Source of the DNA: Candidatus Latescibacterota bacterium
GTDB taxonomy: Bacteria > Latescibacterota > UBA2968
DNA: 64,000 nucleotides
Reading direction: 5' to 3'
NCBI GenBank assembly: GCA_965204745.1
Contig: OZ242010.1
Span: forward strand, 2,080,001-2,144,000
Position 1 is the stretch's first letter; each line of letters starts with the position of its first letter. Below are positions 1 to 64,000 of this stretch, in pieces. The notes beneath the pieces were generated by a model. That model was not told the DNA's origin. It did no database searches and worked only from the letters and a program-made list of their open reading frames with translations. The translations under genes and the position numbers were made by a program.

Positions 1-1
1 C

Positions 2-163
2 GGGCAGGTGGTCGCAAAACGAGTCGTGCTGTGCGAGATGGATAGACCAACGCCCGTATCTCCGCGTCCCACGCCAACGCCCGAAGATGTCGCGGTGTAT
101 CGAAAAATCAACGATTTGCAACGAGAAGTCGGACGGTTGTGGCAAATGCTACACAGCAAATAG
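2..163 (+). CDS. 3' end of a gene entering from the left edge (hypothetical protein, partial)
   Basis: Frame open from base 2 (GQVVAKRVVLCEMDRPTPVSPRPTPT...QMLHSK) to TAG at 161-163, followed by a terminator-like hairpin. Confidence 0.55.
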   Translation, partial: GQVVAKRVVLCEMDRPTPVSPRPTPTPEDVAVYRKINDLQREVGRLWQMLHSK

Positions 164-189
164 ACGCACGCCAAATAAACGCCAAACGC

Positions 190-223
190 AAAAAAGCGAC
201 GATCCAAAGATCGCCGCTTTTTG
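190..223. terminator. Probable bidirectional intrinsic terminator
   Basis: AAAAAAAGCGACGATC-CAAA-GATCGCCGCTTTTT hairpin with A and T tracts between convergent genes. Confidence 0.7.
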
Positions 224-248
224 TGTGTACGCGAACTGCTGAACGAAG

Positions 249-983
249 CTACGCATTTGTCTGTGCTTTCGTGTACGTATGCGTCAGTGCGTCTTGGGGA
301 TGCCAGCCTAGGACGCGCTTTGCTTTTTCATTTGAGAATTGTCCGTGCGGGCGGTTGGCGAAGATGTTGAACGCCTCGCAACGGGAGGGCAACTCGTCCA
401 ATGCAATGGTCAATCCCGGCAAAAACGCGGCGGCGGCGTCTCGCCACGTCACCAGAAACGGGCGGTTCTGATGCGTGTTTGACAAATCGTCATGAGAACA
501 AAAAATGTAGAACAAGTAGCACAACACATGCACGTCGCAATTCGCGGCGAAAATCCGGCAGATCTCTTGGCCCAAGCCCTTGGACAGCGCGTACAAATTC
601 GTGCTCGGCTTGGGCGGCACATCCGGGCCAATGCCGTAATCCCACGCCTCGTAGGGCGCGCCTTGCACGGTGAAATGCGGCCCGGTGTTGATCACGCGCG
701 GAATCCCGTGCGCGACCGCGGCGCGCATGATATTGTAACAGCCCATGGTGTTGACATCAAACGCGATCTTGCGATGCGGGCGCAACACGGACAAATTGAT
801 GATCGCGTCCATGCCCTCTGCGGCGCGCATCACCGCGTCTGCGTCTGCCACGTCCACGGGCACCATGTCGTGCGGCGTGTCAAACGGTTCCAGATCGGTC
901 AGGCGCAATTCGACCTGTCCTTCCAATGCCTTGACCACATGCGGCCCCAACATGCCATTGCTACCGTAAATGACGACTTTCAT
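249..983 (-). CDS. NAD-dependent epimerase/dehydratase (extended SDR, uronate-dehydrogenase-like)
   Basis: MKVVIYGSNGMLG Rossmann motif; catalytic YALSK (YxxxK); GGAGAG RBS upstream of ATG at 983. Confidence 0.85.
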   Translation of the reverse strand: MKVVIYGSNGMLGPHVVKALEGQVELRLTDLEPFDTPHDMVPVDVADADAVMRAAEGMDAIINLSVLRPHRKIAFDVNTMGCYNIMRAAVAHGIPRVINTGPHFTVQGAPYEAWDYGIGPDVPPKPSTNLYALSKGLGQEICRIFAANCDVHVLCYLFYIFCSHDDLSNTHQNRPFLVTWRDAAAAFLPGLTIALDELPSRCEAFNIFANRPHGQFSNEKAKRVLGWHPQDALTHTYTKAQTNA

Positions 984-1074
984 TTTTCTCTCCATTCTCA
1001 TTGCAAAAAATCGTTTTAAGATAAATGATGACTCCTCTCCCGTGCGCTCCACAACAGAGGGAGCCGTTATTCCC

Positions 1075-1113
1075 CCTCGTATCTTTAGGCGAGCACAGGG
1101 GCATCGCCCCTAC
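1075..1113 (-). repeat. GTAG-type REP-like palindrome with adjoining TATCTTT module
   Basis: GGCGAGCACAGGGGCATCGCCCCTAC; related copies near 2133, 27475, 31621, 31702, 32802, 32908, 36900. Confidence 0.8.
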
Positions 1114-1260
1114 GAAGGGGTTGGGGGGTGGGGCGGACTGACGACTGACAACTGACAACTTCCCTCTTGTGTCTTTGGGCGGCGATAGACAGGGACTGAC
1201 CACTTGGGGGTGGCGGGGTTGTCTCACCTCTCCCGTCTTCCGTCTCACCTTTTACCACGG

Positions 1261-1302
1261 CTCGCCTTTGAACGGGTTGTCGCCAGTAGTACTCCGCTCG
1301 TT
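1261..1302 (+). repeat. ~40-bp hairpin repeat (family B), degenerate copy
   Basis: Matches consensus CTCACCTTTGAACTGGCTGTCGCCAGTTGTACCCCGCTCGTG seen at 2083, 27508, 32941, 32993, 56618. Confidence 0.75.
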
Positions 1303-1350
1303 CCATCTTATTCGCAGTCACAGGCGTTGGCCTACGATGAGCGGCCCTTG

Positions 1351-1995
1351 CTAAAGCCCCAATACGCTCTTTGCGCGGCCTATTGGGAATCGGGCATGCG
1401 CGACCTCGGATTGCACATGCAACACCTGCCACAGCGGGCCGTTTGTCGCCAGAGCTTGCCCGATGGCCTTGACCGCATCTGCCATGGACAGCGCCATGTC
1501 GCCATCGCCGCCCACATCGCCGAAGCGCAAACACGTCACGCGCACCGAGTGCTCGCGTGCGAACTCTCGGCAGGTGAACTCGCCCAAATACCGCGCCAAT
1601 GGCTCGGCTTGTGTGGAAGGCCGCGGAGCCCACACTTCTGTCACATGATAGTTGGGATCGCAAGTTGCGAACAAGTGCAGGGAACTGACATACACCACAT
1701 GCGGCACATTCTTCTCCCGCGCCGCGTACATCAGGTTATACGTACACCGCGTCTGAAAATCCATCTCCCGCTCATCACTTTTCAACGCCTCGGGCAGGGT
1801 TGCGAGATGCACAATGGTATCCATCCCATCCACAAGGGCTTCTGTCTCGCCCTCGTGCCCGAGTTCACATGTAACGAACTCGCGATCCGTCTCCACATCC
1901 ACAACATCGGTCAGTACAACCTCGTGTGTGCCGGCCAATGCCTCGGCCAGTGCCTGCGCCAACGCGGTCTCGCCCGACGTAATCAACACGTTCAT
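1351..1995 (-). CDS. NAD-dependent epimerase/dehydratase-like protein with degenerate motifs
   Basis: Paralogous to 249..983 (GMDTIVHLA, CTYNLMYAA, VTCLRFG) but lacks GxxGxxG and YxxxK; AGGAGG RBS. Confidence 0.8.
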   Translation of the reverse strand: MNVLITSGETALAQALAEALAGTHEVVLTDVVDVETDREFVTCELGHEGETEALVDGMDTIVHLATLPEALKSDEREMDFQTRCTYNLMYAAREKNVPHVVYVSSLHLFATCDPNYHVTEVWAPRPSTQAEPLARYLGEFTCREFAREHSVRVTCLRFGDVGGDGDMALSMADAVKAIGQALATNGPLWQVLHVQSEVAHARFPIGRAKSVLGL

Positions 1996-2045
1996 GTTTT
2001 CCTCCTATTTTTTTCCAACTCGATCACCGAGAGTAAGAAGCAAGA

Positions 2046-2175
2046 AGTGAGATGGAATTTTAGCCACAAAAGGCACAAAAGGCACGAGCGGGGTACAACT
2101 GGCGACAGCCAGTTCAAAGGTGAGCGATATGTGTAGGGGCGATGCCCCCGTGCTCGCCCGAAGATACAAGACGGG
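2046..2175 (-). repeat. Composite intergenic repeat (TATCTT module + REP + family B hairpin)
   Basis: Near-identical in reverse complement to 32893..33050. Confidence 0.85.
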
Positions 2176-2562
2176 AGAAGGCCACCCAACAACCCCAAAA
2201 CCCGACGCCCTGTTCTCCGTTGCTGAATGGGTCTGTTGTCCTAATTTGAAAATATATGATAAAAGCGCGTTGATCAACTGGGACAGGTCGCTAACTCAAT
2301 TTTCTTTTTTTGCTCCCACTTTCACCGAAAAAAATAAAATATCAACACGACCTAGCCATTGAGGGAGGGGCCGGGAAGGGCACGCACGGGCGGAGGGGGA
2401 TGCGAAGGACATAGCGGTGGGGAACGATGAAGCGGCGGTAGGGTTGTGGGCCGGTCTCGCCTCTTACTTCTTGCCTCTTACTTGGGGATAGGGCTTGCGG
2501 CGGGGTGGAGCGGTGAGGCCGCACGGGCGGCAGGGCGGAGCAGTGGGGCACGAGTTCGCCTG

Positions 2563-3453
2563 TTATTTCTCCAAATACACCACGCCATCTTCGCCGATGT
2601 CCAAACTGAGCGCGTGTGCGCCGGTGTTTGAATAGGGGCCATACATGACCGCGCGCTGTTCCTCGGTCATGCCCGCTACGATCTCGTCGTCCCAATACGT
2701 CTCGGGCGGGGCGATGGGTTGCGAGATGCCCGATCTCGTCGCGGTGCGCGAGGCGTATTTGATCAAGATGGATCGCCGTTCAAAATCAGCGGTCCACGGG
2801 TGCGTGCCGTGGGTTTGCGCGCCGTCCATAAAAAAGAGCACGTCGCCCGGGTGCAAATCCGGTTCGGCCACCGCGCCCATTTCGTCTTCTTGCGACCGCA
2901 CGCTAGCGGGCATGGGATACTTTGCCTTATGCGAGCCCGGCACGCAGGCAAAGCCGCCCGATCCGGTGGGCGATTCGCCCAACTGAAAGGTGACGGTGAC
3001 CCCGCCGACATACGCCTTGCCGTTTTGGTGGTGATAGGCCACGGCTTCTCGATGCGGTTCGCCCGCGCCGTGCAGGTTGCCCCCTTTGGTGCCGTTGATC
3101 CCCCCGATGAACTGCGGCCCGTGATCCAGCCGAAACCCCTTGCCGCACATGACGTTGAGGCGCGACACAATGGCGGGCAGGGCGATCATTTTGCGAAACG
3201 GCTCGCAATGGGGCGCGGGCAAGGTCAACAAAAAGGGATAGCTGTTGGTCGTGCGGGTCAAGATGCCGTTTTCAATGCTGGGGCGACTGCGCTGGCGCAG
3301 CACTTCGACTTCGGAACTTTTGTCATCGCTTTGCACCACCTCGCCGAGATAGTCAATCGCCTCGTTCGCGGCCTCGACCTCTGCTTGCGGAAACACATCG
3401 CGCAAGACGAGATAACCGGTCAGGTCCCAGTAATAGCGTTCTTTGGCAGTCAT
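2563..3453 (-). CDS. PhyH-family Fe(II)/2-oxoglutarate-dependent enzyme
   Basis: YYWDLTGYLVL N-terminus, GGFACVPGSHK, PGDVLFF...THG, ERRS; proximal motif LHGAGE. Confidence 0.9.
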   Translation of the reverse strand: MTAKERYYWDLTGYLVLRDVFPQAEVEAANEAIDYLGEVVQSDDKSSEVEVLRQRSRPSIENGILTRTTNSYPFLLTLPAPHCEPFRKMIALPAIVSRLNVMCGKGFRLDHGPQFIGGINGTKGGNLHGAGEPHREAVAYHHQNGKAYVGGVTVTFQLGESPTGSGGFACVPGSHKAKYPMPASVRSQEDEMGAVAEPDLHPGDVLFFMDGAQTHGTHPWTADFERRSILIKYASRTATRSGISQPIAPPETYWDDEIVAGMTEEQRAVMYGPYSNTGAHALSLDIGEDGVVYLEK

Positions 3454-3533
3454 GGTTTGCTCCTGTTATGCGTAACCCCAGCCATCCATCAATCGTCAGG
3501 ATGGGGGGTAATCGCTAGTGGCTGATCGCTCAT

Positions 3534-4433
3534 TCAATCCGCCGCTTGTCGTGCTTGCATGTTTTCCAAGCGAACCGCGCCGTCGGCTTCGACGACGAGA
3601 AACATCTCATCACTTCCGGGGGCAGAGCACGGCCCGAACATGACAGCGCGTTGTTGCTTGGTCATGCCGCGCACGATATCGTCGTCCCAAAAAATTTCGG
3701 GTCGGCACACCTGTTGCGATGGCCCGCCGCGCGTGGCGGTGCGCGAGGCGTATTTGAACAGGATGGATCGCCGGTCGTGGTCGTTTTGCCAGGGGTGGGT
3801 GCCGTGGGTTTGCGCGCCGTCCATAAAAAAGAGCACATCCCCGGCCCGAATGCCCGGGTTGGCGACCGTGCCCATGTCCTCATCGCAGTAGCGAACGCCA
3901 ATCGGCATGTCGTATTTCGATTTGTGCGAGCCCGGCACGCAGGCAAAGCCGCCTTTGCCTTCCGGACAATCGGTCAAGTTCCAAGTGACCGTGACGCCGC
4001 CGCAATACATTTCGCCGTTCTGGTGATGATAGGCCACAAAGTCCCGGTGCGGTTCGCCCGCGCCGTGCAAGGTGAGGCCCGCGGTGCCTTTGACTGCGTT
4101 GTTGAATTGAGGGCCGTGATCCAAGCGAAAGCCCGCGCCGCACATGACCTTCAGATATTGCACGATGACCGGATGGGCGAGCAGGTTGCGGATCGGCTCG
4201 CAATGGGGTTTTGGCAACGTCAACAAATTTGTCCCATGCGCCCAGCGCGGCCCGGCCCCGCGCAAAAACGCAGAATCCGCTGCCCCGTGATTGGCTTCGC
4301 TCTGGTGAACAATGCCCGCGTCAATGACGTAATTCAAGGCGGCATTCACGGCATCGAGTTCTTCGGGCGACAAGACTTCTCGCACCACCAAATGCCCGGT
4401 CACGTCCCAGTAGTAGCGTTCTTTGGCCGTCAT
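3534..4433 (-). CDS. PhyH-family Fe(II)/2-oxoglutarate-dependent enzyme
   Basis: GGFACVPGSHK, AGDVLFF...THG, DRRS; proximal motif LHGAGE. Confidence 0.9.
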   Translation of the reverse strand: MTAKERYYWDVTGHLVVREVLSPEELDAVNAALNYVIDAGIVHQSEANHGAADSAFLRGAGPRWAHGTNLLTLPKPHCEPIRNLLAHPVIVQYLKVMCGAGFRLDHGPQFNNAVKGTAGLTLHGAGEPHRDFVAYHHQNGEMYCGGVTVTWNLTDCPEGKGGFACVPGSHKSKYDMPIGVRYCDEDMGTVANPGIRAGDVLFFMDGAQTHGTHPWQNDHDRRSILFKYASRTATRGGPSQQVCRPEIFWDDDIVRGMTKQQRAVMFGPCSAPGSDEMFLVVEADGAVRLENMQARQAAD

Positions 4434-4451
4434 GATTGCTCCAATCTATCG

Positions 4452-5336
4452 TCAGGGTGACGCGACAACGTGCGCGGTTTCGCCATCGGATTCCAGCAGG
4501 GGCAGGCGACCGCCGTGGTGAACGCCCGGCCCATACAAAACAGCTCGTTGTTCGGCCGTCAATTCATCGACCCAATCGCCGTAGCGTTCCCGTGGCGTAA
4601 AGTATTTGCCCACAGCGCGAGCCGCTGCACGCGAGGCGTATTTGTAGAGCACGGAACGGCGTTCGCGTTCGCCGTTCCAGGGCAGCGTGCCATGGGTCAT
4701 GGTTTCGGCAAAAAAGAGCACGTCGCCGGCACGCATGGTGGGTTGATAGACCAGGCCCATATCGTCTTCAACAGAGCGCACTTCTTCCGGCGTTGGCTCG
4801 GCGGTTTTGTGGCTGCCTGGGACGCAGGCAAATCCCCCGTCGCCTTCGTTGACATCGGTCAGTTGCCACGCCACGGTAATGCCCCGACAGAAAATTTTGC
4901 CGTTCTGTTGGTGGTACCAAACCGACTGGCTAAACGGTTCGCCGCCGCCGTGCAGGCGATGGCCCTCTGCGCCTTGGTGCGCGCTGATCAAGAGGGGGCC
5001 GTGATCCAAGCGAAAGCCCTTGCCGCTCAATTCATTCAGGCGGCTCACGACGACCGGGTGGACGAGCAGTTGGCGAAACGGTTCGCGATGCGGTTCGGGC
5101 CAGCCCAACATGCCCGAGAGTTCGCGCCGGCCTTCTGTACCCGCCAGCGCGGACGACCCCCGCGCCAATCCGCCATCGTCGATAGCACGCGGTTTGATTT
5201 CATCGGCGTAGTGGTCAATGGCATCGTTGCACGCTTGCACCTCTGCGGCGGACAATGCGTTGCGGACGATCAAATAGCCGCGCAGATCGAAAAAGTACTT
5301 CTCTTCTTCGCTGACAGTATAAAGGTGGTTATCCAT
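4452..5336 (-). CDS. PhyH-family Fe(II)/2-oxoglutarate-dependent enzyme
   Basis: YFFDLRGYLIV, GGFACVPGSHK, AGDVLFFAETMTHG, ERRS; proximal motif LHGGGE. Confidence 0.9.
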   Translation of the reverse strand: MDNHLYTVSEEEKYFFDLRGYLIVRNALSAAEVQACNDAIDHYADEIKPRAIDDGGLARGSSALAGTEGRRELSGMLGWPEPHREPFRQLLVHPVVVSRLNELSGKGFRLDHGPLLISAHQGAEGHRLHGGGEPFSQSVWYHQQNGKIFCRGITVAWQLTDVNEGDGGFACVPGSHKTAEPTPEEVRSVEDDMGLVYQPTMRAGDVLFFAETMTHGTLPWNGERERRSVLYKYASRAAARAVGKYFTPRERYGDWVDELTAEQRAVLYGPGVHHGGRLPLLESDGETAHVVASP

Positions 5337-5512
5337 GGTGACGCTCTCCTAACTGGTTGAGGGACAAATTGACGAGACGCACGGGCGTAAGCGAGTAATC
5401 CCGGCCATTCGGATCGTAAGGACAGACCCGCCCAACAATCCCAAAATCCGCCGCACTTCGTAGATGGCTTGCGATGTAGCCGTTGTACCCCATCCGTCGA
5501 TTCGCCGATGTG

Positions 5513-6382
5513 CTATTCCCGTGCGTCTGCATCTAGTTGCACGGTGCCATTTTCACGGACCGTTAGATAGGGCACGCGGCCCCTGTGGTTGGAATAGGGG
5601 CCGTACATCACGGACAATTGCTCGGGCGTCATGCCGTCCACGATTTCGCGGTCCCAGTAGATTTCCGGTGGGGATACTTCCTGCGATGGGCCGCCCCGAG
5701 CGCAGGTGCGCCCTGTGTATTTGAACAGGATGGACCGCCGGGTCGTCTCCAATTTCCACGGGGTCGCGCCGTGTGCTTGCGCGCTGTCCATAAAAAAGAT
5801 GACGTCGCCGGACTTGACCACGGGCTGTGTGATCAAGCCCATGTCGTCGTCTCCTGTACGCACGCCTCTCGGCGTGGGGAACATGGATTTGTGGCTAGAA
5901 GGCACGCAGGCAAACCCGCCCATGCCCTCCTTGCAATCGTGCAGTTGCCACGCCACGGTCACGCCGCCGACCCAAGGCGCGCCATTTTGATGGTGATAGG
6001 CCACATGCGGGCGGTGCGGTTCGCCATTGCCGTGCATGGTGTGGCCCGCGGTGCCTTTGTTGCTCACGATAAACATCGGCCCGTGATCCAAGCGAAAGCC
6101 TTTGCCACACATGACATTGAGATATTTCACCAACACCGGGTGCGCCAGCATGTCCCGAAAGGGATCGCAGTCGGGTTTTGGAAATTCGAGAATGCCGGGC
6201 AACATCGGGCGCCCCGTGCCCGCAAAGGCCACGGAATCTCGCGCTGTTGAACCGCCCACTTGCACCTTGTCCCAATACCGCTCCACAATTTCATTCGCGC
6301 GTTCCACCTCGGCTTTTGACAACACGGCCTTCACGACGAGATACCCCGTCAAATCCCAGAAATACCGCTCGCGTGCATTCAT
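5513..6382 (-). CDS. PhyH-family Fe(II)/2-oxoglutarate-dependent enzyme
   Basis: YFWDLTGYLVV, GGFACVPSSHK, SGDVIFF...AHG, TRRS; proximal motif MHGNGE; AGGAG RBS. Confidence 0.9.
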   Translation of the reverse strand: MNARERYFWDLTGYLVVKAVLSKAEVERANEIVERYWDKVQVGGSTARDSVAFAGTGRPMLPGILEFPKPDCDPFRDMLAHPVLVKYLNVMCGKGFRLDHGPMFIVSNKGTAGHTMHGNGEPHRPHVAYHHQNGAPWVGGVTVAWQLHDCKEGMGGFACVPSSHKSMFPTPRGVRTGDDDMGLITQPVVKSGDVIFFMDSAQAHGATPWKLETTRRSILFKYTGRTCARGGPSQEVSPPEIYWDREIVDGMTPEQLSVMYGPYSNHRGRVPYLTVRENGTVQLDADARE

Positions 6383-6454
6383 GTCGCTCTCCTTTCGCGG
6401 CAGGTTAGGGTTTCCAATGCGGGAATATAAGTCAATTTGTAAAAAAAATCTGAA

Positions 6455-7318
6455 TCAAAACAACGCCATCTGCGCGGCCGCGCCCCGTTCTGCGGGCCAA
6501 GGCCGCATCTCGCCGACATCGATCTGGTTGGACAGCAGTCGGTGAAAATGGCGGGCCAAGTGCGGCGCGTAAAAATCATCGGGCGCGTGGAAAAAGACAA
6601 ACGGGGTTCGCCCCTCGCGGATCCAATTCGCAACCACGGGCGCCCATTCCGACAGCAAGGGCAAATTTTCACGCACTTCGGGGTGCCCGACAAATCTGAC
6701 AAAAGGAAATCGCCCGGTTGCGACAAACCGCACCGGGACCTTGGGCTTTTTGCGCTGTGCTTCGCGCCCTGCCGGATCATCGACGTTTGCACTGTGCAAT
6801 CCCCGGGTGTCAAAGACCACGCGATTCGCACGATGGCTTTTGAGAACCGCGGTCAGTTCATTTTCCGCTTCGGCAAAAAACAAATTGTGTCGGATTTCCA
6901 CCGCGTAGTGAAATGCGTTGGGCAGCGCGGTCAAGTACTCGTCCAACGCCGGCAAATCCCTCGGGCCAAACGCGGGAGGCAATTGCAGAAACGATGGGCC
7001 TATGCGGTCTTGCAGTGTCGCGAGCAAATCCATAAACGCAGCGGTTTCCGGTTCGGCATTTCGCAACCGCTTGGTATGGCTGATCACGCGCGGGAACTTG
7101 AGGGCAAAGCGAAAGCCCTTTGGGGTATGGGCCAGCCAACGCGCCGCGGTCTTTGCGGTAGGCAACCCGTAAAACGTGGTGTTGCCTTCCACCGTGTTAA
7201 ATACCGAGGCGTATTGTCGCAAAAAATCCTGTTGCTTGGCCTCTGCCGCGAACAACTCGCCGACCCACGCCTTGTTGCCCCAAATTGGACAGCCCAAAAA
7301 ATATCGCTCGATGCCCAT
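6455..7318 (-). CDS. DUF72 (YecE-like) protein
   Basis: LGCPIW, FNTVEGNTTFY, FRFALKFP, FLQLPPAF, AVEIRH motifs; GGAGA RBS before ATG at 7318. Confidence 0.9.
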   Translation of the reverse strand: MGIERYFLGCPIWGNKAWVGELFAAEAKQQDFLRQYASVFNTVEGNTTFYGLPTAKTAARWLAHTPKGFRFALKFPRVISHTKRLRNAEPETAAFMDLLATLQDRIGPSFLQLPPAFGPRDLPALDEYLTALPNAFHYAVEIRHNLFFAEAENELTAVLKSHRANRVVFDTRGLHSANVDDPAGREAQRKKPKVPVRFVATGRFPFVRFVGHPEVRENLPLLSEWAPVVANWIREGRTPFVFFHAPDDFYAPHLARHFHRLLSNQIDVGEMRPWPAERGAAAQMALF

Positions 7319-7390
7319 GGCCTCTCCTTCCGCGCGGCCTCCCCTTTCCGCCCAACCGCCCGTGCGTGCCCTTCCGCTCCGCCTCTCCAC

Positions 7391-7414
7391 CCGTGCGTGC
7401 CCAAAGATACAAGA
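7391..7414. repeat. 24-bp direct repeat, left copy
   Basis: CCGTGCGTGCCCAAAGATACAAGA, identical to 9387..9410. Confidence 0.9.
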
Positions 7415-7477
7415 GGTATTATACCAAAACTGGCTGACAAATTATATTTGCAAAAAAATAAATCAGGCGGCTACACA

Positions 7478-8080
7478 TTACAACTCGTTGCGATCTGTTT
7501 CGCGTTGCCATTGCTGAAATACATTAACGAGAGGATCGACAAATCGCTGGAAGGATCGATCCGCACGCTTGGCGCGGTTAATGTCCATGCTTTGCACGAT
7601 ATCTTCTGCGAACTCGATGCCGCCAAGACTGGGCATGATGCCCGCGGCGCGAATGGCCGTAGCCAAACGTCGTTTGTAGAGATCGCGGTCACACTTTCGA
7701 TCCGGTGCGTCGCAACCCCTTCCGACTGCGGTTTTGAATGCGGCACTATCGAGCAACAGCCAGCGTTCGATATGTGGGTCGGGGATGGCGAGGATCATGG
7801 GCGCGGGGGTGGTGGTCTGATCCATTTCTTTTTTGCGCTCATTTAGTCCCCTACAATTGGCGTCCGTGGCAACGATGATCAAGTCGGGCAACGGGCTTCC
7901 TTGTCCGCGCAAGTCGCGCAAATAGTCGCGGAGTTCCAGAACGACCCGTCCGTGGCCCCTTACTGCACTTCGCCAGTTGAACTGCACGTCGATACTGTAT
8001 TCATCGGCAAGGCGTTGCACCAATGCGCCGATAACTTCTTGATGGGCGAAGTCTTCCACGAACAGCGCGATCTCACGCAT
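7478..8080 (-). CDS. DUF4276-like / TOPRIM-like partner of the upstream ATPase
   Basis: ALFVED N-terminal acidic motif, IIVATDAN, IERWLLLD; overlaps the ATPase stop. Confidence 0.7.
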   Translation of the reverse strand: MREIALFVEDFAHQEVIGALVQRLADEYSIDVQFNWRSAVRGHGRVVLELRDYLRDLRGQGSPLPDLIIVATDANCRGLNERKKEMDQTTTPAPMILAIPDPHIERWLLLDSAAFKTAVGRGCDAPDRKCDRDLYKRRLATAIRAAGIMPSLGGIEFAEDIVQSMDINRAKRADRSFQRFVDPLVNVFQQWQRETDRNEL

Positions 8081-9371
8081 CGAAATCTCCTCTCAAAATG
8101 CGCTCGGAAACGGGAAGCCTTTCCGCTTGGTCGATGAATGCTTGATCAATATCCTCGCGGCGCGTCAGCGGCCCCCAGGTGGTAAAGGGGTCGATATGCG
8201 TTTGGCGATCACTGCGCCGCACCGCGAACAGGGAATCGTCCGCCAGCAGATCGGGAAGAATCGGCGAGTGCGTGGTGACGATGTATTGGGTCGGCCCCAG
8301 GCTTGAGCGCGTCTTCAGCATTTCTGCGATCAACTGAATCCGCCGCGGGTGAACCCCGTTCTCCGGCTCCTCAAAGCCCACCAGCGAGGGCACTTCATCC
8401 GCGCCGGTCAATGCCAAAAGCCCCAGCATTCGCAACGTGCCTTCAGACAGCACCCGCGCGGGAATGGCAACACCGCTTTCCCGAAGGCGCAACTCGACCT
8501 CGCCGAGATCGCTCACATCCACTTCGATTCCCTCCGCATTGGGCATCAAGGTGTGCAATGCCTTTTCAACGGCCTTGAACTGCTCGGGCTTGAGTGCCTT
8601 AAGCGTATTGAGAAAAGCCGCGAGGTCTTCGCCCATCAGCCCCATGTGGCGCACTTCCTTGACCGGATTGGCCGCGCGCATGCGCTCGCGTGGCTCAAAG
8701 TAGAAGAACAGCCAATGCTGCAATTCGCGCCGCGCCGCGACCAAGTGCGGATAATGCGGCGGATAATGCGGCATGGAGAGAATCGTGTAGTCGAGGTAGC
8801 GGTCGTAGTACGTGGGGTGCGCTTGTCCCTCCAGCCGCAAACGGATATGATCGCCATACGGTTCGATAAAGGGCTTGCGCTTGCCGGTGGGTTCGCCTGC
8901 GGCGTTCAGAGCCGCCAAGTATTCGTCCCTGACGTGAACATTCCCGAATCGGGGTTGCATCTCGACCTCAACTCGGTAGCGCAAGTTGCGTTCCCGCACG
9001 GGCGCGGGCCTGCTGTTCGTCTCTGCACCACTTGGACGCCGCATTTCTCGGATCTGCCGGTTGACCGCATCGACGACCGCGTCCGACAGTTCCAAATCCG
9101 CCTCAATAGCAAAGGCCAACTTGTCTTGTTCAACCAGTCCCTTCAGCCCTTTGTCTCCAACTGTGAAGGATTCGAGCAACTTGCCCCGATACGGCGGATC
9201 AAAGGCTTCTTTCAAGGTGCGGCTCGTCGCCAGTTTCGACAACAGTTGGAGCGCGTCGAGAAAATTGCTCTTGCCCGCTGCGTTCGGCCCAAATAACAAG
9301 GTGAGGGGCGAAAGCCGCACCTCCATGTCAGACAGGGATTTGTACCCCTTGATATGAACGCGCTTCAGCAT
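8073..9371 (-). CDS. ABC/SMC-like ATPase (AAA_21-type)
   Basis: Walker A GPNAAGKS, signature LSEGTLR, Walker B/D-loop GFEEPENGVHP, H-loop TTHSP. Confidence 0.9.
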   Translation of the reverse strand: MLKRVHIKGYKSLSDMEVRLSPLTLLFGPNAAGKSNFLDALQLLSKLATSRTLKEAFDPPYRGKLLESFTVGDKGLKGLVEQDKLAFAIEADLELSDAVVDAVNRQIREMRRPSGAETNSRPAPVRERNLRYRVEVEMQPRFGNVHVRDEYLAALNAAGEPTGKRKPFIEPYGDHIRLRLEGQAHPTYYDRYLDYTILSMPHYPPHYPHLVAARRELQHWLFFYFEPRERMRAANPVKEVRHMGLMGEDLAAFLNTLKALKPEQFKAVEKALHTLMPNAEGIEVDVSDLGEVELRLRESGVAIPARVLSEGTLRMLGLLALTGADEVPSLVGFEEPENGVHPRRIQLIAEMLKTRSSLGPTQYIVTTHSPILPDLLADDSLFAVRRSDRQTHIDPFTTWGPLTRREDIDQAFIDQAERLPVSERILRGDFDA

Positions 9372-9386
9372 CTTGCGTCTCTCCTT

Positions 9387-9410
9387 CCGTGCGTGCCCAA
9401 AGATACAAGA
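9387..9410. repeat. 24-bp direct repeat, right copy
   Basis: Identical to 7391..7414. Confidence 0.9.
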
Positions 9411-9821
9411 TGGCTTATCTCGATACGAGGGCGCAACACCTAATTAACCCTTACTTCCAAGATACAAGGGGGAATGGCGAGAGGTTTTGCGAGGGGATTG
9501 TGCGAGGGATATTTAATCGCTTTATGCCCTCGCGCAATGCCATCAGAGCAACCATAGATATAAGCGCTTTACTCCCCTTTCCTTGTAGGAAAGGGGCCAG
9601 GGGATAGGTCCCATTCGCGCAACGCCCAAAAACAGGGCATCGGGTCTGTTGATCGAAACAGGAGACCACGCAACAAAACAAACCCGGGTTCGCAAGGAAC
9701 TCGGGCTTTTGGTTTCTTCGCAAAAACCAAGCGTGCTTCGGTGGAGGGGCGAAGCCCGAAAGCTGAGAACAAATGACGTTACGCAAAGTCCCGTGCGCGT
9801 GTCATTCATCGGGGAATCGCG

Positions 9822-10871
9822 TTAGGCATCCGCATCCAACAAGTGCTGAAAGGCCTCCAGATCATCCACTTGCACCGCCGAGCGAAGCAACCGCTTGAGC
9901 CGTTGCATGTCTTCAATCGCGGCAATGTGAGCGGCGAACTGACCGGCAACGGCCGGATCAAAGCGAACCTCCAACACGTCGAGGATAGCGTCAATGGTAT
10001 GTTCTCTACCCCCTTGCTCGATGCCTTGCTCGATGCCCTGCTCGATGCCCTGCTCGATGCCTTGCTCGATGCCCTGCTCGATGCCCTGCTCGATGCCCTG
10101 CTCAATGCCCTGCTCAATGCCCTGCTCAATGCCCTGCTCAATGCCCTGCTCAAGAAACTGTTCCTTGAACTGTTCCTGGATCTGTTCCTTGAGATATTGG
10201 GTAAACGATGACTCACGCATAATCGCGTCCATAAAACCCTCCTGGGAAAGAATCCGCATGATGGTGGCAGGCTCATAAGCCAACCCACTCAAGACCGCCA
10301 AGCTACTCAAATAATTCGCCTTGTCTGCCTGATCCAACGAAACCGAATCGCCCTTGCGAACACACGCGCGCAACCAATCTTCGGAACCCATCCCCACAGG
10401 CGGCTTCATCAAGGGCGCGAAAGGAAGCAAGCCTGCCTGACCGCCTTCAAGAATGCCGCGCCCGTCCATCTCGCTCAACCGAAGCACCTTGTATTGCACA
10501 AGGACGAGATGACCGGCGAGTTCTTGAATGTAGTAGCCCTCATCGCGGCGCCCGGCATTGGGACGCAGGTAGATGACAAAGGAATAGACCGACAAACCAT
10601 ACTGCTCGATGAGTCGGATGATATAGGAAGCCATGCGAATAGCCATATTCGCGCTGTCGGCGGTTTGAAATTCGATGTGAACCAAGGCTTCCTCGCCATC
10701 GATCCGCACGCGAATCACGCTATCGACCAGGCGCGTTTCCACCTTGGGGAGTTCGGTATCGAGGACTTCTTCAACTTCAATTTCGACATCCTCGCGTCCG
10801 AGAGCCAAGCGGATGAGGTCTTGCGGGTAGATGCGAATCAACTGCTTGGGAATCGTATCGTATTCTGCCAT
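9822..10871 (-). CDS. Rpn-family recombination-promoting nuclease / putative transposase (PD-(D/E)xK)
   Basis: LDTELP...RLVDSVI...LVHIEFQT...MAIRMASY, LLPFAPL, GIEQ repeats, C-terminal LEVRF helical domain. Confidence 0.85.
   Translation of the reverse strand: MAEYDTIPKQLIRIYPQDLIRLALGREDVEIEVEEVLDTELPKVETRLVDSVIRVRIDGEEALVHIEFQTADSANMAIRMASYIIRLIEQYGLSVYSFVIYLRPNAGRRDEGYYIQELAGHLVLVQYKVLRLSEMDGRGILEGGQAGLLPFAPLMKPPVGMGSEDWLRACVRKGDSVSLDQADKANYLSSLAVLSGLAYEPATIMRILSQEGFMDAIMRESSFTQYLKEQIQEQFKEQFLEQGIEQGIEQGIEQGIEQGIEQGIEQGIEQGIEQGIEQGIEQGIEQGGREHTIDAILDVLEVRFDPAVAGQFAAHIAAIEDMQRLKRLLRSAVQVDDLEAFQHLLDADA
10012..10152. repeat. 12-bp tandem repeat (11 full units) encoding (GIEQ)n
   Basis: ATGCC(C/T)TGCTC(G/A) units from 10021 to 10152 plus a partial unit. 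Confidence 0.95.
10230..10243 (-). promoter_or_regulatory. Intragenic Shine-Dalgarno and in-frame ATG inside the Rpn gene
   Basis: Minus strand reads AGGAGG-GTTTT-ATG; ATG at 10232 is in frame with the stop at 9822 (136 aa). Confidence 0.7.
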
Positions 10872-11025
10872 GGGACGCCTCCTGATGTGCCATGGTTTGA
10901 ACGACTTGTGGAACAACAATAAATAATCTCCAATCCCGCTCGCGATGTCAAGTGATTTTCCCCAGCCGCTCCGCCCATCCGCAGGGTTTTGGTCTTACGT
11001 CTTGCTTCTGCCTTCTCCCCGCCTT

Positions 11026-11400
11026 TCATCCGTGGTTGCTTTTTGTTTTTTTTCGGATCGCGGCGATTTCTCTTTCGATTTGATCGTCGAGGCCCTCCGC
11101 TGGATCGTCGGGACTTTCCGCGGCTGCATTGTCGAGGGCTTTCATAAATTCGACGGCGCGTGCGGTATAGCGGGCGCGGGTTTGGCGGTAGTCGTCTGTC
11201 TCGACCTTTCCCATGCGATGGTCAAAATCGAGTTCGCGGATGGCTTCATAGACCATATCGCGCTGCTCGATTAGGGCGCGGCGTCTCGTCTCGTTGCGCG
11301 AGGTCTGATCGAGGGTCCCCGCGTGTCGCGGGTCGAATAGCGGGGTGAACACAAAGAGCAGAACCCCCGCTGCGATGAGGATAAAAGCGACGGTGATCAC
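11026..11400 (-). CDS. Membrane-anchored protein of the ccm cluster (CcmI-like N-terminal region)
   Basis: N-terminal TM helix, YEAIRELDFDHRMGK motif; overlaps the ccmH-like stop. Confidence 0.65.
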   Translation of the reverse strand: MITVAFILIAAGVLLFVFTPLFDPRHAGTLDQTSRNETRRRALIEQRDMVYEAIRELDFDHRMGKVETDDYRQTRARYTARAVEFMKALDNAAAESPDDPAEGLDDQIEREIAAIRKKTKSNHG

Positions 11401-11858
11401 GTCTCGCGCTCCTTGAGTTCGGTTTCGAGGCGGTCGAGGTAAGGGTCATCGCGCACGGATCGCGCTGTGGGTGTGGCGGGCATTTTCGTTTGTGACCATG
11501 AGCGTAGCACCTGGCGCACCACCAAAAAACCGAGCAAGAGAACCGCGGGCGGCATGAGCCACGCCGCGAGGTTGAACCCCTCGGCCGGCGGTTTGGCGAG
11601 GACTTCTTTGCCAAAGTCGCGCACGTACGTATCGACAATGGCCTGTGGCGTTTGGCCTTCTGCCAGCATGGATTTGATGCGCGCGTGTTGTTGCCGGGCA
11701 TAGCCACACACGCATTCGTCGAGGGGCCTGCGCGGGCAGTCCCCGCACAAACACGCGAGTTCTTTGCCCACTTCGTCGATTTGCGCGGTGGTTATTTCAG
11801 CGCGGATGGAGATTGCGAAGAGGCAGAGACATATCGGGATGAGGATCGCGGTTTTCAT
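11397..11858 (-). CDS. ccmH: CcmH/NrfF-like cytochrome c maturation protein
   Basis: Signal peptide, LACLCGDC...ECVC, FGKEVLAKPP...GFNLAAWLMP; coupled to the ccmF stop. Confidence 0.75.
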   Translation of the reverse strand: MKTAILIPICLCLFAISIRAEITTAQIDEVGKELACLCGDCPRRPLDECVCGYARQQHARIKSMLAEGQTPQAIVDTYVRDFGKEVLAKPPAEGFNLAAWLMPPAVLLLGFLVVRQVLRSWSQTKMPATPTARSVRDDPYLDRLETELKERET

Positions 11859-13837
11859 GCCACCCCCTTGAGTTGCGCGGTGCGTTTCTCGCGCTCGTCC
11901 GGCCACATGACGACAATCGTGCCAATCGTGATGATCCACGCGCCTATCCAGACCCACATGACCAGGGGATTGATGTAGAGGTGAAACAGGGCGACTTCCT
12001 CGCCGTCTCGCATGTCGATGCCCTGATAGAGCGCGTAGAGGTCTTCGCGCAAATTCGACCGAATGGCGACTTCTGTGGTGCTTTGCTGGTCTTGTCGCTT
12101 GTAATAGACCTTCTGGTGCGGCCACATCGTGCCCAAGCGTTGCCCGCGTTTGTAAACCCCGAGTTGCGCCACGATGTCCGCGGTGAGTGGATTGACGGAT
12201 TCGGCGATGCCTTCATACGTGAGCGTGTACGGGCCAATTGCGGCGGATTCCAGATATTTGAGTTCGACTTGGTCGTCTTTGTTAAACGCATTGCCCGTAA
12301 ATCCGATGAAGAGCAAGACCACGCCAAAGTGGATGATGTACCCGCCGTAGCGGCGGCGATTGCGCCGGGTGAGGTTGACGAGCGCGACGGGATAGGATTC
12401 GCCAGAACTGCTGCCCCGCGCTTTGGCCCCGCGGTGAAATTCAGCCGCGATGGTGCCGGTGACAAAGCCGCAAAAGAGGAAGGAGATGATGGCGTAGATG
12501 TCGCGCACGCCCAGCGCGATGGCAACCGCGCCGCATGTCAAGCCAAAGAGGCCCGATCCGGTGAAGTGTTTTCGCAGGCTTTTGCCCGAGGTGCGCCGCC
12601 ACGCCAGCAACGGGCCGATGCCCGTCAGCAAGAGCAAGAGCAGGCCGATGGGCACCATCACCGTGTTGAAGTAGGGCGGCCCGACCGTGATTTTGTCGCC
12701 GGTGACGGCTTCGGAAATCACCGGGAACATCACCCCCCAGAAGACGGCAAAGGTGGCGGTGACAAAGAGCAAATTGTTGAGCAAGAACCCGCCCTCGCGC
12801 GAGATGGGCGATTCGTATTGCGCTTGGCTTTTGAGCAGGTCCAAGCGCGAGACCAAGAGGAGGGCCGAGAAGATGACGATGAGGACGACCAACGCGCCGA
12901 ACCAGGGGCCAATCGGCGACTGGGCAAAAGCGTGTACCGAAGACACCACCCCGCTGCGCGTGAGGAACGTGCCGTAGATGCACAGGGTAAAGGTGGCGAT
13001 GATCAAGACCATGTTCCAGACCTTGAGCATGCCCTTTTTTTCTTGGATCATCACCGAGTGCAAAAAAGCCGTGCCGGTCAGCCAGGGCAACAGGGCGGCG
13101 TTTTCGACCGGATCCCAACCCCAGTACCCGCCCCAGCCGAGCACGACGTAGGCCCATTTGCCGCCCAAGAGTTGGCCCGTGCCCAGGAAAAACCACGCGA
13201 GCAAGGTCCAGCGGCGCGTGGTGCGAATCCATTCTTCGTCGATTTGCCGGGACAAGAGCGCGGCCATGGCAAAGGCGTAGGGCACGATGAAGCCCACGTA
13301 GCCGTGGTAGAGCATGGGGGGATGTATCGCCATTACCGGGTGGACGAGCAAGGGGTTCATACCCGTTCCATCGGATAAGGCGCGGGGCATGGTGAGAAAG
13401 GGATTTTCATGGACGCAGATCAAGGCGAGAAAAAAGACCTGCGCGAAGGACATGATGGCCGTGGCATAAGACGCCAAGGGACCGCGAAAGGCGCGGGTTT
13501 TGACGCTGGCAAAAAAGATGAACCCCGCCAGGATTGACGCCCACAGCAGGAGCGACCCCTGCATGCCGGACCACAAGGCGGTGAACTTGTAGCCCGTGTG
13601 CAAGTCCCGGCTGGAATGCGTGGCGACGTAGTGAACCTCAAACCGGTCCGTGAGAAAGAGCACTTCGAGAATGCCCATCGCCACGACGCAGAGCGCGAAA
13701 TTCGCAGCGACCGCGCGCTCCGCGCTCAGGGTCAACCCCACGCGCCGAGTTCTCCCGGCCCATATCGCAACGACCGCCGCATAAGCCGAGACGAACCACG
13801 CGAGATAAAGGAGAAAATTGCCGAGTTGTGGAAGCAT
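11855..13837 (-). CDS. ccmF: Cytochrome c heme lyase CcmF
   Basis: WAYVVLGWGGYWGWDPVENA (WWD domain), IHPPMLY, FLTRSG..SSVHAF, NPLVMWVW. Confidence 0.97.
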   Translation of the reverse strand: MLPQLGNFLLYLAWFVSAYAAVVAIWAGRTRRVGLTLSAERAVAANFALCVVAMGILEVLFLTDRFEVHYVATHSSRDLHTGYKFTALWSGMQGSLLLWASILAGFIFFASVKTRAFRGPLASYATAIMSFAQVFFLALICVHENPFLTMPRALSDGTGMNPLLVHPVMAIHPPMLYHGYVGFIVPYAFAMAALLSRQIDEEWIRTTRRWTLLAWFFLGTGQLLGGKWAYVVLGWGGYWGWDPVENAALLPWLTGTAFLHSVMIQEKKGMLKVWNMVLIIATFTLCIYGTFLTRSGVVSSVHAFAQSPIGPWFGALVVLIVIFSALLLVSRLDLLKSQAQYESPISREGGFLLNNLLFVTATFAVFWGVMFPVISEAVTGDKITVGPPYFNTVMVPIGLLLLLLTGIGPLLAWRRTSGKSLRKHFTGSGLFGLTCGAVAIALGVRDIYAIISFLFCGFVTGTIAAEFHRGAKARGSSSGESYPVALVNLTRRNRRRYGGYIIHFGVVLLFIGFTGNAFNKDDQVELKYLESAAIGPYTLTYEGIAESVNPLTADIVAQLGVYKRGQRLGTMWPHQKVYYKRQDQQSTTEVAIRSNLREDLYALYQGIDMRDGEEVALFHLYINPLVMWVWIGAWIITIGTIVVMWPDEREKRTAQLKGVA

Positions 13838-13860
13838 GTTTGGCCTTGTGTTATGGGGCG

Positions 13861-14067
13861 TTAAAATATCGCGATCTGTTGCGTGCCCACAAATTCAGAA
13901 TCGAGATGGGGTTCACCATCTTCAAGAAGCATTTCGACCACTTCTTTCAGATTCCCATTCAGCGCGTCCAATGTCTCTCCCTGAGAATGGGCACCGGCAA
14001 AACCGGGCACATAACCCACATACAAATCCGTATCCTTACAATATTCTACGATAGCTGTAAAACGCAT
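13861..14067 (-). CDS. HicB-family antitoxin (UPF0150), short form
   Basis: YVGYVPGFAGAHSQGETLDAL..NLKEVVEMLLE. Confidence 0.85.
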   Translation of the reverse strand: MRFTAIVEYCKDTDLYVGYVPGFAGAHSQGETLDALNGNLKEVVEMLLEDGEPHLDSEFVGTQQIAIF

Positions 14068-14214
14068 CTTTGCCTCGCTTTATGACCGACATTTGTCGAA
14101 CTTTGCATTGCCAAGCCCTTTGGCTCTCGGTTGTGCTCACTTGTTTTTTTGGATTCAACACAGGGCGACCCGATTGCCATTCGCGCTTGCGGCGTATTGA
14201 TAAGATCGAAATGC

Positions 14215-14622
14215 CTAAGTGGTCAGGGACAGCAAACTATTCAACGTGTCTGTCGTGCGCTTTGAACTTAGCACTCGGTGCAACGCATCGCGGAATCCCT
14301 GCTCGCTGTCGCAACTCACTTCAGACAGTTCGTCATCCTCGGCGTCAAGGTCATCTGACAATGTAAGCGGGTAGTGGTCTTTCAGTGGATAGATCACCGT
14401 AACGATATCCAGATGATAGCGATCCAGTGCCGGAACTGTAACCGCGAGCGTGGATCGAAATTGCTGTTTTGCAAGCCCGCTCGTCACAACCGTCGCACTG
14501 ATCTGCCAACCGATTTTTTCATTCAAAACACCCGCCTGCTCCTTGAGTATCTGAACAGGAGTTGGCGGCTCGACAGGAACTTGGAGATCGCCCCAGTAGT
14601 CTCGTGTTGACATTTCAAACAC
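14215..14622 (-). CDS. Hypothetical protein
   Basis: DYW...TPVQILKEQA motif typical of a small conserved hypothetical family; AGGAG upstream; exact start uncertain. Confidence 0.7.
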   Translation of the reverse strand: MFEMSTRDYWGDLQVPVEPPTPVQILKEQAGVLNEKIGWQISATVVTSGLAKQQFRSTLAVTVPALDRYHLDIVTVIYPLKDHYPLTLSDDLDAEDDELSEVSCDSEQGFRDALHRVLSSKRTTDTLNSLLSLTT

Positions 14623-14677
14623 TCCTATGATTTAATCATCCGCGACACCTCCGAGTTCTTCATACTACTGGAGTGCT

Positions 14678-15430
14678 TCATGGCACCTCAATTCGAAATT
14701 CACGGTTAGCCTTTCTCGCTTGGACACACGGGATATTGTGAGCCTTGCAGAGTTTTTCAATATTGGCCTTGAACTTATCTTCTATTCTTATCCCAAGGAT
14801 GACACGCGAAATTGGACCAGGCCAGGGGCATTCTTGATCACCTTGCAGCGTTATTAAACGCCATTCTTTTTCGTATGACCAGTCAATAGATTTGGTTTTC
14901 ATCATGAGGCCTATCGTCCTGCCATCACGTTTCAATAACATCTGTCCAATATCAATTTGTGGATAGTGTCTGAAATAATTCACTGGCGAACAAATGTCGT
15001 CGTCGCCAAAATAGTTTTCCGCGTCCGCGGCACGGGTAAATTCAAAGCAAACCCCCGTATGATCTTTGGCATAATGGGACCACATACGTATTGAGTCGCA
15101 TTCCTCTGACAGACATAATATTCCCATATTCCTCTGGTCTTTTATCAACTTTTGCATCGCCTTGTCCGCTTGATCTTGTCCTTCGAGAGTGAAATTCCCA
15201 TCAGCGGTAACGTATTTGTCAATTTCCCTCTGGCTATGTCCCTTACGGCGCATTGCCTCCAAATAATCATCCGCGGTTATACCTTTTGTAATTTTCAAAT
15301 CGCAATCAAACGGGTCATTGAATCGCTCTGGTTTTGCCGCCCAAAGACATTTTTTACGCAAGATGTCTAATGTATAGTTGTTTGGGGGCTTGTACATGTA
15401 AAGTTTCGTGATTCGAGGATAGATCATCAT
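14678..15430 (-). CDS. DUF2971 domain protein
   Basis: FNDPFD, CLSE...MWSHYA.DHTGVCFEF, TKSIDWSYEKEWR, VILG; AGGAGG RBS. Confidence 0.9.
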   Translation of the reverse strand: MMIYPRITKLYMYKPPNNYTLDILRKKCLWAAKPERFNDPFDCDLKITKGITADDYLEAMRRKGHSQREIDKYVTADGNFTLEGQDQADKAMQKLIKDQRNMGILCLSEECDSIRMWSHYAKDHTGVCFEFTRAADAENYFGDDDICSPVNYFRHYPQIDIGQMLLKRDGRTIGLMMKTKSIDWSYEKEWRLITLQGDQECPWPGPISRVILGIRIEDKFKANIEKLCKAHNIPCVQARKANREFRIEVP

Positions 15431-15465
15431 TTGTTCCTCCTAATATTTTTTTGTACCCTTGATTT

Positions 15466-16854
15466 TTAACTGAGCTTTCGCTCTTCCGCTTCAATAATTT
15501 CCAGTTGTGCTTCCATTGCGGCGTAGTAATCGGGCAACGGCTCCACATCATATAGAATACCTACACCTTGTTCTTGGCAATTAGCGAATAAGATCATGCC
15601 CCCCTCAATCGGCTCCTCTGTATCCTGTACAGCGTGGTAAAGCTCGGTATAGAAGCTCCGCATGTCTCCACGCTCGGTCTTCAGTTCCTCAGACGCCATT
15701 CTATAAAATGTGGTCTTTACACTCGGGAATACTGTCCGCCTGAAGAACCCCTCCTCAACCACTCGCCTACGGCACATTTTTAAGCTCGGCTTGAAAGATT
15801 CACTCATCGCATTTACGACATTCTGGTACAGGTCCAGGAATACGGCTTGAAATTCAGTAGCGAGATTTTGAATTTGCTCAATCGCTCTTCGAAGATGCCG
15901 CTCCTTGAACCATCCACTGATTCCCTTTCCAGTAAAGACGCCAGCCAAGCTACCTAATATCGGCATAAAAACGGTTGATAGGCCGCCAGTCACAGGGGCC
16001 AACGCTAGGCCCAAACCCAAACCAATTTTGCTACCGAGCAAGCCTCCAACACCAGTGGCAGCAGTGTCAAGCACGGTGTGTTCTGCCGCTGTCTTTAGGT
16101 CGAGATCGCCTTTGTACAATTTCCGGCTATTCTTAACTACATTGAAGGCCAACGAGATGAAGGGAATGTTATCGATCCCATCTCCAAGATCGGCAATTCC
16201 CTCAAATGTGTCGGCAGTGCTGTGGAATGCTTCCTGAACAGAGAGATCAGAGTCAATTAAAACGCGAGGATTGTTGCGAAAGGCGTCGGCCATTTCCCGG
16301 TTTGTGATCACGTCGATATCCGGGTACCTGTCAAGGTGCTCTTGGATGTACCGTGGATTATCTGTAACCTTGATGTTGTATTGCTTTCCATCTACTATAA
16401 TGTCCAATCCCTTGGCTGTGCCTGATTCTGGAACCTCGACGGCACGTCCCTGATCTCGAAAGTTGTCAGCTACATTCTTCTCCCCGGTATAGCCCTTGTA
16501 TTTGTGGATCATCTGTCGCCAAGCATCTTCGCCAGGCTCGGATTTGATGATCTCGCGCTTCATGAAGTCCATAAGATCGCCAAGACTCTCAAAGCCTTGT
16601 GCGTGGTGCAGATGCTCCATCCCCCGCAGAGCTTGGGGATCCATCTTCATCGTGTTGTATAACACATCGAACATGCTCACGCCAGTCACAACTGCTCCGT
16701 CCACCCCTAACGCTCGCGCTACCCGATTCCGCAGATTTCTGTCAACCTTGAGAGGCTTGGTAAGGAAAGCCCGCTGGCGTGACCGATGGACGTATGAGGC
16801 TGTGCTGAGACCGGTAATCACGAGACCAGCTATCCAGATGAGTATGATTTCCAT
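15466..16854 (-). CDS. Hypothetical membrane protein with putative restriction-endonuclease-like domain and glycine zipper
   Basis: N-terminal TM; KGYTGE...GLDIIVDGKQYNIK; GVGGLLGSKIGLGLG...LGSLAGVFTG. Confidence 0.7.
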   Translation of the reverse strand: MEIILIWIAGLVITGLSTASYVHRSRQRAFLTKPLKVDRNLRNRVARALGVDGAVVTGVSMFDVLYNTMKMDPQALRGMEHLHHAQGFESLGDLMDFMKREIIKSEPGEDAWRQMIHKYKGYTGEKNVADNFRDQGRAVEVPESGTAKGLDIIVDGKQYNIKVTDNPRYIQEHLDRYPDIDVITNREMADAFRNNPRVLIDSDLSVQEAFHSTADTFEGIADLGDGIDNIPFISLAFNVVKNSRKLYKGDLDLKTAAEHTVLDTAATGVGGLLGSKIGLGLGLALAPVTGGLSTVFMPILGSLAGVFTGKGISGWFKERHLRRAIEQIQNLATEFQAVFLDLYQNVVNAMSESFKPSLKMCRRRVVEEGFFRRTVFPSVKTTFYRMASEELKTERGDMRSFYTELYHAVQDTEEPIEGGMILFANCQEQGVGILYDVEPLPDYYAAMEAQLEIIEAEERKLS

Positions 16855-16909
16855 AGATTATTCCTTCCTATCATCGATGAATTGCTGACCCAGTTGGATC
16901 CCGTTCCAT

Positions 16910-17347
16910 CTATTCATACGACGCTTTGATCTCGTCGTAGCTTTGGCTTTCGTATTTGGAGGGGCATTTGGCGAGCATGGTTTCGGCGATGAAAATGCCG
17001 TTGGGGGCCATTTCGCCTTCGAGCACGACATCGGCACTGTCGCGGAACGTGTCGGGTATGACGCCGCTGTAGCGGATGGTGCGGTTGGTGGTTGCCGTGT
17101 CTCCGTCGCTCGGGTCACGGATTTCAAACTCGACCGTGCGGTTGCCATCGCGGTGGATGATAGAGCCGGGGACGACCTTGCCCGCGAGTTTGAAGCGCGT
17201 GTTGGCAAATTCGGTTTCTCGCGCTTCGAGTTCAGAGACCGTGAGGTAATACAGGGACATTTTTTCCGAACTGTACACGACCAGCGCGAGCAGGCTGAGG
17301 ACAATGACGACAAATCCAGCGATGAATTTTACTTTTTTGACTGACAT
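16910..17347 (-). CDS. ccmE: Heme chaperone CcmE (CxxxY variant)
   Basis: YYLTVSEL, GKVVPGSI, YSGVIPDTFR..VVLEG, MLAKCPSKY. Confidence 0.93.
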   Translation of the reverse strand: MSVKKVKFIAGFVVIVLSLLALVVYSSEKMSLYYLTVSELEARETEFANTRFKLAGKVVPGSIIHRDGNRTVEFEIRDPSDGDTATTNRTIRYSGVIPDTFRDSADVVLEGEMAPNGIFIAETMLAKCPSKYESQSYDEIKASYE

Positions 17348-17473
17348 GGCAACCTCTGTGATCGTGGTATTTTACGCGGCGTTTCAGACGCCTAAAGATA
17401 GAGAAGTCCGTAGGTGGGAACAACTACAAAAGACGTAAGAGGCAAGAGGCAAGACGGGAGAGGTGGGCTGATA

Positions 17474-18340
17474 TTATTCCAATCCGAGTTGGGCGCGGTA
17501 AGCTGTGTCTTGGGGTTTGTTTTTGTTCCAGTAATCGAGCATGATGGCGTGGGTTTTGCGTGCGGTGGTCGTTAGCCAGCGGCCGCGGCGTTGGTGGGAT
17601 TCTTCCCATCCGAGGATGGCGTGGGGATAGGCTTTTTCAAAGGTGATTGACAAGTTGCGGTCGATGGACGTGTACGCGAGGGTATAGACCTGCGTGGTGT
17701 CGTGGGTGGCGAGTTCGGCATGGGCGGTTTGAACTTGGGGCAAGGCGTGTGCCAAACGCTGAAACTGCGCGCCCGGGATGATCTGGATTTCACCGCTAGG
17801 CAACTGTTCGGGTGCCAAGCGGATGCGCGTCCAAATTTCGTCTTCGAGGATGGCGTCGGGCAAGGTGAGGTCCCGGTCGCCTTCGCTTTGAAAATACGAG
17901 CGCACGGTCGCGTGGTAGTTGCCATCTCGACGGTTGAGTTGAATGAAGGTGTGCCCGCACCACTCTTGCGCTGTGCTCGTGACTTTGAGCGCGTGCTTTT
18001 GATCGGGCGCGACGGGGGTGAAGACCGAGGTCATGACGGAATAGGGGTACAGGCCGGTCGTAAAGTTGGAGGTCGCGTTGAGCTTGAGCACAGACACACT
18101 CGGCCCGTCGCCGCGTTCGCGTTTGACGTGTTTGTCCGCGAGAAAATCCTCGGTGACGAAAATGAGCACCGCGTCGCCGGCGTACGCGTCGCGGTACTGC
18201 GCCTGTTTGAGCTCGTAGCGCGTGATCTCCGCCAGGCCGGCGTACCACTGTTTCTTAAACGCCTCGTCCCAGGGTTTCACTTCGGCATGGCCGGGAACGC
18301 CAAAACCGACGCACAGAAAAAGGGTGATGAACCGTCTCAT
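17474..18340 (-). CDS. Conserved exported hypothetical protein
   Basis: Signal peptide; WYAGLAEITRYELKQ, TGLYPYSVMTSVF, QEWCGH; AGGAG RBS. Confidence 0.75.
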   Translation of the reverse strand: MRRFITLFLCVGFGVPGHAEVKPWDEAFKKQWYAGLAEITRYELKQAQYRDAYAGDAVLIFVTEDFLADKHVKRERGDGPSVSVLKLNATSNFTTGLYPYSVMTSVFTPVAPDQKHALKVTSTAQEWCGHTFIQLNRRDGNYHATVRSYFQSEGDRDLTLPDAILEDEIWTRIRLAPEQLPSGEIQIIPGAQFQRLAHALPQVQTAHAELATHDTTQVYTLAYTSIDRNLSITFEKAYPHAILGWEESHQRRGRWLTTTARKTHAIMLDYWNKNKPQDTAYRAQLGLE

Positions 18341-18440
18341 CGCGCACTCCTTTTAGGGTACTGCGAAATTTCCGATTGGCCTTATATTGCGACAGGTGGT
18401 TGCGAGCAGGGGCGCGTCAATATAACGACTGAGGGAGAAG

Positions 18441-19937
18441 ATGCGACCAAATTTTTTGATTTTTTGCGTGGATCAGATGCAGGCGTATTGCCTGGGTTGC
18501 AATGGGCATCCCGATGTCAAGACCCCGCATTTGGATCGCTTGGCGCGGGATGGCGTCTTGTTTCGCCGCAATTATTGCTCGCATCCCGTGTGCCAGCCGT
18601 CGCGGGCGTCTTTGATAACGGGCTTGACGCCTTCGCAACACGGGGTCACCCAAAACGGCATGAGCCTGTCCGAAGAAATGCCGACCGTCACCGAAGCATT
18701 GTCCAATGCCGGGTATCGCACGTATGCGGCGGGCAAGCTGCATTTGCAACCCTTTTCGGGCGGGCCGTCGTGGGAAAATCGCCATCGGTGGTACAGCGGC
18801 GAGGTGACGCATTTGCCCGAAGGGTATTACGGGTTTGGGGAAACGGATTACGTGGGCGGCCATGTGAACTACGTTTGCGGGGATTATCGAAACGAGTTGG
18901 AACGAGAACATCCGCACATCGCGCAACCGGAGCATCCCAAAGCCAGTCCGATGGCGTGCATTCCCTACGCACAATTTTCCGCCTATCAAAACTTCGGGTA
19001 TCAGACTTGGAAAATCGACCAAATTCCAGCCGAGTTGCACTACAACCACTGGATCGCGGACCGCACGATGGCGTTTATAGATCGGTTGGGCGAAGATGAG
19101 AACTTCTTTGCGTGGTGTTCGTTTCCGGACCCGCACCATCCTTTTGCGGCGTGCAAACCGTACAGCGAACTGTACGATCCCGCATCATTGACCCTGCCCG
19201 AAACATTTTTCGCCCGCGAAAACCCGGCCGCGCACAGCGCGTTGCGAAAACAAGGCCCCGCGTGGTTCGATGGCGATGCGGATGATTTGCGGCAGGTGAT
19301 GGCGCAAACCTACGGCATGATTTCGCATATCGACGACAATGTGGGACGCGCTATCGACTTTCTGAAGGCAAAGGGCTTGTACGGAAACACGGTCATTGCA
19401 TTCATCGCGGATCACGGCGAGTATTTGGGATCGCACCACTTGTGGCACAAAACGCCCTGGCAGTGGGAAGAGTTGTTGCGCGTGCCGTGTATTTGGAAAG
19501 CGCCCCAAGGTCATACCGGTATTTGCGATGACGTGGTGAGCAATTTGGATTTTGTGCCGACCGTGTTGGATTACGCGGGCGTCGATCAAATTGCCATGCG
19601 ATTTCGGCGAGACGACTGGGCAGTTGCCGGCTTTGAATTGCCCGGGCGATCCCTTCGACCGCGTATCAGCGAGGGGGCCGATCTTTCGGATCGCCCGGCA
19701 TTTGTCGAGATGGGATCGATCCGCACCTCGATCACACAACGCCATAAAATCGTCGTGGATGCCTCGGCCCTCGGGCACAACGCGCTCATCGATTTGGAAC
19801 GCGATCCGCATGAAAAAACAAATTTGTGGGATCATCCGGAAGCGCGGGACATAAAAACCGACCTGCTGACGCGCCTGATGCGCGAGAGCATCCGCTACAC
19901 GCGCATGGACAATCCCAGAATCACGGCGTCGGCATAA
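18441..19937 (+). CDS. Formylglycine-dependent sulfatase
   Basis: PNFLIFCVDQ, CQPSRASLITG, GKLHL, PDPHHP, ADHG. Confidence 0.95.
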   Translation: MRPNFLIFCVDQMQAYCLGCNGHPDVKTPHLDRLARDGVLFRRNYCSHPVCQPSRASLITGLTPSQHGVTQNGMSLSEEMPTVTEALSNAGYRTYAAGKLHLQPFSGGPSWENRHRWYSGEVTHLPEGYYGFGETDYVGGHVNYVCGDYRNELEREHPHIAQPEHPKASPMACIPYAQFSAYQNFGYQTWKIDQIPAELHYNHWIADRTMAFIDRLGEDENFFAWCSFPDPHHPFAACKPYSELYDPASLTLPETFFARENPAAHSALRKQGPAWFDGDADDLRQVMAQTYGMISHIDDNVGRAIDFLKAKGLYGNTVIAFIADHGEYLGSHHLWHKTPWQWEELLRVPCIWKAPQGHTGICDDVVSNLDFVPTVLDYAGVDQIAMRFRRDDWAVAGFELPGRSLRPRISEGADLSDRPAFVEMGSIRTSITQRHKIVVDASALGHNALIDLERDPHEKTNLWDHPEARDIKTDLLTRLMRESIRYTRMDNPRITASA

Positions 19938-19964
19938 GAACCCGACCTTTTCAAAGGAGAGACG

Positions 19965-21371
19965 ATGTCCAACCAACCCAATGTCATTGTGTTTTTCACG
20001 GATCAACAGCGCTGGGATTGCATGGCCGCGCATGGCAATCCCTTGGGGATTACGCCCAATTTGGACCGCGCAGCGCGGGATGGCACGCATGTGTACAACA
20101 GCTTTACCTGCCAACCCGTGTGCGGCCCGGCGCGGGCGTGTTTGCAAACCGGGATGTACGCGAGCGAAACCGGGGTGTATCGCAATGGCCTCGGCCTGAA
20201 CCCGGATCACGAGACCCTGGCGCAGTGTTTTCACGATTCGGGCTATCACACGGGCTATATCGGCAAGTGGCATCTGGCGACAGGTGTGCGCGGTGCCGTG
20301 CCCGAAGCCCAGCGCGGAGGGTACCAGTATTGGCTTGCGGCTAATGCGCTGGAAGCGACGTCCGATGCTTATGACTGCGTTGTGTACGATAGCGATGACC
20401 GAGAGGTGAAGTTGCCCGGGTACCGGGTGGACGCGCTGACCGACGCGGCGATTCGGTTTGTGGATGAACGCCAGGGCCATCCCTTTTTCCTGTTTATGTC
20501 CTTTTTGGAGCCGCATCACCAGAATCATTTAGACGATTATCCCCCGCCCGATGGGTACCGCGACATGTACGCCGGTCACTGGACACCGCCCGATCTCGCG
20601 GCATTGCCCACGCATCCGCAGGCCGAAGGCGAATATCCCGGTGCCGTGCCCACGGGCGGTAGCGCGCAACAACATTTGGGCGGGTACTGGGGCATGATCA
20701 AGCGGTTGGACGAGGCTTATGGGCGGTTGCTCGACGCGCTGAAAAGTTTGGGGTTGTTGGAAAACACGATTGTGTTGTTCACTTCGGATCACGCCTGCCA
20801 TTTCCGCACCCGCAACAGGGAGTACAAACGCTCGTGTCACGACAGTTCGATTCGCGTTCCCACCGTGTTGACCGGCGGGCCATTTACCGGCGGGGGCACG
20901 CTCGGCGAGTTGGTGAGTCTGGTCGATTTGCCCCCGACCTTGTTGGACGGTGCCGGGTTGGAGATTCCCGAGCAAATGTCGGGGCGGTCCATCCTGCCGA
21001 TTTTGGGCGGCAGGGGCAGAACGCTCGCCCGCCCTTGGCCGGATGACGTTTTTGTGCAGATTTCAGAGAGCGGTGTTGGGCGCGCGGTTCGCACCAAGCG
21101 ATGGAAATACGCGGTCCACAGCGATCAGTCACAGCCCGGCACAGCGGGCGCAGCGCGGTATGCCGAAGCCTATCTCTACGATTTGGAAGCCGATCCGTAC
21201 GAATTACGCAATCTCATTGGCCATGAAAGCCATCACCAGGTCGCAGACCACATGCGCGCGCGCCTATTGCGCCACATTCGAGAGGTTGAAGGCGAGTCCC
21301 CGCAGATCGTCCCCACGCACACCCGCCAAAGCGGTCAACGCCGCGTGTCCGCCGCCGAAGTGGAGATGTAA
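19965..21371 (+). CDS. Formylglycine-dependent sulfatase
   Basis: PNVIVFFTDQ, CGPARACLQTG, GKWHL, TSDH, LYDLEADPYE. Confidence 0.95.
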   Translation: MSNQPNVIVFFTDQQRWDCMAAHGNPLGITPNLDRAARDGTHVYNSFTCQPVCGPARACLQTGMYASETGVYRNGLGLNPDHETLAQCFHDSGYHTGYIGKWHLATGVRGAVPEAQRGGYQYWLAANALEATSDAYDCVVYDSDDREVKLPGYRVDALTDAAIRFVDERQGHPFFLFMSFLEPHHQNHLDDYPPPDGYRDMYAGHWTPPDLAALPTHPQAEGEYPGAVPTGGSAQQHLGGYWGMIKRLDEAYGRLLDALKSLGLLENTIVLFTSDHACHFRTRNREYKRSCHDSSIRVPTVLTGGPFTGGGTLGELVSLVDLPPTLLDGAGLEIPEQMSGRSILPILGGRGRTLARPWPDDVFVQISESGVGRAVRTKRWKYAVHSDQSQPGTAGAARYAEAYLYDLEADPYELRNLIGHESHHQVADHMRARLLRHIREVEGESPQIVPTHTRQSGQRRVSAAEVEM

Positions 21372-21454
21372 AACCACCTCCCGCGCCCGACCAAAGTGAG
21401 CGGAAAGAGGGGCGAGGCGGACTGACAACTGACAACTGACTGGAGAGACGAGAA

Positions 21455-22483
21455 ATGTACATTCAAGATCAAGTCCATTACGACGATTTGGGCGATGAAA
21501 TTTTGAGCTTTTACCGGGCGATCAGCGTGGATTCCATCCACCTCGAATTGCGGGGCGGGCGACCGCCGGCAAGCGCGGCGCGCAAGGTGCGCGGGAGCGG
21601 GACTGGGCAGGCCCATACCACACTCGCGCAGCGGATTCGCGCAGGGGAAGATTGCACGGAGGAATTTGTGCAGGCGCGGGAATTGGTGGAATCCCACGGC
21701 TTGAAATTGAACAACATCTTCATGCCGTGCTGGGAAGAGATCGCGCTGGCAATGGAAGACCGGGAGGAAAAGATCGGGTACTGGTGTCGGATGCTCGAAT
21801 CCCTGGGCAGGGCGGGCATCCCTTGGTTGGGCTGGAATTTCAAACCCATGGGCAATTTTCGCACGCCATCGGCCACGGGCCGCGGCCGGGTGACGTACAG
21901 CACGTTTGACTACGAATACTTCCGGCAGAATCGCCCCGAACAAGTCGATCCCCCGGTTTCGGAAGACGCGATGTGGGCGAATTTGGCGGTGTTTTTGCAA
22001 GCGGTGATCCCGGTGGCAGAGAAAGCGGGCGTGCGAATGGCTCTGCATCCGGACGATCCGCCCATTCCCGAACCGCTCGGAGGCATCGCGCAGATCTGTT
22101 CCTCACTCGATCAATTCAGGCGCACGTTTTTCGAGATCGCGCCGAGTGACAGCAATGGCATGTTGTTCTGTCAGGGATGCATGACCGAGTTGCTCGGCCC
22201 TGGGGTATATGACGCGATTGCAGAGATGGCGTCCAAAAACAAAATCGCGTGGGTGCATTTTCGCAATGTCAAGGGCCGGTTGCCGCGATTCGTGGAAGTG
22301 TTTATGGACGAGGGCGATATCGACATGAAACGCGCGATGGAGATTTACCGCGACAATGGCTTCAACGGCCCTTACATGATGGATCACACGCCGCGCTTTG
22401 CCCATCCCACGCACACGCAGTTGCACGGCAAAGCCTATGCCATCGGGTACATCCGCGCCTTGATAGACGACGTCTATGCCTAA
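21455..22483 (+). CDS. uxuA: Mannonate dehydratase (UxuA) family protein
   Basis: VIPVAEKAGVRMALHPDDPP, WVHFRNV, DEGDIDM, MDHTP, AYAIGYIRAL. Confidence 0.8.
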   Translation: MYIQDQVHYDDLGDEILSFYRAISVDSIHLELRGGRPPASAARKVRGSGTGQAHTTLAQRIRAGEDCTEEFVQARELVESHGLKLNNIFMPCWEEIALAMEDREEKIGYWCRMLESLGRAGIPWLGWNFKPMGNFRTPSATGRGRVTYSTFDYEYFRQNRPEQVDPPVSEDAMWANLAVFLQAVIPVAEKAGVRMALHPDDPPIPEPLGGIAQICSSLDQFRRTFFEIAPSDSNGMLFCQGCMTELLGPGVYDAIAEMASKNKIAWVHFRNVKGRLPRFVEVFMDEGDIDMKRAMEIYRDNGFNGPYMMDHTPRFAHPTHTQLHGKAYAIGYIRALIDDVYA

Positions 22484-22505
22484 CCGCCGATAGGGAGAAT
22501 GCGCC

Positions 22506-24782
22506 ATGGTTGGATTTGTGAAGCGGTACACGCATTGGTTGCACACGCGATGGCCGTCGGGCACAGTGGAAAAATTGCCAGAGATGAACGAGGACGGGTC
22601 AACCGCGGTGCCGGGCCTGTACATCGTGGGGGATTTGACCGGGATTCCGCTGTTGAAATTTTCGTCTGACACCGGCGCGCGGGCCGTGCGAACCATCGTG
22701 AATGACGCGGGATTTGAGAAGCGGACGCAACGGGATGGGGTGCGCGATTTGGCGATTATCGGCGGGGGCGTGTCCGGCATGGCGGCGGCCCTCGAAGCGA
22801 AAAAGCAGGGGTTGGATTTCGCGCTGTTGGAATCGTCCGAGCGGTTTTCCACGGTGGTGAATTTTCCAAAGGGAAAGCCGATTTACACGTATCCGACTGA
22901 AATGGTTCCGGCAGGGGATTTGCAATTTTCGGATCGGGCGGACGTGAAAGAGCGGTTGATCGAGGAACTCGAAGCGCGCACTGCCGAGGTCGAGCCCGCG
23001 ATTGCGCGCGCGGAATGCGTGCGAAGAGAAGGCGATGTCTTGCGCGTGGTCGTGCCCGATAGCGAAGACCTGCTCGCGCATCGGGTGATCGTGGCGATTG
23101 GCAGGTCGGGCAATTTCAGAAAATTAAATGTGCCGGGCGAGGAACGGGACAAGGTCGTGAACCGGTTGCACGATCCCAAAGAGTACGCGGGCCGAGATGT
23201 GCTCGTCGTAGGCGGCGGGGACAGCGCGGTCGAGGCCGCCATCGCCATAGCCGAGTGCGGGGGCCGCGTGACCCTGTCGTATCGGCGTGCGGAATTTAGC
23301 CGTCCCAAGCCCGAGAATGTGGCGAAAATCGAAGCCCTTCCGGAGTTGCGCTTGGCACTGGCGACCGAGGTGGCGCGCATCGGGGAGCATGACGTCACCC
23401 TGTCAACCGGCGCGGGCGAGGAGCGCGTGTCCAATGACGCGGTGGTCGCGATGATCGGCCGCGAGGCGCCGCTGGATTTTTTCAGGCGGTCGGGCGTGCC
23501 CATCCGCGGGGAATGGCGTGCGGGCACATGGGTGTCTTTTGCGTTGATCATGCTGGCGTGCGCGTTTGTCTATCACTGGAAGACCGAGGCCGGCATTCCG
23601 ATTTACGAGTGGTTCAAGAACGCGAACCTGTTTCCGTTTAATCTGTCGCCGGCTGACGACAAGTCGGGCCTTTTCGGCACCGTTTGGACGTCGATGACGC
23701 AACCGGGATTTTACTATTCGCTGGCCTATTGCGCGTGCGTGGTCGGGTTTGGGATTCGCAGAATCAGGCGGCGGCAAACGCCTTATGTCACCGTGCAAAC
23801 CCTAACGCTGATGCTCATTCAGTGCATTCCCCTGTTTTTGTTGCCCTACATTTTATTGCCGTGGCTGGGGCACAATGGCTTCTTTTTTACGGGCGAGGTT
23901 CTCAAGCCCATGGCCGACGCGCTGTTTCCCGCGACAAAGTGGGATGCACACGGCAGGGAATACTGGCGCAGTTTGGGCTTTGTGTTGGCGTGGCCCCTGT
24001 TCTTCTGGAACGCGTTCACACACGAACCCTTGGGATGGTGGCTGGGCATCGGTTTGGTGCAGACCTTTGTGCTGATTCCCCTGCTGATTTGGCGATGGGG
24101 CAAGGGCGCGTATTGCGGGTGGATTTGCTCGTGCGGCGCGCTGGCAGAAACCATGGGCGATATGCACCGGCAAAAGATGCCGCACGGCCCCTTGTGGAAC
24201 AAACTGAACATGGTGGGGCAGGCGATTTTGGTTTTGGCCTTTGCGCTTCTGGCATTGCGGATCGCGAGCTGGGTGTGGCCCGGCGCTCAGTGGGCGACTG
24301 CGAGTTACATGGGCGCGTTTATGGGCCGCGATGCCCAGTGGGCCAGCCTGGGGTTTCCGCTGGCGTTTTTGAATTACCAGTGGTTTGTCGATTTGTTTTT
24401 GGCCGGCATGATCGGCGTGGGGTTTTACTGGCATTTTAGCGGGCGAATGTGGTGTCGGTTTGCATGCCCCTTGGCCGCGCTGATGCACATTTACGCGCGG
24501 TTTTCGCGGTTTCGGATTTTTGCGGACAAGAAGAAGTGCATTTCTTGCAACGTGTGTACGTCGGTATGCCACCAGGGCATTGACGTGATGAATTTTGCGA
24601 ACAAGGGCTTGCCGATGGAAGACCCCGAGTGCGTGCGCTGTTCGGCGTGTGTGCAGAGTTGCCCGACGGGCGTGTTGACGTTTGGGCAGATCGATCCCGC
24701 GAATGGGCGCGTCGCCCGAGAAGATGGGTTGGTCGCGTCTCGAGTGCATCTCGCCGAAGGCATCGAGCGCAACGCGAAATGA
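22506..24782 (+). CDS. FAD/NAD(P) oxidoreductase (TrxB-like) fused to a NapH-type membrane domain and 2x[4Fe-4S] ferredoxin
   Basis: IIGGGVSG and VVGGGDSA dinucleotide motifs; YCGWICSCG, WCRFACP; CISCNVCTSVC and CVRCSACVQSCP. Confidence 0.88.
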   Translation: MVGFVKRYTHWLHTRWPSGTVEKLPEMNEDGSTAVPGLYIVGDLTGIPLLKFSSDTGARAVRTIVNDAGFEKRTQRDGVRDLAIIGGGVSGMAAALEAKKQGLDFALLESSERFSTVVNFPKGKPIYTYPTEMVPAGDLQFSDRADVKERLIEELEARTAEVEPAIARAECVRREGDVLRVVVPDSEDLLAHRVIVAIGRSGNFRKLNVPGEERDKVVNRLHDPKEYAGRDVLVVGGGDSAVEAAIAIAECGGRVTLSYRRAEFSRPKPENVAKIEALPELRLALATEVARIGEHDVTLSTGAGEERVSNDAVVAMIGREAPLDFFRRSGVPIRGEWRAGTWVSFALIMLACAFVYHWKTEAGIPIYEWFKNANLFPFNLSPADDKSGLFGTVWTSMTQPGFYYSLAYCACVVGFGIRRIRRRQTPYVTVQTLTLMLIQCIPLFLLPYILLPWLGHNGFFFTGEVLKPMADALFPATKWDAHGREYWRSLGFVLAWPLFFWNAFTHEPLGWWLGIGLVQTFVLIPLLIWRWGKGAYCGWICSCGALAETMGDMHRQKMPHGPLWNKLNMVGQAILVLAFALLALRIASWVWPGAQWATASYMGAFMGRDAQWASLGFPLAFLNYQWFVDLFLAGMIGVGFYWHFSGRMWCRFACPLAALMHIYARFSRFRIFADKKKCISCNVCTSVCHQGIDVMNFANKGLPMEDPECVRCSACVQSCPTGVLTFGQIDPANGRVAREDGLVASRVHLAEGIERNAK

Positions 24783-24880
24783 GGTTGCCCCGCCGCGAAA
24801 TTTTTGTATGTTCCACGCGAGTTAGGAGTCCCTATCCATTCACAGAACTCCGCCGAGAGTTCGACACACAGGAGGTTGCG

Positions 24881-25525
24881 ATGTTGAAGGTCATGAGGGT
24901 GTTGTTGTTGGGGTTGATGGCGTCATTGGTGCTGACAGATGTGGGTTTTGCCGAAAAGTACCAGATCGACCGCTCCCATTCGACGGTCGGGTTTTCGATT
25001 CGGCACTTGGTCAGCCGCACGTCTGGGCGGTTCAATCAATTCAGTGGCACGATTGATTACGATCCGGCAGCCCCCGAAAAGATGATGATTCAAGCGACGA
25101 TCCAAGTGCAGAGCATCGACACGGGCAATAATCGGCGCGACGATCATTTGCGTAGCGCGGATTTTTTCGAGGTGGAGACCTATCCCACGATGATGTTCAA
25201 AAGCACATCGGCCATGATGGAAGGCGACAAAATTATGGTGACGGGCGATTTGACCATGCACGGCGTGACCAAGAGCATCGCGCTCCCCGTGACCGTGCTG
25301 GGCATTGGCACGCATCCGCAACGCAACACGCCGCTGGCCGGGTTCGAGACCGAACTCACGGTGTTGTGTTCGGATTTTGGCATCAATAGTTGGGCAAATT
25401 TTGCCAAGGTGCTCGGGGATGAGGTGCGCGTCAACATCACCATCGAAGCGGGGCCGCCCAGACAGGGGCGCGGGCAAGGCAGGCGCGGCGGCGGTGAAGG
25501 TCGGCAAGGCGGTGGCGAAAATTGA
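24881..25525 (+). CDS. YceI-family polyisoprenoid-binding periplasmic protein
   Basis: YQIDRSHSTVGF, SIDTGNNRRDDHLRSADFF, GDLTMHGVTK; AGGAGG RBS. Confidence 0.93.
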   Translation: MLKVMRVLLLGLMASLVLTDVGFAEKYQIDRSHSTVGFSIRHLVSRTSGRFNQFSGTIDYDPAAPEKMMIQATIQVQSIDTGNNRRDDHLRSADFFEVETYPTMMFKSTSAMMEGDKIMVTGDLTMHGVTKSIALPVTVLGIGTHPQRNTPLAGFETELTVLCSDFGINSWANFAKVLGDEVRVNITIEAGPPRQGRGQGRRGGGEGRQGGGEN

Positions 25526-25541
25526 GTTGGACGAATCGCAC

Positions 25542-25578
25542 AAAAAATCCCATCCTGAGTTCAGGGTGGGATTTTTTT
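25542..25578. terminator. Bidirectional intrinsic terminator
   Basis: AAAAAATCCCATCCTGA-GT-TCAGGGTGGGATTTTTTT between convergent genes. Confidence 0.85.
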
Positions 25579-25605
25579 ATTGTGCGGCCTCATTCCAAGG
25601 CTCGA

Positions 25606-27339
25606 TTAAAACCGACTGAAAAAGTCCCATATTATCTGATTTCCGTCCACGCCTGCCCTGTTGTTTGCATAGGGCCATTCGTGCCCGAAGTTTGTGATTT
25701 TGTAATACCAAATTTCAACATTGGCATTGCACTCCCGGTGCTTGTAAAGCGTGTTGTCGGAATTTATCTCGATGGTTTCGGTAGCCAGACATGAATTTTG
25801 TTCGCTCCAATAATCTATAATGGCGTCCATGCCCGGCGCGCCACCCCAGCCACTAATTGGAATAATTTCATCATCGACGCCAGAAAGTTGAAGCAGGGGA
25901 AACGGCGTGGGAATGCGGTTTTCCCAAGCAGTCATAGTGCCAATAATCGATGCGACCCCTTTGAATACATTTGGGGCGCCCATTCCCAACACATAAGCCA
26001 TCATACCGCCATTTGAAACACCGGCGACAAAGGTTTTCTCAGGACTTAAATTGTGTTCGGCCTGTAAAAACCGGGCCAAAGAACTCAAGAACCCAATGTC
26101 ATCCGCATTGCTTTTCGAGACCCCAATGTCATCCGCATTGCTGACATTCAACCAGGCATTCCAATGCCGCGTGCCTTCGTTATCTTCGCTTCCCAAGGGA
26201 TATACAACCGCGAATCCATTTGCATCGGCAGTGGCATTCAAGTTTGAGTACTGTTGTAAATATTCGGAATTACCCCCATAACCATGCAACATGACTATCA
26301 ACGGGGCATTCTCGGGCAGATCTCGCGGTTTATGGAACAAATAATATCTGGCGCTACCACTATAAGAAAATGCTGAGTATTCGCCGAGATCCAGATTCTC
26401 TGATTTATCGTCCTTGTCGTCCTCGCTTGATTTATCGTCCTTGTCGTCCTCGCTTGATTTATCGTCCTTGTCGTCCTCGCTTGATTTATCGTCCTTGTCG
26501 TCCTCGCTTGATTTATCGTCCTTGTCGTCCTCGCTTGATTTATCGTCCTTGTCGTCCTCGCTTGATTTATCGTCCTTGTCGTCCTCGCTTGATTTATCGT
26601 CCTTGTCGTCCTCGCTTGATTTATCGTCCTTGTCGTCCTCGCTTGATTTATCACTTTCTCCTAAGCGCGCAATCGCAAAATGGGTTCCGTCATAGGTGCA
26701 GTGAATGACATATCCTCCAATAGTGACATCGACATTCTGCCCGCTTTGGAGATAGCGCCCGGTTTTCGTCACCTCGTCGCTGGTGGTCACAACAACGCTG
26801 TTATCGATTCCAAAATCAAAGGTATAACCGAGGTTTTTATAGGTCGCGCTTAGGGTTAAACCATTGACCGCACCCGAGTTATCACGCATGAGCATTTTCG
26901 ATGATTCGGTCACGCGCGCCTTTCCGCCGATAGGCAAATTGAGCATCACCTCGTAGCCGCTGTTGACTGGAATGCTCGACCACGAATCGATCTCGCTCCC
27001 GTCTTGCCAGGCGCGGGCGCGATAATAGCCCGTCACATTGTCCGCCGCGATCTCCACACGCGCTCGCCCCATCTCATCGGTCATGCCCGACCACTGATAG
27101 GACGCTACCCGACCGGCAATAGCACGCGAAAAAGCCACCTTTGCCCCGCTTACAGGCGCGCCCTCCCGCGACAGATCGACCACCACCACGGCTTGGGAAG
27201 CGCGATCACTCGCAGTCAATTTGCCTATCGGGGGGCCTGTCGTCTCGGTCTGCGATTGGGTCACGCGCTCGCCGCCGCAGTGCCACATCAGGCTCGCGGT
27301 GAGGACGATCACAGCGAGCGTACGAATAATTTGCAACAT
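25606..27339 (-). CDS. Secreted/lipoprotein esterase, PHB-depolymerase/LpqC family, with acidic repeat linker
   Basis: Signal peptide ending ...MWHCGG; LIVMLHGYGG, GFAVVYP, GVSNGG nucleophile elbow, SGVDD, GHEWP. Confidence 0.85.
   Translation of the reverse strand: MLQIIRTLAVIVLTASLMWHCGGERVTQSQTETTGPPIGKLTASDRASQAVVVVDLSREGAPVSGAKVAFSRAIAGRVASYQWSGMTDEMGRARVEIAADNVTGYYRARAWQDGSEIDSWSSIPVNSGYEVMLNLPIGGKARVTESSKMLMRDNSGAVNGLTLSATYKNLGYTFDFGIDNSVVVTTSDEVTKTGRYLQSGQNVDVTIGGYVIHCTYDGTHFAIARLGESDKSSEDDKDDKSSEDDKDDKSSEDDKDDKSSEDDKDDKSSEDDKDDKSSEDDKDDKSSEDDKDDKSSEDDKDDKSSEDDKDDKSENLDLGEYSAFSYSGSARYYLFHKPRDLPENAPLIVMLHGYGGNSEYLQQYSNLNATADANGFAVVYPLGSEDNEGTRHWNAWLNVSNADDIGVSKSNADDIGFLSSLARFLQAEHNLSPEKTFVAGVSNGGMMAYVLGMGAPNVFKGVASIIGTMTAWENRIPTPFPLLQLSGVDDEIIPISGWGGAPGMDAIIDYWSEQNSCLATETIEINSDNTLYKHRECNANVEIWYYKITNFGHEWPYANNRAGVDGNQIIWDFFSRF
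26401..26652. repeat. Perfect 27-bp tandem repeat (9 units + 9 bp) encoding SSEDDKDDK
   Basis: TGATTTATCGTCCTTGTCGTCCTCGCT repeated without spacers. Confidence 0.97.
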
Positions 27340-27399
27340 TACAATCTCCTTAAAAAAATCCCAAAATTGAGTTTCCACATATCCACTATGCCATTTGGC

Positions 27400-27438
27400 T
27401 TAGAACCGACTGAAAAAGCCCCATCCCCTCTGATTTCG
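27400..27438 (-). pseudogene. Remnant 3' end of an esterase paralogue
   Basis: Encodes RNQRGWGFFSRF-stop, matching GNQIIWDFFSRF-stop at the end of 25606..27339. Confidence 0.6.
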
Positions 27439-27462
27439 TTCATGCGTTCATGGAATTTCCTC

Positions 27463-27547
27463 CTTTGTATCTTTGACCGAGCACAGAGGCATCGCCCCTA
27501 CATACTGCTCACCTTTGAACTGGCTATCGCCAGTTGTACTCCGCACG
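27463..27547 (+). repeat. Composite intergenic repeat (TATCTTT + REP + family B)
   Basis: Same module order as 32893..32984. Confidence 0.8.
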
Positions 27548-27564
27548 CACAGATTAGCAAATGT

Positions 27565-27890
27565 GTTGCTTGCTCATTTAAGGCGTTTGGTCCTACAGCC
27601 TCGTTGGTTGCCTCCGATGCCTTCGGCGACCTACTTTTTTTCAACAGCAAAAAAAGTAGGCGAGCGGGGTACAACTGCCCCAGCAGTTCAAAAATGCCGC
27701 TCTCAAACGCCGAGGGGCTTGCACAGCGCAAACCGCTTTTGTAACAGGACGATATGCGCCAGCCTGCAAAGTGGGTTGCAACATGGATGTTGGTTGCGAG
27801 ACGGCCTTGCGCGCTGTGCGTGATGGCTTTATCTGATGGTCTGTTGTGATGGCATGGTTGCAAGGGCTTCTCTGAATGACTGCGGAACGT
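27565..27890 (+). repeat. ~300-bp non-coding repeated element, copy 1
   Basis: High identity to 45349..45643, including the CCTACTTTTTTT-CAACAGC-AAAAAAAGTAGG hairpin; carries an extra ~28-bp family-B insert near 27662-27689. Confidence 0.85.
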
Positions 27891-27963
27891 CAAGGGGATC
27901 GCTTGCTGTCTGTATATCGCATCACATTAGGTCAACAGAAAATCAATTTAGTATGAGAGTATG

Positions 27964-29100
27964 TCACATCTCCGTGATTTCAACCCTTTTCCGGAATGTG
28001 TCGAGGTCAATTTCTTTCTTGGCGTACGCGTCGATGTCGCGTTTGCTCACGCGAAAAATGAGGCGGTCAGGGTGCTTGATCACCTCGGGGGATTTGTCCT
28101 CTTTTGCACGCACAATACGCGCGATTTTGCGGTCGTCGTCTTTGGCGAGGTCCGCGTGAACGATGATGGATTCCTCCGCCGGAAGGTCGCGCAGGGTTGG
28201 GCCGTAGTCGGCCAAGGTTTCGATGACTGCGGTTTTGAGGGATTCGATTCTATCGGAGGCATCGGTTTTGTCTTTTCGGTACCAATCGTACCAAAAATTG
28301 CTCTCTTGCGAGACGAGAAAGATCGCGCCTATGCCCTTTTGGTATAACCCCATGCTTTTGGCGCCACTCAAGAAGTGGAAATCCGCATCCCCTTCCCGTT
28401 TGATGACGCCGGACAAAATATCGGTCATGATGTCGATTTTTTTATCGTGCGAGGGCTGTGGATCGTGCTCGCGGAAGGCGATCCGATTCTGGAGTTCGTC
28501 GATTTTGCCCCGATTGTACGCGTCAATGTCGCGTTTGGTCGCAGTGGCTTCCAAAAAGACCCCCTCGTGATCACCCCGAAATAGCTTTGAGAGTTGGTGC
28601 TCGGCGTCGTGCATGGCGGCTGCCATCTTTTTTTTCCACGCCATTTCCCTGTCTGGGTCGCCTTTCCCTGCGTACAGGCTGTCGATTGCACTTTTCATGA
28701 GGCTGTCGATGTCGCGCATCCCCGAGTTGGGATCAGGCTCGATTTTTGATGCGTACAGCAAAACGGTTACGCGGTCGTCGTCTTTGAGTTGCCCAATGGC
28801 GTTGGCGTACGTGCTCAAAAATTCGGCGATGTGTTTTTCGTTGAAGACGTCGGCTTTTTGAAGCGCGAAGGAGTATGTTTGGGGCCAGCCTCGGTCGATG
28901 AGCAAGACGCCGTAATTTTTGACGTAAAGACCGATTGTCGCCCCTTTTTTCGTGTCCAAGAAGCGGTCGAGAATGCTTTCCTGAATGGCGAGGTCGCGCT
29001 TCATGCGTTGCCAGTCCATGTCGGCAGAGGCCGAGGTGCAAAGTGCGATGTAGAGGCTGATCCCGGCAAAGAGGATGGTTCGCGTCATCGTTCGTCCCAT
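27964..29100 (-). CDS. Exported hypothetical protein with internal domain duplication
   Basis: Signal peptide; GLYVKNYGVLL/GLYQKGIGAIF and KRDIDAY...ID each present twice; GAGGAG RBS. Confidence 0.75.
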   Translation of the reverse strand: MGRTMTRTILFAGISLYIALCTSASADMDWQRMKRDLAIQESILDRFLDTKKGATIGLYVKNYGVLLIDRGWPQTYSFALQKADVFNEKHIAEFLSTYANAIGQLKDDDRVTVLLYASKIEPDPNSGMRDIDSLMKSAIDSLYAGKGDPDREMAWKKKMAAAMHDAEHQLSKLFRGDHEGVFLEATATKRDIDAYNRGKIDELQNRIAFREHDPQPSHDKKIDIMTDILSGVIKREGDADFHFLSGAKSMGLYQKGIGAIFLVSQESNFWYDWYRKDKTDASDRIESLKTAVIETLADYGPTLRDLPAEESIIVHADLAKDDDRKIARIVRAKEDKSPEVIKHPDRLIFRVSKRDIDAYAKKEIDLDTFRKRVEITEM

Positions 29101-29116
29101 TTTGATTTCTCCTCGT

Positions 29117-29803
29117 TTATGGGGTGTTTCCACCGGTGGGAATGATGGGGGTCGGTCGGTTCTTCTGTCCAAAGGGCATTCCCCGCGTGTCGTAGAGGAT
29201 TTGCAGGCCGCGGTCAATGCGTTGCAGGTCTTGTTTGCGTTGGGTTTCGAGTTCGCGCACCAATTGGATGAGGGCGCTGTTGACCTCGTCGCGCTGTCGG
29301 TTTTGAGATGCGTGAACGAGGCGATTGGTGTAGTCGATCAGGTTTTGCTGGTGGACGATCAATTCCCCAAAGGTGATGGGCGCGTCCAACGGGTGGGTTT
29401 CGGAGGTGTCATTCGCGGCGATTCGTTCTGACGAATCGCCGGACCGCAGGCCGATAGAGGCGTGGAACGCGCCATCTTGAAGGGCAACTTCGACATTGAA
29501 AAAGGTTATGACGAGGACCGCGGCAATGGCGAAAGTCGCCGCAACGGCCCATCGCTTGGGAAATCGCGCGGGCCACGGATTTTGCCAGAAGGAGGAGCGG
29601 GCTTCGGCAAACACGAGATCAAAGTCGGGCGTTTCGTCGCGCCAAGTGCTGAGGATGCGGGATGCGTTGCCCAGTTCCTCGAGGGCTTGGCTGCACGAGG
29701 GGCAAGCCGCGACGTGAACGCCGAGGCGTTCGCGCTCGTCTTTGTGGATGTCCTCGTCGTAAAAATAGGCGATGAGTTGTTCGCGGGTGATGTCACAATT
29801 CAT
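29117..29803 (-). CDS. Zinc-finger (HxxxCxxC) transmembrane anti-sigma factor
   Basis: MNC...HVAACPSC, single TM helix, overlaps the ECF sigma stop. Confidence 0.88.
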   Translation of the reverse strand: MNCDITREQLIAYFYDEDIHKDERERLGVHVAACPSCSQALEELGNASRILSTWRDETPDFDLVFAEARSSFWQNPWPARFPKRWAVAATFAIAAVLVITFFNVEVALQDGAFHASIGLRSGDSSERIAANDTSETHPLDAPITFGELIVHQQNLIDYTNRLVHASQNRQRDEVNSALIQLVRELETQRKQDLQRIDRGLQILYDTRGMPFGQKNRPTPIIPTGGNTP

Positions 29804-30359
29804 AGCGCACCATGTCCTCGCTGATGTCCCAGCGGTCAAAAATTTTTTTGAGGGCCGAAAGGCCGTAATACATTCTGGATTTGACCGTGTTGATCGGCGC
29901 GTTGAGGGTTTCGGCAATTTCGGTGAATTTGAGGCCCTGGTATTCTTTCATGACGATGACCACGCGCTGTTCTTCGGGCAAATGTTGCAGGGCGCGGTTG
30001 ATCAAATCCCGCACGCTTTGTTCGTGAGCCCGATCATCCGGGCGCGCTCCGGTGTCTGCTATTGGCGCGGATTCCCAAAGCGCGTCGAGGGATATGAGTT
30101 CGCGCCTGCGCGCCGCGTCTCGGCACGCATTGAGCGCGATTTGATAGATCCAAGCGGTGAATTTGTCCGGGTCGCGCAATCGCCGCAGGCTTTTGTACGC
30201 GCGAATAAAGGTTTGCTGGCACAGATCGTACGCGTCGTCTCGATTGCCCGCGTAACGCAGGACAAAGTTGTAGATGGGGCACTCCCAACGCTTGACCAAG
30301 GTATTAAAGGCCGCGGTGTGCCCGGCTTGGAACTGCGCGATCAGCGCCGCATCATTCAT
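29793..30359 (-). CDS. ECF RNA polymerase sigma factor
   Basis: DAYDLCQQTFIRAY, FTAWIYQIALN.CRD, LPEEQRVVI, EIAETL..PINTVKSR. Confidence 0.95.
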   Translation of the reverse strand: MNDAALIAQFQAGHTAAFNTLVKRWECPIYNFVLRYAGNRDDAYDLCQQTFIRAYKSLRRLRDPDKFTAWIYQIALNACRDAARRRELISLDALWESAPIADTGARPDDRAHEQSVRDLINRALQHLPEEQRVVIVMKEYQGLKFTEIAETLNAPINTVKSRMYYGLSALKKIFDRWDISEDMVRYEL

Positions 30360-30586
30360 CGAGAGAAGCCCCGCGTTTGGCGTTCAACATCGTGTCGTCA
30401 CCCTTCAAGACGTTAGGTTAGGCCAAAAAGTTTTACACTTGTGAAAAAAGTTCATATTTTTTGGCAAAAAAAGCGACCCTTTCGGGCCGCCAAATATTCC
30501 CTCTGCGAGCCTGTGATGCAAGAACCCGAATTTACACAGCACCCCACTGAGATATTTGGGCATTCCTTCGACAAAATCAGTATCTA

Positions 30587-30630
30587 AGGCAACCAACAAT
30601 GCTTTAGGACCAAACGCTTGAGACAAGCAC
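30587..30630 (-). repeat. Partial inverted copy of the left end of the ~300-bp element
   Basis: Reverse complement GTGCTTGTCTCAAGCGTTTGGTCCTAAAGCATTGTTGGTTGCCT resembles 45350..45395 and 27565..27613. Confidence 0.65.
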
Positions 30631-30712
30631 CGCGTACGCCAATGTCTGTTTCTCATTCATCTCTGATAGGATGCGGGATACGGACAACTAAAAATCAAAT
30701 TGGTATAAGACC

Positions 30713-31471
30713 ATGAACTTTAGACCGTGTATTGACTTGCGCCATGGCCGGGTCGTGCAGATCGTCGGGGGGACATTGCGCGATGGGGAACGTGCGATGA
30801 CCCATTTTGAGACCGAGCGTTCCCCTGCGGATTACGCACGCCTGTACCGCGCAGATGGCTTGTGGGGCGGGCATGTGATCGCGCTTGGGCCGGGCAACGA
30901 AGCAGCCGCGCTGTCTGCACTCAAGGCGTTTCCCGGGGGCCTGCACATGGGCGGGGGCATCGCGCCGCACAATGCGGAAACATTTTTGCACGCAGGCGCG
31001 AGCCATGTGATCGTGACGTCCTACGTGTTTTGCGATGGGCAGATCGATGACGACCGGTTGGACGAGATGATGCGGGCCGTGGGCAAGGATCGGTTGGTGC
31101 TGGATTTGAGTTGCCGAAAGCGCGGCAATGACTACGTCGTGGTTACAAATCGCTGGCAAACATTTACCGATGTGGCGGTTGGAAAAGCGACCTTGCGCGC
31201 CTTGGCCGATTGTTGCGCGGAGTTTTTGGTCCATGGGGTCGATGTGGAGGGCAAACGCGCAGGCATAGAAGAACCGCTGGTGGAAATGCTCGGCAAGTGG
31301 TCGCCCGTACCGGTGACGTACGCGGGCGGAGCGCGGAACCTGTCCGATCTGGATCGCGTCAACGCGCTGGGGCAAGGCCGCGTGGATCTGACCATTGGCA
31401 GCGCGCTGGACATTTTCGGCGGCGATGTGGCATATCGAGATGTCGTGAGGTGGCAAAAAGAGAACGAGTGA
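30713..31471 (+). CDS. hisA: ProFAR isomerase, His6/eukaryote-like subtype
   Basis: FRPCIDL.HG.V.QIVGGTL, GASHVIVTSYVF, LVLDLSCR, EFLVHGVDVEG, DLTIGSALDIFGG. Confidence 0.93.
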   Translation: MNFRPCIDLRHGRVVQIVGGTLRDGERAMTHFETERSPADYARLYRADGLWGGHVIALGPGNEAAALSALKAFPGGLHMGGGIAPHNAETFLHAGASHVIVTSYVFCDGQIDDDRLDEMMRAVGKDRLVLDLSCRKRGNDYVVVTNRWQTFTDVAVGKATLRALADCCAEFLVHGVDVEGKRAGIEEPLVEMLGKWSPVPVTYAGGARNLSDLDRVNALGQGRVDLTIGSALDIFGGDVAYRDVVRWQKENE

Positions 31472-31506
31472 GATGGGAGCGATGAGGCAACCCCGCCACC
31501 GCCCAA

Positions 31507-31586
31507 GTTGTCAGTTGTCAGTGGTCAGTTGTCAGTGGTCAGTTGTCAGTGGTCAGTTGTCAGTGGTCAGTTGTCAGTGGTCAGTC
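31507..31586. repeat. Heptamer tandem repeat (GTTGTCA/GTGGTCA alternating)
   Basis: About 11 heptamers; shorter runs of the complement (CTGACAA) near 1137, 21420, 52940. Confidence 0.9.
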
Positions 31587-31776
31587 CCCGCCCATCCACC
31601 GCAAAATTGGACGTGAGAATGTAGGGGCGTGGTCGCTGTGCTCACCCAACCCGACCACCGATCCGTTCGCAGTCCGTTGCCCCATCCTGTCTCCATTAAC
31701 CGTAGGGACAGGTCCCCGTGCCTGTCCGAAAGCGGACCTGTGCCCGCACGTTCCGCGGATTCGTCAGGATTATTTT

Positions 31777-32805
31777 ATGATGCGTTTTCAGGATCTCGGG
31801 GAATTTGGATTTATCGACCGCATTGCCGCGCACGCACAGCGCAATCGGGTGCTTTGTGGGATTGGCGATGATTGTGCGGTCATCGCAATGGATGAGGACC
31901 GTGCGCGTCTCGTGACGACGGACGCGATGGTCGAGGGCGTCCACTTTGTGCAAAACGCGCCGCCGGAAAGCGTGGGCTACAAGTTGCTGACCGCGAGTTT
32001 GTCCGACATCGCCGCAATGGGGGGCAAGCCGACGGATGCGGTCGTGGGGATCAGCGCGTCAGCGCACTGTGACGCGGCGTATGTCGAGCGCATCTACAAC
32101 GGCTTGTTCGCCTGTGCGGATCGTTTTGGCGTCGCCATCGTGGGTGGGGATACGACGCGCACAACGGGCCCCTTGGTCTTGAGTTTGACGCTCACGGGCC
32201 ACATGGCACGCGATCAAGTGTGCTATCGGTCGGGCGCGCAGGTGGGCGATGCGATTTACGTATCGGGCCCCTTGGGCGATGCTGCGGCCGGTTTGGGCGT
32301 GGTATTGGGCGAAGTGTCGATGCAGGGCGAAGACCGAGCCGCGCTGTTGCGGCAACATTATCGGCCCGATGCGCGCGTGGATTTGGGATGGGCTTTGGCA
32401 GGAACCGGGGGCATTACCGCGATGATCGACATATCGGATGGGTTGGCTTCGGATTTGAACCACATTTGCCGGCAAAGCGAGGTGTCGGCTGTGATTCGAG
32501 CAGAGGCGATCCCCATGTCCGCGGCGTTTGTGAAATTTTGCGCTACGAGCCAACAAAATAAACTCGATCTCGCCCTCGCCGGCGGGGAGGATTTTGAGTT
32601 GCTATTTTGCGTGCGCCGCGCACAGGTGCATCAGGTCGAGGCACTCGCAACGCGCTATTCGATTTCCCGCATCGGCGAGATCGCAGCGGGTAATGGCGGT
32701 GTGAAAATAAAAAATGAGGATGGGAAGCGCGTGCTGTTGGAACGGGAGGGATACGAGCATTTTAGGAGAGCGGGAAGTTTAGCCACGAGCGGGGTACAAC
32801 TGTAG
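31777..32805 (+). CDS. thiL: Thiamine-monophosphate kinase
   Basis: GEFGFI, GIGDDCA, TTDAMVEGVHF, SDIAAMGG, GGDT, MIDISDGL, GGEDFELLF, GYEHF. Confidence 0.96.
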   Translation: MMRFQDLGEFGFIDRIAAHAQRNRVLCGIGDDCAVIAMDEDRARLVTTDAMVEGVHFVQNAPPESVGYKLLTASLSDIAAMGGKPTDAVVGISASAHCDAAYVERIYNGLFACADRFGVAIVGGDTTRTTGPLVLSLTLTGHMARDQVCYRSGAQVGDAIYVSGPLGDAAAGLGVVLGEVSMQGEDRAALLRQHYRPDARVDLGWALAGTGGITAMIDISDGLASDLNHICRQSEVSAVIRAEAIPMSAAFVKFCATSQQNKLDLALAGGEDFELLFCVRRAQVHQVEALATRYSISRIGEIAAGNGGVKIKNEDGKRVLLEREGYEHFRRAGSLATSGVQL

Positions 32806-33050
32806 GGGCGATGCCCTGGTCGAGAACATATCTTTCGCTACTCAGGCGAATTAAGCGTTGTCGGCTGTCTGTCGTCTTTGCCCTCGCCTCGCCCCTCTTG
32901 TATCTTTGGGCGAGCACAGGGGCATCGCCCCTACACATATCGCTCACCTTTGAACTGGCTGTCGCTAGTTGTACCCCGCTTGTGTTTTTGTGCCTTTGAA
33001 CTGGCTGTCGCCAGTTGTACCCCGCTCGTGGCTAAAATCCCATCTTACCA
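32784..33050. repeat. Cluster of composite repeats in inverted arrangement between convergent genes
   Basis: Family B/REP on the minus strand at 32784-32820; TATCTTT + REP + two family B copies at 32893-33050. Confidence 0.85.
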
Positions 33051-35141
33051 CATCACGCGAAACCGCGTCATTGCAATGGCGCGTTCCAAATTGTGCATGT
33101 CTTCGACCACCACGCGCAGGGCTTTGGGGCCTGGCATGGTTTTGTCCAGGGACAAGGCCAAGAACAGGGGCTCCCAGTTGCGGGTGCCGCGCTGTTCGTA
33201 GGACACGGCGGTGGCCCAATCGCCTCGTTCTGCGTCGTCGGCATCGCTCAAGGCGCGCACTTGAAAGGTGAGTTTGTAATGGGTCGCGCCGAAATTGTCG
33301 CGTTGCAAATTGTAAATCTCGAAATACACCACGGCCCGCCCGTTGCTTTCGTATTGTTGCAGGGGATTGGACAATACGAGAAAGCGATTGCGTCCAAAGG
33401 GGCGGTCTTCGCGCTCGACCACGCGCCGCGCCAGCAACAAGTCGCTGATGTCCAATCGGTCATTTGAAAAGTGCCGCACATCGAGCGTGTCTCGAAACGC
33501 GCCCACGGATTTTTTGGCGCGATCCTCCACTTCCGCAACCAAATAATAACGCCCTGTTTTCAGATGTAGCCTATCGCCGGATAGCAAATAGCCCGTGCGA
33601 ACCGCGTCGTATTTGACCAGCGGCAGGCGTTGCACATGCGCGATCTCTCGGCGCAGCGTATCCCATTGGGCGTCGAAGAGGAACAGGCCCTGCCGCAAAT
33701 TGACGCGCTTGAGGCCCGCGCGCAGGGCTTGGGTCTCGACCTCCTCGGCGTCGAGCGCGTAGTACACTTCGACCCGTGCGTGGGCGTCTTCCCCGCGAAA
33801 CTGCGCCACTTGGTGGGGCACATCGTAGCGTTGCCCCCAGTACGGGTCTCGAAAATGATCGGGGTTGCGCGCGACAAAGGACTTAAACCCCCGTGGATTC
33901 ACTTCAAAATCCAACCAGCCCAAGCGGAAATTCCAGTGATCGCGCGTGTCTGTATTTTCAAAAATGATCGTAAAGCCGTCGTATCGCCACAACTCTTTTC
34001 GATGCTCGAAATTGTGCGACATCGTCTGCCATCGCGCGCGCCGGGCCAGATAATCCTGCATGTAGCCCGGCAAATCCACCCCGGTGCGAAATTCCGCAGG
34101 TCTCGCCACCAATGCGACCGGATGCCCGTAGCGGATATAGACCTGGCCCTTGTCCGTCATCCAGCCGGGGATGCCTTTGAGGGGATCGCCAAAGCGCAAA
34201 TTGGCGTAGGCCACGCGCCGGCAGTGCTCGAGCAATCGCTCGTTGTATTCGGTCAAAAACAACGGGTCTCGGCCCGTCCAAAACTTGCGAATGGCAACGC
34301 GGTCTGGCGCGGTGGAATCCGGGTCGGCCAGCAAAAACACCCCCATCATAAACCGCTGCTCTGCGCCGGACATGCGCGCAAGGCCATCGGCATAAGCCGC
34401 ATAGGCGCGCCGCAACCGGTCGTTGGCCTGATAGCCCAATCCGACAAAAAAATGCGCGTGGGCATTGTCGGGATGCCGTTGCAGGTACGTTTCAAACAGG
34501 GGGATTAACGCATTCGCCATTCGGCCTTCGTAATAGACGAGGCCCAAGAGGTGATGCGAGGCCCAATGGTCGGGGTCTTTGTCGATAGCGCGGGTCAAGT
34601 ACCCGATGGCCGCATCGCGCGCCTCGATGCCGTAGTGTTCCAAACTCAGGGTTCTGACCGTTCGTCTCGGCCGATAGGGATCGGAACCGTAATTCACGAT
34701 TTTGCGTTCGGCATCCAAATACCGCGTCATGTTCCACATCTCAAAGCGCGCGGCCCAATACAGAGGCCCCACGGCGTCGGGATCGCGCTCGATGCCCCGC
34801 TTGGCATAGACTATCGCGGTTGTGCGCCGCCCCACGCGCCAGTAATACTCGGCCAGCGAAGTGTAGATATCCCCGTCATCCGGCTGTTGCTGTACGGCTT
34901 TCTTCAACCACCGCTCTGCCGCGTGGACATATCCCTTGCCCCGCGTCATGTACAACGCGCCCAAGGCGTGGGCCGCGCGCCCGGACGCATCGCGCTGGGC
35001 AGCGGCTTTCAGCAGGGACACGCGATCCTCAAACGCCCGCGTCGTATCGGAGGCGGCGACGAGCAACGAATCGGTATTCGCCCATCCCACACTCGGCGCG
35101 ATGAGCGCGGCGATCAACAGCATTCGCAAGGTCATTTCCAT
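33045..35141 (-). CDS. GWxTD-domain protein with N-terminal TPR repeats
   Basis: Signal peptide, TPR-like helices, FWTGRDP...NERLLEH..RVAYANLRF...GWMTDKGQVYIRYG. Confidence 0.9.
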   Translation of the reverse strand: MEMTLRMLLIAALIAPSVGWANTDSLLVAASDTTRAFEDRVSLLKAAAQRDASGRAAHALGALYMTRGKGYVHAAERWLKKAVQQQPDDGDIYTSLAEYYWRVGRRTTAIVYAKRGIERDPDAVGPLYWAARFEMWNMTRYLDAERKIVNYGSDPYRPRRTVRTLSLEHYGIEARDAAIGYLTRAIDKDPDHWASHHLLGLVYYEGRMANALIPLFETYLQRHPDNAHAHFFVGLGYQANDRLRRAYAAYADGLARMSGAEQRFMMGVFLLADPDSTAPDRVAIRKFWTGRDPLFLTEYNERLLEHCRRVAYANLRFGDPLKGIPGWMTDKGQVYIRYGHPVALVARPAEFRTGVDLPGYMQDYLARRARWQTMSHNFEHRKELWRYDGFTIIFENTDTRDHWNFRLGWLDFEVNPRGFKSFVARNPDHFRDPYWGQRYDVPHQVAQFRGEDAHARVEVYYALDAEEVETQALRAGLKRVNLRQGLFLFDAQWDTLRREIAHVQRLPLVKYDAVRTGYLLSGDRLHLKTGRYYLVAEVEDRAKKSVGAFRDTLDVRHFSNDRLDISDLLLARRVVEREDRPFGRNRFLVLSNPLQQYESNGRAVVYFEIYNLQRDNFGATHYKLTFQVRALSDADDAERGDWATAVSYEQRGTRNWEPLFLALSLDKTMPGPKALRVVVEDMHNLERAIAMTRFRVMW

Positions 35142-35147
35142 TCTCCT

Positions 35148-36233
35148 CTACCCAGTCAACCTCCGCATCGCCCACTCGAGCGGGCCGCGGTCGAAGTGTT
35201 TTCGCCATGTGTCGGAATAGGCGACAGCCAATGCAAAAAATACGACCGCGCTCGTCACGGCAAACTCGAGACGCTGATTCTCCAAACGCCCGAAAATGTC
35301 CAAAATGCCCATCCCCAGTACGACGTGTGCGACGTAGAGCGTCAGCGAAAGTTGGCCTGTTGCCACGAGTGCGCGATGCAATCTGAGATGCACAAATCGC
35401 TGCGAGAGCATGACGCACAGCGCGATAACGGCAAATGCCGTGCCGCCCGCCGCCAGCATGTACAAGGGCACAGGTGGGAGCATTGCAGTTCCAAAGACGG
35501 CGCGTATCGCTTCTACGGAATCGGCGGATGCACGCGCTGTCAGGGTCTCGATTAGCACTGCGGATAGAAACTCGGCAACGAGCGCGACCCCTACACCCAC
35601 CAGCAACACGCGCTTGCTCACCGACGCGTCAGCCATATTCTGCCTGCCCAGCCACATTCCCGCCAATAAAAAAGCAGTCCAGGGCATAACGGGATGAAGG
35701 CCGTTAAAAAACAAGTTGCGGATCATGCCCAACGGCGTCCAGAGCCCTTCGTACTCCAACGTGGTAAAATCCCATTCTGCCTCGTAGTTAAAACACAGGA
35801 GCAACGCGGAGAAGGCGATGACAAATGCGGCTGCCAATCCCCAAAGCCAGCGGCCGGATGCCGACAGGACAAGCGCGCCGATGGTGATGTAAAGGCCGTA
35901 GAAGTGCAGGATGTCGCCCGAGTAAATGGGGAGGTACAGCATGCCGACCACGAACAAGAAGGCGGCGCGCCGCCACAGGATCTTGCGGGCATCGAACAGG
36001 GCTTTGGAATCGCCGGATTGTAGATCGCGGCGCGTCGCCAGCGATAGGCCAACACCGGCCAAGATGACGAAGATGGCAGCGGCGCGACCTTCGAACAGCC
36101 CCGTCGCAAAGGCGAGCCAGCCGGGGCCGCTCCCATCGGCTGTCATGACGACCTTGTAGTTGACCAGTGTCATGCCAAAGATGGCAAAGGCGCGGGCCAC
36201 ATCGTAGCCGAATATGCGGTTTCCCACCTGCAT
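35148..36233 (-). CDS. DUF418 (YeiB-like) integral membrane protein
   Basis: RIFGYDVARAFAIFGM, GRAAAIF, GDILHFY, GQLSLTLYVAH, RGPLEWAMR. Confidence 0.88.
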   Translation of the reverse strand: MQVGNRIFGYDVARAFAIFGMTLVNYKVVMTADGSGPGWLAFATGLFEGRAAAIFVILAGVGLSLATRRDLQSGDSKALFDARKILWRRAAFLFVVGMLYLPIYSGDILHFYGLYITIGALVLSASGRWLWGLAAAFVIAFSALLLCFNYEAEWDFTTLEYEGLWTPLGMIRNLFFNGLHPVMPWTAFLLAGMWLGRQNMADASVSKRVLLVGVGVALVAEFLSAVLIETLTARASADSVEAIRAVFGTAMLPPVPLYMLAAGGTAFAVIALCVMLSQRFVHLRLHRALVATGQLSLTLYVAHVVLGMGILDIFGRLENQRLEFAVTSAVVFFALAVAYSDTWRKHFDRGPLEWAMRRLTG

Positions 36234-36253
36234 TTGCAGTCTCCCTAAAAAAA

Positions 36254-36326
36254 TGCCCCTGGCAGGACTCGAACCTGCGACCAACGGATTAGGAATCCGC
36301 TACTCTATCCTCTGAGCTACAGGGGC
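36254..36326 (-). tRNA. tRNA-Arg (anticodon CCT), CCA not encoded
   Basis: GCCCCTG/CAGGGGC acceptor stem, D-arm GCTC..GAGT, anticodon loop TTCCTAA, T-arm GCAGG-TTCGAGT-CCTGC. Confidence 0.96.
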
Positions 36327-36354
36327 GTTGCGGTCAATATGATCGAACCGGATT

Positions 36355-36867
36355 TCAACACCGGACCAGCGCGTGGATCGGCCAGTCCGCGAGTTTTTCG
36401 CGCCCGTGCAAAAAGCCCAGTTCGAGGACGAACGAGAGGCCGACGATCTCGCCCTCGAGCGCCGAGACGAGTTGGCAGGCAGCGGCCATGGTGCCCCCCG
36501 TGGCGAGCAGGTCATCGACCAGCGCGATCTTTTGGCCTGCGGCTATGGCATCGGTGTGAATTTCGAGCTCATCGATGCCGTATTCCAATTCGTAGTCCGC
36601 AGAAACCGTCGCGGATGGCAACTTGCCGGACTTGCGAACCGGCACGAATCCCGCGCCGAGTTCGAGCGCGAGGGCGGCCCCAAAGATAAAGCCGCGCGAC
36701 TCGATGCCCACGATCAAATCCACGGGCGCGGCGCGATAGGGGTGCGCGAGTTGCACAACTGCGGCGCGATAGGCCGCGCGGTCCGCGAGCAGGGGTGCGA
36801 TGTCTTTGAACACGATGCCCGGTTTTGGAAAATCGGGCACATCCCGAATAAATGCCGTTAAATCCAC
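36355..36867 (-). CDS. apt: Adenine phosphoribosyltransferase
   Basis: DFPKPGIVFKDI, ESRGF, RKSGKLP, YELEYG, VDDLLATGGT; GTG start after AGGAGGAG. Confidence 0.97.
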   Translation of the reverse strand: MDLTAFIRDVPDFPKPGIVFKDIAPLLADRAAYRAAVVQLAHPYRAAPVDLIVGIESRGFIFGAALALELGAGFVPVRKSGKLPSATVSADYELEYGIDELEIHTDAIAAGQKIALVDDLLATGGTMAAACQLVSALEGEIVGLSFVLELGFLHGREKLADWPIHALVRC

Positions 36868-36927
36868 GATCTCCTCCTTATCGCACAACCCCTGTTTCGG
36901 ACGGGCACAGGGGCCTGTCCCTACGCA

Positions 36928-39789
36928 TTACCCATCGCCGCGGTCTATCGCGTCGGCGAGCACCTCGGCCGGGTGGCGTGCGGTGCGCCCGGTGGCGTGG
37001 GCGATCTGTTGCCGGCAGGACAGTCCCGCAGCTACGATTTCGGTCGTCTCATCCGCGTTGCGAATCACTTCGAGCAAGCGCGGTTCGCCCACTTTGAGCG
37101 ACACGTCGTAGTGCTCGGCCTCATAGCCGAATGAACCCGCCATGCCGCAGCATCCGGATTCGATGGGGGTGACGCGAAAGCCCTCGGGCAATCCCAATGC
37201 GGCTTCGGACGCGCCCATGCCCCACAGGGCTTTTTGGTGGCAGTGCCCGTGCAACAAAATGTCTTTTTGCAAATCGGTAAATGGCGCGGCAAAGTCGCCC
37301 CGGTCAGAAAATTTCTGCACGAACGCCTCAAATGTATAAACATTGTCCGCCACTGCGCGGGCACGCGGGTCGCGGATCAAATCCACGTATTCATCCACCA
37401 ACATGGAAACGCACGACGGCTCTAAGCCCACGATGGGATAGCCTTGTTCGGTATAGCGGTACAAATTTTCGATGTTGAACCGGGCATTTTCTTTCACGCG
37501 GGCCATATAACCACTCGAAAGCAGGGGACGTCCGCAACACCGCTTCACGGCCAAAATGACCTCGTAACCCGCGCTCTCAAACAGGGCCGTGGCCGCCTTG
37601 CCGATAGCGGGATAATTGTACGTGGTGTACGTATCGGCAAACAACACCACGCGCTCGTTCCCCTTGGGCGCGCGGCGACTGGCGAACCAGTGGGGAAATG
37701 TCTGCCTCGCAAACGGGGGCAATGACCGCGCGGGCGCGATGCCCATGAGCTTCATCATCCACTTTGAAAGCCGCGCATTGCCCAACCCATTGCCCAAGGG
37801 CGCGGCGAGACAGCCGAGTTTGCCCATCAGTTCCACATTGCCAAATAAGCGCGCGCGCAAAGGCCGCCCGTGGTCGGCGTAGTAACGCGCCTTGAACTCG
37901 TACTTGATCTTTGCCATATCCACATTGGACGGGCACTCGGCCTTGCACGCCTTGCATTCCAAACACAGGGCGAGCACGTCGTTGATGCGATGATCCGTCA
38001 ACCCGCCTTTCCACCGCCCGGAAATGGCTGCGCGAAGTGCGTTTGCCCGGCCCCTGGTCGAGTGTTCTTCCTCTAGGGTCGCCATGTAGGACGGGCACAT
38101 GGTGCCCGCGAGTTTTTTGCGACACGCGCCCACGCCATTGCACATTTCGATGGCGCGGTGAAAGCCGCCGTCCGCGGAAAAGTCGAAATGCGTGGCGATT
38201 TCATCGGCGCGATAAGCCGCGCCATAGCGCAAATTTTCCGTCATCATGGGCGCGTCGACAATTTTGCCGGGGTTCATCAGGCCCATCGGATCGAATGCGC
38301 GCTTGACCTCTCGAAAGGCATTGTAGAGCACCGGGCCAAAAAACGCTTCGTTCCAACAACTGCGAACCAGGCCATCGCCGTGTTCACCGCTTATTGCACC
38401 GCCGTATTTCATCACCAAGTCGCGCACGGATTCGGCGATGAAGCGCATCTTGGCGATCTCTGCGGCGTCCTTGAGATCGACCATCGGGCGAATGTGCAAC
38501 AGGCCCACGCTGGCGTGCGCGTAATACCCGGCCCGCGTGTTGAGGGCGTGCATCAATTCGCCAAATTCGGCGATGTAATCGGGCAAGCGCTCGGGCGGCA
38601 CCGCGGCGTCTTCGACAAAGGCAACGGGCTTGGAATCGCCCTTGACGCCCATCAACAAGCCGAGACCGGCCCTGCGGACATTCCAAACATTGGCCTGCTC
38701 GGTTTCGGAGATGGCGCGGGAAAAGGTGTGCGCGAGATCGCGCTTTTGCAACAGGGCCTCGAGTTCGTCCAACTTGCCGCGCAGTTCGCCTTCTGAATCC
38801 CCGTAGTATTCCACGGCCAGCACGGCTTTGGGATCGCCTTGCACCCACGTGCGCATGCGAGACAGTTCCACCGATCCCTTGGTCTGATCTAAAATCATCT
38901 CGTCGATCAACTCGACCGCCGCGGGCCGCGTTGCCAAAATCGGCGCGACCGCGCGCATAGCCGCGATCAGATCGTCAAATTGCGCGATGCCGAGCACCTT
39001 TGCCCGGGGCAGGGGGATCACCTTGAGTTTCGCGCGGACCACCGTCGCCAACGTGCCTTCGGAGCCGATGACCATGCGCGCGAGGTTGAAGGGTTGCTTT
39101 TTGATAAATTCATCGAGATTGTACCCGCCGACCCGGCGCAAAATTTTGGGGTACCGCCGCTCGATCTCTTCTGAGTTTTCCCGCGCCAAGCGGATCACTT
39201 CCCGATAGGCTTGGCCCTCGAGGTCGCGTTGCTCGCACTTTTGTTTGACCGCGGGTTCGTCCAATTCGCCCATTGTGGTGCGCGTGCCGTCGGCCAGTAT
39301 CAGATCGAGTTCCAAGACGTGGTCGATGGTCTTGCCGTAAATGACCGAATGCGTGCCCGCGGAATTGTTGCCCACCATCCCACCGATAGTCGCGCGGCTA
39401 CTGGTGGCGACGTCGGGCGCGAATTGCAGGCCGTGGGGCTTGAGAAATGCGTTGAGTTCGTCGAGGATCACCCCGGGTTCGACTTTGACCCACCCCTCTT
39501 CGGCATTGAAGTCGAGAATGCGGGTCATGTATTTCGACATGTCCATCACAACGCCGCGGCCCACCACCGCGCCCGCAAGCCCGGTGCCCCCGCCTCGGGG
39601 AATGACGGCCACCCCGTGCTGCGCCGCGAGACGGATCACCTTCAAAACATCGCGCTCGTGCTTGGGCAACACGACGCCAACAGGCTCTCTTTGATACATG
39701 CTCGCGTCCGTGCTATACAAAATGCGCGACATCTTATCGAACCGCACTTCGCCCTCGAGTTGCTGCATCAACATCCCCGCAAAATTCAT
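36928..39789 (-). CDS. FAD-binding/4Fe-4S oxidoreductase (GlcD+GlpC fusion, YdiJ-like)
   Basis: YSTDAS.Y, RGGGTGLAG, GSEGTL, SGEHGDG, CNGVGAC, CLECKACKAECP, HGHCHQKA, CCGMAGSFG. Confidence 0.93.
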   Translation of the reverse strand: MNFAGMLMQQLEGEVRFDKMSRILYSTDASMYQREPVGVVLPKHERDVLKVIRLAAQHGVAVIPRGGGTGLAGAVVGRGVVMDMSKYMTRILDFNAEEGWVKVEPGVILDELNAFLKPHGLQFAPDVATSSRATIGGMVGNNSAGTHSVIYGKTIDHVLELDLILADGTRTTMGELDEPAVKQKCEQRDLEGQAYREVIRLARENSEEIERRYPKILRRVGGYNLDEFIKKQPFNLARMVIGSEGTLATVVRAKLKVIPLPRAKVLGIAQFDDLIAAMRAVAPILATRPAAVELIDEMILDQTKGSVELSRMRTWVQGDPKAVLAVEYYGDSEGELRGKLDELEALLQKRDLAHTFSRAISETEQANVWNVRRAGLGLLMGVKGDSKPVAFVEDAAVPPERLPDYIAEFGELMHALNTRAGYYAHASVGLLHIRPMVDLKDAAEIAKMRFIAESVRDLVMKYGGAISGEHGDGLVRSCWNEAFFGPVLYNAFREVKRAFDPMGLMNPGKIVDAPMMTENLRYGAAYRADEIATHFDFSADGGFHRAIEMCNGVGACRKKLAGTMCPSYMATLEEEHSTRGRANALRAAISGRWKGGLTDHRINDVLALCLECKACKAECPSNVDMAKIKYEFKARYYADHGRPLRARLFGNVELMGKLGCLAAPLGNGLGNARLSKWMMKLMGIAPARSLPPFARQTFPHWFASRRAPKGNERVVLFADTYTTYNYPAIGKAATALFESAGYEVILAVKRCCGRPLLSSGYMARVKENARFNIENLYRYTEQGYPIVGLEPSCVSMLVDEYVDLIRDPRARAVADNVYTFEAFVQKFSDRGDFAAPFTDLQKDILLHGHCHQKALWGMGASEAALGLPEGFRVTPIESGCCGMAGSFGYEAEHYDVSLKVGEPRLLEVIRNADETTEIVAAGLSCRQQIAHATGRTARHPAEVLADAIDRGDG

Positions 39790-39921
39790 GGGCAACCTTC
39801 CTCTCTTAATAACTTCACCGTTCTCAAATCTCGCCTTGACAATCTACGCTCCACAAGTTAAATATACACCTGACCGTATGATGGGTCAAGATTTGGAATG
39901 GATAAACACAAGGAGTTTTTC

Positions 39922-41154
39922 ATGGCAGAGACACTCGCAATAGACGGCGGCGTGGCCGTGCGCGATACGGCGGTGTCGCCTTGGCCCGTGTGGCCGGACA
40001 ATACGGAACGGGAATGGGATGCGGAAATCGCGCCCATTCTCAAAGAAATCTATCTCGAACAAACCGAGGGCCTGCCCGCGCCTGTGGGGCATCGCTTTGG
40101 GCAGGCATTTGCCGCCTATTGCGACGCGGCGTTTGGGGTGATGATGCCGAGTGGCACCACATCCATTGCCGCGGCATTGTCCGCCGCGCTCGACCTCGAT
40201 GGGCTCGTGGATGGCGGGGAAGTCATCATTCCCAACTACACCTTTATCGCCACGGCGAGCGCGCCCCTGTCCGTGCGGTGTTCGCTCGCGCTGGTCGATA
40301 TCGACCCCGTGAGTTTTACCATGTCGCCCGAAGCGGTCGAAGCCGCCATCACGGATCAGACCGTCGCGCTCCTTCCCGTTCACTTGGGCGGGCACCCCGC
40401 CGACATGGATGGGCTGAACGCCATAGCCCAACGGCACGACCTCAAAGTCATCGAAGACTGCGCGCAAGCACACGGCGCAGAGCACAACGGGCGCAAAGTG
40501 GGGTCGCTGGGGCATGTGGGCGCGTTCAGCTTTCAATCGAGCAAAAACCTGACCTCGGGCGAGGGCGGATGCCTGCTCACCAATGACCGCGACCTGCGAG
40601 ATCGCGCCTGGGCCTTCCGCGACGTGGGCCGGCGCCCGGGCGGCGAGCGGTGGGAATATCCCCGCTTGGGCTGGAATTACCGCACGTCGGAATATCTGGC
40701 CGGCATCCTCTTAAAGCGATTGCCCAAACTCGAAACCCAACTCGATTTGCGAAACAAAAACGCGGCCTATCTCGCCAAAGGCTTGGATGAAATCGGCGGC
40801 TTGGAACCCCCGCGCTGGCGGCCCTGGGTCACGCAACACGGCTATCACCTGTACATGACGCGCTACGACAGCGAGGCATTTGGCGGCAAAACCCGCGATG
40901 CGTTTGTCGCGGCCCTGCGCGCCGAAGGCATTCCCTGCACCCCGGGCTATCAGCGGCCCTTGACAGACGAAGGCGGTCTCAAAACCGTGATGGAACGCCA
41001 TCCGCACCTGATTCGCCGCTTGCCGTGCCCCAATGTGGAGGCCACCTGTGCTTCCAGCGTTTGGTTGTTGCAAAACCTGTTGCTGGGCCAACGGGAAGAC
41101 ATGGACGATGTTTTGACCGCTGTTGCCAAAATTAAACGCGCTTTCACGACATGA
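39922..41154 (+). CDS. DegT/DnrJ/EryC1/StrS PLP-dependent aminotransferase
   Basis: YTFIATA, IEDCAQAHG, AFSFQSSKNLTSGEGG; AGGAG RBS. Confidence 0.95.
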   Translation: MAETLAIDGGVAVRDTAVSPWPVWPDNTEREWDAEIAPILKEIYLEQTEGLPAPVGHRFGQAFAAYCDAAFGVMMPSGTTSIAAALSAALDLDGLVDGGEVIIPNYTFIATASAPLSVRCSLALVDIDPVSFTMSPEAVEAAITDQTVALLPVHLGGHPADMDGLNAIAQRHDLKVIEDCAQAHGAEHNGRKVGSLGHVGAFSFQSSKNLTSGEGGCLLTNDRDLRDRAWAFRDVGRRPGGERWEYPRLGWNYRTSEYLAGILLKRLPKLETQLDLRNKNAAYLAKGLDEIGGLEPPRWRPWVTQHGYHLYMTRYDSEAFGGKTRDAFVAALRAEGIPCTPGYQRPLTDEGGLKTVMERHPHLIRRLPCPNVEATCASSVWLLQNLLLGQREDMDDVLTAVAKIKRAFTT

Positions 41155-42089
41155 GGTCCCCAGCCATGAATGCACTTGAAAAGGGCTTGTGGACAAGCCA
41201 ACGGATGATGGGCCTGGTCTTTTTGGTCGCGGGCCTGACCAAGATATGGGACCCAGAGCTCTTTTTTTGGCAGTCTATGCCGCACATCCAGTTTTTCGCC
41301 GAGAGGGAAAGCTGGGAGCGGATCGCCACTTGGGCCTTGCTGTTGGGGCCGCTGGAGTGCGCGGTGGGCTTGGCGCTCTTGGTCGATTGGAAGCCGCGTC
41401 TCGGCCTGCCGGTGGGCGTGGTGTTGATGGCGTTTTTTGTTTTTATCGTTGCGCTGGCTTGGTCGCGCGGCGCCGCAGAGAATTGCGGGTGCTTTGGCGC
41501 GCTGATCGAGCGATCTCCAGGCGAAGCCCTCATAGAAGACATCGTCATGTTGGGGTTGTTGCTCTTTTCGTGGTGGGGGTTGCGGCGGCGAAAGGTGGTG
41601 CTGCGGGCATGGCATCGGCGGGTGGTCTTGATCGGCGGCGCGGTATCCCTCATCGCGCTGGGGTTCCGCTATTTGCCCGAGCGTGACCACCTGACCGAGT
41701 CGGATCTGCGAGTGGGTCTCGAATTGCCCGATATCGCTTTGTCAACTGCGGATGTCGATCTCGCCGAAGGGGCCTATTTGCTGGTCCTGTTCAGCCCAAA
41801 GTGCGGGCATTGCCAGCAGGCCGTTCCCGATATCAATACCTGGATCGCGGATCCAGATGTGCCCCAACTCATCGCTTTGAGTTGGTTCCCCGTGAACAGT
41901 CCGATGATCAGATGGTTCAAAAAACACTTCCAACCGCGCTTTGCTATCGCCTCCATCTCCGTCGTCGATTTCTGGCGCCTGAACTGGAAGTACGGCTTCC
42001 CCCGGCTGGCGTATATTGAGGATGGCGTGATCAAACAGGTGTGGGATTACGGTGCTTTTCCCTCGCTGGCAACATTGAAGCAGTTGTAG
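41151..42089 (+). CDS. MauE/DoxX-family membrane protein with C-terminal thioredoxin-like domain
   Basis: GLVFLVAGLTK, NCGCFG, FSPKCGHC. Confidence 0.8.
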   Translation: MRSPAMNALEKGLWTSQRMMGLVFLVAGLTKIWDPELFFWQSMPHIQFFAERESWERIATWALLLGPLECAVGLALLVDWKPRLGLPVGVVLMAFFVFIVALAWSRGAAENCGCFGALIERSPGEALIEDIVMLGLLLFSWWGLRRRKVVLRAWHRRVVLIGGAVSLIALGFRYLPERDHLTESDLRVGLELPDIALSTADVDLAEGAYLLVLFSPKCGHCQQAVPDINTWIADPDVPQLIALSWFPVNSPMIRWFKKHFQPRFAIASISVVDFWRLNWKYGFPRLAYIEDGVIKQVWDYGAFPSLATLKQL

Positions 42090-42098
42090 GATGATGAC

Positions 42099-42530
42099 TT
42101 GGAGAAACTTATGAATAATGAAGACATACACGGGCCAGAGTCCGAAGATACGAGCGCCGGATCGGACCTCCCGATGCCGAAGGGGAAACAAGCTTTCCAA
42201 TATATTACTCGGGAACTGTCAGACGATGACCTCAAAAATCCCGCCGTGGGGAAACTCTTGCTGAACGAGATAGACAGACTTGAGATCGAAAATGACGAAC
42301 TCGGGGACTATAAAGAACAATTTCACGAAGCGGACAAGAAGGTGGCGGTTTTAAAAGAAAAGAGCAAGACGCATTTAGTTGCCGAAATCACCTCGGTGGG
42401 GTGTATTGCTATCGGGGGAATTCTAATCGGACATGGGATGTCTGAGCCATCGAATTGGATAATAGGTTGCGGAGCATTAGTGTTTATTATCGGAATTGTT
42501 GCAATTGTTGCAAAGGTGGTGAAAAGATGA
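42099..42530 (+). CDS. Hypothetical protein, coiled coil plus two C-terminal TM helices
   Basis: LLNEIDRLEIENDEL...VAVLKEK heptads followed by two hydrophobic segments; start may be 42111. Confidence 0.75.
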   Translation: MEKLMNNEDIHGPESEDTSAGSDLPMPKGKQAFQYITRELSDDDLKNPAVGKLLLNEIDRLEIENDELGDYKEQFHEADKKVAVLKEKSKTHLVAEITSVGCIAIGGILIGHGMSEPSNWIIGCGALVFIIGIVAIVAKVVKR

Positions 42531-42895
42531 GAATGAGAATTGCCATACTTTCAATCGCGGATAAGGGCAATTTGGAAAAGGAACGCCTCGTTCTTCGGGT
42601 GCGTGCAAACGCGGATGTAGGGGACTACATTTTAATTCAAACCGGATTCCAACAAGATGGCGTGACAATAGATACGCACAACACCTATTGGTTTCCGTAC
42701 AAAAAAGTGGAAGCAGGCGACCTCTTGGTGATCTACACCAAAAATGGTCGTGAAAACCAGCGGGCACTGGAAAATGGGAAAAACGTGCATTTCTTTTATT
42801 GGGGACTTCCCGAACCAATATGGGCGACAAAAGACCGCGCCCCGGTGCTCCTGTACGCGCCAGTATGGATCAGCAAAGAACCTCAGAAACTTTGA
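42527..42895 (+). CDS. Hypothetical beta-rich protein, lamin-tail-domain-like
   Basis: ATGA overlap with the upstream stop; YWFP...VEAGDLLVIYTKNG...FFYWG...IW pattern. Confidence 0.7.
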   Translation: MRMRIAILSIADKGNLEKERLVLRVRANADVGDYILIQTGFQQDGVTIDTHNTYWFPYKKVEAGDLLVIYTKNGRENQRALENGKNVHFFYWGLPEPIWATKDRAPVLLYAPVWISKEPQKL

Positions 42896-42970
42896 CCCGC
42901 ACGCCGGAACCACTCGCCGCAGTAACAATCCCACCCACAAAAGCGCTGGAAGTCGTTCCGGGCTTTTCCC

Positions 42971-45268
42971 ATGTCATCCTTCAAAAAATACCTCCTGCTC
43001 ATCCCCATCATCGCGCTCGCCATTGCGGTGGGTTATTGGTGGGGGATTTCTTTTCATGAGCCAGTCGCGCCGGTTCCCGAGTCCGCGCATCAAAACCGCC
43101 TCGCACAGGAGCTCAGCCCGTATCTGCGCCTGCATGCCCACAATCCGGTCGATTGGTATCCCTGGGGCGAAGAGGCATTGGCACGGGCGCGGCGAGAGGA
43201 CAAACCGATCTTCTTATCGGTCGGCTATTCGAGTTGCTACTGGTGCCATGTGATGGAACGGCTGGTCTTTTCCGATCCGGACATCGCCCAACTGATGAAT
43301 CAATTTTTTCTCAACGTCAAAGTCGACCGCGAAGAGCGGCCCGACATCGACGAGATTTACATGACCGCGACCCAACTCATCACCGGGCGCGGGGGATGGC
43401 CGAACTCGGTTTTTCTCACGCCAGACCTCAAGCCGTTTTACGCGGGCACGTACTTTCCGCCGGAAGACGCGCATGGGCGGCCGGGGTTTTTGCGCGTGAT
43501 TCGAGCCTTGCATGTGGCGTGGCAGGAAAACCGACAGGCACTTGAACGACAAGCCGATCAAATCGCCGAATCCATCACGCGCTTGCACGCCGCGACCGCG
43601 AGTTCCGAGCAGGCAGAAACCGACCTGATCGCCAAGGCCATCGACCACATCGAAGCGCGATTTGACCCCATCAATGGCGGCATCGGCACCGCGCCGAAGT
43701 TTCCGCCCGATCACGCGCTCGGCCTGTTGCTGACGGCCTATCAACGCGATGCCCAGCCAAAATATCTCGCGATGGCGACGCAAACCCTCAGCCACATGGC
43801 GCGAGGCGGCATCCGCGATCACTTGGGGGGCGGCTTTCACCGGTATGCAACCGATGCGCGGTGGCGCGTGCCGCACTTCGAGAAAATGCTCTACAACCAG
43901 GCCCTCCTCGTCCACAACTTCCTCCGTGCGTACCAAATCACCGGGGAAATGGCCTACCGCGTCGCGGCCGAGGAGACCCTCGACTTTGTATCAAACGACA
44001 TGACGCACCCCCAAGGCGGATTTTACTCTGCCCTCGACGCGGAAACAGACGCGGAAGAAGGCGCGTATTACACTTGGACAGAGGCGGACATTCGCCGGAT
44101 TTTGAAAACAGACGCGGACTTCTTCCTCTCGGGTTATGCCCTCGCGCCCATGCCCGAAGGCGCGGTCGGCGTCATTTACCAAGCCGACACAGACAGGGCC
44201 GCCCGCCATCAAATTGACGTTGCGGCCCTGCACGCCCGCCTATCCCCGCTCAAAGAAAAACTCTTGACCGCCCGCGCCCAACGCCCGCGTCCCCTCCTCG
44301 ACGACAAAATCATCACCGCTTGGAATGGCCTCATGATAGGCGCGTACGCCCATGCGTACGAAGTCCTCGCCCGCCCAGAAGACCTCAGCGCAGCGCAAAA
44401 AGCCGCTGAGTTTATCCGCGACAACCTCCGCACAGCACAGGGCGACTTGTACCGCATCTACCGCGATGGGCAGCGCAAAGGGCAAGCGTACCAAGAAGAT
44501 TACGCCTTTCTGATCGATGGCTTGCTCCACCTCTATCGCGCAACGCAGACCGGGTCGTATCTCCAAGACGCGCTGTCCCTCGCAGAACGCATGCACGCCG
44601 GGTTTTGGGACGCGCTCCACGGCGGATATTTTCTTTCTCGGGAACAAAACGAGATGATCGTCCGCACCAAAAGTCCGCACGACAACGCGCTGCCCGCGGG
44701 CAATGCCGTGGCCCTGCACGTCCTGTGGCAACTCCATGCCCTCACGCAAAACCCCATCTACGCCCAACGCGCACACGCCCTGATGCAGAATTTTGCTCCT
44801 CGCGCCGAGAAAAGCCCGGGGGCGTTCCTGCACTTTATCCACGGCACGATGATGGCAACGCCCGGCCATCCCATCGCAACGCGCTCGCGGGATAGCCTCG
44901 TCACCGCATCGGTCTCGGTCTCGGCTGTGGACGACAACGCCCTCGCCGCGACCGTGCGCTTGCACATTGCGTCGGGCTGGCATATTCAAGCGGCCCATCC
45001 CACGGATGAGTACCTGATCCCCACGCGCCTCGCCATAGAAGGGGACAATGCCCAAATCATCGACATCTCCTATCCATCGCCCAAAGACATACAATTTCCC
45101 TTTGCGGATCATCCCATCGCGGTTTATGCCGATAGCCTCGCCATTCCCCTCGCCCTGTCCTTCAACTCCCGCCCGCAATCCCTCGCGTTGTTGCTCACCT
45201 ATCAGGCCTGCGACAGCACGCGCTGCCTTCCCCCGCAGACGCAGCGGATAAAATTCAAAAAAAAATAA
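42971..45268 (+). CDS. YyaL/SPATA20-like thioredoxin + (alpha/alpha)6 protein with C-terminal DsbD-N-like domain
   Basis: [52 protein letters not shown]...TYQACD..RCLPP. Confidence 0.93.
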
Positions 45269-45348
45269 TACCAACTTGATTTTAAGTTGTCCGTATCCTG
45301 TGCCCTATCAGGGATGAATGAGGAACAGACGTTCCGTAGGGATCAGGC

Positions 45349-45643
45349 GTTGCTTGTCTAAAACGTTTGGTTCTGCATTCTCGTTGGTTGCCTCCGATGC
45401 CTTCGGCGACCTACTTTTTTTCAACAGCAAAAAAAAGTAGGCAAAAAATGCCGCTCTCAAACGCCGAGAGGCTTGCACAGCGCAAAGCGCTTTTGTAACA
45501 GAACGATATGCGTCAGCCTGCAAAGTGGGTTGCATAATGGACATTGGTTGCGAAACGGCCTTGCGCGCTGTGCGTGATGGCTTGATCGGAGGGAGTTTTG
45601 TGAGGGCACTTATTGTGATGCCTGATTTGAACTGCGGAACGTC
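45349..45643 (+). repeat. ~300-bp non-coding repeated element, copy 2
   Basis: High identity to 27565..27890 over most of its length. Confidence 0.85.
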
Positions 45644-45654
45644 GGTGAATACGA

Positions 45655-45790
45655 TGAGCGTGGTAGCAAAAGCGAGAAAACTGAAGGAGTGACTGTTCCA
45701 GTTTCTCAAACCGAGAGCATATTCTGCGATAGGGCTTGATTTTCTCGATAAACCGCTCAAGCCAGTTGCTTTGCTCGTAAATGTCAACAT
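45655..45790 (-). pseudogene. IS5-family transposase C-terminal remnant
   Basis: YEQSNWLERFIEKIKPYRRICSRFEKL resembles the IS5 C-terminal Y..RN..ER.F.K.K..RRI..R.EK pattern; no N-terminal part. Confidence 0.6.
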
Positions 45791-45900
45791 AAGGTAAAAA
45801 AAAATGGGACCCCTCCTCCGCCCCTCCCCGCACAGGCGTAGCCTACAACGAAGCGTAGCGAGTAACAGGGGCCAGGTAGGAGTCCCATTATGCTAACCGG

Positions 45901-46716
45901 TCATACCGTATTGTTTTCCAGCGAATACGTGCGGTTGCCGCCGGGGGGGCCTCCGATAGCCCATGTCCCGCGGAACAGGGATTGGCGTTTGGGCGGCATG
46001 GCGGCGATGGTCTCGTGGCGCAGGTTGAGGCGATGCCATTGCGCCCAGATCGAGTTGTAGCAGTTAAACACCGCACAGCGAGGATTAGAGGTTTGCGTCC
46101 AGTCGTTCGCCGCGTGGACGAGGCTTTCGGTGAAGATGACCACGGAGCCGGCCGGACAAGTGTAATCCTCCATTGCCGCGCGCATGTTCTCCTCCCACGG
46201 CGAGTCGCTGATGTTGGGCCGGTTCGGATCCGGCCCCCCGTAGTTGAAATGCGCTTTGTGCGATCCGCTCAAAAAGGATGTGCCTCCTGTTCCCGCTTCT
46301 ACATCTTCGAGTTCCCACACCACGCGGGTCAGCCCCGAAAATATCTTTCCGCCCGCGACCTGATACCGCATGGCATTGGCCTGTTGGGGCGGACGCACCA
46401 CATGCGGCATGCCGTTGTCGCGCCGTTCAGATGCGCGCCAGCCGGGTCGCCGCACAGTGGTAAATGACCCTTCGCATCGAAAGCTGTAACAGTCGTCCCG
46501 CACAAAAGGGGCTTCGGACAAAATCTCGGTGAGAATGCCCACGATACCCGGGTGGTCGAGCAAGTTCTGAAGCGCGCCACCATAACTCTGCCTGGCCCCG
46601 GCGTACACCTCTGCCTTCATCTCGTCAATTTCCGGCTGTGACAATACGCCAGGCAATAAAATCCACCCGCGCAGATCGAAGAAAAACTTCTGCTCGGGGG
46701 TCATCAGTTCTGCCAT
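45901..46716 (-). CDS. PhyH-family Fe(II)/2OG enzyme, divergent
   Basis: FFFDLRGWILL, GGTSFLSGSHK, AGSVVIFTESLVHA; AGGAGG RBS. Confidence 0.85.
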   Translation of the reverse strand: MAELMTPEQKFFFDLRGWILLPGVLSQPEIDEMKAEVYAGARQSYGGALQNLLDHPGIVGILTEILSEAPFVRDDCYSFRCEGSFTTVRRPGWRASERRDNGMPHVVRPPQQANAMRYQVAGGKIFSGLTRVVWELEDVEAGTGGTSFLSGSHKAHFNYGGPDPNRPNISDSPWEENMRAAMEDYTCPAGSVVIFTESLVHAANDWTQTSNPRCAVFNCYNSIWAQWHRLNLRHETIAAMPPKRQSLFRGTWAIGGPPGGNRTYSLENNTV

Positions 46717-46738
46717 GGTTCCTCCTTTATGCCAATGG

Positions 46739-46981
46739 TTAGTCTATCCAACCCAATGCCTTGGCAATGGCAACCAAAAATGTGGCGATGCCAAGCGCGA
46801 ATCCCGCTGTCCAGCGCATGCTGACCTTCAAATCTCGATGCGCTTGCTGGGACTCTAATCGCAACAGTTCGATATCTCGTTTCAAGTCTCTGTGGTTGTC
46901 GTCAACTTTATTTTTAATGCGAACGAGATTTTTGTCAATCCGCTTGATCGCTTCTTCGTGTTGGGCAACATTCCGAGTCAT
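46739..46981 (-). CDS. Small coiled-coil protein with C-terminal membrane anchor
   Basis: AGGAGGTG RBS; heptad region then MRWTAGFALGIATFLVAI. Confidence 0.7.
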   Translation of the reverse strand: MTRNVAQHEEAIKRIDKNLVRIKNKVDDNHRDLKRDIELLRLESQQAHRDLKVSMRWTAGFALGIATFLVAIAKALGWID

Positions 46982-47094
46982 TTTTCACCTCCTTTCCGGT
47001 GGATGGTCAAAATCCATTTACCCCGCTGATCGCACAATCTCCGCGCTATCGGGGGTGCTTTTAGAAGCCCCTCTGATTCTGCAAGGGGAGTACC

Positions 47095-48078
47095 TCACAT
47101 GAGTTCTCCGCCACAACTGCTGCCCGCGCCCGCCGTGCAGCCAAAGCAGTGATCGCCCACGCGCACGTCGCGGCCGATCAAGTCGTCGGGCATCACCTCC
47201 CAGAGTTTGACCTCGCGCCCAAACGCATGCAGATCGAGCATCTGGTTAAAATCGCAATCGTAAATCTCGCCTTGCCACCCGACGCTGATCAAGGATCGGC
47301 ACATCAAATTATCGACTGTGTGGGGATTGAAATTGTCCTGCAAGGTCTGCACGTACTGGTCGTAAATGCCCCTGCGCTTGAGAAAATCCCCAAAGCGGCT
47401 GATGGGCATGTTGGTGATGGTGTAGAGCTTGTTGAAGGCGATGTCGTAGCGCGCTTTTAGTTCCGCTTTGTAATCGGCTTCGAGTTCGGCCTGCGGCGGC
47501 GGTAGTGACGCGCCGACCGGGTTGTACACCAGATGCAGTTCCAACCCCGTGCCCGCCCGGCCATATCCGATGCGGTTGAGCAGTTGCAACGCCCGGATGC
47601 TCTTGGTAAAAACGCCGCGCCCGCGCTGTTCATCCACATTTTCCTCCAGATAACACGGCAGGGAACACACCAATTCGATTTCGTGTGCGCGGTAAAATTC
47701 CGGCAGGTCTTCCTGCCCGCGTTCAAAGATCACGGTCAGATTGCAGCGCACCATCACGCGGCGGCCCTGGGCGCGGATGCGCTCGACAAAAGCGCGAAAA
47801 TCCGGATTCAACTCGGGCGCGCCCCCGGTGAGATCAACCGTCTGCACATCGGACTGTTCGAGAAAGGACGCGATGCGGTCGATGGTCTCACCGGTCATGA
47901 TCTCGGTGCGCGTGGGGCTGGCATCCACATGGCAGTGGCGACACGCTTGGTTGCACAATTTGCCCAGGTTGACTTGCAGAATATCTAACCGGTCGCGTGC
48001 GAGTGCGAGGTGTTCATCGCGGAGTTTGCTCGCAAAATCGGTCTTTTGATCCCCACGCGCAATTTGCATCAAAGCCAT
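47095..48078 (-). CDS. Radical SAM protein, ArsS/DUF3641 family
   Basis: LQVNLGKLCNQACRHCHV, TGGAPELN, SLPCY, YDCDFNQML, HCFGCTAGAGSSCGG. Confidence 0.9.
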   Translation of the reverse strand: MALMQIARGDQKTDFASKLRDEHLALARDRLDILQVNLGKLCNQACRHCHVDASPTRTEIMTGETIDRIASFLEQSDVQTVDLTGGAPELNPDFRAFVERIRAQGRRVMVRCNLTVIFERGQEDLPEFYRAHEIELVCSLPCYLEENVDEQRGRGVFTKSIRALQLLNRIGYGRAGTGLELHLVYNPVGASLPPPQAELEADYKAELKARYDIAFNKLYTITNMPISRFGDFLKRRGIYDQYVQTLQDNFNPHTVDNLMCRSLISVGWQGEIYDCDFNQMLDLHAFGREVKLWEVMPDDLIGRDVRVGDHCFGCTAGAGSSCGGELM

Positions 48079-48087
48079 GGTGTTCTC

Positions 48088-49773
48088 CTAAAACGCCCCG
48101 TCGATGATCGACCGCAACCGATGGATACCCGCTATCGGGTCGGTCTTAAAATGGATGCGAACAGCCCGTCTGTTGCGGCGCGAAAGCGCGTGGGCATCGC
48201 CTAGGGCCTGCGCCTCTTTGAGGATGCCAAACGAGAACGCCCGCCCCGGAATCGGCACATCCGCCGCGTCGTCGCCGGTCAGTTGGATGACCGCCACGCT
48301 ATTTGGCCCGCCTTTGTGCAACTGCCCGGTGGAATGCAGGAAGCGCGGCCCAAAGCCCAAGGTGGTTGCCACCCCACAGACTTGGCGAATCCGATGCCGC
48401 AAGCCCTGCAAGTGTGCGACAATATCTCGATTCATGTCGAGGTACGTGCAGAGGGCGACGTAGTCGTCCGGTGCAACGCGGTTGAGAAATTGGGACACGC
48501 AGGCCTCGAGGCTGTCGAGATCGTCCATCCCCGCATCGGCATAAACCGCGACATCGCGGTCGCAAAACAGCGGCGGTTGCGCGGGCAACGCGCCCTCTCG
48601 TTCAAAGGTCTGCGTCAGTTGTGCGGTGAAGTTTTTGCTCTCCTGCACATTGGGTTGGTCAAACGGATTGATGTTCAAAACCGCGCCTGCCACTGCTGTT
48701 GCGTATTCCCACTGAAAAAACGCCGCGCCGAGTGCCAACGGGTCTGCCACATCGAGTTGGATCACGGGCAACCGCGCCGCGCGCAAAGTTTCTATTTTTT
48801 GATCGCGACGCGCATCGCCGGCCAAGCGAATATAAACAAAGACCCGATCCGCGCCATAAGCATCGGGCAGGGCGACGTCTTCCAAATCAATCGGTATCAA
48901 CCCCCGACCATTTTTGCCCGTGCTCTCGGCCAAAAGTTGCTCTAGCCACGCGCCGAAATCCCACAACTTCGGCGAGGTGACGAGCGTCACTTTATCCCGA
49001 CCAGCCTTTGCCAATTCCCCGAGCATGAGGCCCAACAGCAGGCCGGGATTGTGTTCATCCGTTGCCATGCACCGGTCGCCCATCGCCACTGCGCGTTTTA
49101 AGAACGCCCGTACATCCACGCCGATCAAGGCCGCGGGCACCATCCCAAAATGCGAGAGCGCGGAAAACCTGCCGCCGATTTCCGGTACCCCGTGAAAAAC
49201 GGCCCAAAAGTCCCGCTCTTTGGCGAGCGTCTCCAGTGCGGAACCCGGATCCGTAATCGCGACAAAATGTTGCCCTGCTGCATCGCCGACCGCTTCCCGC
49301 ATCTTTGCCCAAAAAAATTCGCAAAATGCGTGGGGTTCGGTGGTCGTGCCGGATTTGCTGGCGACAATGCACAAGGTCGTCTCCATCTCGACCGCATCGG
49401 CAAACCGCTGCACTTGCGCGGGCACCGTGGAATCCAACACATGCAGCGCGGGCCATCCCTCGCGGGGGTCAAACGTCATCGCCAACACCTCGGGGCACAA
49501 ACTGCTGCCGCCCATGCCCAAGAGCAAAACATCCGTCATCCCTCGGTCGCGCACCTGCCGGGCAAACGCGCAGAGTTCTGCCGCCTGATCGCGCATGCGA
49601 GACGCGATGGTGAGCCACCCCAACCAATCGGCTTCGTCCGCGCCCGACCAAAGCGAGGCATCGCCGCGCCACAACCGCTCGGTATTGCCCCGTTGCGACC
49701 ACGCCTTCAATGCGCGGTCAACCCTGGCTTGAAACGCGCCCAAAGACGCATGCATGTCTGAAATCCCGCCCAT
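48088..49773 (-). CDS. pgi: Glucose-6-phosphate isomerase (type seen in Tal-Pgi fusions, here standalone)
   Basis: GMGGSSL, SKSGTTTE, ITDPGS, IGGRFSALS, EQLLAESTGK, NPFDQPNV, HSTGQLHKGG. Confidence 0.88.
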   Translation of the reverse strand: MGGISDMHASLGAFQARVDRALKAWSQRGNTERLWRGDASLWSGADEADWLGWLTIASRMRDQAAELCAFARQVRDRGMTDVLLLGMGGSSLCPEVLAMTFDPREGWPALHVLDSTVPAQVQRFADAVEMETTLCIVASKSGTTTEPHAFCEFFWAKMREAVGDAAGQHFVAITDPGSALETLAKERDFWAVFHGVPEIGGRFSALSHFGMVPAALIGVDVRAFLKRAVAMGDRCMATDEHNPGLLLGLMLGELAKAGRDKVTLVTSPKLWDFGAWLEQLLAESTGKNGRGLIPIDLEDVALPDAYGADRVFVYIRLAGDARRDQKIETLRAARLPVIQLDVADPLALGAAFFQWEYATAVAGAVLNINPFDQPNVQESKNFTAQLTQTFEREGALPAQPPLFCDRDVAVYADAGMDDLDSLEACVSQFLNRVAPDDYVALCTYLDMNRDIVAHLQGLRHRIRQVCGVATTLGFGPRFLHSTGQLHKGGPNSVAVIQLTGDDAADVPIPGRAFSFGILKEAQALGDAHALSRRNRRAVRIHFKTDPIAGIHRLRSIIDGAF

Positions 49774-49774
49774 A

Positions 49775-50596
49775 TCATTTTTGCTCGTTCAGTGCCCAAT
49801 CGTAATCCAAGAACGCGATTTGCACCCCCGGATGGGTTTGCAAATACGCGACATCGTCTTTTTCGAGAAACAGGGCGAGGTAATCCAACAGGGTTTCGCC
49901 CGCGTTATTCGCTTTGAGATATGCGGTAAAATCAGCGCGGAACCACTTAAAAATCGACGACAACCGCACCACATCCGCCCGTTGATCGATTTGCACATGG
50001 GTCGGGTTGCGGACCATATCGCGCATGGCCGCGTGGAGTTGCGCGTCCAAGTCGCCGGGCATAAACGCTTTGTTCTGCAAGCGCGGGCAACTCACCGCCG
50101 CGCAGTTGATCGCCGCGTGGATGCGCGGGTCCGCGAATCGTTTGCGGATGATCTCGTGCTCGATGTGATCCAGCGTCATCTCGCGCCCGCCAACGCGGAA
50201 TGCGTGTCTTTTGAAAAAGCCGTGAAACAGCGCGATGTCCGTCACGGATGCAATGGGATAGGCTTTTGCGACTCCGGCCAGCACGCAGGCATTGTACGCG
50301 TTGATCCAATACGCGAGGCTGTCTGCACGGCCGGGAAAAAGCGCGGGGTGCGTCTCGGGGCTGATCCGCGCGAGTTGCTGCATAAAAAGGCGCAAGTCCT
50401 CATCCGCCTTGACGGCCTCGTAATTGACCCATCCCTCGGCATTGACGACGCGCCCGAGCGTGCGGTTGAGCGGGGCGTAATCGAATGACTCGGCTGCGCT
50501 GTGTTGCACAAATCCCGCGAGGGCGAGGCAGAGTGTCCAAATTCGCCACATCTTGAACGGAGACCTTTCTGACCGGGAAGGGGTCATTTTACGCAT
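49775..50596 (-). CDS. DUF547 exported protein
   Basis: LAYWINAYNA, TLDHIEH, DPRIHAAINCAAVSCP, YDWALN; start uncertain (50596, 50587 or 50551). Confidence 0.9.
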   Translation of the reverse strand: MRKMTPSRSERSPFKMWRIWTLCLALAGFVQHSAAESFDYAPLNRTLGRVVNAEGWVNYEAVKADEDLRLFMQQLARISPETHPALFPGRADSLAYWINAYNACVLAGVAKAYPIASVTDIALFHGFFKRHAFRVGGREMTLDHIEHEIIRKRFADPRIHAAINCAAVSCPRLQNKAFMPGDLDAQLHAAMRDMVRNPTHVQIDQRADVVRLSSIFKWFRADFTAYLKANNAGETLLDYLALFLEKDDVAYLQTHPGVQIAFLDYDWALNEQK

Positions 50597-51947
50597 CAAA
50601 AAACGTCAGGTACGGCTTGTCGTGGATTTCGCGTTGGAGCAAGACCGCCAGTTCCATCGCGTGGTAATCGCCCCACATCGACGCTTCGCCACACGCGACC
50701 TGTTGCCCTTCGGGGACGTGGTCCCACGCATTGGGGTTGTGGTAAATCGAATGCAGGATGAGGCCCTGATGCCCTTTGTCTTCGGACAAATAGGGCGGGT
50801 TAAACAGGGTTTGTGCCACGGTGAACGCGGCTTGGCGATAGCGCGCATCGTCCAAATAGACGCCCAACCGGTAAAGCCCTTGCGCTGCAATGGCCGCGGC
50901 AGAACTATCGACGGGTTCATGTGCATTGTACGGATCGGAGATGCGATTGCTATCGTTTTTCATCGGCGCGAGTCCGGGCGCGCCCGCATCCCAGAATGGA
51001 ATGCCGTCTGCCGATGTGATTTTGTCGATGTAATAATCCGCTGTGGCGCGGGCCGCTTTGAGCATCCAAGCTGTCACCGCATCTCGCCCGCCGTACAGGT
51101 CGAGCGCGTCATCCGGCAGATGGGCCACGTATTCCAAGAGTTCGGCATAGCCGGTCACAATCCACGCCAGCCCGCGCGTCCATGTCGAAAATGGCGAGTA
51201 CCCCTGTTGCGTGCTCGGGCAGCGGTAATTGCCATCATTGAGGTTGAAAATGGACTCGTGTACCACCCGGCCGCAAATGTCGTAGCGGTCGCGCCCCTCG
51301 CCGTAATACACGTTGAATCGCGCGGTTGTCTCGGCGTGGTGGAGCAGGCGTTGGAGCAGGGAAATCGCGCGGTCGTTTTCCCCCATCAAGACGTGGCCGA
51401 GATCGTGTGCTAAGGCCAAGGCGCGGCACGAGCGAATGGTGTCTGAAAACAGGGAATGCGGCCCGTTGAACGAATAGATGTAGCCCTTGCCATCGCCGAT
51501 AGTCGTCCAGCGTGCGGCTTGAACCGCGCCCGAGGCTTTGAGGGCCAATTCGTAAAAATGCCGCTCCCACTCGTTTTCCGCAATCGCGCCCTCGCGCATC
51601 AACCGGCGCAAATTGCCATAAGTCGAGACATTGTTAAACCCGTGGTCATGCACCCCAATATGCGTCACATGAGACGCCATGCGCTCGACCGTGCCCACGC
51701 GCCCAATGTGCAACAAATCCTCGTCGCCCGTGATCTCATAGCCCAAAATCGCGCATCCAAACTGAAACCCCTGCGTCCACTCGGTCCACCCGCGCGTGGT
51801 GTATTTGCCATCTACCGTAAAAACCGGGGTTCCGCGATTCGGATCCCAGGTCGCGTCAATGTTGCGGATTTTCTCAACCGCCAGCGCGAAAAAGCGCTTC
51901 AGCCCGGTTCGCAAATCCCCGAGCCGAATATCGACATTCACTCTCAT
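50589..51947 (-). CDS. Glycoside hydrolase family 88-like (unsaturated glucuronyl hydrolase)
   Basis: WTQGF, HDHGF, STWTRGLAW, DSSAAAIA, WGDY. Confidence 0.85.
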   Translation of the reverse strand: MRVNVDIRLGDLRTGLKRFFALAVEKIRNIDATWDPNRGTPVFTVDGKYTTRGWTEWTQGFQFGCAILGYEITGDEDLLHIGRVGTVERMASHVTHIGVHDHGFNNVSTYGNLRRLMREGAIAENEWERHFYELALKASGAVQAARWTTIGDGKGYIYSFNGPHSLFSDTIRSCRALALAHDLGHVLMGENDRAISLLQRLLHHAETTARFNVYYGEGRDRYDICGRVVHESIFNLNDGNYRCPSTQQGYSPFSTWTRGLAWIVTGYAELLEYVAHLPDDALDLYGGRDAVTAWMLKAARATADYYIDKITSADGIPFWDAGAPGLAPMKNDSNRISDPYNAHEPVDSSAAAIAAQGLYRLGVYLDDARYRQAAFTVAQTLFNPPYLSEDKGHQGLILHSIYHNPNAWDHVPEGQQVACGEASMWGDYHAMELAVLLQREIHDKPYLTFFDA

Positions 51948-51950
51948 TTT

Positions 51951-52253
51951 TTATCCTTGATTGACCGCCTTGGCGAAATCGACATCCGCACGGGTGACGG
52001 CGTTTTCGCTGTGCGTGGTCACGGAGACCGTGAGGGTTTTGGCGCGGCTGTTGAGATGGATATCGGAGTGGTGGTTGTTCTCGTCCATGATCTCGGTCAG
52101 CCTGCGGACCTGAGCCATTGTCGGCACAAATTTTTCAAAGTGCCAAACGCGCTGCAACTCCTTCGCGTCTTCGAGATACGCCCAGCCTTCGAGCGCGGCG
52201 ACTTCTGCGCGAATCTCGTCTTCGGTCAGTCGGGTTTTGTCTTCAACGGCCAT
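51951..52253 (-). CDS. Pterin-4a-carbinolamine dehydratase
   Basis: ENNHHSDI, TTHS...VTRADVDFA; GGAGG RBS. Confidence 0.88.
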   Translation of the reverse strand: MAVEDKTRLTEDEIRAEVAALEGWAYLEDAKELQRVWHFEKFVPTMAQVRRLTEIMDENNHHSDIHLNSRAKTLTVSVTTHSENAVTRADVDFAKAVNQG

Positions 52254-52289
52254 GGGTACACCTCCATCAGAAAAGTGAAAAGTGAACAT

Positions 52290-52510
52290 CATCAGGGTCA
52301 GGGAGCGGCAAAAGTTCAGGTGCGTGGCGATAGCGTGGTGGCGTGGTGGCGTTCATCAGAAACCGCAGTTCTGGGGCAACCACGGGCGCGCCTTTTTTTA
52401 GTAACGCGGCACGCATCTGCCAATGCCAACTACTCACCGGATTCGAGGCCGTTTGCCAAATCGCGGTGCGATAAAGCACGCACAAGGGATAAATTGATCC
52501 TCCATGCACG
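52290..52510 (-). pseudogene. Possible decayed C-terminal fragment of a MobA-like nucleotidyltransferase
   Basis: GGSIYPLCVLYR...FLMNATTPPRY resembles MobA PL.A.Y...N.NTP.DY; no start or N-terminal domain. Confidence 0.3.
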
Positions 52511-52548
52511 GGACAAAAAAGGACGCTGTTACACGCCCTTCGCAACCT

Positions 52549-52710
52549 CTACTCAATGCCGAGGCTCGCGGCTTCTTCAGATGTGTAATATCTGATGCCT
52601 TTGGCCTCTAATTTCTTGCGCGCCTTTTTGCCCCGCTTGCCACCCCGTCGCACCAGCGAGAGCAACCGTCTGGTTTCCTCGAGGTCTTTATTTACATAAC
52701 TGGATTTCAA
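52549..52710 (-). CDS. Small basic hypothetical protein (~53 aa)
   Basis: LKSSYVNKDLEETRRLLSLVRRGGKRGKKARKKLEAKGIRYY; weak RBS, TTG start assumed. Confidence 0.45.
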   Translation of the reverse strand: MKSSYVNKDLEETRRLLSLVRRGGKRGKKARKKLEAKGIRYYTSEEAASLGIE

Positions 52711-52965
52711 AACATAACCGCCTTTGCTTTGTCGCACACCCGTGCGAAGTGTTCGATTGTCCCTCAATATATACAAAATATACAAAGCCGCGTCAAAACG
52801 CAATGCCTACCCCACTTGGCTCAATCCCGTAAGTTCCGTATATTGTTAGCCCCCGCCACACCACAAGTAAGACGTGAGAGGCAAGACGTGAGACGCAAGA
52901 GGGGGCGGCGCGGGAGACGCACAGGGGTAGCGGGGTGAGCTGACAACTGACAACCGACAACTACC

Positions 52966-53442
52966 ATGCCAATCGAAATCGAACGAAAATTTTGCGTGCA
53001 AGAAATGCCGAATCTAACCGCGCACTCCGGCGTGGCTATCGCGCAGGGGTATCTCGCGGTGGATGTAGCGGGTACTGAAATACGAGTTCGGCGCGAGGGC
53101 GGGCACTATTATCAAACCGTGAAAATGGGTATGGGCATAAAACGCATCGAAGTCGAGATGGCGTTGACCCGCGTGCAGTTTGACATCCTCTGGCCCTTGA
53201 CAGCGGGCAGGCGCGTCAAAAAAGTGCGGTATGAACTGACCGAAGGAAAATGGACCATTGAGTTGGACGTGTATCGCGGTCGCCTGAATGGCCTCGTCGT
53301 GGCCGAGGTCGAGTTTGAGAGCGTGGCCGAAAGTGCGCGTTTTGTCCCGCCGCCGTGGTTCGGCAGGGAAGTGACGGATGATGCGCGATACAAAAATGCC
53401 AACCTCGCACAAAGGGGGTTGCCCGATGATCGCACGCAGTGA
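52966..53442 (+). CDS. CYTH (triphosphate tunnel metalloenzyme) protein
   Basis: EIERKF (ExExK), IAQGYL, IRVR, KVRY, ELDVY, VAEVEF, EVTDDARYKN. Confidence 0.95.
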   Translation: MPIEIERKFCVQEMPNLTAHSGVAIAQGYLAVDVAGTEIRVRREGGHYYQTVKMGMGIKRIEVEMALTRVQFDILWPLTAGRRVKKVRYELTEGKWTIELDVYRGRLNGLVVAEVEFESVAESARFVPPPWFGREVTDDARYKNANLAQRGLPDDRTQ

Positions 53443-54937
53443 AACGTATCGTTTGCGCGAGGCACACGGCCCGGAATGGGTCGAGCAACTCGCGCCTGGG
53501 CGCGTGGTGCTCGCGTCTCGAACCACAAAGGCCGTTCGGTACTTCGACACGTTTGACTGGCGGTTGTACCGCAAGGGCCTCGCGCTGGTGCAAGCGAAGA
53601 ACGAGGTGCATCTGTTGCGCGTTTCGGATGGCGAAATACGCGCCCAGACCGAGATCTCGCCGGAGGGCCGTTTTTGGTGGATGTTCCCCAAAGGCGCGTT
53701 GCGCGATATATTGCGCGCTGCCCTCTCGGTGCGGGCGTTGTTGTTGCGTGCAGAGGTGCGGCAACAGGTGTGCGCGTTTCGGGTTTTGAATGCGGATGAA
53801 AAGACCGTCGTTCGCTTGTTTCTCACCCATAGCGCGTCCGATGGGGCCGCCGAAGACGCACGGGCATTTTTCACCTTGCGCGAGGTGCGAGGCTACGAGC
53901 GCGAGTTCGAGGCGTTGCGCCGCAGGGTCGCAAAATTGGATGTCGCACGGATATCCGAGGGCGTGTTTGAGGGCGTTGCGGGATGTGCGCCGGGGGATTA
54001 TTCGTCAAAGCTCGAGCTCGACTTGAACCCGAACGGGACCGGGCGCGAGGCCATCTGCGACATTTTGAAATGCCTGCGCGATACCATGCGCCAAAACGAG
54101 GCGGGCATTCGCGCGGATTGGGACACGGAGTTTTTGCACGATTTCCGGGTGGCGATTCGGCGCACGCGCTCCGCATTGAGTCAGATCAAAGGCGTGTTGC
54201 CCAAAGATGCGGTGGATCACTTCAAGGCCGAATTTCGGCAACTGGGCAGATCGACCAATCGGTTGCGCGATTTGGACGTGTATTTGCTCAAAGCGGAAAC
54301 CTATCGGGCCATGCTACCGCCCGCGCTACAACCCGGATTAGACGCGGTGTTTGCCCGGTTGAAAAGAGAACGCGAGCACGCCCTCCAAGATGTGGTGCAA
54401 GTTCTCGATTCGCCCGAATACCGGGGGTTGATGGCGTCAGGGACAACTTTTTTGCAGAATGGGCATGAGGGCGTTGCCCCGGCAGGGGATACGCCTGTGG
54501 TCGCACTTGCGCGGGGGGTTGTTTGGAAGCGTTTTAGGCGGGTGCTCAAACGCGGCAAAGCCATTGAATCCCATACCCCGGACGAGGCGTTGCACGACTT
54601 GCGGATCGACTGCAAAAAATTGCGCTACTCGTTGGAGTTCTTCGCGTCGTTTTTCCCGAAAGACAAAATGGACGAGTTGATCGGGCACCTAAAAAACTTG
54701 CAGGATAACTTGGGCGAGTTCAACGACTTATCCGTGCAACAGGCGGATTTGATGGCCGCTTTGAACGGCGCGTTGCCCCGTGGCGAGGATCGCCTGCTTT
54801 GCGCCGCGGCTATCGGCGGTCTCGTCGCGCAGTTGCACGCCCAACAGCGCGTTGTTCGGCGTGCGTTTGCCAGCGCGTTTGCCGCATTTTCCAAAAAGAA
54901 AAATGTTCGGCTCTACCGCGCTTTGTTTGGGAACTAG
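53426..54937 (+). CDS. CHAD-domain (polyphosphate-binding) protein with N-terminal CYTH-like region
   Basis: YFDTFDWRL; LHDFRVAIRRTRS, RDLDV, LHDLRIDCKKLRY, LQDNLGEFND. Confidence 0.93.
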   Translation: MIARSETYRLREAHGPEWVEQLAPGRVVLASRTTKAVRYFDTFDWRLYRKGLALVQAKNEVHLLRVSDGEIRAQTEISPEGRFWWMFPKGALRDILRAALSVRALLLRAEVRQQVCAFRVLNADEKTVVRLFLTHSASDGAAEDARAFFTLREVRGYEREFEALRRRVAKLDVARISEGVFEGVAGCAPGDYSSKLELDLNPNGTGREAICDILKCLRDTMRQNEAGIRADWDTEFLHDFRVAIRRTRSALSQIKGVLPKDAVDHFKAEFRQLGRSTNRLRDLDVYLLKAETYRAMLPPALQPGLDAVFARLKREREHALQDVVQVLDSPEYRGLMASGTTFLQNGHEGVAPAGDTPVVALARGVVWKRFRRVLKRGKAIESHTPDEALHDLRIDCKKLRYSLEFFASFFPKDKMDELIGHLKNLQDNLGEFNDLSVQQADLMAALNGALPRGEDRLLCAAAIGGLVAQLHAQQRVVRRAFASAFAAFSKKKNVRLYRALFGN

Positions 54938-54939
54938 CG

Positions 54940-55686
54940 ATGGGTATCTACGCACTGTACAGCATGAAAGGCGGCGTGGGCAAGACCGCTGCCGCAGTGA
55001 ATTTGGCGTACGAGGCGGTTCACTCCGGCGCGACCGCGTTGGTGTGCGATTTGGACCCGCAGGGCGCGGCGGCGTTTTACTTTCGCATTCGCGCCAAAAA
55101 AAAGTTCGGGCGCAAGCGTTTTTTGAAGGGCGGCAAGCACCTCGCCAAAAATATCCGGGGCACGGATTTTGAGGGGCTCGACCTGTTGCCGTCTGCGATG
55201 TCGTTTCGCAATCTGGATTTGGGCTTGGACGACACCGCGAAAAACGAGAACCATCTCAAGCGGTTGTTGGCCCCGCTGCGGAAGGATTACGACCACATTT
55301 TTCTCGATTGCCCGCCCAATCTCACGCGCTTGGCCGAGCACGTTTTCAGGGCCGCTGATTACGTCATCGTGCCGTGCATTCCCACGACCTTGTCGGCATT
55401 GACCCACCAAAAGTTGTTGGACTTTTTCAAAAAGAACGGACTGAAGCGCGACAAACTCATGGCGTTTTTTTCGATGGTTGAACAGCGCAAAACCATGCAC
55501 CGCGAGATGATCGCGCACCTGCCCGAGTCCAAGGCGAAATTTTTGTCCGCGCAAATTCCCTATACCACAGACGTGGAACGCATGGGCTTGGCGCGGCAAC
55601 CGGTGGCGTGCGTTCGCCCGCGGTCAAAGGGCGCGCAGGCATATCGGGCGCTGTGGGCGGAGTTGCAAACGCTTTTGGCAAAATGA
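54940..55686 (+). CDS. ParA/MinD-family ATPase
   Basis: KGGVGKT deviant Walker A, DLDPQG, FLDCPP. Confidence 0.93.
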   Translation: MGIYALYSMKGGVGKTAAAVNLAYEAVHSGATALVCDLDPQGAAAFYFRIRAKKKFGRKRFLKGGKHLAKNIRGTDFEGLDLLPSAMSFRNLDLGLDDTAKNENHLKRLLAPLRKDYDHIFLDCPPNLTRLAEHVFRAADYVIVPCIPTTLSALTHQKLLDFFKKNGLKRDKLMAFFSMVEQRKTMHREMIAHLPESKAKFLSAQIPYTTDVERMGLARQPVACVRPRSKGAQAYRALWAELQTLLAK

Positions 55687-55702
55687 GCGATTCCGCCAAA
55701 AA

Positions 55703-55742
55703 TCAAAAACCCCCCGGCGAGTCTCGTCGGGGGGTCGATTTG
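55703..55742. terminator. Probable intrinsic terminator (best for the minus-strand tonB transcript)
   Basis: AAAAACCCCCCGGCGAG-T-CTCGTCGGGGGGT hairpin between convergent genes. Confidence 0.7.
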
Positions 55743-55763
55743 TGGGCATTTGTGGGAGGTGGG

Positions 55764-56447
55764 TCACTGCTCTAAGCGGAAGCGCATGGGCATCACGAGA
55801 TAGACTTTGACCGGTCTATCGTTTTGACGCGCTGGCGTAAAGCGGTATTGATAAACGGCCTTGAGGGCGGCTTTTTGAAAAATTTCCTTGCCCCGAACAG
55901 CCGTGGCTTCTGCGATGCTTCCGTCTTTGTCGATCAGCACTTTGATGACGACCGTACCCTCAATGCCCGCTTTGAGCGCGACTTGGGGATATTCGGGGGC
56001 CACGCGCTTGATGATCTTGGGCTTTTCTTCCACCATCATGTAGTCGAGGATTTCCTCTTCTTCCACTTTGATGGCCGTCTCGGTAGGCGGCGGCGGCACG
56101 TCGATGGTGACGTGGTCAAAGTCGAGGTCCGTGGCTTCGATAGTGACGTCGTCGGGCACATCCGCGCTTTCGGTCGCAATGGGCACGGCCGGGCGCGGAG
56201 GCGGAGGCGGACGGTGAATTTGACGGGTTTCCGGAATATCCAAGGTCTCGATGACGATGGTCTTGCGCTCCACTTTGCGCGGGCTGGCTTTGAAGGTGGG
56301 AAATGCGATTCCAATGCCCACGTGCAAAACGAGTGCGATGCCCATACAAATGCGGAAGGTGCGCTTGTACGTGCGCTTGAGATCGAACGCGGGGTTTTTC
56401 GTGCGCGGAATCTCGGGCGTGATCCACTGGTCGGGTTTTTCTGCCAT
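55764..56447 (-). CDS. tonB: TonB-family energy transducer
   Basis: TM helix with conserved His (ALVLH), Pro-rich linker, PEYP..A...GIEGTV..KVLID..G, FTPARQ. Confidence 0.9.
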   Translation of the reverse strand: MAEKPDQWITPEIPRTKNPAFDLKRTYKRTFRICMGIALVLHVGIGIAFPTFKASPRKVERKTIVIETLDIPETRQIHRPPPPPRPAVPIATESADVPDDVTIEATDLDFDHVTIDVPPPPTETAIKVEEEEILDYMMVEEKPKIIKRVAPEYPQVALKAGIEGTVVIKVLIDKDGSIAEATAVRGKEIFQKAALKAVYQYRFTPARQNDRPVKVYLVMPMRFRLEQ

Positions 56448-56605
56448 AGCTTTTCTCGCCTGTGAAATAGGGTGGGGTCAACGTGGTTTTGCCCTGACGG
56501 GGCCTTAACTATACAGCGGTATGCTTGGAATGGCAAGTATTTTCGCCCGCCCTTATTCGACAAACCGCTTGTGTGTTCGTCGTCGATGGCAATATATTGC
56601 AGGTC

Positions 56606-58141
56606 ATGAAAACGCATTTTGTGCTTTTGAACTGGCCGTCGCCCAGTTTTACCCCGCTCGCGGCTCAACTCGCCTTTCTCTGCCTGGTGCTCGGATGCTA
56701 CAATCCCCAGCGCGATGTGAGCATCGACCCGCACAATACGCCGATCATCCACATTCTCGATGCCGCTTATGACGCGCCCACGGGCAGGGCCGTCGTGCAG
56801 TGGGAATACCTCGGGCAGAAACCGGTCGAGAACTTCATCCTCCAGCGCGGGGAGACGTCTGTTTTCAGAAATGTCGCCCAGTCCTCTGGCGCGAGTGCCC
56901 AAGGCAACTACGCAACTGTGGGCGCGTTTCGAGATGGCGAGTTGATCGCGGGCGAGACCATGCAATACCGCGTGGTGGCCGAATACAGGGCGGGCGGTTC
57001 GGCGCGTTCCGATGTCGTCAAAGTACCCATCCCGGGCGCGGGCTTGCGCGAGATTCGGCGCGATCCCATCGCGCTCGCGGTGCAAGTCGTGTGGCAACCG
57101 GGCGGCGGGCTGAAATACGAGGTCATCCGAACGGTCGCAGGCGGGGATAGCGAGACGATTTTCACCACGCAAGACTCGCAGCAGACGTCCTTTTGGGATG
57201 CGTCAATCGCAGACACTCGGCCCTATCAGTACGCGATCCGGTCCCACCTGTCAACGGGTGTGCAACTCATCAGCCGCAGCGCGCAGGTGCAATTCTACCG
57301 CAATGCCGGACGCTACACCGTCGAACCCCTGCGCGGCGGAGAACGGATGCGGCTCGCGGCGACCAACATCAACGGCGAAGCGGACATGATCGCGCTCATC
57401 GGGCAGGCGGAACGGTTTTCCCTGTCGCGCCTTCGGCATACGCTTCAGGCGGCCCATCCGGCTATCGTGAGGCAACAAGTCGTGGAGCTGCTTTATTTGG
57501 ATGGCGGGCGCGTTCCGCTATCGCTAGACCTGGCGGGGCTTCCCCTGTCCGCAACTCGGAGCGCGGCTCCCCGCGTGTATTTCGGGGGGATCGATCCGAA
57601 TGGGCGCGTCGATGTCGAGGGCTTTGACAATAACATCGTTTGGCAATTGCCCGATCATTGGATCAGCCGATCCCCGCAAGTGCGCTTGGCACAGGACGAG
57701 CAACAGCGGGTTTACGTTGCGACCGATGGGCAGTTGCGCGTGTATTCCGCGGATGGGGATCGCTTGGGCGCGTTGGATTTTGCCCGGGGCGATCCGGTGG
57801 ATATCGCGGTTCACAATGGCGTGATTTGGGCCGCGTGGGCCAACCGGGTTCAGCGCGGGGTTGCGCGCTTTTCCAATGGGATGTTCGCGGGTATCGCGTG
57901 GGAAAATGCGTCCATTGAATTACAGGACGCCCCCATCGCCATGACGCTCAATGCCGCGGGGCAGGTGTTCGTGTTGCACCGCGCTGGCGTGCATGTGTTT
58001 CGCGCAACTGGCACGGCCCTCATCTCTTGGGCCTTGCCTCCGGGCGCGTACGCCGCAGGCGATGTGACCATTGGCGGGACCGCGCAAGGGTTCGTCCATG
58101 TCTCAAATGAAAATGGAGAGGTCATCGTCTATGTGCCGTAA
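56606..58141 (+). CDS. Putative lipoprotein with FN3-like and beta-propeller-like regions
   Basis: Lipobox LVLGC; VVQW...YRVVA and VVW...YQYAIR patterns; NHL-like repeats at the C-terminus. Confidence 0.7.
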   Translation: MKTHFVLLNWPSPSFTPLAAQLAFLCLVLGCYNPQRDVSIDPHNTPIIHILDAAYDAPTGRAVVQWEYLGQKPVENFILQRGETSVFRNVAQSSGASAQGNYATVGAFRDGELIAGETMQYRVVAEYRAGGSARSDVVKVPIPGAGLREIRRDPIALAVQVVWQPGGGLKYEVIRTVAGGDSETIFTTQDSQQTSFWDASIADTRPYQYAIRSHLSTGVQLISRSAQVQFYRNAGRYTVEPLRGGERMRLAATNINGEADMIALIGQAERFSLSRLRHTLQAAHPAIVRQQVVELLYLDGGRVPLSLDLAGLPLSATRSAAPRVYFGGIDPNGRVDVEGFDNNIVWQLPDHWISRSPQVRLAQDEQQRVYVATDGQLRVYSADGDRLGALDFARGDPVDIAVHNGVIWAAWANRVQRGVARFSNGMFAGIAWENASIELQDAPIAMTLNAAGQVFVLHRAGVHVFRATGTALISWALPPGAYAAGDVTIGGTAQGFVHVSNENGEVIVYVP

Positions 58142-58913
58142 CCTGATACTGATTTGCCTGGGGGTGTTTGCACCTGCCGCCGCGCTGGCGCAAGCGTTCG
58201 ACGCGCAACTCAAAAGCGTTGAAATGGCCTATCGCACGGGCGATTACGCTGGCGCGTACCAAACCCTGTCCCAGTTGCCCGGCCTGTTGGGCGTGGTGCC
58301 CGTGCTCGACCGCCCGACACAGCGCGACCGCGCGCAATTTTTTTTTTCGTTGGGGCGCATCCACATGGCATTGGGCGACACGGCCCGCGCACGCCTCTCG
58401 CTCGTGGAGGCATTTCACCTCTACCCCGAGGCCGACAAGGGGATCGTGAATCTCGACGAGGACCGCGCCCTCGCAACCACGCGGGCCCTGATCGCGGGCA
58501 TGCGCCGCAGGGTTCGGCAACAGGCCCTGCACAGAACCACGTCTTGGGGCGCGGCGGGTCGGTCCTTGCTCTTGCCGGGTTGGGGACAGCTCTACCGCGG
58601 GCACAAAAAACGGGGGTATGGATTTATGGGCGCGTCCGCCGCCCTCGCAGCGGTCTGGTTCGCGGCTGACCGATCCTATCGCAGTGCTTACAAGACCTAT
58701 CGCAAGACCCGGCGCAATGATTTGAACTTGGCACAACGCGGCGCAGATGCGGGCACAGATGCGTTCACCCAAAATTTTGAACGCGCCCAATCCCGCGCCA
58801 ACCGCGCCAATCTCGCGCTGGGCCTGCTCGCGGCGGTGTGGGTATCCGGCGTGCTGGATCACTTGGTGATCGGCCCGGCGCAGGTTTCTTTGGTCGTCAG
58901 AATAGGTGACTAG
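58131..58913 (+). CDS. Exported TPR protein with DUF5683-like C-terminal membrane region
   Basis: Signal peptide, TPR helix pair, RSLLLPGWGQLY motif. Confidence 0.75.
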   Translation: MCRNLILICLGVFAPAAALAQAFDAQLKSVEMAYRTGDYAGAYQTLSQLPGLLGVVPVLDRPTQRDRAQFFFSLGRIHMALGDTARARLSLVEAFHLYPEADKGIVNLDEDRALATTRALIAGMRRRVRQQALHRTTSWGAAGRSLLLPGWGQLYRGHKKRGYGFMGASAALAAVWFAADRSYRSAYKTYRKTRRNDLNLAQRGADAGTDAFTQNFERAQSRANRANLALGLLAAVWVSGVLDHLVIGPAQVSLVVRIGD

Positions 58914-58936
58914 CCTCCAAGGGAGCTCCCGCAACT

Positions 58937-61900
58937 ATGACTTTGATCCGCCCTTGCTTATTCGCCCTCGCGTTTTTTCCCGCTGTGGTCTTTTCCCAAT
59001 CGCCGCCGGCCAGGTTGGCTGTCGCGCCCTTTTATTCACCTTCCAATGCCGATTACGGTCTCTATATCGCGGACCGCATGGCTTGCGCCCTGCACCGCCG
59101 CGCTTATGTGCCCGCGTTGGGCCGGGCGCGGTTCGTCATGATAGAAACCGATGCCCTCCCCCCCGCAATGCAAAAGGCGATAGCCCAATCGGAAAGCCAA
59201 CTCGCCCCCGCGTTGCGCGAAGCCTTGAGAAAGCGCGTACCCGCCGCGTATCTCATGGCCGGTTCTGTCGCGTTCACCGGGATTTATCAAATCGACCTCA
59301 AACTCATCGACCTCCAAACCGGCGCGATTGTCTATCGGGGCCAAGTGCGGGACAATCCGGCGTGGGTGTGGACGCGGGCGCATCGCTCTGTGGGCGATAT
59401 TCCCACGGACGAAGTCAGGTCATCGCTCGGATTTGCCGAAGCGGAAACGCCTGTGCATCCGTCAGATGTGCCCCGCGACATTCTGCTACAACCGCTTTCG
59501 ACTGCGGATGATCTCGCCCTTGCCGCGGATTGCGAGACGCGCTTAAAACACGCCATTCAGCGCGATGGCTTGTTTTCATTGGTGCCGGGCGCGTTGGAGG
59601 ACGCACGGGGTCGCGTGCGGTTTGCGCGCATGGGCCGCGCGTTGCGCCGGCAAGCCGCGGAAACGACGCTGGCAGACGCCATTTTGACCGGCAGTTTGCT
59701 CACTTTGGGCAAGGATGGCGCGACGGACAATATCGGCGTGGTATTGCGTTTGATAGACGTGGAAACCGGGCAAATTCTGTGGATGGGCGCGTCGAGCGGG
59801 CGGCGCGTGTGGCGATGGGACAGGATGGCGGATATCGTGTCCGGCCTCATCGGGCGGCTCGCCGAAGCCTTGGCGCAATACGGCGCGGGCGCCGCAGAAA
59901 CCCAGATCGCCGCGTTGCGCGAGCGGGCAAAGGACGGGCGGTCATGGCACGCCTTGGGGCAGGCGTTTCTCGAGCGCGGCTTGTTGCAACGCGCCGAAGC
60001 GGCATTTGACAAAGCCATGACTTTTCCGGATGCACGGGCGCGGGCACACGCGGGCAAGGGCCAGGTATTGCTCAGGCGCGGGGGGCATTTTGACGACGGG
60101 GTGAAAGCACTGCGGGCCGCGATGCGCGCCGATCCCGATGATTTGCACGCTTACGCGATTTTGGCGCAGGCGTTTCTCGACCGGGGCATGGGCGATGGCG
60201 TGGGGATTGCGCGCGCCGCGATTCAGCGCGATTCGACTTATCACCCGCCGTATCGCATCTTGGGCGATTGGTATGCGGACCGCGGCGACCATCGACAGGC
60301 GATAGCGTTTTACAAGGTGTACTTGACGCGCCAACCCGATGACGATGACGCGGCGGTTCGGCTGGGCAGGAGCCTGTTGCGCGCGCACAATTACCGAGAC
60401 GTCGACCGGGTCATCGCGCCCATTGCCCGCGCAAAACCCGAGGCATCCGGCCTGTTGCCCATCGTGGCGATCAAGGCTATGCGCGTGAAAAATTACGCGG
60501 AGGCCACGCGGTTGTTCGAGCGCTTCCTCGCGCAAATTGACGCGCGCGAACGCAGGCTCTACGAGGATATTTGGGCGTTGTTATCCGACGGGGAAAAAGG
60601 GGCGTATCGCGCCATGAACGAGTTGGAACAGGGAAAGTACCGCGCGCGGTTCTGGCGTTCCAAAAATCCGAATTTGTCCAACCCATACAACGAGCGACAG
60701 CTCGCGCACTACGAGCGCGTGTGGCTTGCGCGCTGGGAATTTGGGCGGGAAAGCCATCCGTGGGACAGGCGCGGCGAGGTCTATATCCGCTATGGCAAAC
60801 CCGATTACCGCGCCCGATCCGGGTGGGTGCCCGAACTGCCGTCAAGGCGCGTGCAAGAGGTCAAGGAAAAGGTGTATCGGGAATTGTATCGCACCCCGCA
60901 AGATGGCGAACTGATCGGCCCGGTCTTTCCCATTCGCAGCGACCGCGGGTTTTCCGCAGTGGGTGCTGTGGACGACCGAGATGACGACCGAGACGGGGCG
61001 AGCATGGCAGAGCTTCTCGGCGATGAGACGCCCGACGAGGCTTACGCGCCCGTGACCATGCAGCGCGACCGCAGCATCGTGCCGTGGGAATCATGGGTTT
61101 ATGCCGATGTGGATGGCGGGTTGGTCATCGATTTTACGCGCGAATTGGGCGGGGTATCCGGGTTCGATTTCGCGCCCATTCCGCCGATTCCGCCGAGCAT
61201 GCTCAAGGACAATATCCGCCTTGCCGAACACGCCCCGGCCATTCGCTTTCAAAACGCCACTGTGAACCAGCCCGACGAATTTCGCAGCGCGCCGCGGTTG
61301 GCATTGGGCGCGTTTTACTGCGATTGGGCGGATTTTCGCGGGGGCACGGGCAAGACCCGCGTGGATGTCGCTTATGGCATCCCGCTCAAAAATTTGCTCG
61401 TGGTGACGGATGGGCAACAGGCGCGAGTGGTGGTCAATCGCGCGGTCGCGCTGGCCGATTCGGCCTATCGCGTGGTCTATCGGCAAGCGCGCAAAGTGCA
61501 ACTATCCGTGGATACCGCCCACGTTGAGACACGCGAAGTCGTGGACCTCGCACGCCAAGACGTGCCCGCAGGCGTGTACCACCTCACCGTGACCGTCACC
61601 GACGCCATGACCGGCAAACAAGGCGTGCTCAAGCGCGACGTGACCATCGACGACTACGGCGGCAACCACCTGCAACTCAGCGATCTCATGCTCGTCAAAA
61701 GCATGTCCGATACGCTGCGAGACGCGCGGTTTCGCCGGGGAAACTGGCAGGTCGTCCCCAACCCGCGGCGCGTGGTCGTCGCACCCAATCCACTCGGGTT
61801 CTACTGCGAGGTCTATCAGTTGACAAAAGACGATTTTGGGCAGACCCGATACCGCGTGACGACCGCAGTCAAGTCCATAGCAACGGATCGACGCCGTATC

Positions 61901-62098
61901 CCGGGCACGGCTGAACGCGCCGAGGTCGCCCTGTCCTACGAACAAGTGGGCAACAGCGATTGGGAACGCCTACCCCTCGAAGTTGATTTGCAACACGCAC
62001 ACCCCGGACAAAACCGCCTCTTCGTGATCGTCGAAGACCTCGTCGCCGGAACGCGGGTTGCCAAAGACACGTTTTTTCAGTATATCCGCAATCGCTGA
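58937..62098 (+). CDS. Large GWxTD-like TPR protein with N-terminal CsgG/TolB-N-like domains
   Basis: LAVAPF...LKLIDLQTG and LRLIDVETGQILW; TPRs; FWRSKNP...NERQLAHYERV...WDRRGEVYIRYGKPD. Confidence 0.82.
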   Translation: MTLIRPCLFALAFFPAVVFSQSPPARLAVAPFYSPSNADYGLYIADRMACALHRRAYVPALGRARFVMIETDALPPAMQKAIAQSESQLAPALREALRKRVPAAYLMAGSVAFTGIYQIDLKLIDLQTGAIVYRGQVRDNPAWVWTRAHRSVGDIPTDEVRSSLGFAEAETPVHPSDVPRDILLQPLSTADDLALAADCETRLKHAIQRDGLFSLVPGALEDARGRVRFARMGRALRRQAAETTLADAILTGSLLTLGKDGATDNIGVVLRLIDVETGQILWMGASSGRRVWRWDRMADIVSGLIGRLAEALAQYGAGAAETQIAALRERAKDGRSWHALGQAFLERGLLQRAEAAFDKAMTFPDARARAHAGKGQVLLRRGGHFDDGVKALRAAMRADPDDLHAYAILAQAFLDRGMGDGVGIARAAIQRDSTYHPPYRILGDWYADRGDHRQAIAFYKVYLTRQPDDDDAAVRLGRSLLRAHNYRDVDRVIAPIARAKPEASGLLPIVAIKAMRVKNYAEATRLFERFLAQIDARERRLYEDIWALLSDGEKGAYRAMNELEQGKYRARFWRSKNPNLSNPYNERQLAHYERVWLARWEFGRESHPWDRRGEVYIRYGKPDYRARSGWVPELPSRRVQEVKEKVYRELYRTPQDGELIGPVFPIRSDRGFSAVGAVDDRDDDRDGASMAELLGDETPDEAYAPVTMQRDRSIVPWESWVYADVDGGLVIDFTRELGGVSGFDFAPIPPIPPSMLKDNIRLAEHAPAIRFQNATVNQPDEFRSAPRLALGAFYCDWADFRGGTGKTRVDVAYGIPLKNLLVVTDGQQARVVVNRAVALADSAYRVVYRQARKVQLSVDTAHVETREVVDLARQDVPAGVYHLTVTVTDAMTGKQGVLKRDVTIDDYGGNHLQLSDLMLVKSMSDTLRDARFRRGNWQVVPNPRRVVVAPNPLGFYCEVYQLTKDDFGQTRYRVTTAVKSIATDRRRIPGTAERAEVALSYEQVGNSDWERLPLEVDLQHAHPGQNRLFVIVEDLVAGTRVAKDTFFQYIRNR

Positions 62099-62125
62099 TA
62101 ACACCCATTTTTTGGTTCAACTGAT

Positions 62126-62154
62126 TTGACAGCGATGCGCGCATTGCTTAAGTT
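62126..62154 (+). promoter_or_regulatory. Sigma70-type promoter candidate for the Uma2 gene
   Basis: TTGACA-17 bp-TAAGTT; conserved as TTGACG-17 bp-TAAGTT in the second copy at 63239. Confidence 0.6.
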
Positions 62155-62242
62155 TGTCACCGAAGAATGGATGGCCTATCGCCGGTGGCGGTTCGTCCGT
62201 TGGTCAACCGCTACCCGCCCCACGCTCACCGGGAGGTTCACG

Positions 62243-63118
62243 ATGACGACCAAATTGCCGGCGGCGGTTGATCCGTCGGTCGATCCCCTAGTTGAGAACG
62301 GCGTTTTTTATCCCGAAACGGACGGTGTACCCTTGCCCGATGGAGAATTTCAATATCCGCTTTTTCACACGGTTGTGATGCCGTTGCGACACCATTTCCG
62401 CAACCGTCCCCATGCCCGGGTCAATGGCAATACCTTCATCTACTACGAGGAGGGCAATCCCGCTCGGTGGATTTCCCCGGATTGCTATGTGGCGTTCGAC
62501 GTGGATGTGTCCCTAATTGAATACCATAACACCTATCGGGTTTGGGCGATTGGCAAGCCACCCGATTTTGTGATGGAGATCGGTTCGAAGAGCACGGCGC
62601 GGCGAGACATGAGAGAAAAGCGGGCTTTGTACGCCAAATTGGGCGTTGGCGAGTACTGGCGTTACGATGCCACAGACGACAGCGCGTTCTACGGCGAGCC
62701 GTTGATCGGCGAACATCTCCTGGATGGCGCGTATGAGCGTCTGCCCTTGAGCCCGATGCCCGATGGGATTTGGGGACACAGCCCAACTTTGGGCTTGGAT
62801 TTGCACTGGGATGCTGGCCGGCTGTGGTTTTACGATTCCGAGACGGGCGAACGCCTGCTCAGTTACGATGACCAAGCCGAAGCCCTAGAAGAGACCGAGG
62901 ACGCCTTGCAAGAATCCGAGGCCGCTCATCGCGCCGCCGAGGTTGCCCGCCGGCGTGAAGCCGCCGCTCATCGCGCCACTGAGGTTGCCCGCCGGCGTGA
63001 AGCCGCCGCCCGACAAGCCGCCGAGGCCGCTTTGAGGGAGTCGGAAGCCGCCCGACAGCGCGAGGTGGCCGAACTTCAAGCGCAGTTGCGACGGTTGCGC
63101 GCACAGCAAGGGGAATGA
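62243..63118 (+). CDS. Uma2 (DUF820) PD-(D/E)xK endonuclease-like protein with coiled-coil tail
   Basis: YPETDG, ISPDCYV, PDFVMEIGSKST..RD..EKRALY..LGVGEYWRYD; GGGAGG RBS. Confidence 0.92.
   Translation: MTTKLPAAVDPSVDPLVENGVFYPETDGVPLPDGEFQYPLFHTVVMPLRHHFRNRPHARVNGNTFIYYEEGNPARWISPDCYVAFDVDVSLIEYHNTYRVWAIGKPPDFVMEIGSKSTARRDMREKRALYAKLGVGEYWRYDATDDSAFYGEPLIGEHLLDGAYERLPLSPMPDGIWGHSPTLGLDLHWDAGRLWFYDSETGERLLSYDDQAEALEETEDALQESEAAHRAAEVARRREAAAHRATEVARRREAAARQAAEAALRESEAARQREVAELQAQLRRLRAQQGE
62921..63004. repeat. 42-bp tandem duplication in the Uma2 tail
   Basis: AAHRA(A/T)EVARRREA encoded twice. Confidence 0.9.
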
Positions 63119-63355
63119 AACCGCTATCAGGGCAAAGGACGGAAAAATGGAAAAGCCAGATTTTAGCGAAGACGACCGCATCTTGGCCGATCTGACCGAT
63201 GATACGGACGCTGATAAACCCCCATTTTTTAATCTGATTTGACGGCAATGCGCGCATTGCTTAAGTTTGTCACTGAAGAATGGATGGCCTATCGCCGGTG
63301 GCGGTTCGTCCGTTGGTCAACCGCTACCCGCCCCACGCTCACCGGGAGGTTCACG

Positions 63356-64000
63356 ATGACGACCAAATTGCCGGCGGCGGTTGATCCGTCGGTCGATCCC
63401 CTAGTTGAGAACGGCGTTTTTTATCCCGAAACGGACGGTGTACCCTTGCCCGATGGAGAATTCCAATATCCGCTTTTCCACACGGTTGTGATGCCGTTGC
63501 GACACCATTTCCGCAACCGTCCCCATGCCCGGGTCAATGGCAATACCTTCATCTACTACGAGGAGGGCAATCCCGCTCGGTGGATTTCCCCGGATTGCTA
63601 TGTGGCGTTCGATGTGGATGTGTCCCTGATCGAATACCATAACACCTATCGGGTTTGGGCGATTGGCAAGCCGCCCGATTTTGTGATGGAGATCGGTTCG
63701 AAGAGCACGGCGCGGCGGGACATGAGAGAAAAGCGGGCTTTGTACGCCAAATTGGGCGTTGGCGAGTACTGGCGTTACGATGCCACAGACGACAGCGCGT
63801 TCTACGGCGAGCCGTTGATCGGCGAACATCTCCTGGATGGGGCGTATGAGCGTCTGCCCTTGAGCCCGATGCCCGATGGGATTTGGGGACATAGCCCAAC
63901 TTTGGGCTTGGATTTGCACTGGGATGCTGGCCGGCTGTGGTTTTACGATTCCGAGACGGGCGAACGCCTGCTCAGTTACGATGACCAAGCCGAAGCCCTG
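63356..64000 (+). CDS. Second tandem Uma2 copy (partial, runs off the window)
   Basis: Duplicate of the 62243 gene at offset 1113, including promoter and leader. Confidence 0.92.
   Translation, partial: MTTKLPAAVDPSVDPLVENGVFYPETDGVPLPDGEFQYPLFHTVVMPLRHHFRNRPHARVNGNTFIYYEEGNPARWISPDCYVAFDVDVSLIEYHNTYRVWAIGKPPDFVMEIGSKSTARRDMREKRALYAKLGVGEYWRYDATDDSAFYGEPLIGEHLLDGAYERLPLSPMPDGIWGHSPTLGLDLHWDAGRLWFYDSETGERLLSYDDQAEAL

Follow-up and report, generated by a model that had tools for sequence, protein, structure and literature searches.

The window, the whole 64,000-nucleotide stretch of DNA analysed here, carries four genes of PhyH-type Fe(II)/2-oxoglutarate (Fe/2OG) oxygenases arranged head to tail, all on the minus strand: paralogue A (2563-3453, 296 aa, PF05721 E = 2.7e-9), paralogue B (3534-4433, 299 aa, E = 7.1e-15), paralogue C (4452-5336, 294 aa, E = 5.1e-13) and paralogue D (5513-6382, 289 aa, E = 2.8e-10). 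Their bit scores against the Pfam PhyH model range from 38 to 56, compared with a gathering score of 22. At the protein level B, C and D are 59%, 46% and 53% identical to A, respectively, and B is the nearest relative of A in the tree; at the DNA level the array genes are linked by direct repeats of 60–77% identity. A fifth, divergent member of the family is encoded at 45901..46716 (minus strand, 271 aa, PF05721 E = 5.7e-9). It carries a proximal P-H-V-V and a distal FT-E-SLV-H-A motif (E-X3-H) and forms a long branch within the E-X3-H part of the tree.

Directly upstream of the array and on the same strand lies a DUF72 gene (6455..7390, PF01904 E = 5.4e-55), homologues of which, 75–80% identical, sit just upstream of a D-C-B array in three related genomes (L001, L002 and L004). 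Downstream, also on the same strand and after a 567-bp gap, follows an ORF for an NAD-dependent epimerase/dehydratase-like protein (1351..1995, minus strand, 214 aa and thus short for its family, PF01370 E = 3.2e-11), with a 55-nt inverted repeat on either side of it (1059-1113 and 2133-2187). A second epimerase/dehydratase-like ORF (249..1052, minus strand, PF01370 E = 1.7e-9) is listed at 267 aa, and its likely start is the internal MKVVIYGSNGMLG. A sequence-only reading of this DNA had proposed a link between the array and these two extended SDRs. We found no such synteny, as none of the 77 related loci has a homologue of either ORF (E ≤ 1e-10) within 8 kb of any family member, and both probably lie outside the array unit.

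None of the four paralogues has the canonical HxD/E...H triad. The proximal motif reads LH128-G-A130-G-E132 in A, LH123-G-A125-G-E127 in B, LH129-G-G131-G-E133 in C and MH117-G-N119-G-E121 in D, with the His codons at 3070-3072, 4065-4067, 4950-4952 and 6032-6034, and the residue at His+2 is therefore Ala, Ala, Gly and Asn. The distal His and the following arginines are kept in all four (FFM-D210-GAQT-H215-G and R226-R-S in A; FFM-D205-GAQT-H210-G and R221-R-S in B; FFA-E211-TMT-H215-G, an E-X3-H motif, and R226-R-S in C; FFM-D199-SAQA-H204-G and R215-R-S in D). On both points the sequence-only reading was correct, including the positions that it gave for the proximal His. The RRS Arg is present in 124 of 124 close homologues, 11 residues past the distal His and at the start of a strand. 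In PhyH enzymes an Arg downstream of the distal His holds the C5 carboxylate of 2-oxoglutarate, and the array Arg, which matches that position as a motif, is predicted to do the same.

The loss of the acid at His+2 extends well beyond the array. Among the 124 close homologues this residue is Ala in 84, Ser in 24, Gln in 6, Arg in 4, Asn in 2, Lys in 2, Gly in 1 and Thr in 1, and Asp or Glu in none; the trait is inherited and does not reflect four separate chance losses. An acid was likewise found at His+2 in 0 of 116 domains from representatives of 50%-identity clusters, four of which read H-G-G with an insertion. Three of the 166 family domains in related loci read LHGEGEP, with Glu at +2.

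Several results place the proximal His of the array at the canonical HxD position. Besides the SHK His it is the only invariant His ahead of the distal His (124/124 close homologues), and in AlphaFold models of B (pLDDT 90.4, pTM 0.86) and C (pLDDT 91.3, pTM 0.90) it closes a short strand (residues 120-123 and 126-129, respectively). With hhalign, the FHVD His of one canonical PhyH neighbour fell exactly on the family proximal His and the WHQD motif of another fell one residue off. HMMER, which favours matching conserved His residues, aligned SLHRDE of DhiD to the family sLHggg, and the HxD/E motifs of 20 canonical PhyH ORFs from related loci fell on the proximal-His columns. One could instead suppose that a shifted HxD/E motif located six residues later, as P-H134-R-E136 in A and P-H129-R-D131 in B, does the work expected of LHGA, since ungapped extension from the common W/Y-H-x-E/Q-D/N-G motif lands EctD H146-S-D148 there and 118 of the 124 close homologues have the His. 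We consider this extremely improbable: the same positions read F-S-Q in C and H-R-P in D, +2 is Pro in 69/124, F, H, R, Y and L predominate in the His column of the wider family, and the residues belong to a loop in the models rather than to a strand end.

The nearest solved protein by both sequence and fold is HygX of Streptomyces hygroscopicus (PDB 4XC9, 4XCA, 4XCB, 4ZPI), the Fe/2OG oxidative cyclase responsible for the orthoester in hygromycin B. A profile built from 59 family sequences matched HygX at E = 1.5e-27, followed by EctD (4.5e-14), PHYH (6.3e-11), CytC3 (3.7e-7) and SyrB2 (4.6e-6). In Foldseek searches HygX chains took ranks 1-10 for model B (E = 8.9e-16, target TM about 0.7) and for model C (best E = 8.5e-18, target TM 0.74, rmsd 2.2–2.9 Å), and all matches listed for the two models were Fe/2OG enzymes of the double-stranded beta-helix (DSBH) fold. 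Canonical PhyH oxygenases (human PHYH 2A1X, EctD 3EMR/4Q5O and the PHYHD1/FJS 2'-O-methyl-nucleoside demethylases) have in common with the array PF05721, the DSBH fold, the distal His, the 2-oxoglutarate Arg and a P-G-S-H-K motif; unlike the array, they carry HxD and lack an acid at the position four residues ahead of the distal His, and their profile E-values are at least 13 orders of magnitude weaker than that of HygX.

According to the motif statement of one review, the HygX triad is H-X-G...E-X3-H, in which glycine replaces the acid and the acid is relocated to the fourth residue ahead of the distal His (PMC13374393); the HygX ligand identities used here are those of this statement, read onto the HygX sequence in the HMMER output. 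Like HygX, the array lacks an acid at His+2 (H-G-G in both HygX and C) and has one shortly ahead of the distal His (E-X3-H, again in both HygX and C), together with the GSHK motif and an Arg that follows the distal His. An ungapped HMMER alignment sets the family 'iFtEAltHGt' on HygX 'LLNEALMHGT', with the acid on E202 and the distal His on H206. The ungapped alignment also sets the family proximal His on HygX G112, with L101-H102-G-G of HygX 10 residues upstream; the two proximal His are likely equivalent. Between the first strand and the proximal His, the lengths of the two proteins are about 10 residues apart. The array departs from HygX in further respects. Identity is only about 20%, A, B and D have D-X4-H rather than E-X3-H, and the host is an uncultured Latescibacterota-like bacterium rather than an actinomycete. 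HygX Lys137, which the same review describes as filling the gap left by the Asp (PMC13374393), corresponds to a column that is Thr in all four paralogues and in 124/124 close homologues. A scan of 57 window ORFs turned up no gene of aminoglycoside or orthosomycin biosynthesis.

We then asked how consistently the family keeps an acid before the distal His. All 124 close homologues are acidic here (Asp in 122, Glu in 2). Paralogue C has the exact E-X3-H (FFAE-TMTHG), and A, B and D have D-X4-H (e.g., FFMD-GAQTHG), in which the turn is one residue longer; Asp goes with the four-residue and Glu with the three-residue spacer. Of 98 His-bearing domains from 50%-identity cluster representatives, 69 have E-X3-H and 7 have D-X4-H, while the acid is absent from 21. 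A non-acid His+2 occurs together with an acid at −4 or −5 in 150/166 family domains in related loci. Of the 20 canonical HxD/E PhyH ORFs from these loci, 16 lack an acid at −4/−5, and none of the 20 has one at −4. In the models the acid comes immediately after a strand (200-204 in B, 206-210 in C), the distal His opens a later one (210-213, 215-218) and the Arg opens another (221-229, 226-234), with pLDDT values of 94–98 for the acid, His and Arg blocks. On the strength of HygX homology and this conservation, the iron-binding acid that is missing at His+2 is probably supplied from another part of the protein, as in HygX, and the Asp/Glu of FFMD/FAE, which the sequence-only reading had listed as one alternative third ligand, is the favoured candidate. 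Apart from the differences from HygX given above, two observations run counter to it. A clade of 18 representatives nested within the D-X4-H clade has Gly or Ala in place of the acid while keeping both His and the RR, so the acid must be dispensable for whatever role those proteins have; and other alignments point to other columns, as with EctD above and with WHRD of AviO1, which aligns on YHHQ.

A second carboxylate raised in the same reading is the Glu at the fourth position past the proximal His (H-G-x-G-E), which would give an H-X3-E...H triad. This Glu is invariant across the four paralogues and lies in the loop directly behind the ligand His, HygX too has a Glu nearby (L-H-G-G-N-S-E), and the column is Glu or Asp in 95/124 close homologues. 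The remaining homologues, however, carry Ala (21), His (5), Gln (2) or Asn (1), only 27 of the 98 His-bearing domains of the wider family have an acid there, and the loop is the least confident core part of the B model (pLDDT 79 and 67, residues 121-140). The review's motif statement puts the HygX acid at E-X3-H (PMC13374393). We regard this Glu as an unlikely iron ligand.

The sequence-only reading had put forward the four genes as a candidate halogenase array, that is, as free-standing Fe/2OG halogenases in which two His hold the iron, the small residue at +2 makes a halide site and the Asp/Glu serves in the second sphere or in substrate binding. The motifs of A and B (H-x-A) and of C (H-x-G) match those of SyrB2 and of WelO5/BesD, respectively, and the halogenases (SyrB2 2FCT, CytC3 3GJA, BesD 6NIE, WelO5) have the same HxA/HxG proximal site. 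SyrB2 and CytC3 fall within the PhyH-like fold group of the array and give partial family-profile matches, SyrB2 ranks 29th in the Foldseek search with B (E = 1.3e-10), and the nested clade with no acid at either position shows that two-His sites do arise in this lineage. Fe/2OG halogenases are not known to have a compensating carboxylate, whereas the array keeps an acid where HygX has its metal-binding Glu, as do 124/124 close homologues. The profile matches to CytC3 and SyrB2 (3.7e-7 and 4.6e-6, profile positions 185-237 only) fall far behind that to HygX, BesD gave 0.052 against a four-sequence profile, and no halogenase is among the Foldseek matches listed for model C. Nor is the +2 residue held small, being Asn in D, Ser, Gln, Arg, Lys or Thr in relatives and Glu in 3/166. 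In line with what had been noted from the sequence, no NRPS, PKS or carrier domain was found in the 57 window ORFs scanned or in 9 small ORFs near the array. Finally, HygX, described in the review as an oxidative cyclase and not a halogenase, shows that an H-x-G motif by itself is not enough for a halogenase (PMC13374393). With the acid probably relocated as in HygX, ordinary oxygenases are likelier than chlorinating enzymes; we judge halogenase activity quite improbable and favour the hedge offered alongside it, of oxygenases with a non-standard metal site that diversified in tandem.

It is also conceivable that some or all copies are catalytically dead and act as regulators or as heteromer partners in the manner of TlxI/TlxJ. 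In favour, the paralogues stand in tandem and their D-C pair is conserved, the Foldseek matches include the TlxIJ heterodimer structure, and two-domain relatives have an N-terminal domain without the proximal His. None of the four paralogues, however, has lost either His, the acid, RRS or SHK, and their ORFs are intact with orthologues at 81–89% identity, which leaves this reading very improbable. These orthologues occur in L039 for A (86% identity), in L001-L004 for B (81–83%) and in L001-L004 and L039 for C (87–89%) and D (86–87%).

Taken together, A–D are probably tandem paralogues of one large, uncharacterised PhyH-type Fe(II)/2-oxoglutarate oxygenase subfamily whose sole characterised relative is HygX. 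Based on HygX homology and conservation, we think it likely that the iron is held by a complete 2-His-1-carboxylate triad, His(proximal)-Asp/Glu(turn)-His(distal), relocated as in HygX. Paralogue C would have the HygX spacing, and A, B and D a derived form in which the shorter side chain is accompanied by a turn one residue longer. The space that Ala, Gly or Asn at His+2 opens next to the iron would then suit a bulky or polar substrate, not a halide, and decarboxylation of 2-oxoglutarate may be coupled to the oxidation of free small molecules, either by hydroxylation or by HygX-like hydrogen abstraction that leads on to cyclisation or C-O chemistry.

Clustering at 50% identity divides the subfamily into at least 2780 clusters. 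Its members are concentrated in Latescibacterota and Poribacteria, which account for 43 and 17 of the 77 related loci, respectively; 61 of the 77 have two or more family members within about 17 kb. An expansion of PhyH genes in Poribacteria has been described by Kamke et al. (2014), who report several PhyH subfamilies as very abundant in sponge symbionts (PMC3909097). That account deals with this Pfam family in hosts of the same kind, and its genes, like those of the family here, are diverse, multi-copy and without assigned function; the metal-site variant and the link to HygX do not figure in its treatment of PhyH (PMC3909097). Sulfatases are the most recurrent type of neighbour (23/77 loci within 5 kb), a count that is inflated because many of the loci are orthologous, and the window itself contains two sulfatases and a UxuA-like gene at 18441-22483. 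As related genomes place sulfatases, sugar-acid dehydratases and aldo-keto reductases near family members and HygX acts on a sugar, we suggest, more tentatively given how loose these neighbourhoods are, that the substrates may be carbohydrate-derived compounds which a sponge-associated Latescibacterota-like bacterium encounters, with the tandem copies as putative substrate-specificity variants.

The four PhyH paralogues form a head-to-tail array on the minus strand, with A at 2563-3453 (296 aa), B at 3534-4433 (299 aa), C at 4452-5336 (294 aa) and D at 5513-6382 (289 aa), with intergenic gaps of 80, 18 and 176 bp. Each exceeds the cut-off of Pfam PhyH (PF05721), and none has an NCBIfam match above cut-off; the other paralogues share 46-59% identity with A, and the four genes are joined by DNA-level repeats of 60-77% identity. 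As the sequence-only reading had reported, the proximal His, which probably stands at the canonical HxD/E position, is encoded at 3070-3072, 4065-4067, 4950-4952 and 6032-6034 in A to D, and the residue two positions later (+2), where Asp or Glu is expected, is Ala, Ala, Gly and Asn, respectively. All four also retain the RRS motif and the distal His, the latter in THG or AHG.

We compared the paralogues with 120 close homologues, giving a close set of 124 sequences. No sequence of this set differs at the proximal His, the next Gly, the distal His or the first Arg, and +2 is never acidic (A 84, S 24, Q 6, R 4, N 2, K 2, G 1, T 1). Upstream of the distal His, only the proximal His and the SHK His are invariant, other His residues occurring in 118 of 124 (H134) and 90 of 124 (H141). 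In AlphaFold models of B (pLDDT 90.4, pTM 0.86) and C (pLDDT 91.3, pTM 0.90), the proximal His closes a short strand (120-123 in B, 126-129 in C), as the HxD His usually does. When the family profile was aligned with two canonical PhyH proteins of related loci using hhalign, FHVD fell on the same columns and WHQD one residue off, while HMMER aligned SLHRDE of DhiD with sLHggg of the family. Alignments of the loop after the proximal His to EctD, PHYH, AviO1 and HygX (the Fe/2OG oxidative cyclase of hygromycin B) were unstable: a profile of the four paralogues placed the HxD of EctD, PHYH and AviO1 each on different query columns, and with the wider family profile the LHGG of HygX was still offset by 10 residues. 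We therefore based the equivalence on invariance and strand position, not on any single alignment, and consider the assignment of the proximal His to the canonical HxD His position well supported, though not proven.

The lack of an acid at +2 is a family trait and not the outcome of four independent losses, with a true acid there in 0 of 116 full domains drawn from the best 150 representatives. Four representatives had been flagged with an acid at +2; these actually read H-G-G followed by an insertion. Three family members (L019 7929-8861, L065 8001-8873 and L068 8001-8870) carry LH-G-E-GEP, that is, Glu at His+2 together with an acid in a D-X4-H motif.

An acid is found instead shortly before the distal His. 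In C, the sequence FFA-E211-TMT-H215 has the spacing of HygX, whose sequence (as it appears in the HMMER output) contains a sole E-X3-H, E202-A-L-M-H206, aligned without gaps on the family F-t-E-A-l-t-H-G; in A, B and D, FFM-D-G/S-A-Q-T/A-H supplies an Asp in a turn longer by one residue. A review (PMC13374393) gives the HygX triad as H-X-G and E-X3-H, with a glycine where the acid would normally be, and describes the gap left by the Asp as occupied by Lys137. This relocated acid is Asp in 122 and Glu in 2 sequences of the close set, and 98 His-bearing representative domains comprise 69 with E-X3-H, 7 with D-X4-H, 21 with no acid and 1 in which the distal His is missing. Across the related loci, a non-acid at +2 is combined with an acid at -4 or -5 in 150 of 166 family domains, whereas canonical HxD/E PhyH ORFs of the same loci (n = 20) have no acid at -4/-5 in 16 cases, a -5 acid in 3, a -4 acid in 0 and an unreadable site in 1; since the sequence sets are phylogenetically clustered, this pattern is descriptive and not a test. 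In the models of B and C, the acid comes directly after one strand, and the distal His, 4-5 residues further on, begins the next; pLDDT there is 94-98. The sequence-only reading had offered the Glu of HGxGE as one possible third iron ligand. Although this position is Glu in 80 sequences of the close set (D 15, A 21, H 5, Q 2, N 1), an acid occurs there in just 27 of the 98 representative domains, and we judge such a ligand to be quite improbable.

The paralogues were also compared with solved enzymes. With the four-sequence profile, HygX was the best solved relative (E = 7.6e-9), whereas EctD, PHYH, AviO1 and BesD all scored 0.01 or worse. A second profile, built from 59 sequences of diverse family members, gave 1.5e-27 for HygX, ahead of EctD (4.5e-14), DhiD (6.1e-12) and PHYH (6.3e-11); its matches to the halogenases CytC3 (3.7e-7) and SyrB2 (4.6e-6) were confined to the surroundings of the distal His. 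Foldseek searches with the models of B and C returned HygX chains at all of ranks 1-10, SyrB2 appearing at rank 29 for B and being absent among the matches listed for C. The missing Asp had been read as a possible mark of a halogenase array; the Ala or Gly at +2 of A, B and C agrees with that proposal, but the relocated acid and the comparisons with HygX speak against it, and we regard it as very improbable that A-D are halogenases. In a literature search combining ketoglutarate-dependent halogenases with Poribacteria or Latescibacteria, none of the papers returned mentioned the halogenase term, and a search on HygX yielded no paper on the A-D family. A-D are probably HygX-type Fe/2OG oxygenases in which the 2-His-1-carboxylate site is complete, though rearranged; their substrates would be free small molecules, possibly derived from carbohydrates. 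The observation that no NRPS or carrier protein lies nearby was upheld, NRPS, PKS and carrier domains being absent from the 57 window ORFs scanned and from small ORFs near the array.

The surroundings of the array were examined in the window and in 77 related loci. A DUF72 gene (6455-7390, minus strand) lies 72 bp upstream, and past a 567-bp gap downstream are two NAD-dependent epimerase/dehydratase-like ORFs (1351-1995 and 249-1052). The proposed link of the array to these two SDRs, which belong to the epimerase/dehydratase family (extended SDR), was not sustained, as no homologue of either was present in any of the 77 loci, and synteny with the array was seen in 0 of 77. The ORF at 1351-1995 (minus strand, 214 aa) has VLITSGETALAQ at its N-terminus, not a clear GxxGxxG, and could be a truncated or degenerate gene. 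It is enclosed by a 55-nt inverted pair (80% complementary; 1059-1113 / 2133-2187), and 21-25-nt inverted copies (90-92%; 2374-2398 / 7351-7375 and 7378-7402) lie at both ends of the DUF72-to-A block; these short, GC-rich, intergenic repeats may be REP- or MITE-like elements. Promoter and terminator scans stayed at chance level (3 against 3.4 expected and 11 against 12.0 expected, respectively), and the sole Rfam match in the window was a tRNA (36254-36326).

When 1.84 billion representatives were searched with a profile, the matches comprised at least 2780 clusters at E ≤ 1e-3, 1177 at E ≤ 1e-10 and 235 at E ≤ 1e-30, and relatives are encoded in at least 510 stretches of GTDB genomes. The 77 loci kept belong to Latescibacterota (43), Poribacteria (17), Gemmatimonadota (3), Spirochaetota (3), Pseudomonadota (1) and Chloroflexota (1), with 9 unassigned, and in 61 of them at least two members occur within about 17 kb. 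Kamke et al. 2014 (PMC3909097) reported PhyH-domain genes, with mostly unknown functions, at more than 1.9% of all genes in poribacterial genomes. Recurrent neighbours at the related loci are sulfatases (23), DUF6785/6784 (16), other PhyH genes (15 and 6), 2-hydroxyacid dehydrogenases (12), amidohydrolases (12) and enolase-superfamily proteins (11), counts that are inflated because many loci are orthologous; other genes near family members encode aldo-keto reductases and apiosidase-like hydrolases or resemble KduI and UxuA.

In a quick IQ-TREE of 103 domains (SH-aLRT support only, midpoint root), E-X3-H occurs over the whole tree (73 rows), while all nine D-X4-H rows, A, B and D among them, fall inside one clade of 27 (support 99). 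Nested in this is a no-acid clade of 18 rows (support 97), 13 of which belong to longer proteins, where they start at residue 125 or beyond. Paralogue C lies just outside the clade of 27, beside a representative 96% identical to it. Gene order is DUF72-D-C-B at loci L001, L002 and L004, D-C-B at L003 and D-C-A at L039, and L052 carries D, a B-like copy, C and A; D-C is thus the constant core of the array, whereas A and B are present at some loci and missing from others.

The no-acid clade, found outside the window (P0123, P0125, P0126, P0127, P0132, P0143, P0146, P0148, P0163, P0171, P0233, P0255 and others), has Gly or Ala at the Asp position of A, B and D, keeps both His and RR, and shows no conserved acid at +2 or +4. 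Its members are mostly C-terminal domains of ~500-aa proteins whose N-terminal PhyH-like domain is without the proximal His. They are better candidates than the window genes for a true 2-His (halogenase-like) site.

A further reading, which we consider rather unlikely, takes the array as an intermediate stage in the migration and then loss of the iron carboxylate. The order would run from E-X3-H (C and most of the family) through D-X4-H (A, B and D) to no acid, the last stage being the nested clade of mostly two-domain proteins. The opened HxA/G/N site would bind an anion or substrate oxygen directly, allowing chemistry other than hydroxylation (halogenation, oxidative cyclisation or C-O cleavage) on free host sugars that carry sulfate or methyl groups, in a very large clade of uncharacterised PhyH enzymes expanded in sponge symbionts.

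Elsewhere in the window, a fifth, divergent PhyH paralogue (45901-46716, minus strand, 271 aa), which forms a long branch in the tree, is of the relocated-acid type too, because it reads P-H-V-V at the proximal and FT-E-SLV-H-A at the distal site; a radical SAM/DUF3641 gene (47095-48078) adjoins it. Two tandem sulfatases, a UxuA/xylose-isomerase-like gene and an HGSNAT-like acyltransferase are encoded at 18441-22483 (plus strand) and 35148-36284 (minus strand), a set typical of sulfated-glycan use in sponge symbionts. Directly upstream of DUF72 is a candidate two-gene defence system (7478-9371, minus strand), comprising an AAA_15/AAA_21 ATPase (432 aa; PADLOC HEC-01A, E = 4.7e-55) and a DUF4276 protein (200 aa; HEC-01B, E = 6.4e-6). 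A 365-aa ORF without a Pfam match (9822-10919, minus strand) contains a tandem repeat at 10015-10151 (12-nt unit, 11.4 copies, 96% matches) encoding (GIEQ)n, and two adjoining Uma2-family (PF05685) putative endonuclease genes occupy 62126-64000 (plus strand), the second extending past the window end.

If A-D are HygX-type oxygenases, the missing Asp would be a sign of a HygX-like metal site and not of halogenases, and mining for halogenases by HxA/HxG would therefore give false positives across thousands of proteins, which could be avoided by also checking the residue 4-5 positions before the distal His. New 2-His chemistry would be better sought in the no-acid clade. The HygX-type reading would also provide a structural handle on the expansion of PhyH genes in sponge symbionts, which was noted long ago: many of these genes, a large share of the total, would be relatives of an enzyme with unusual oxidative sugar chemistry.
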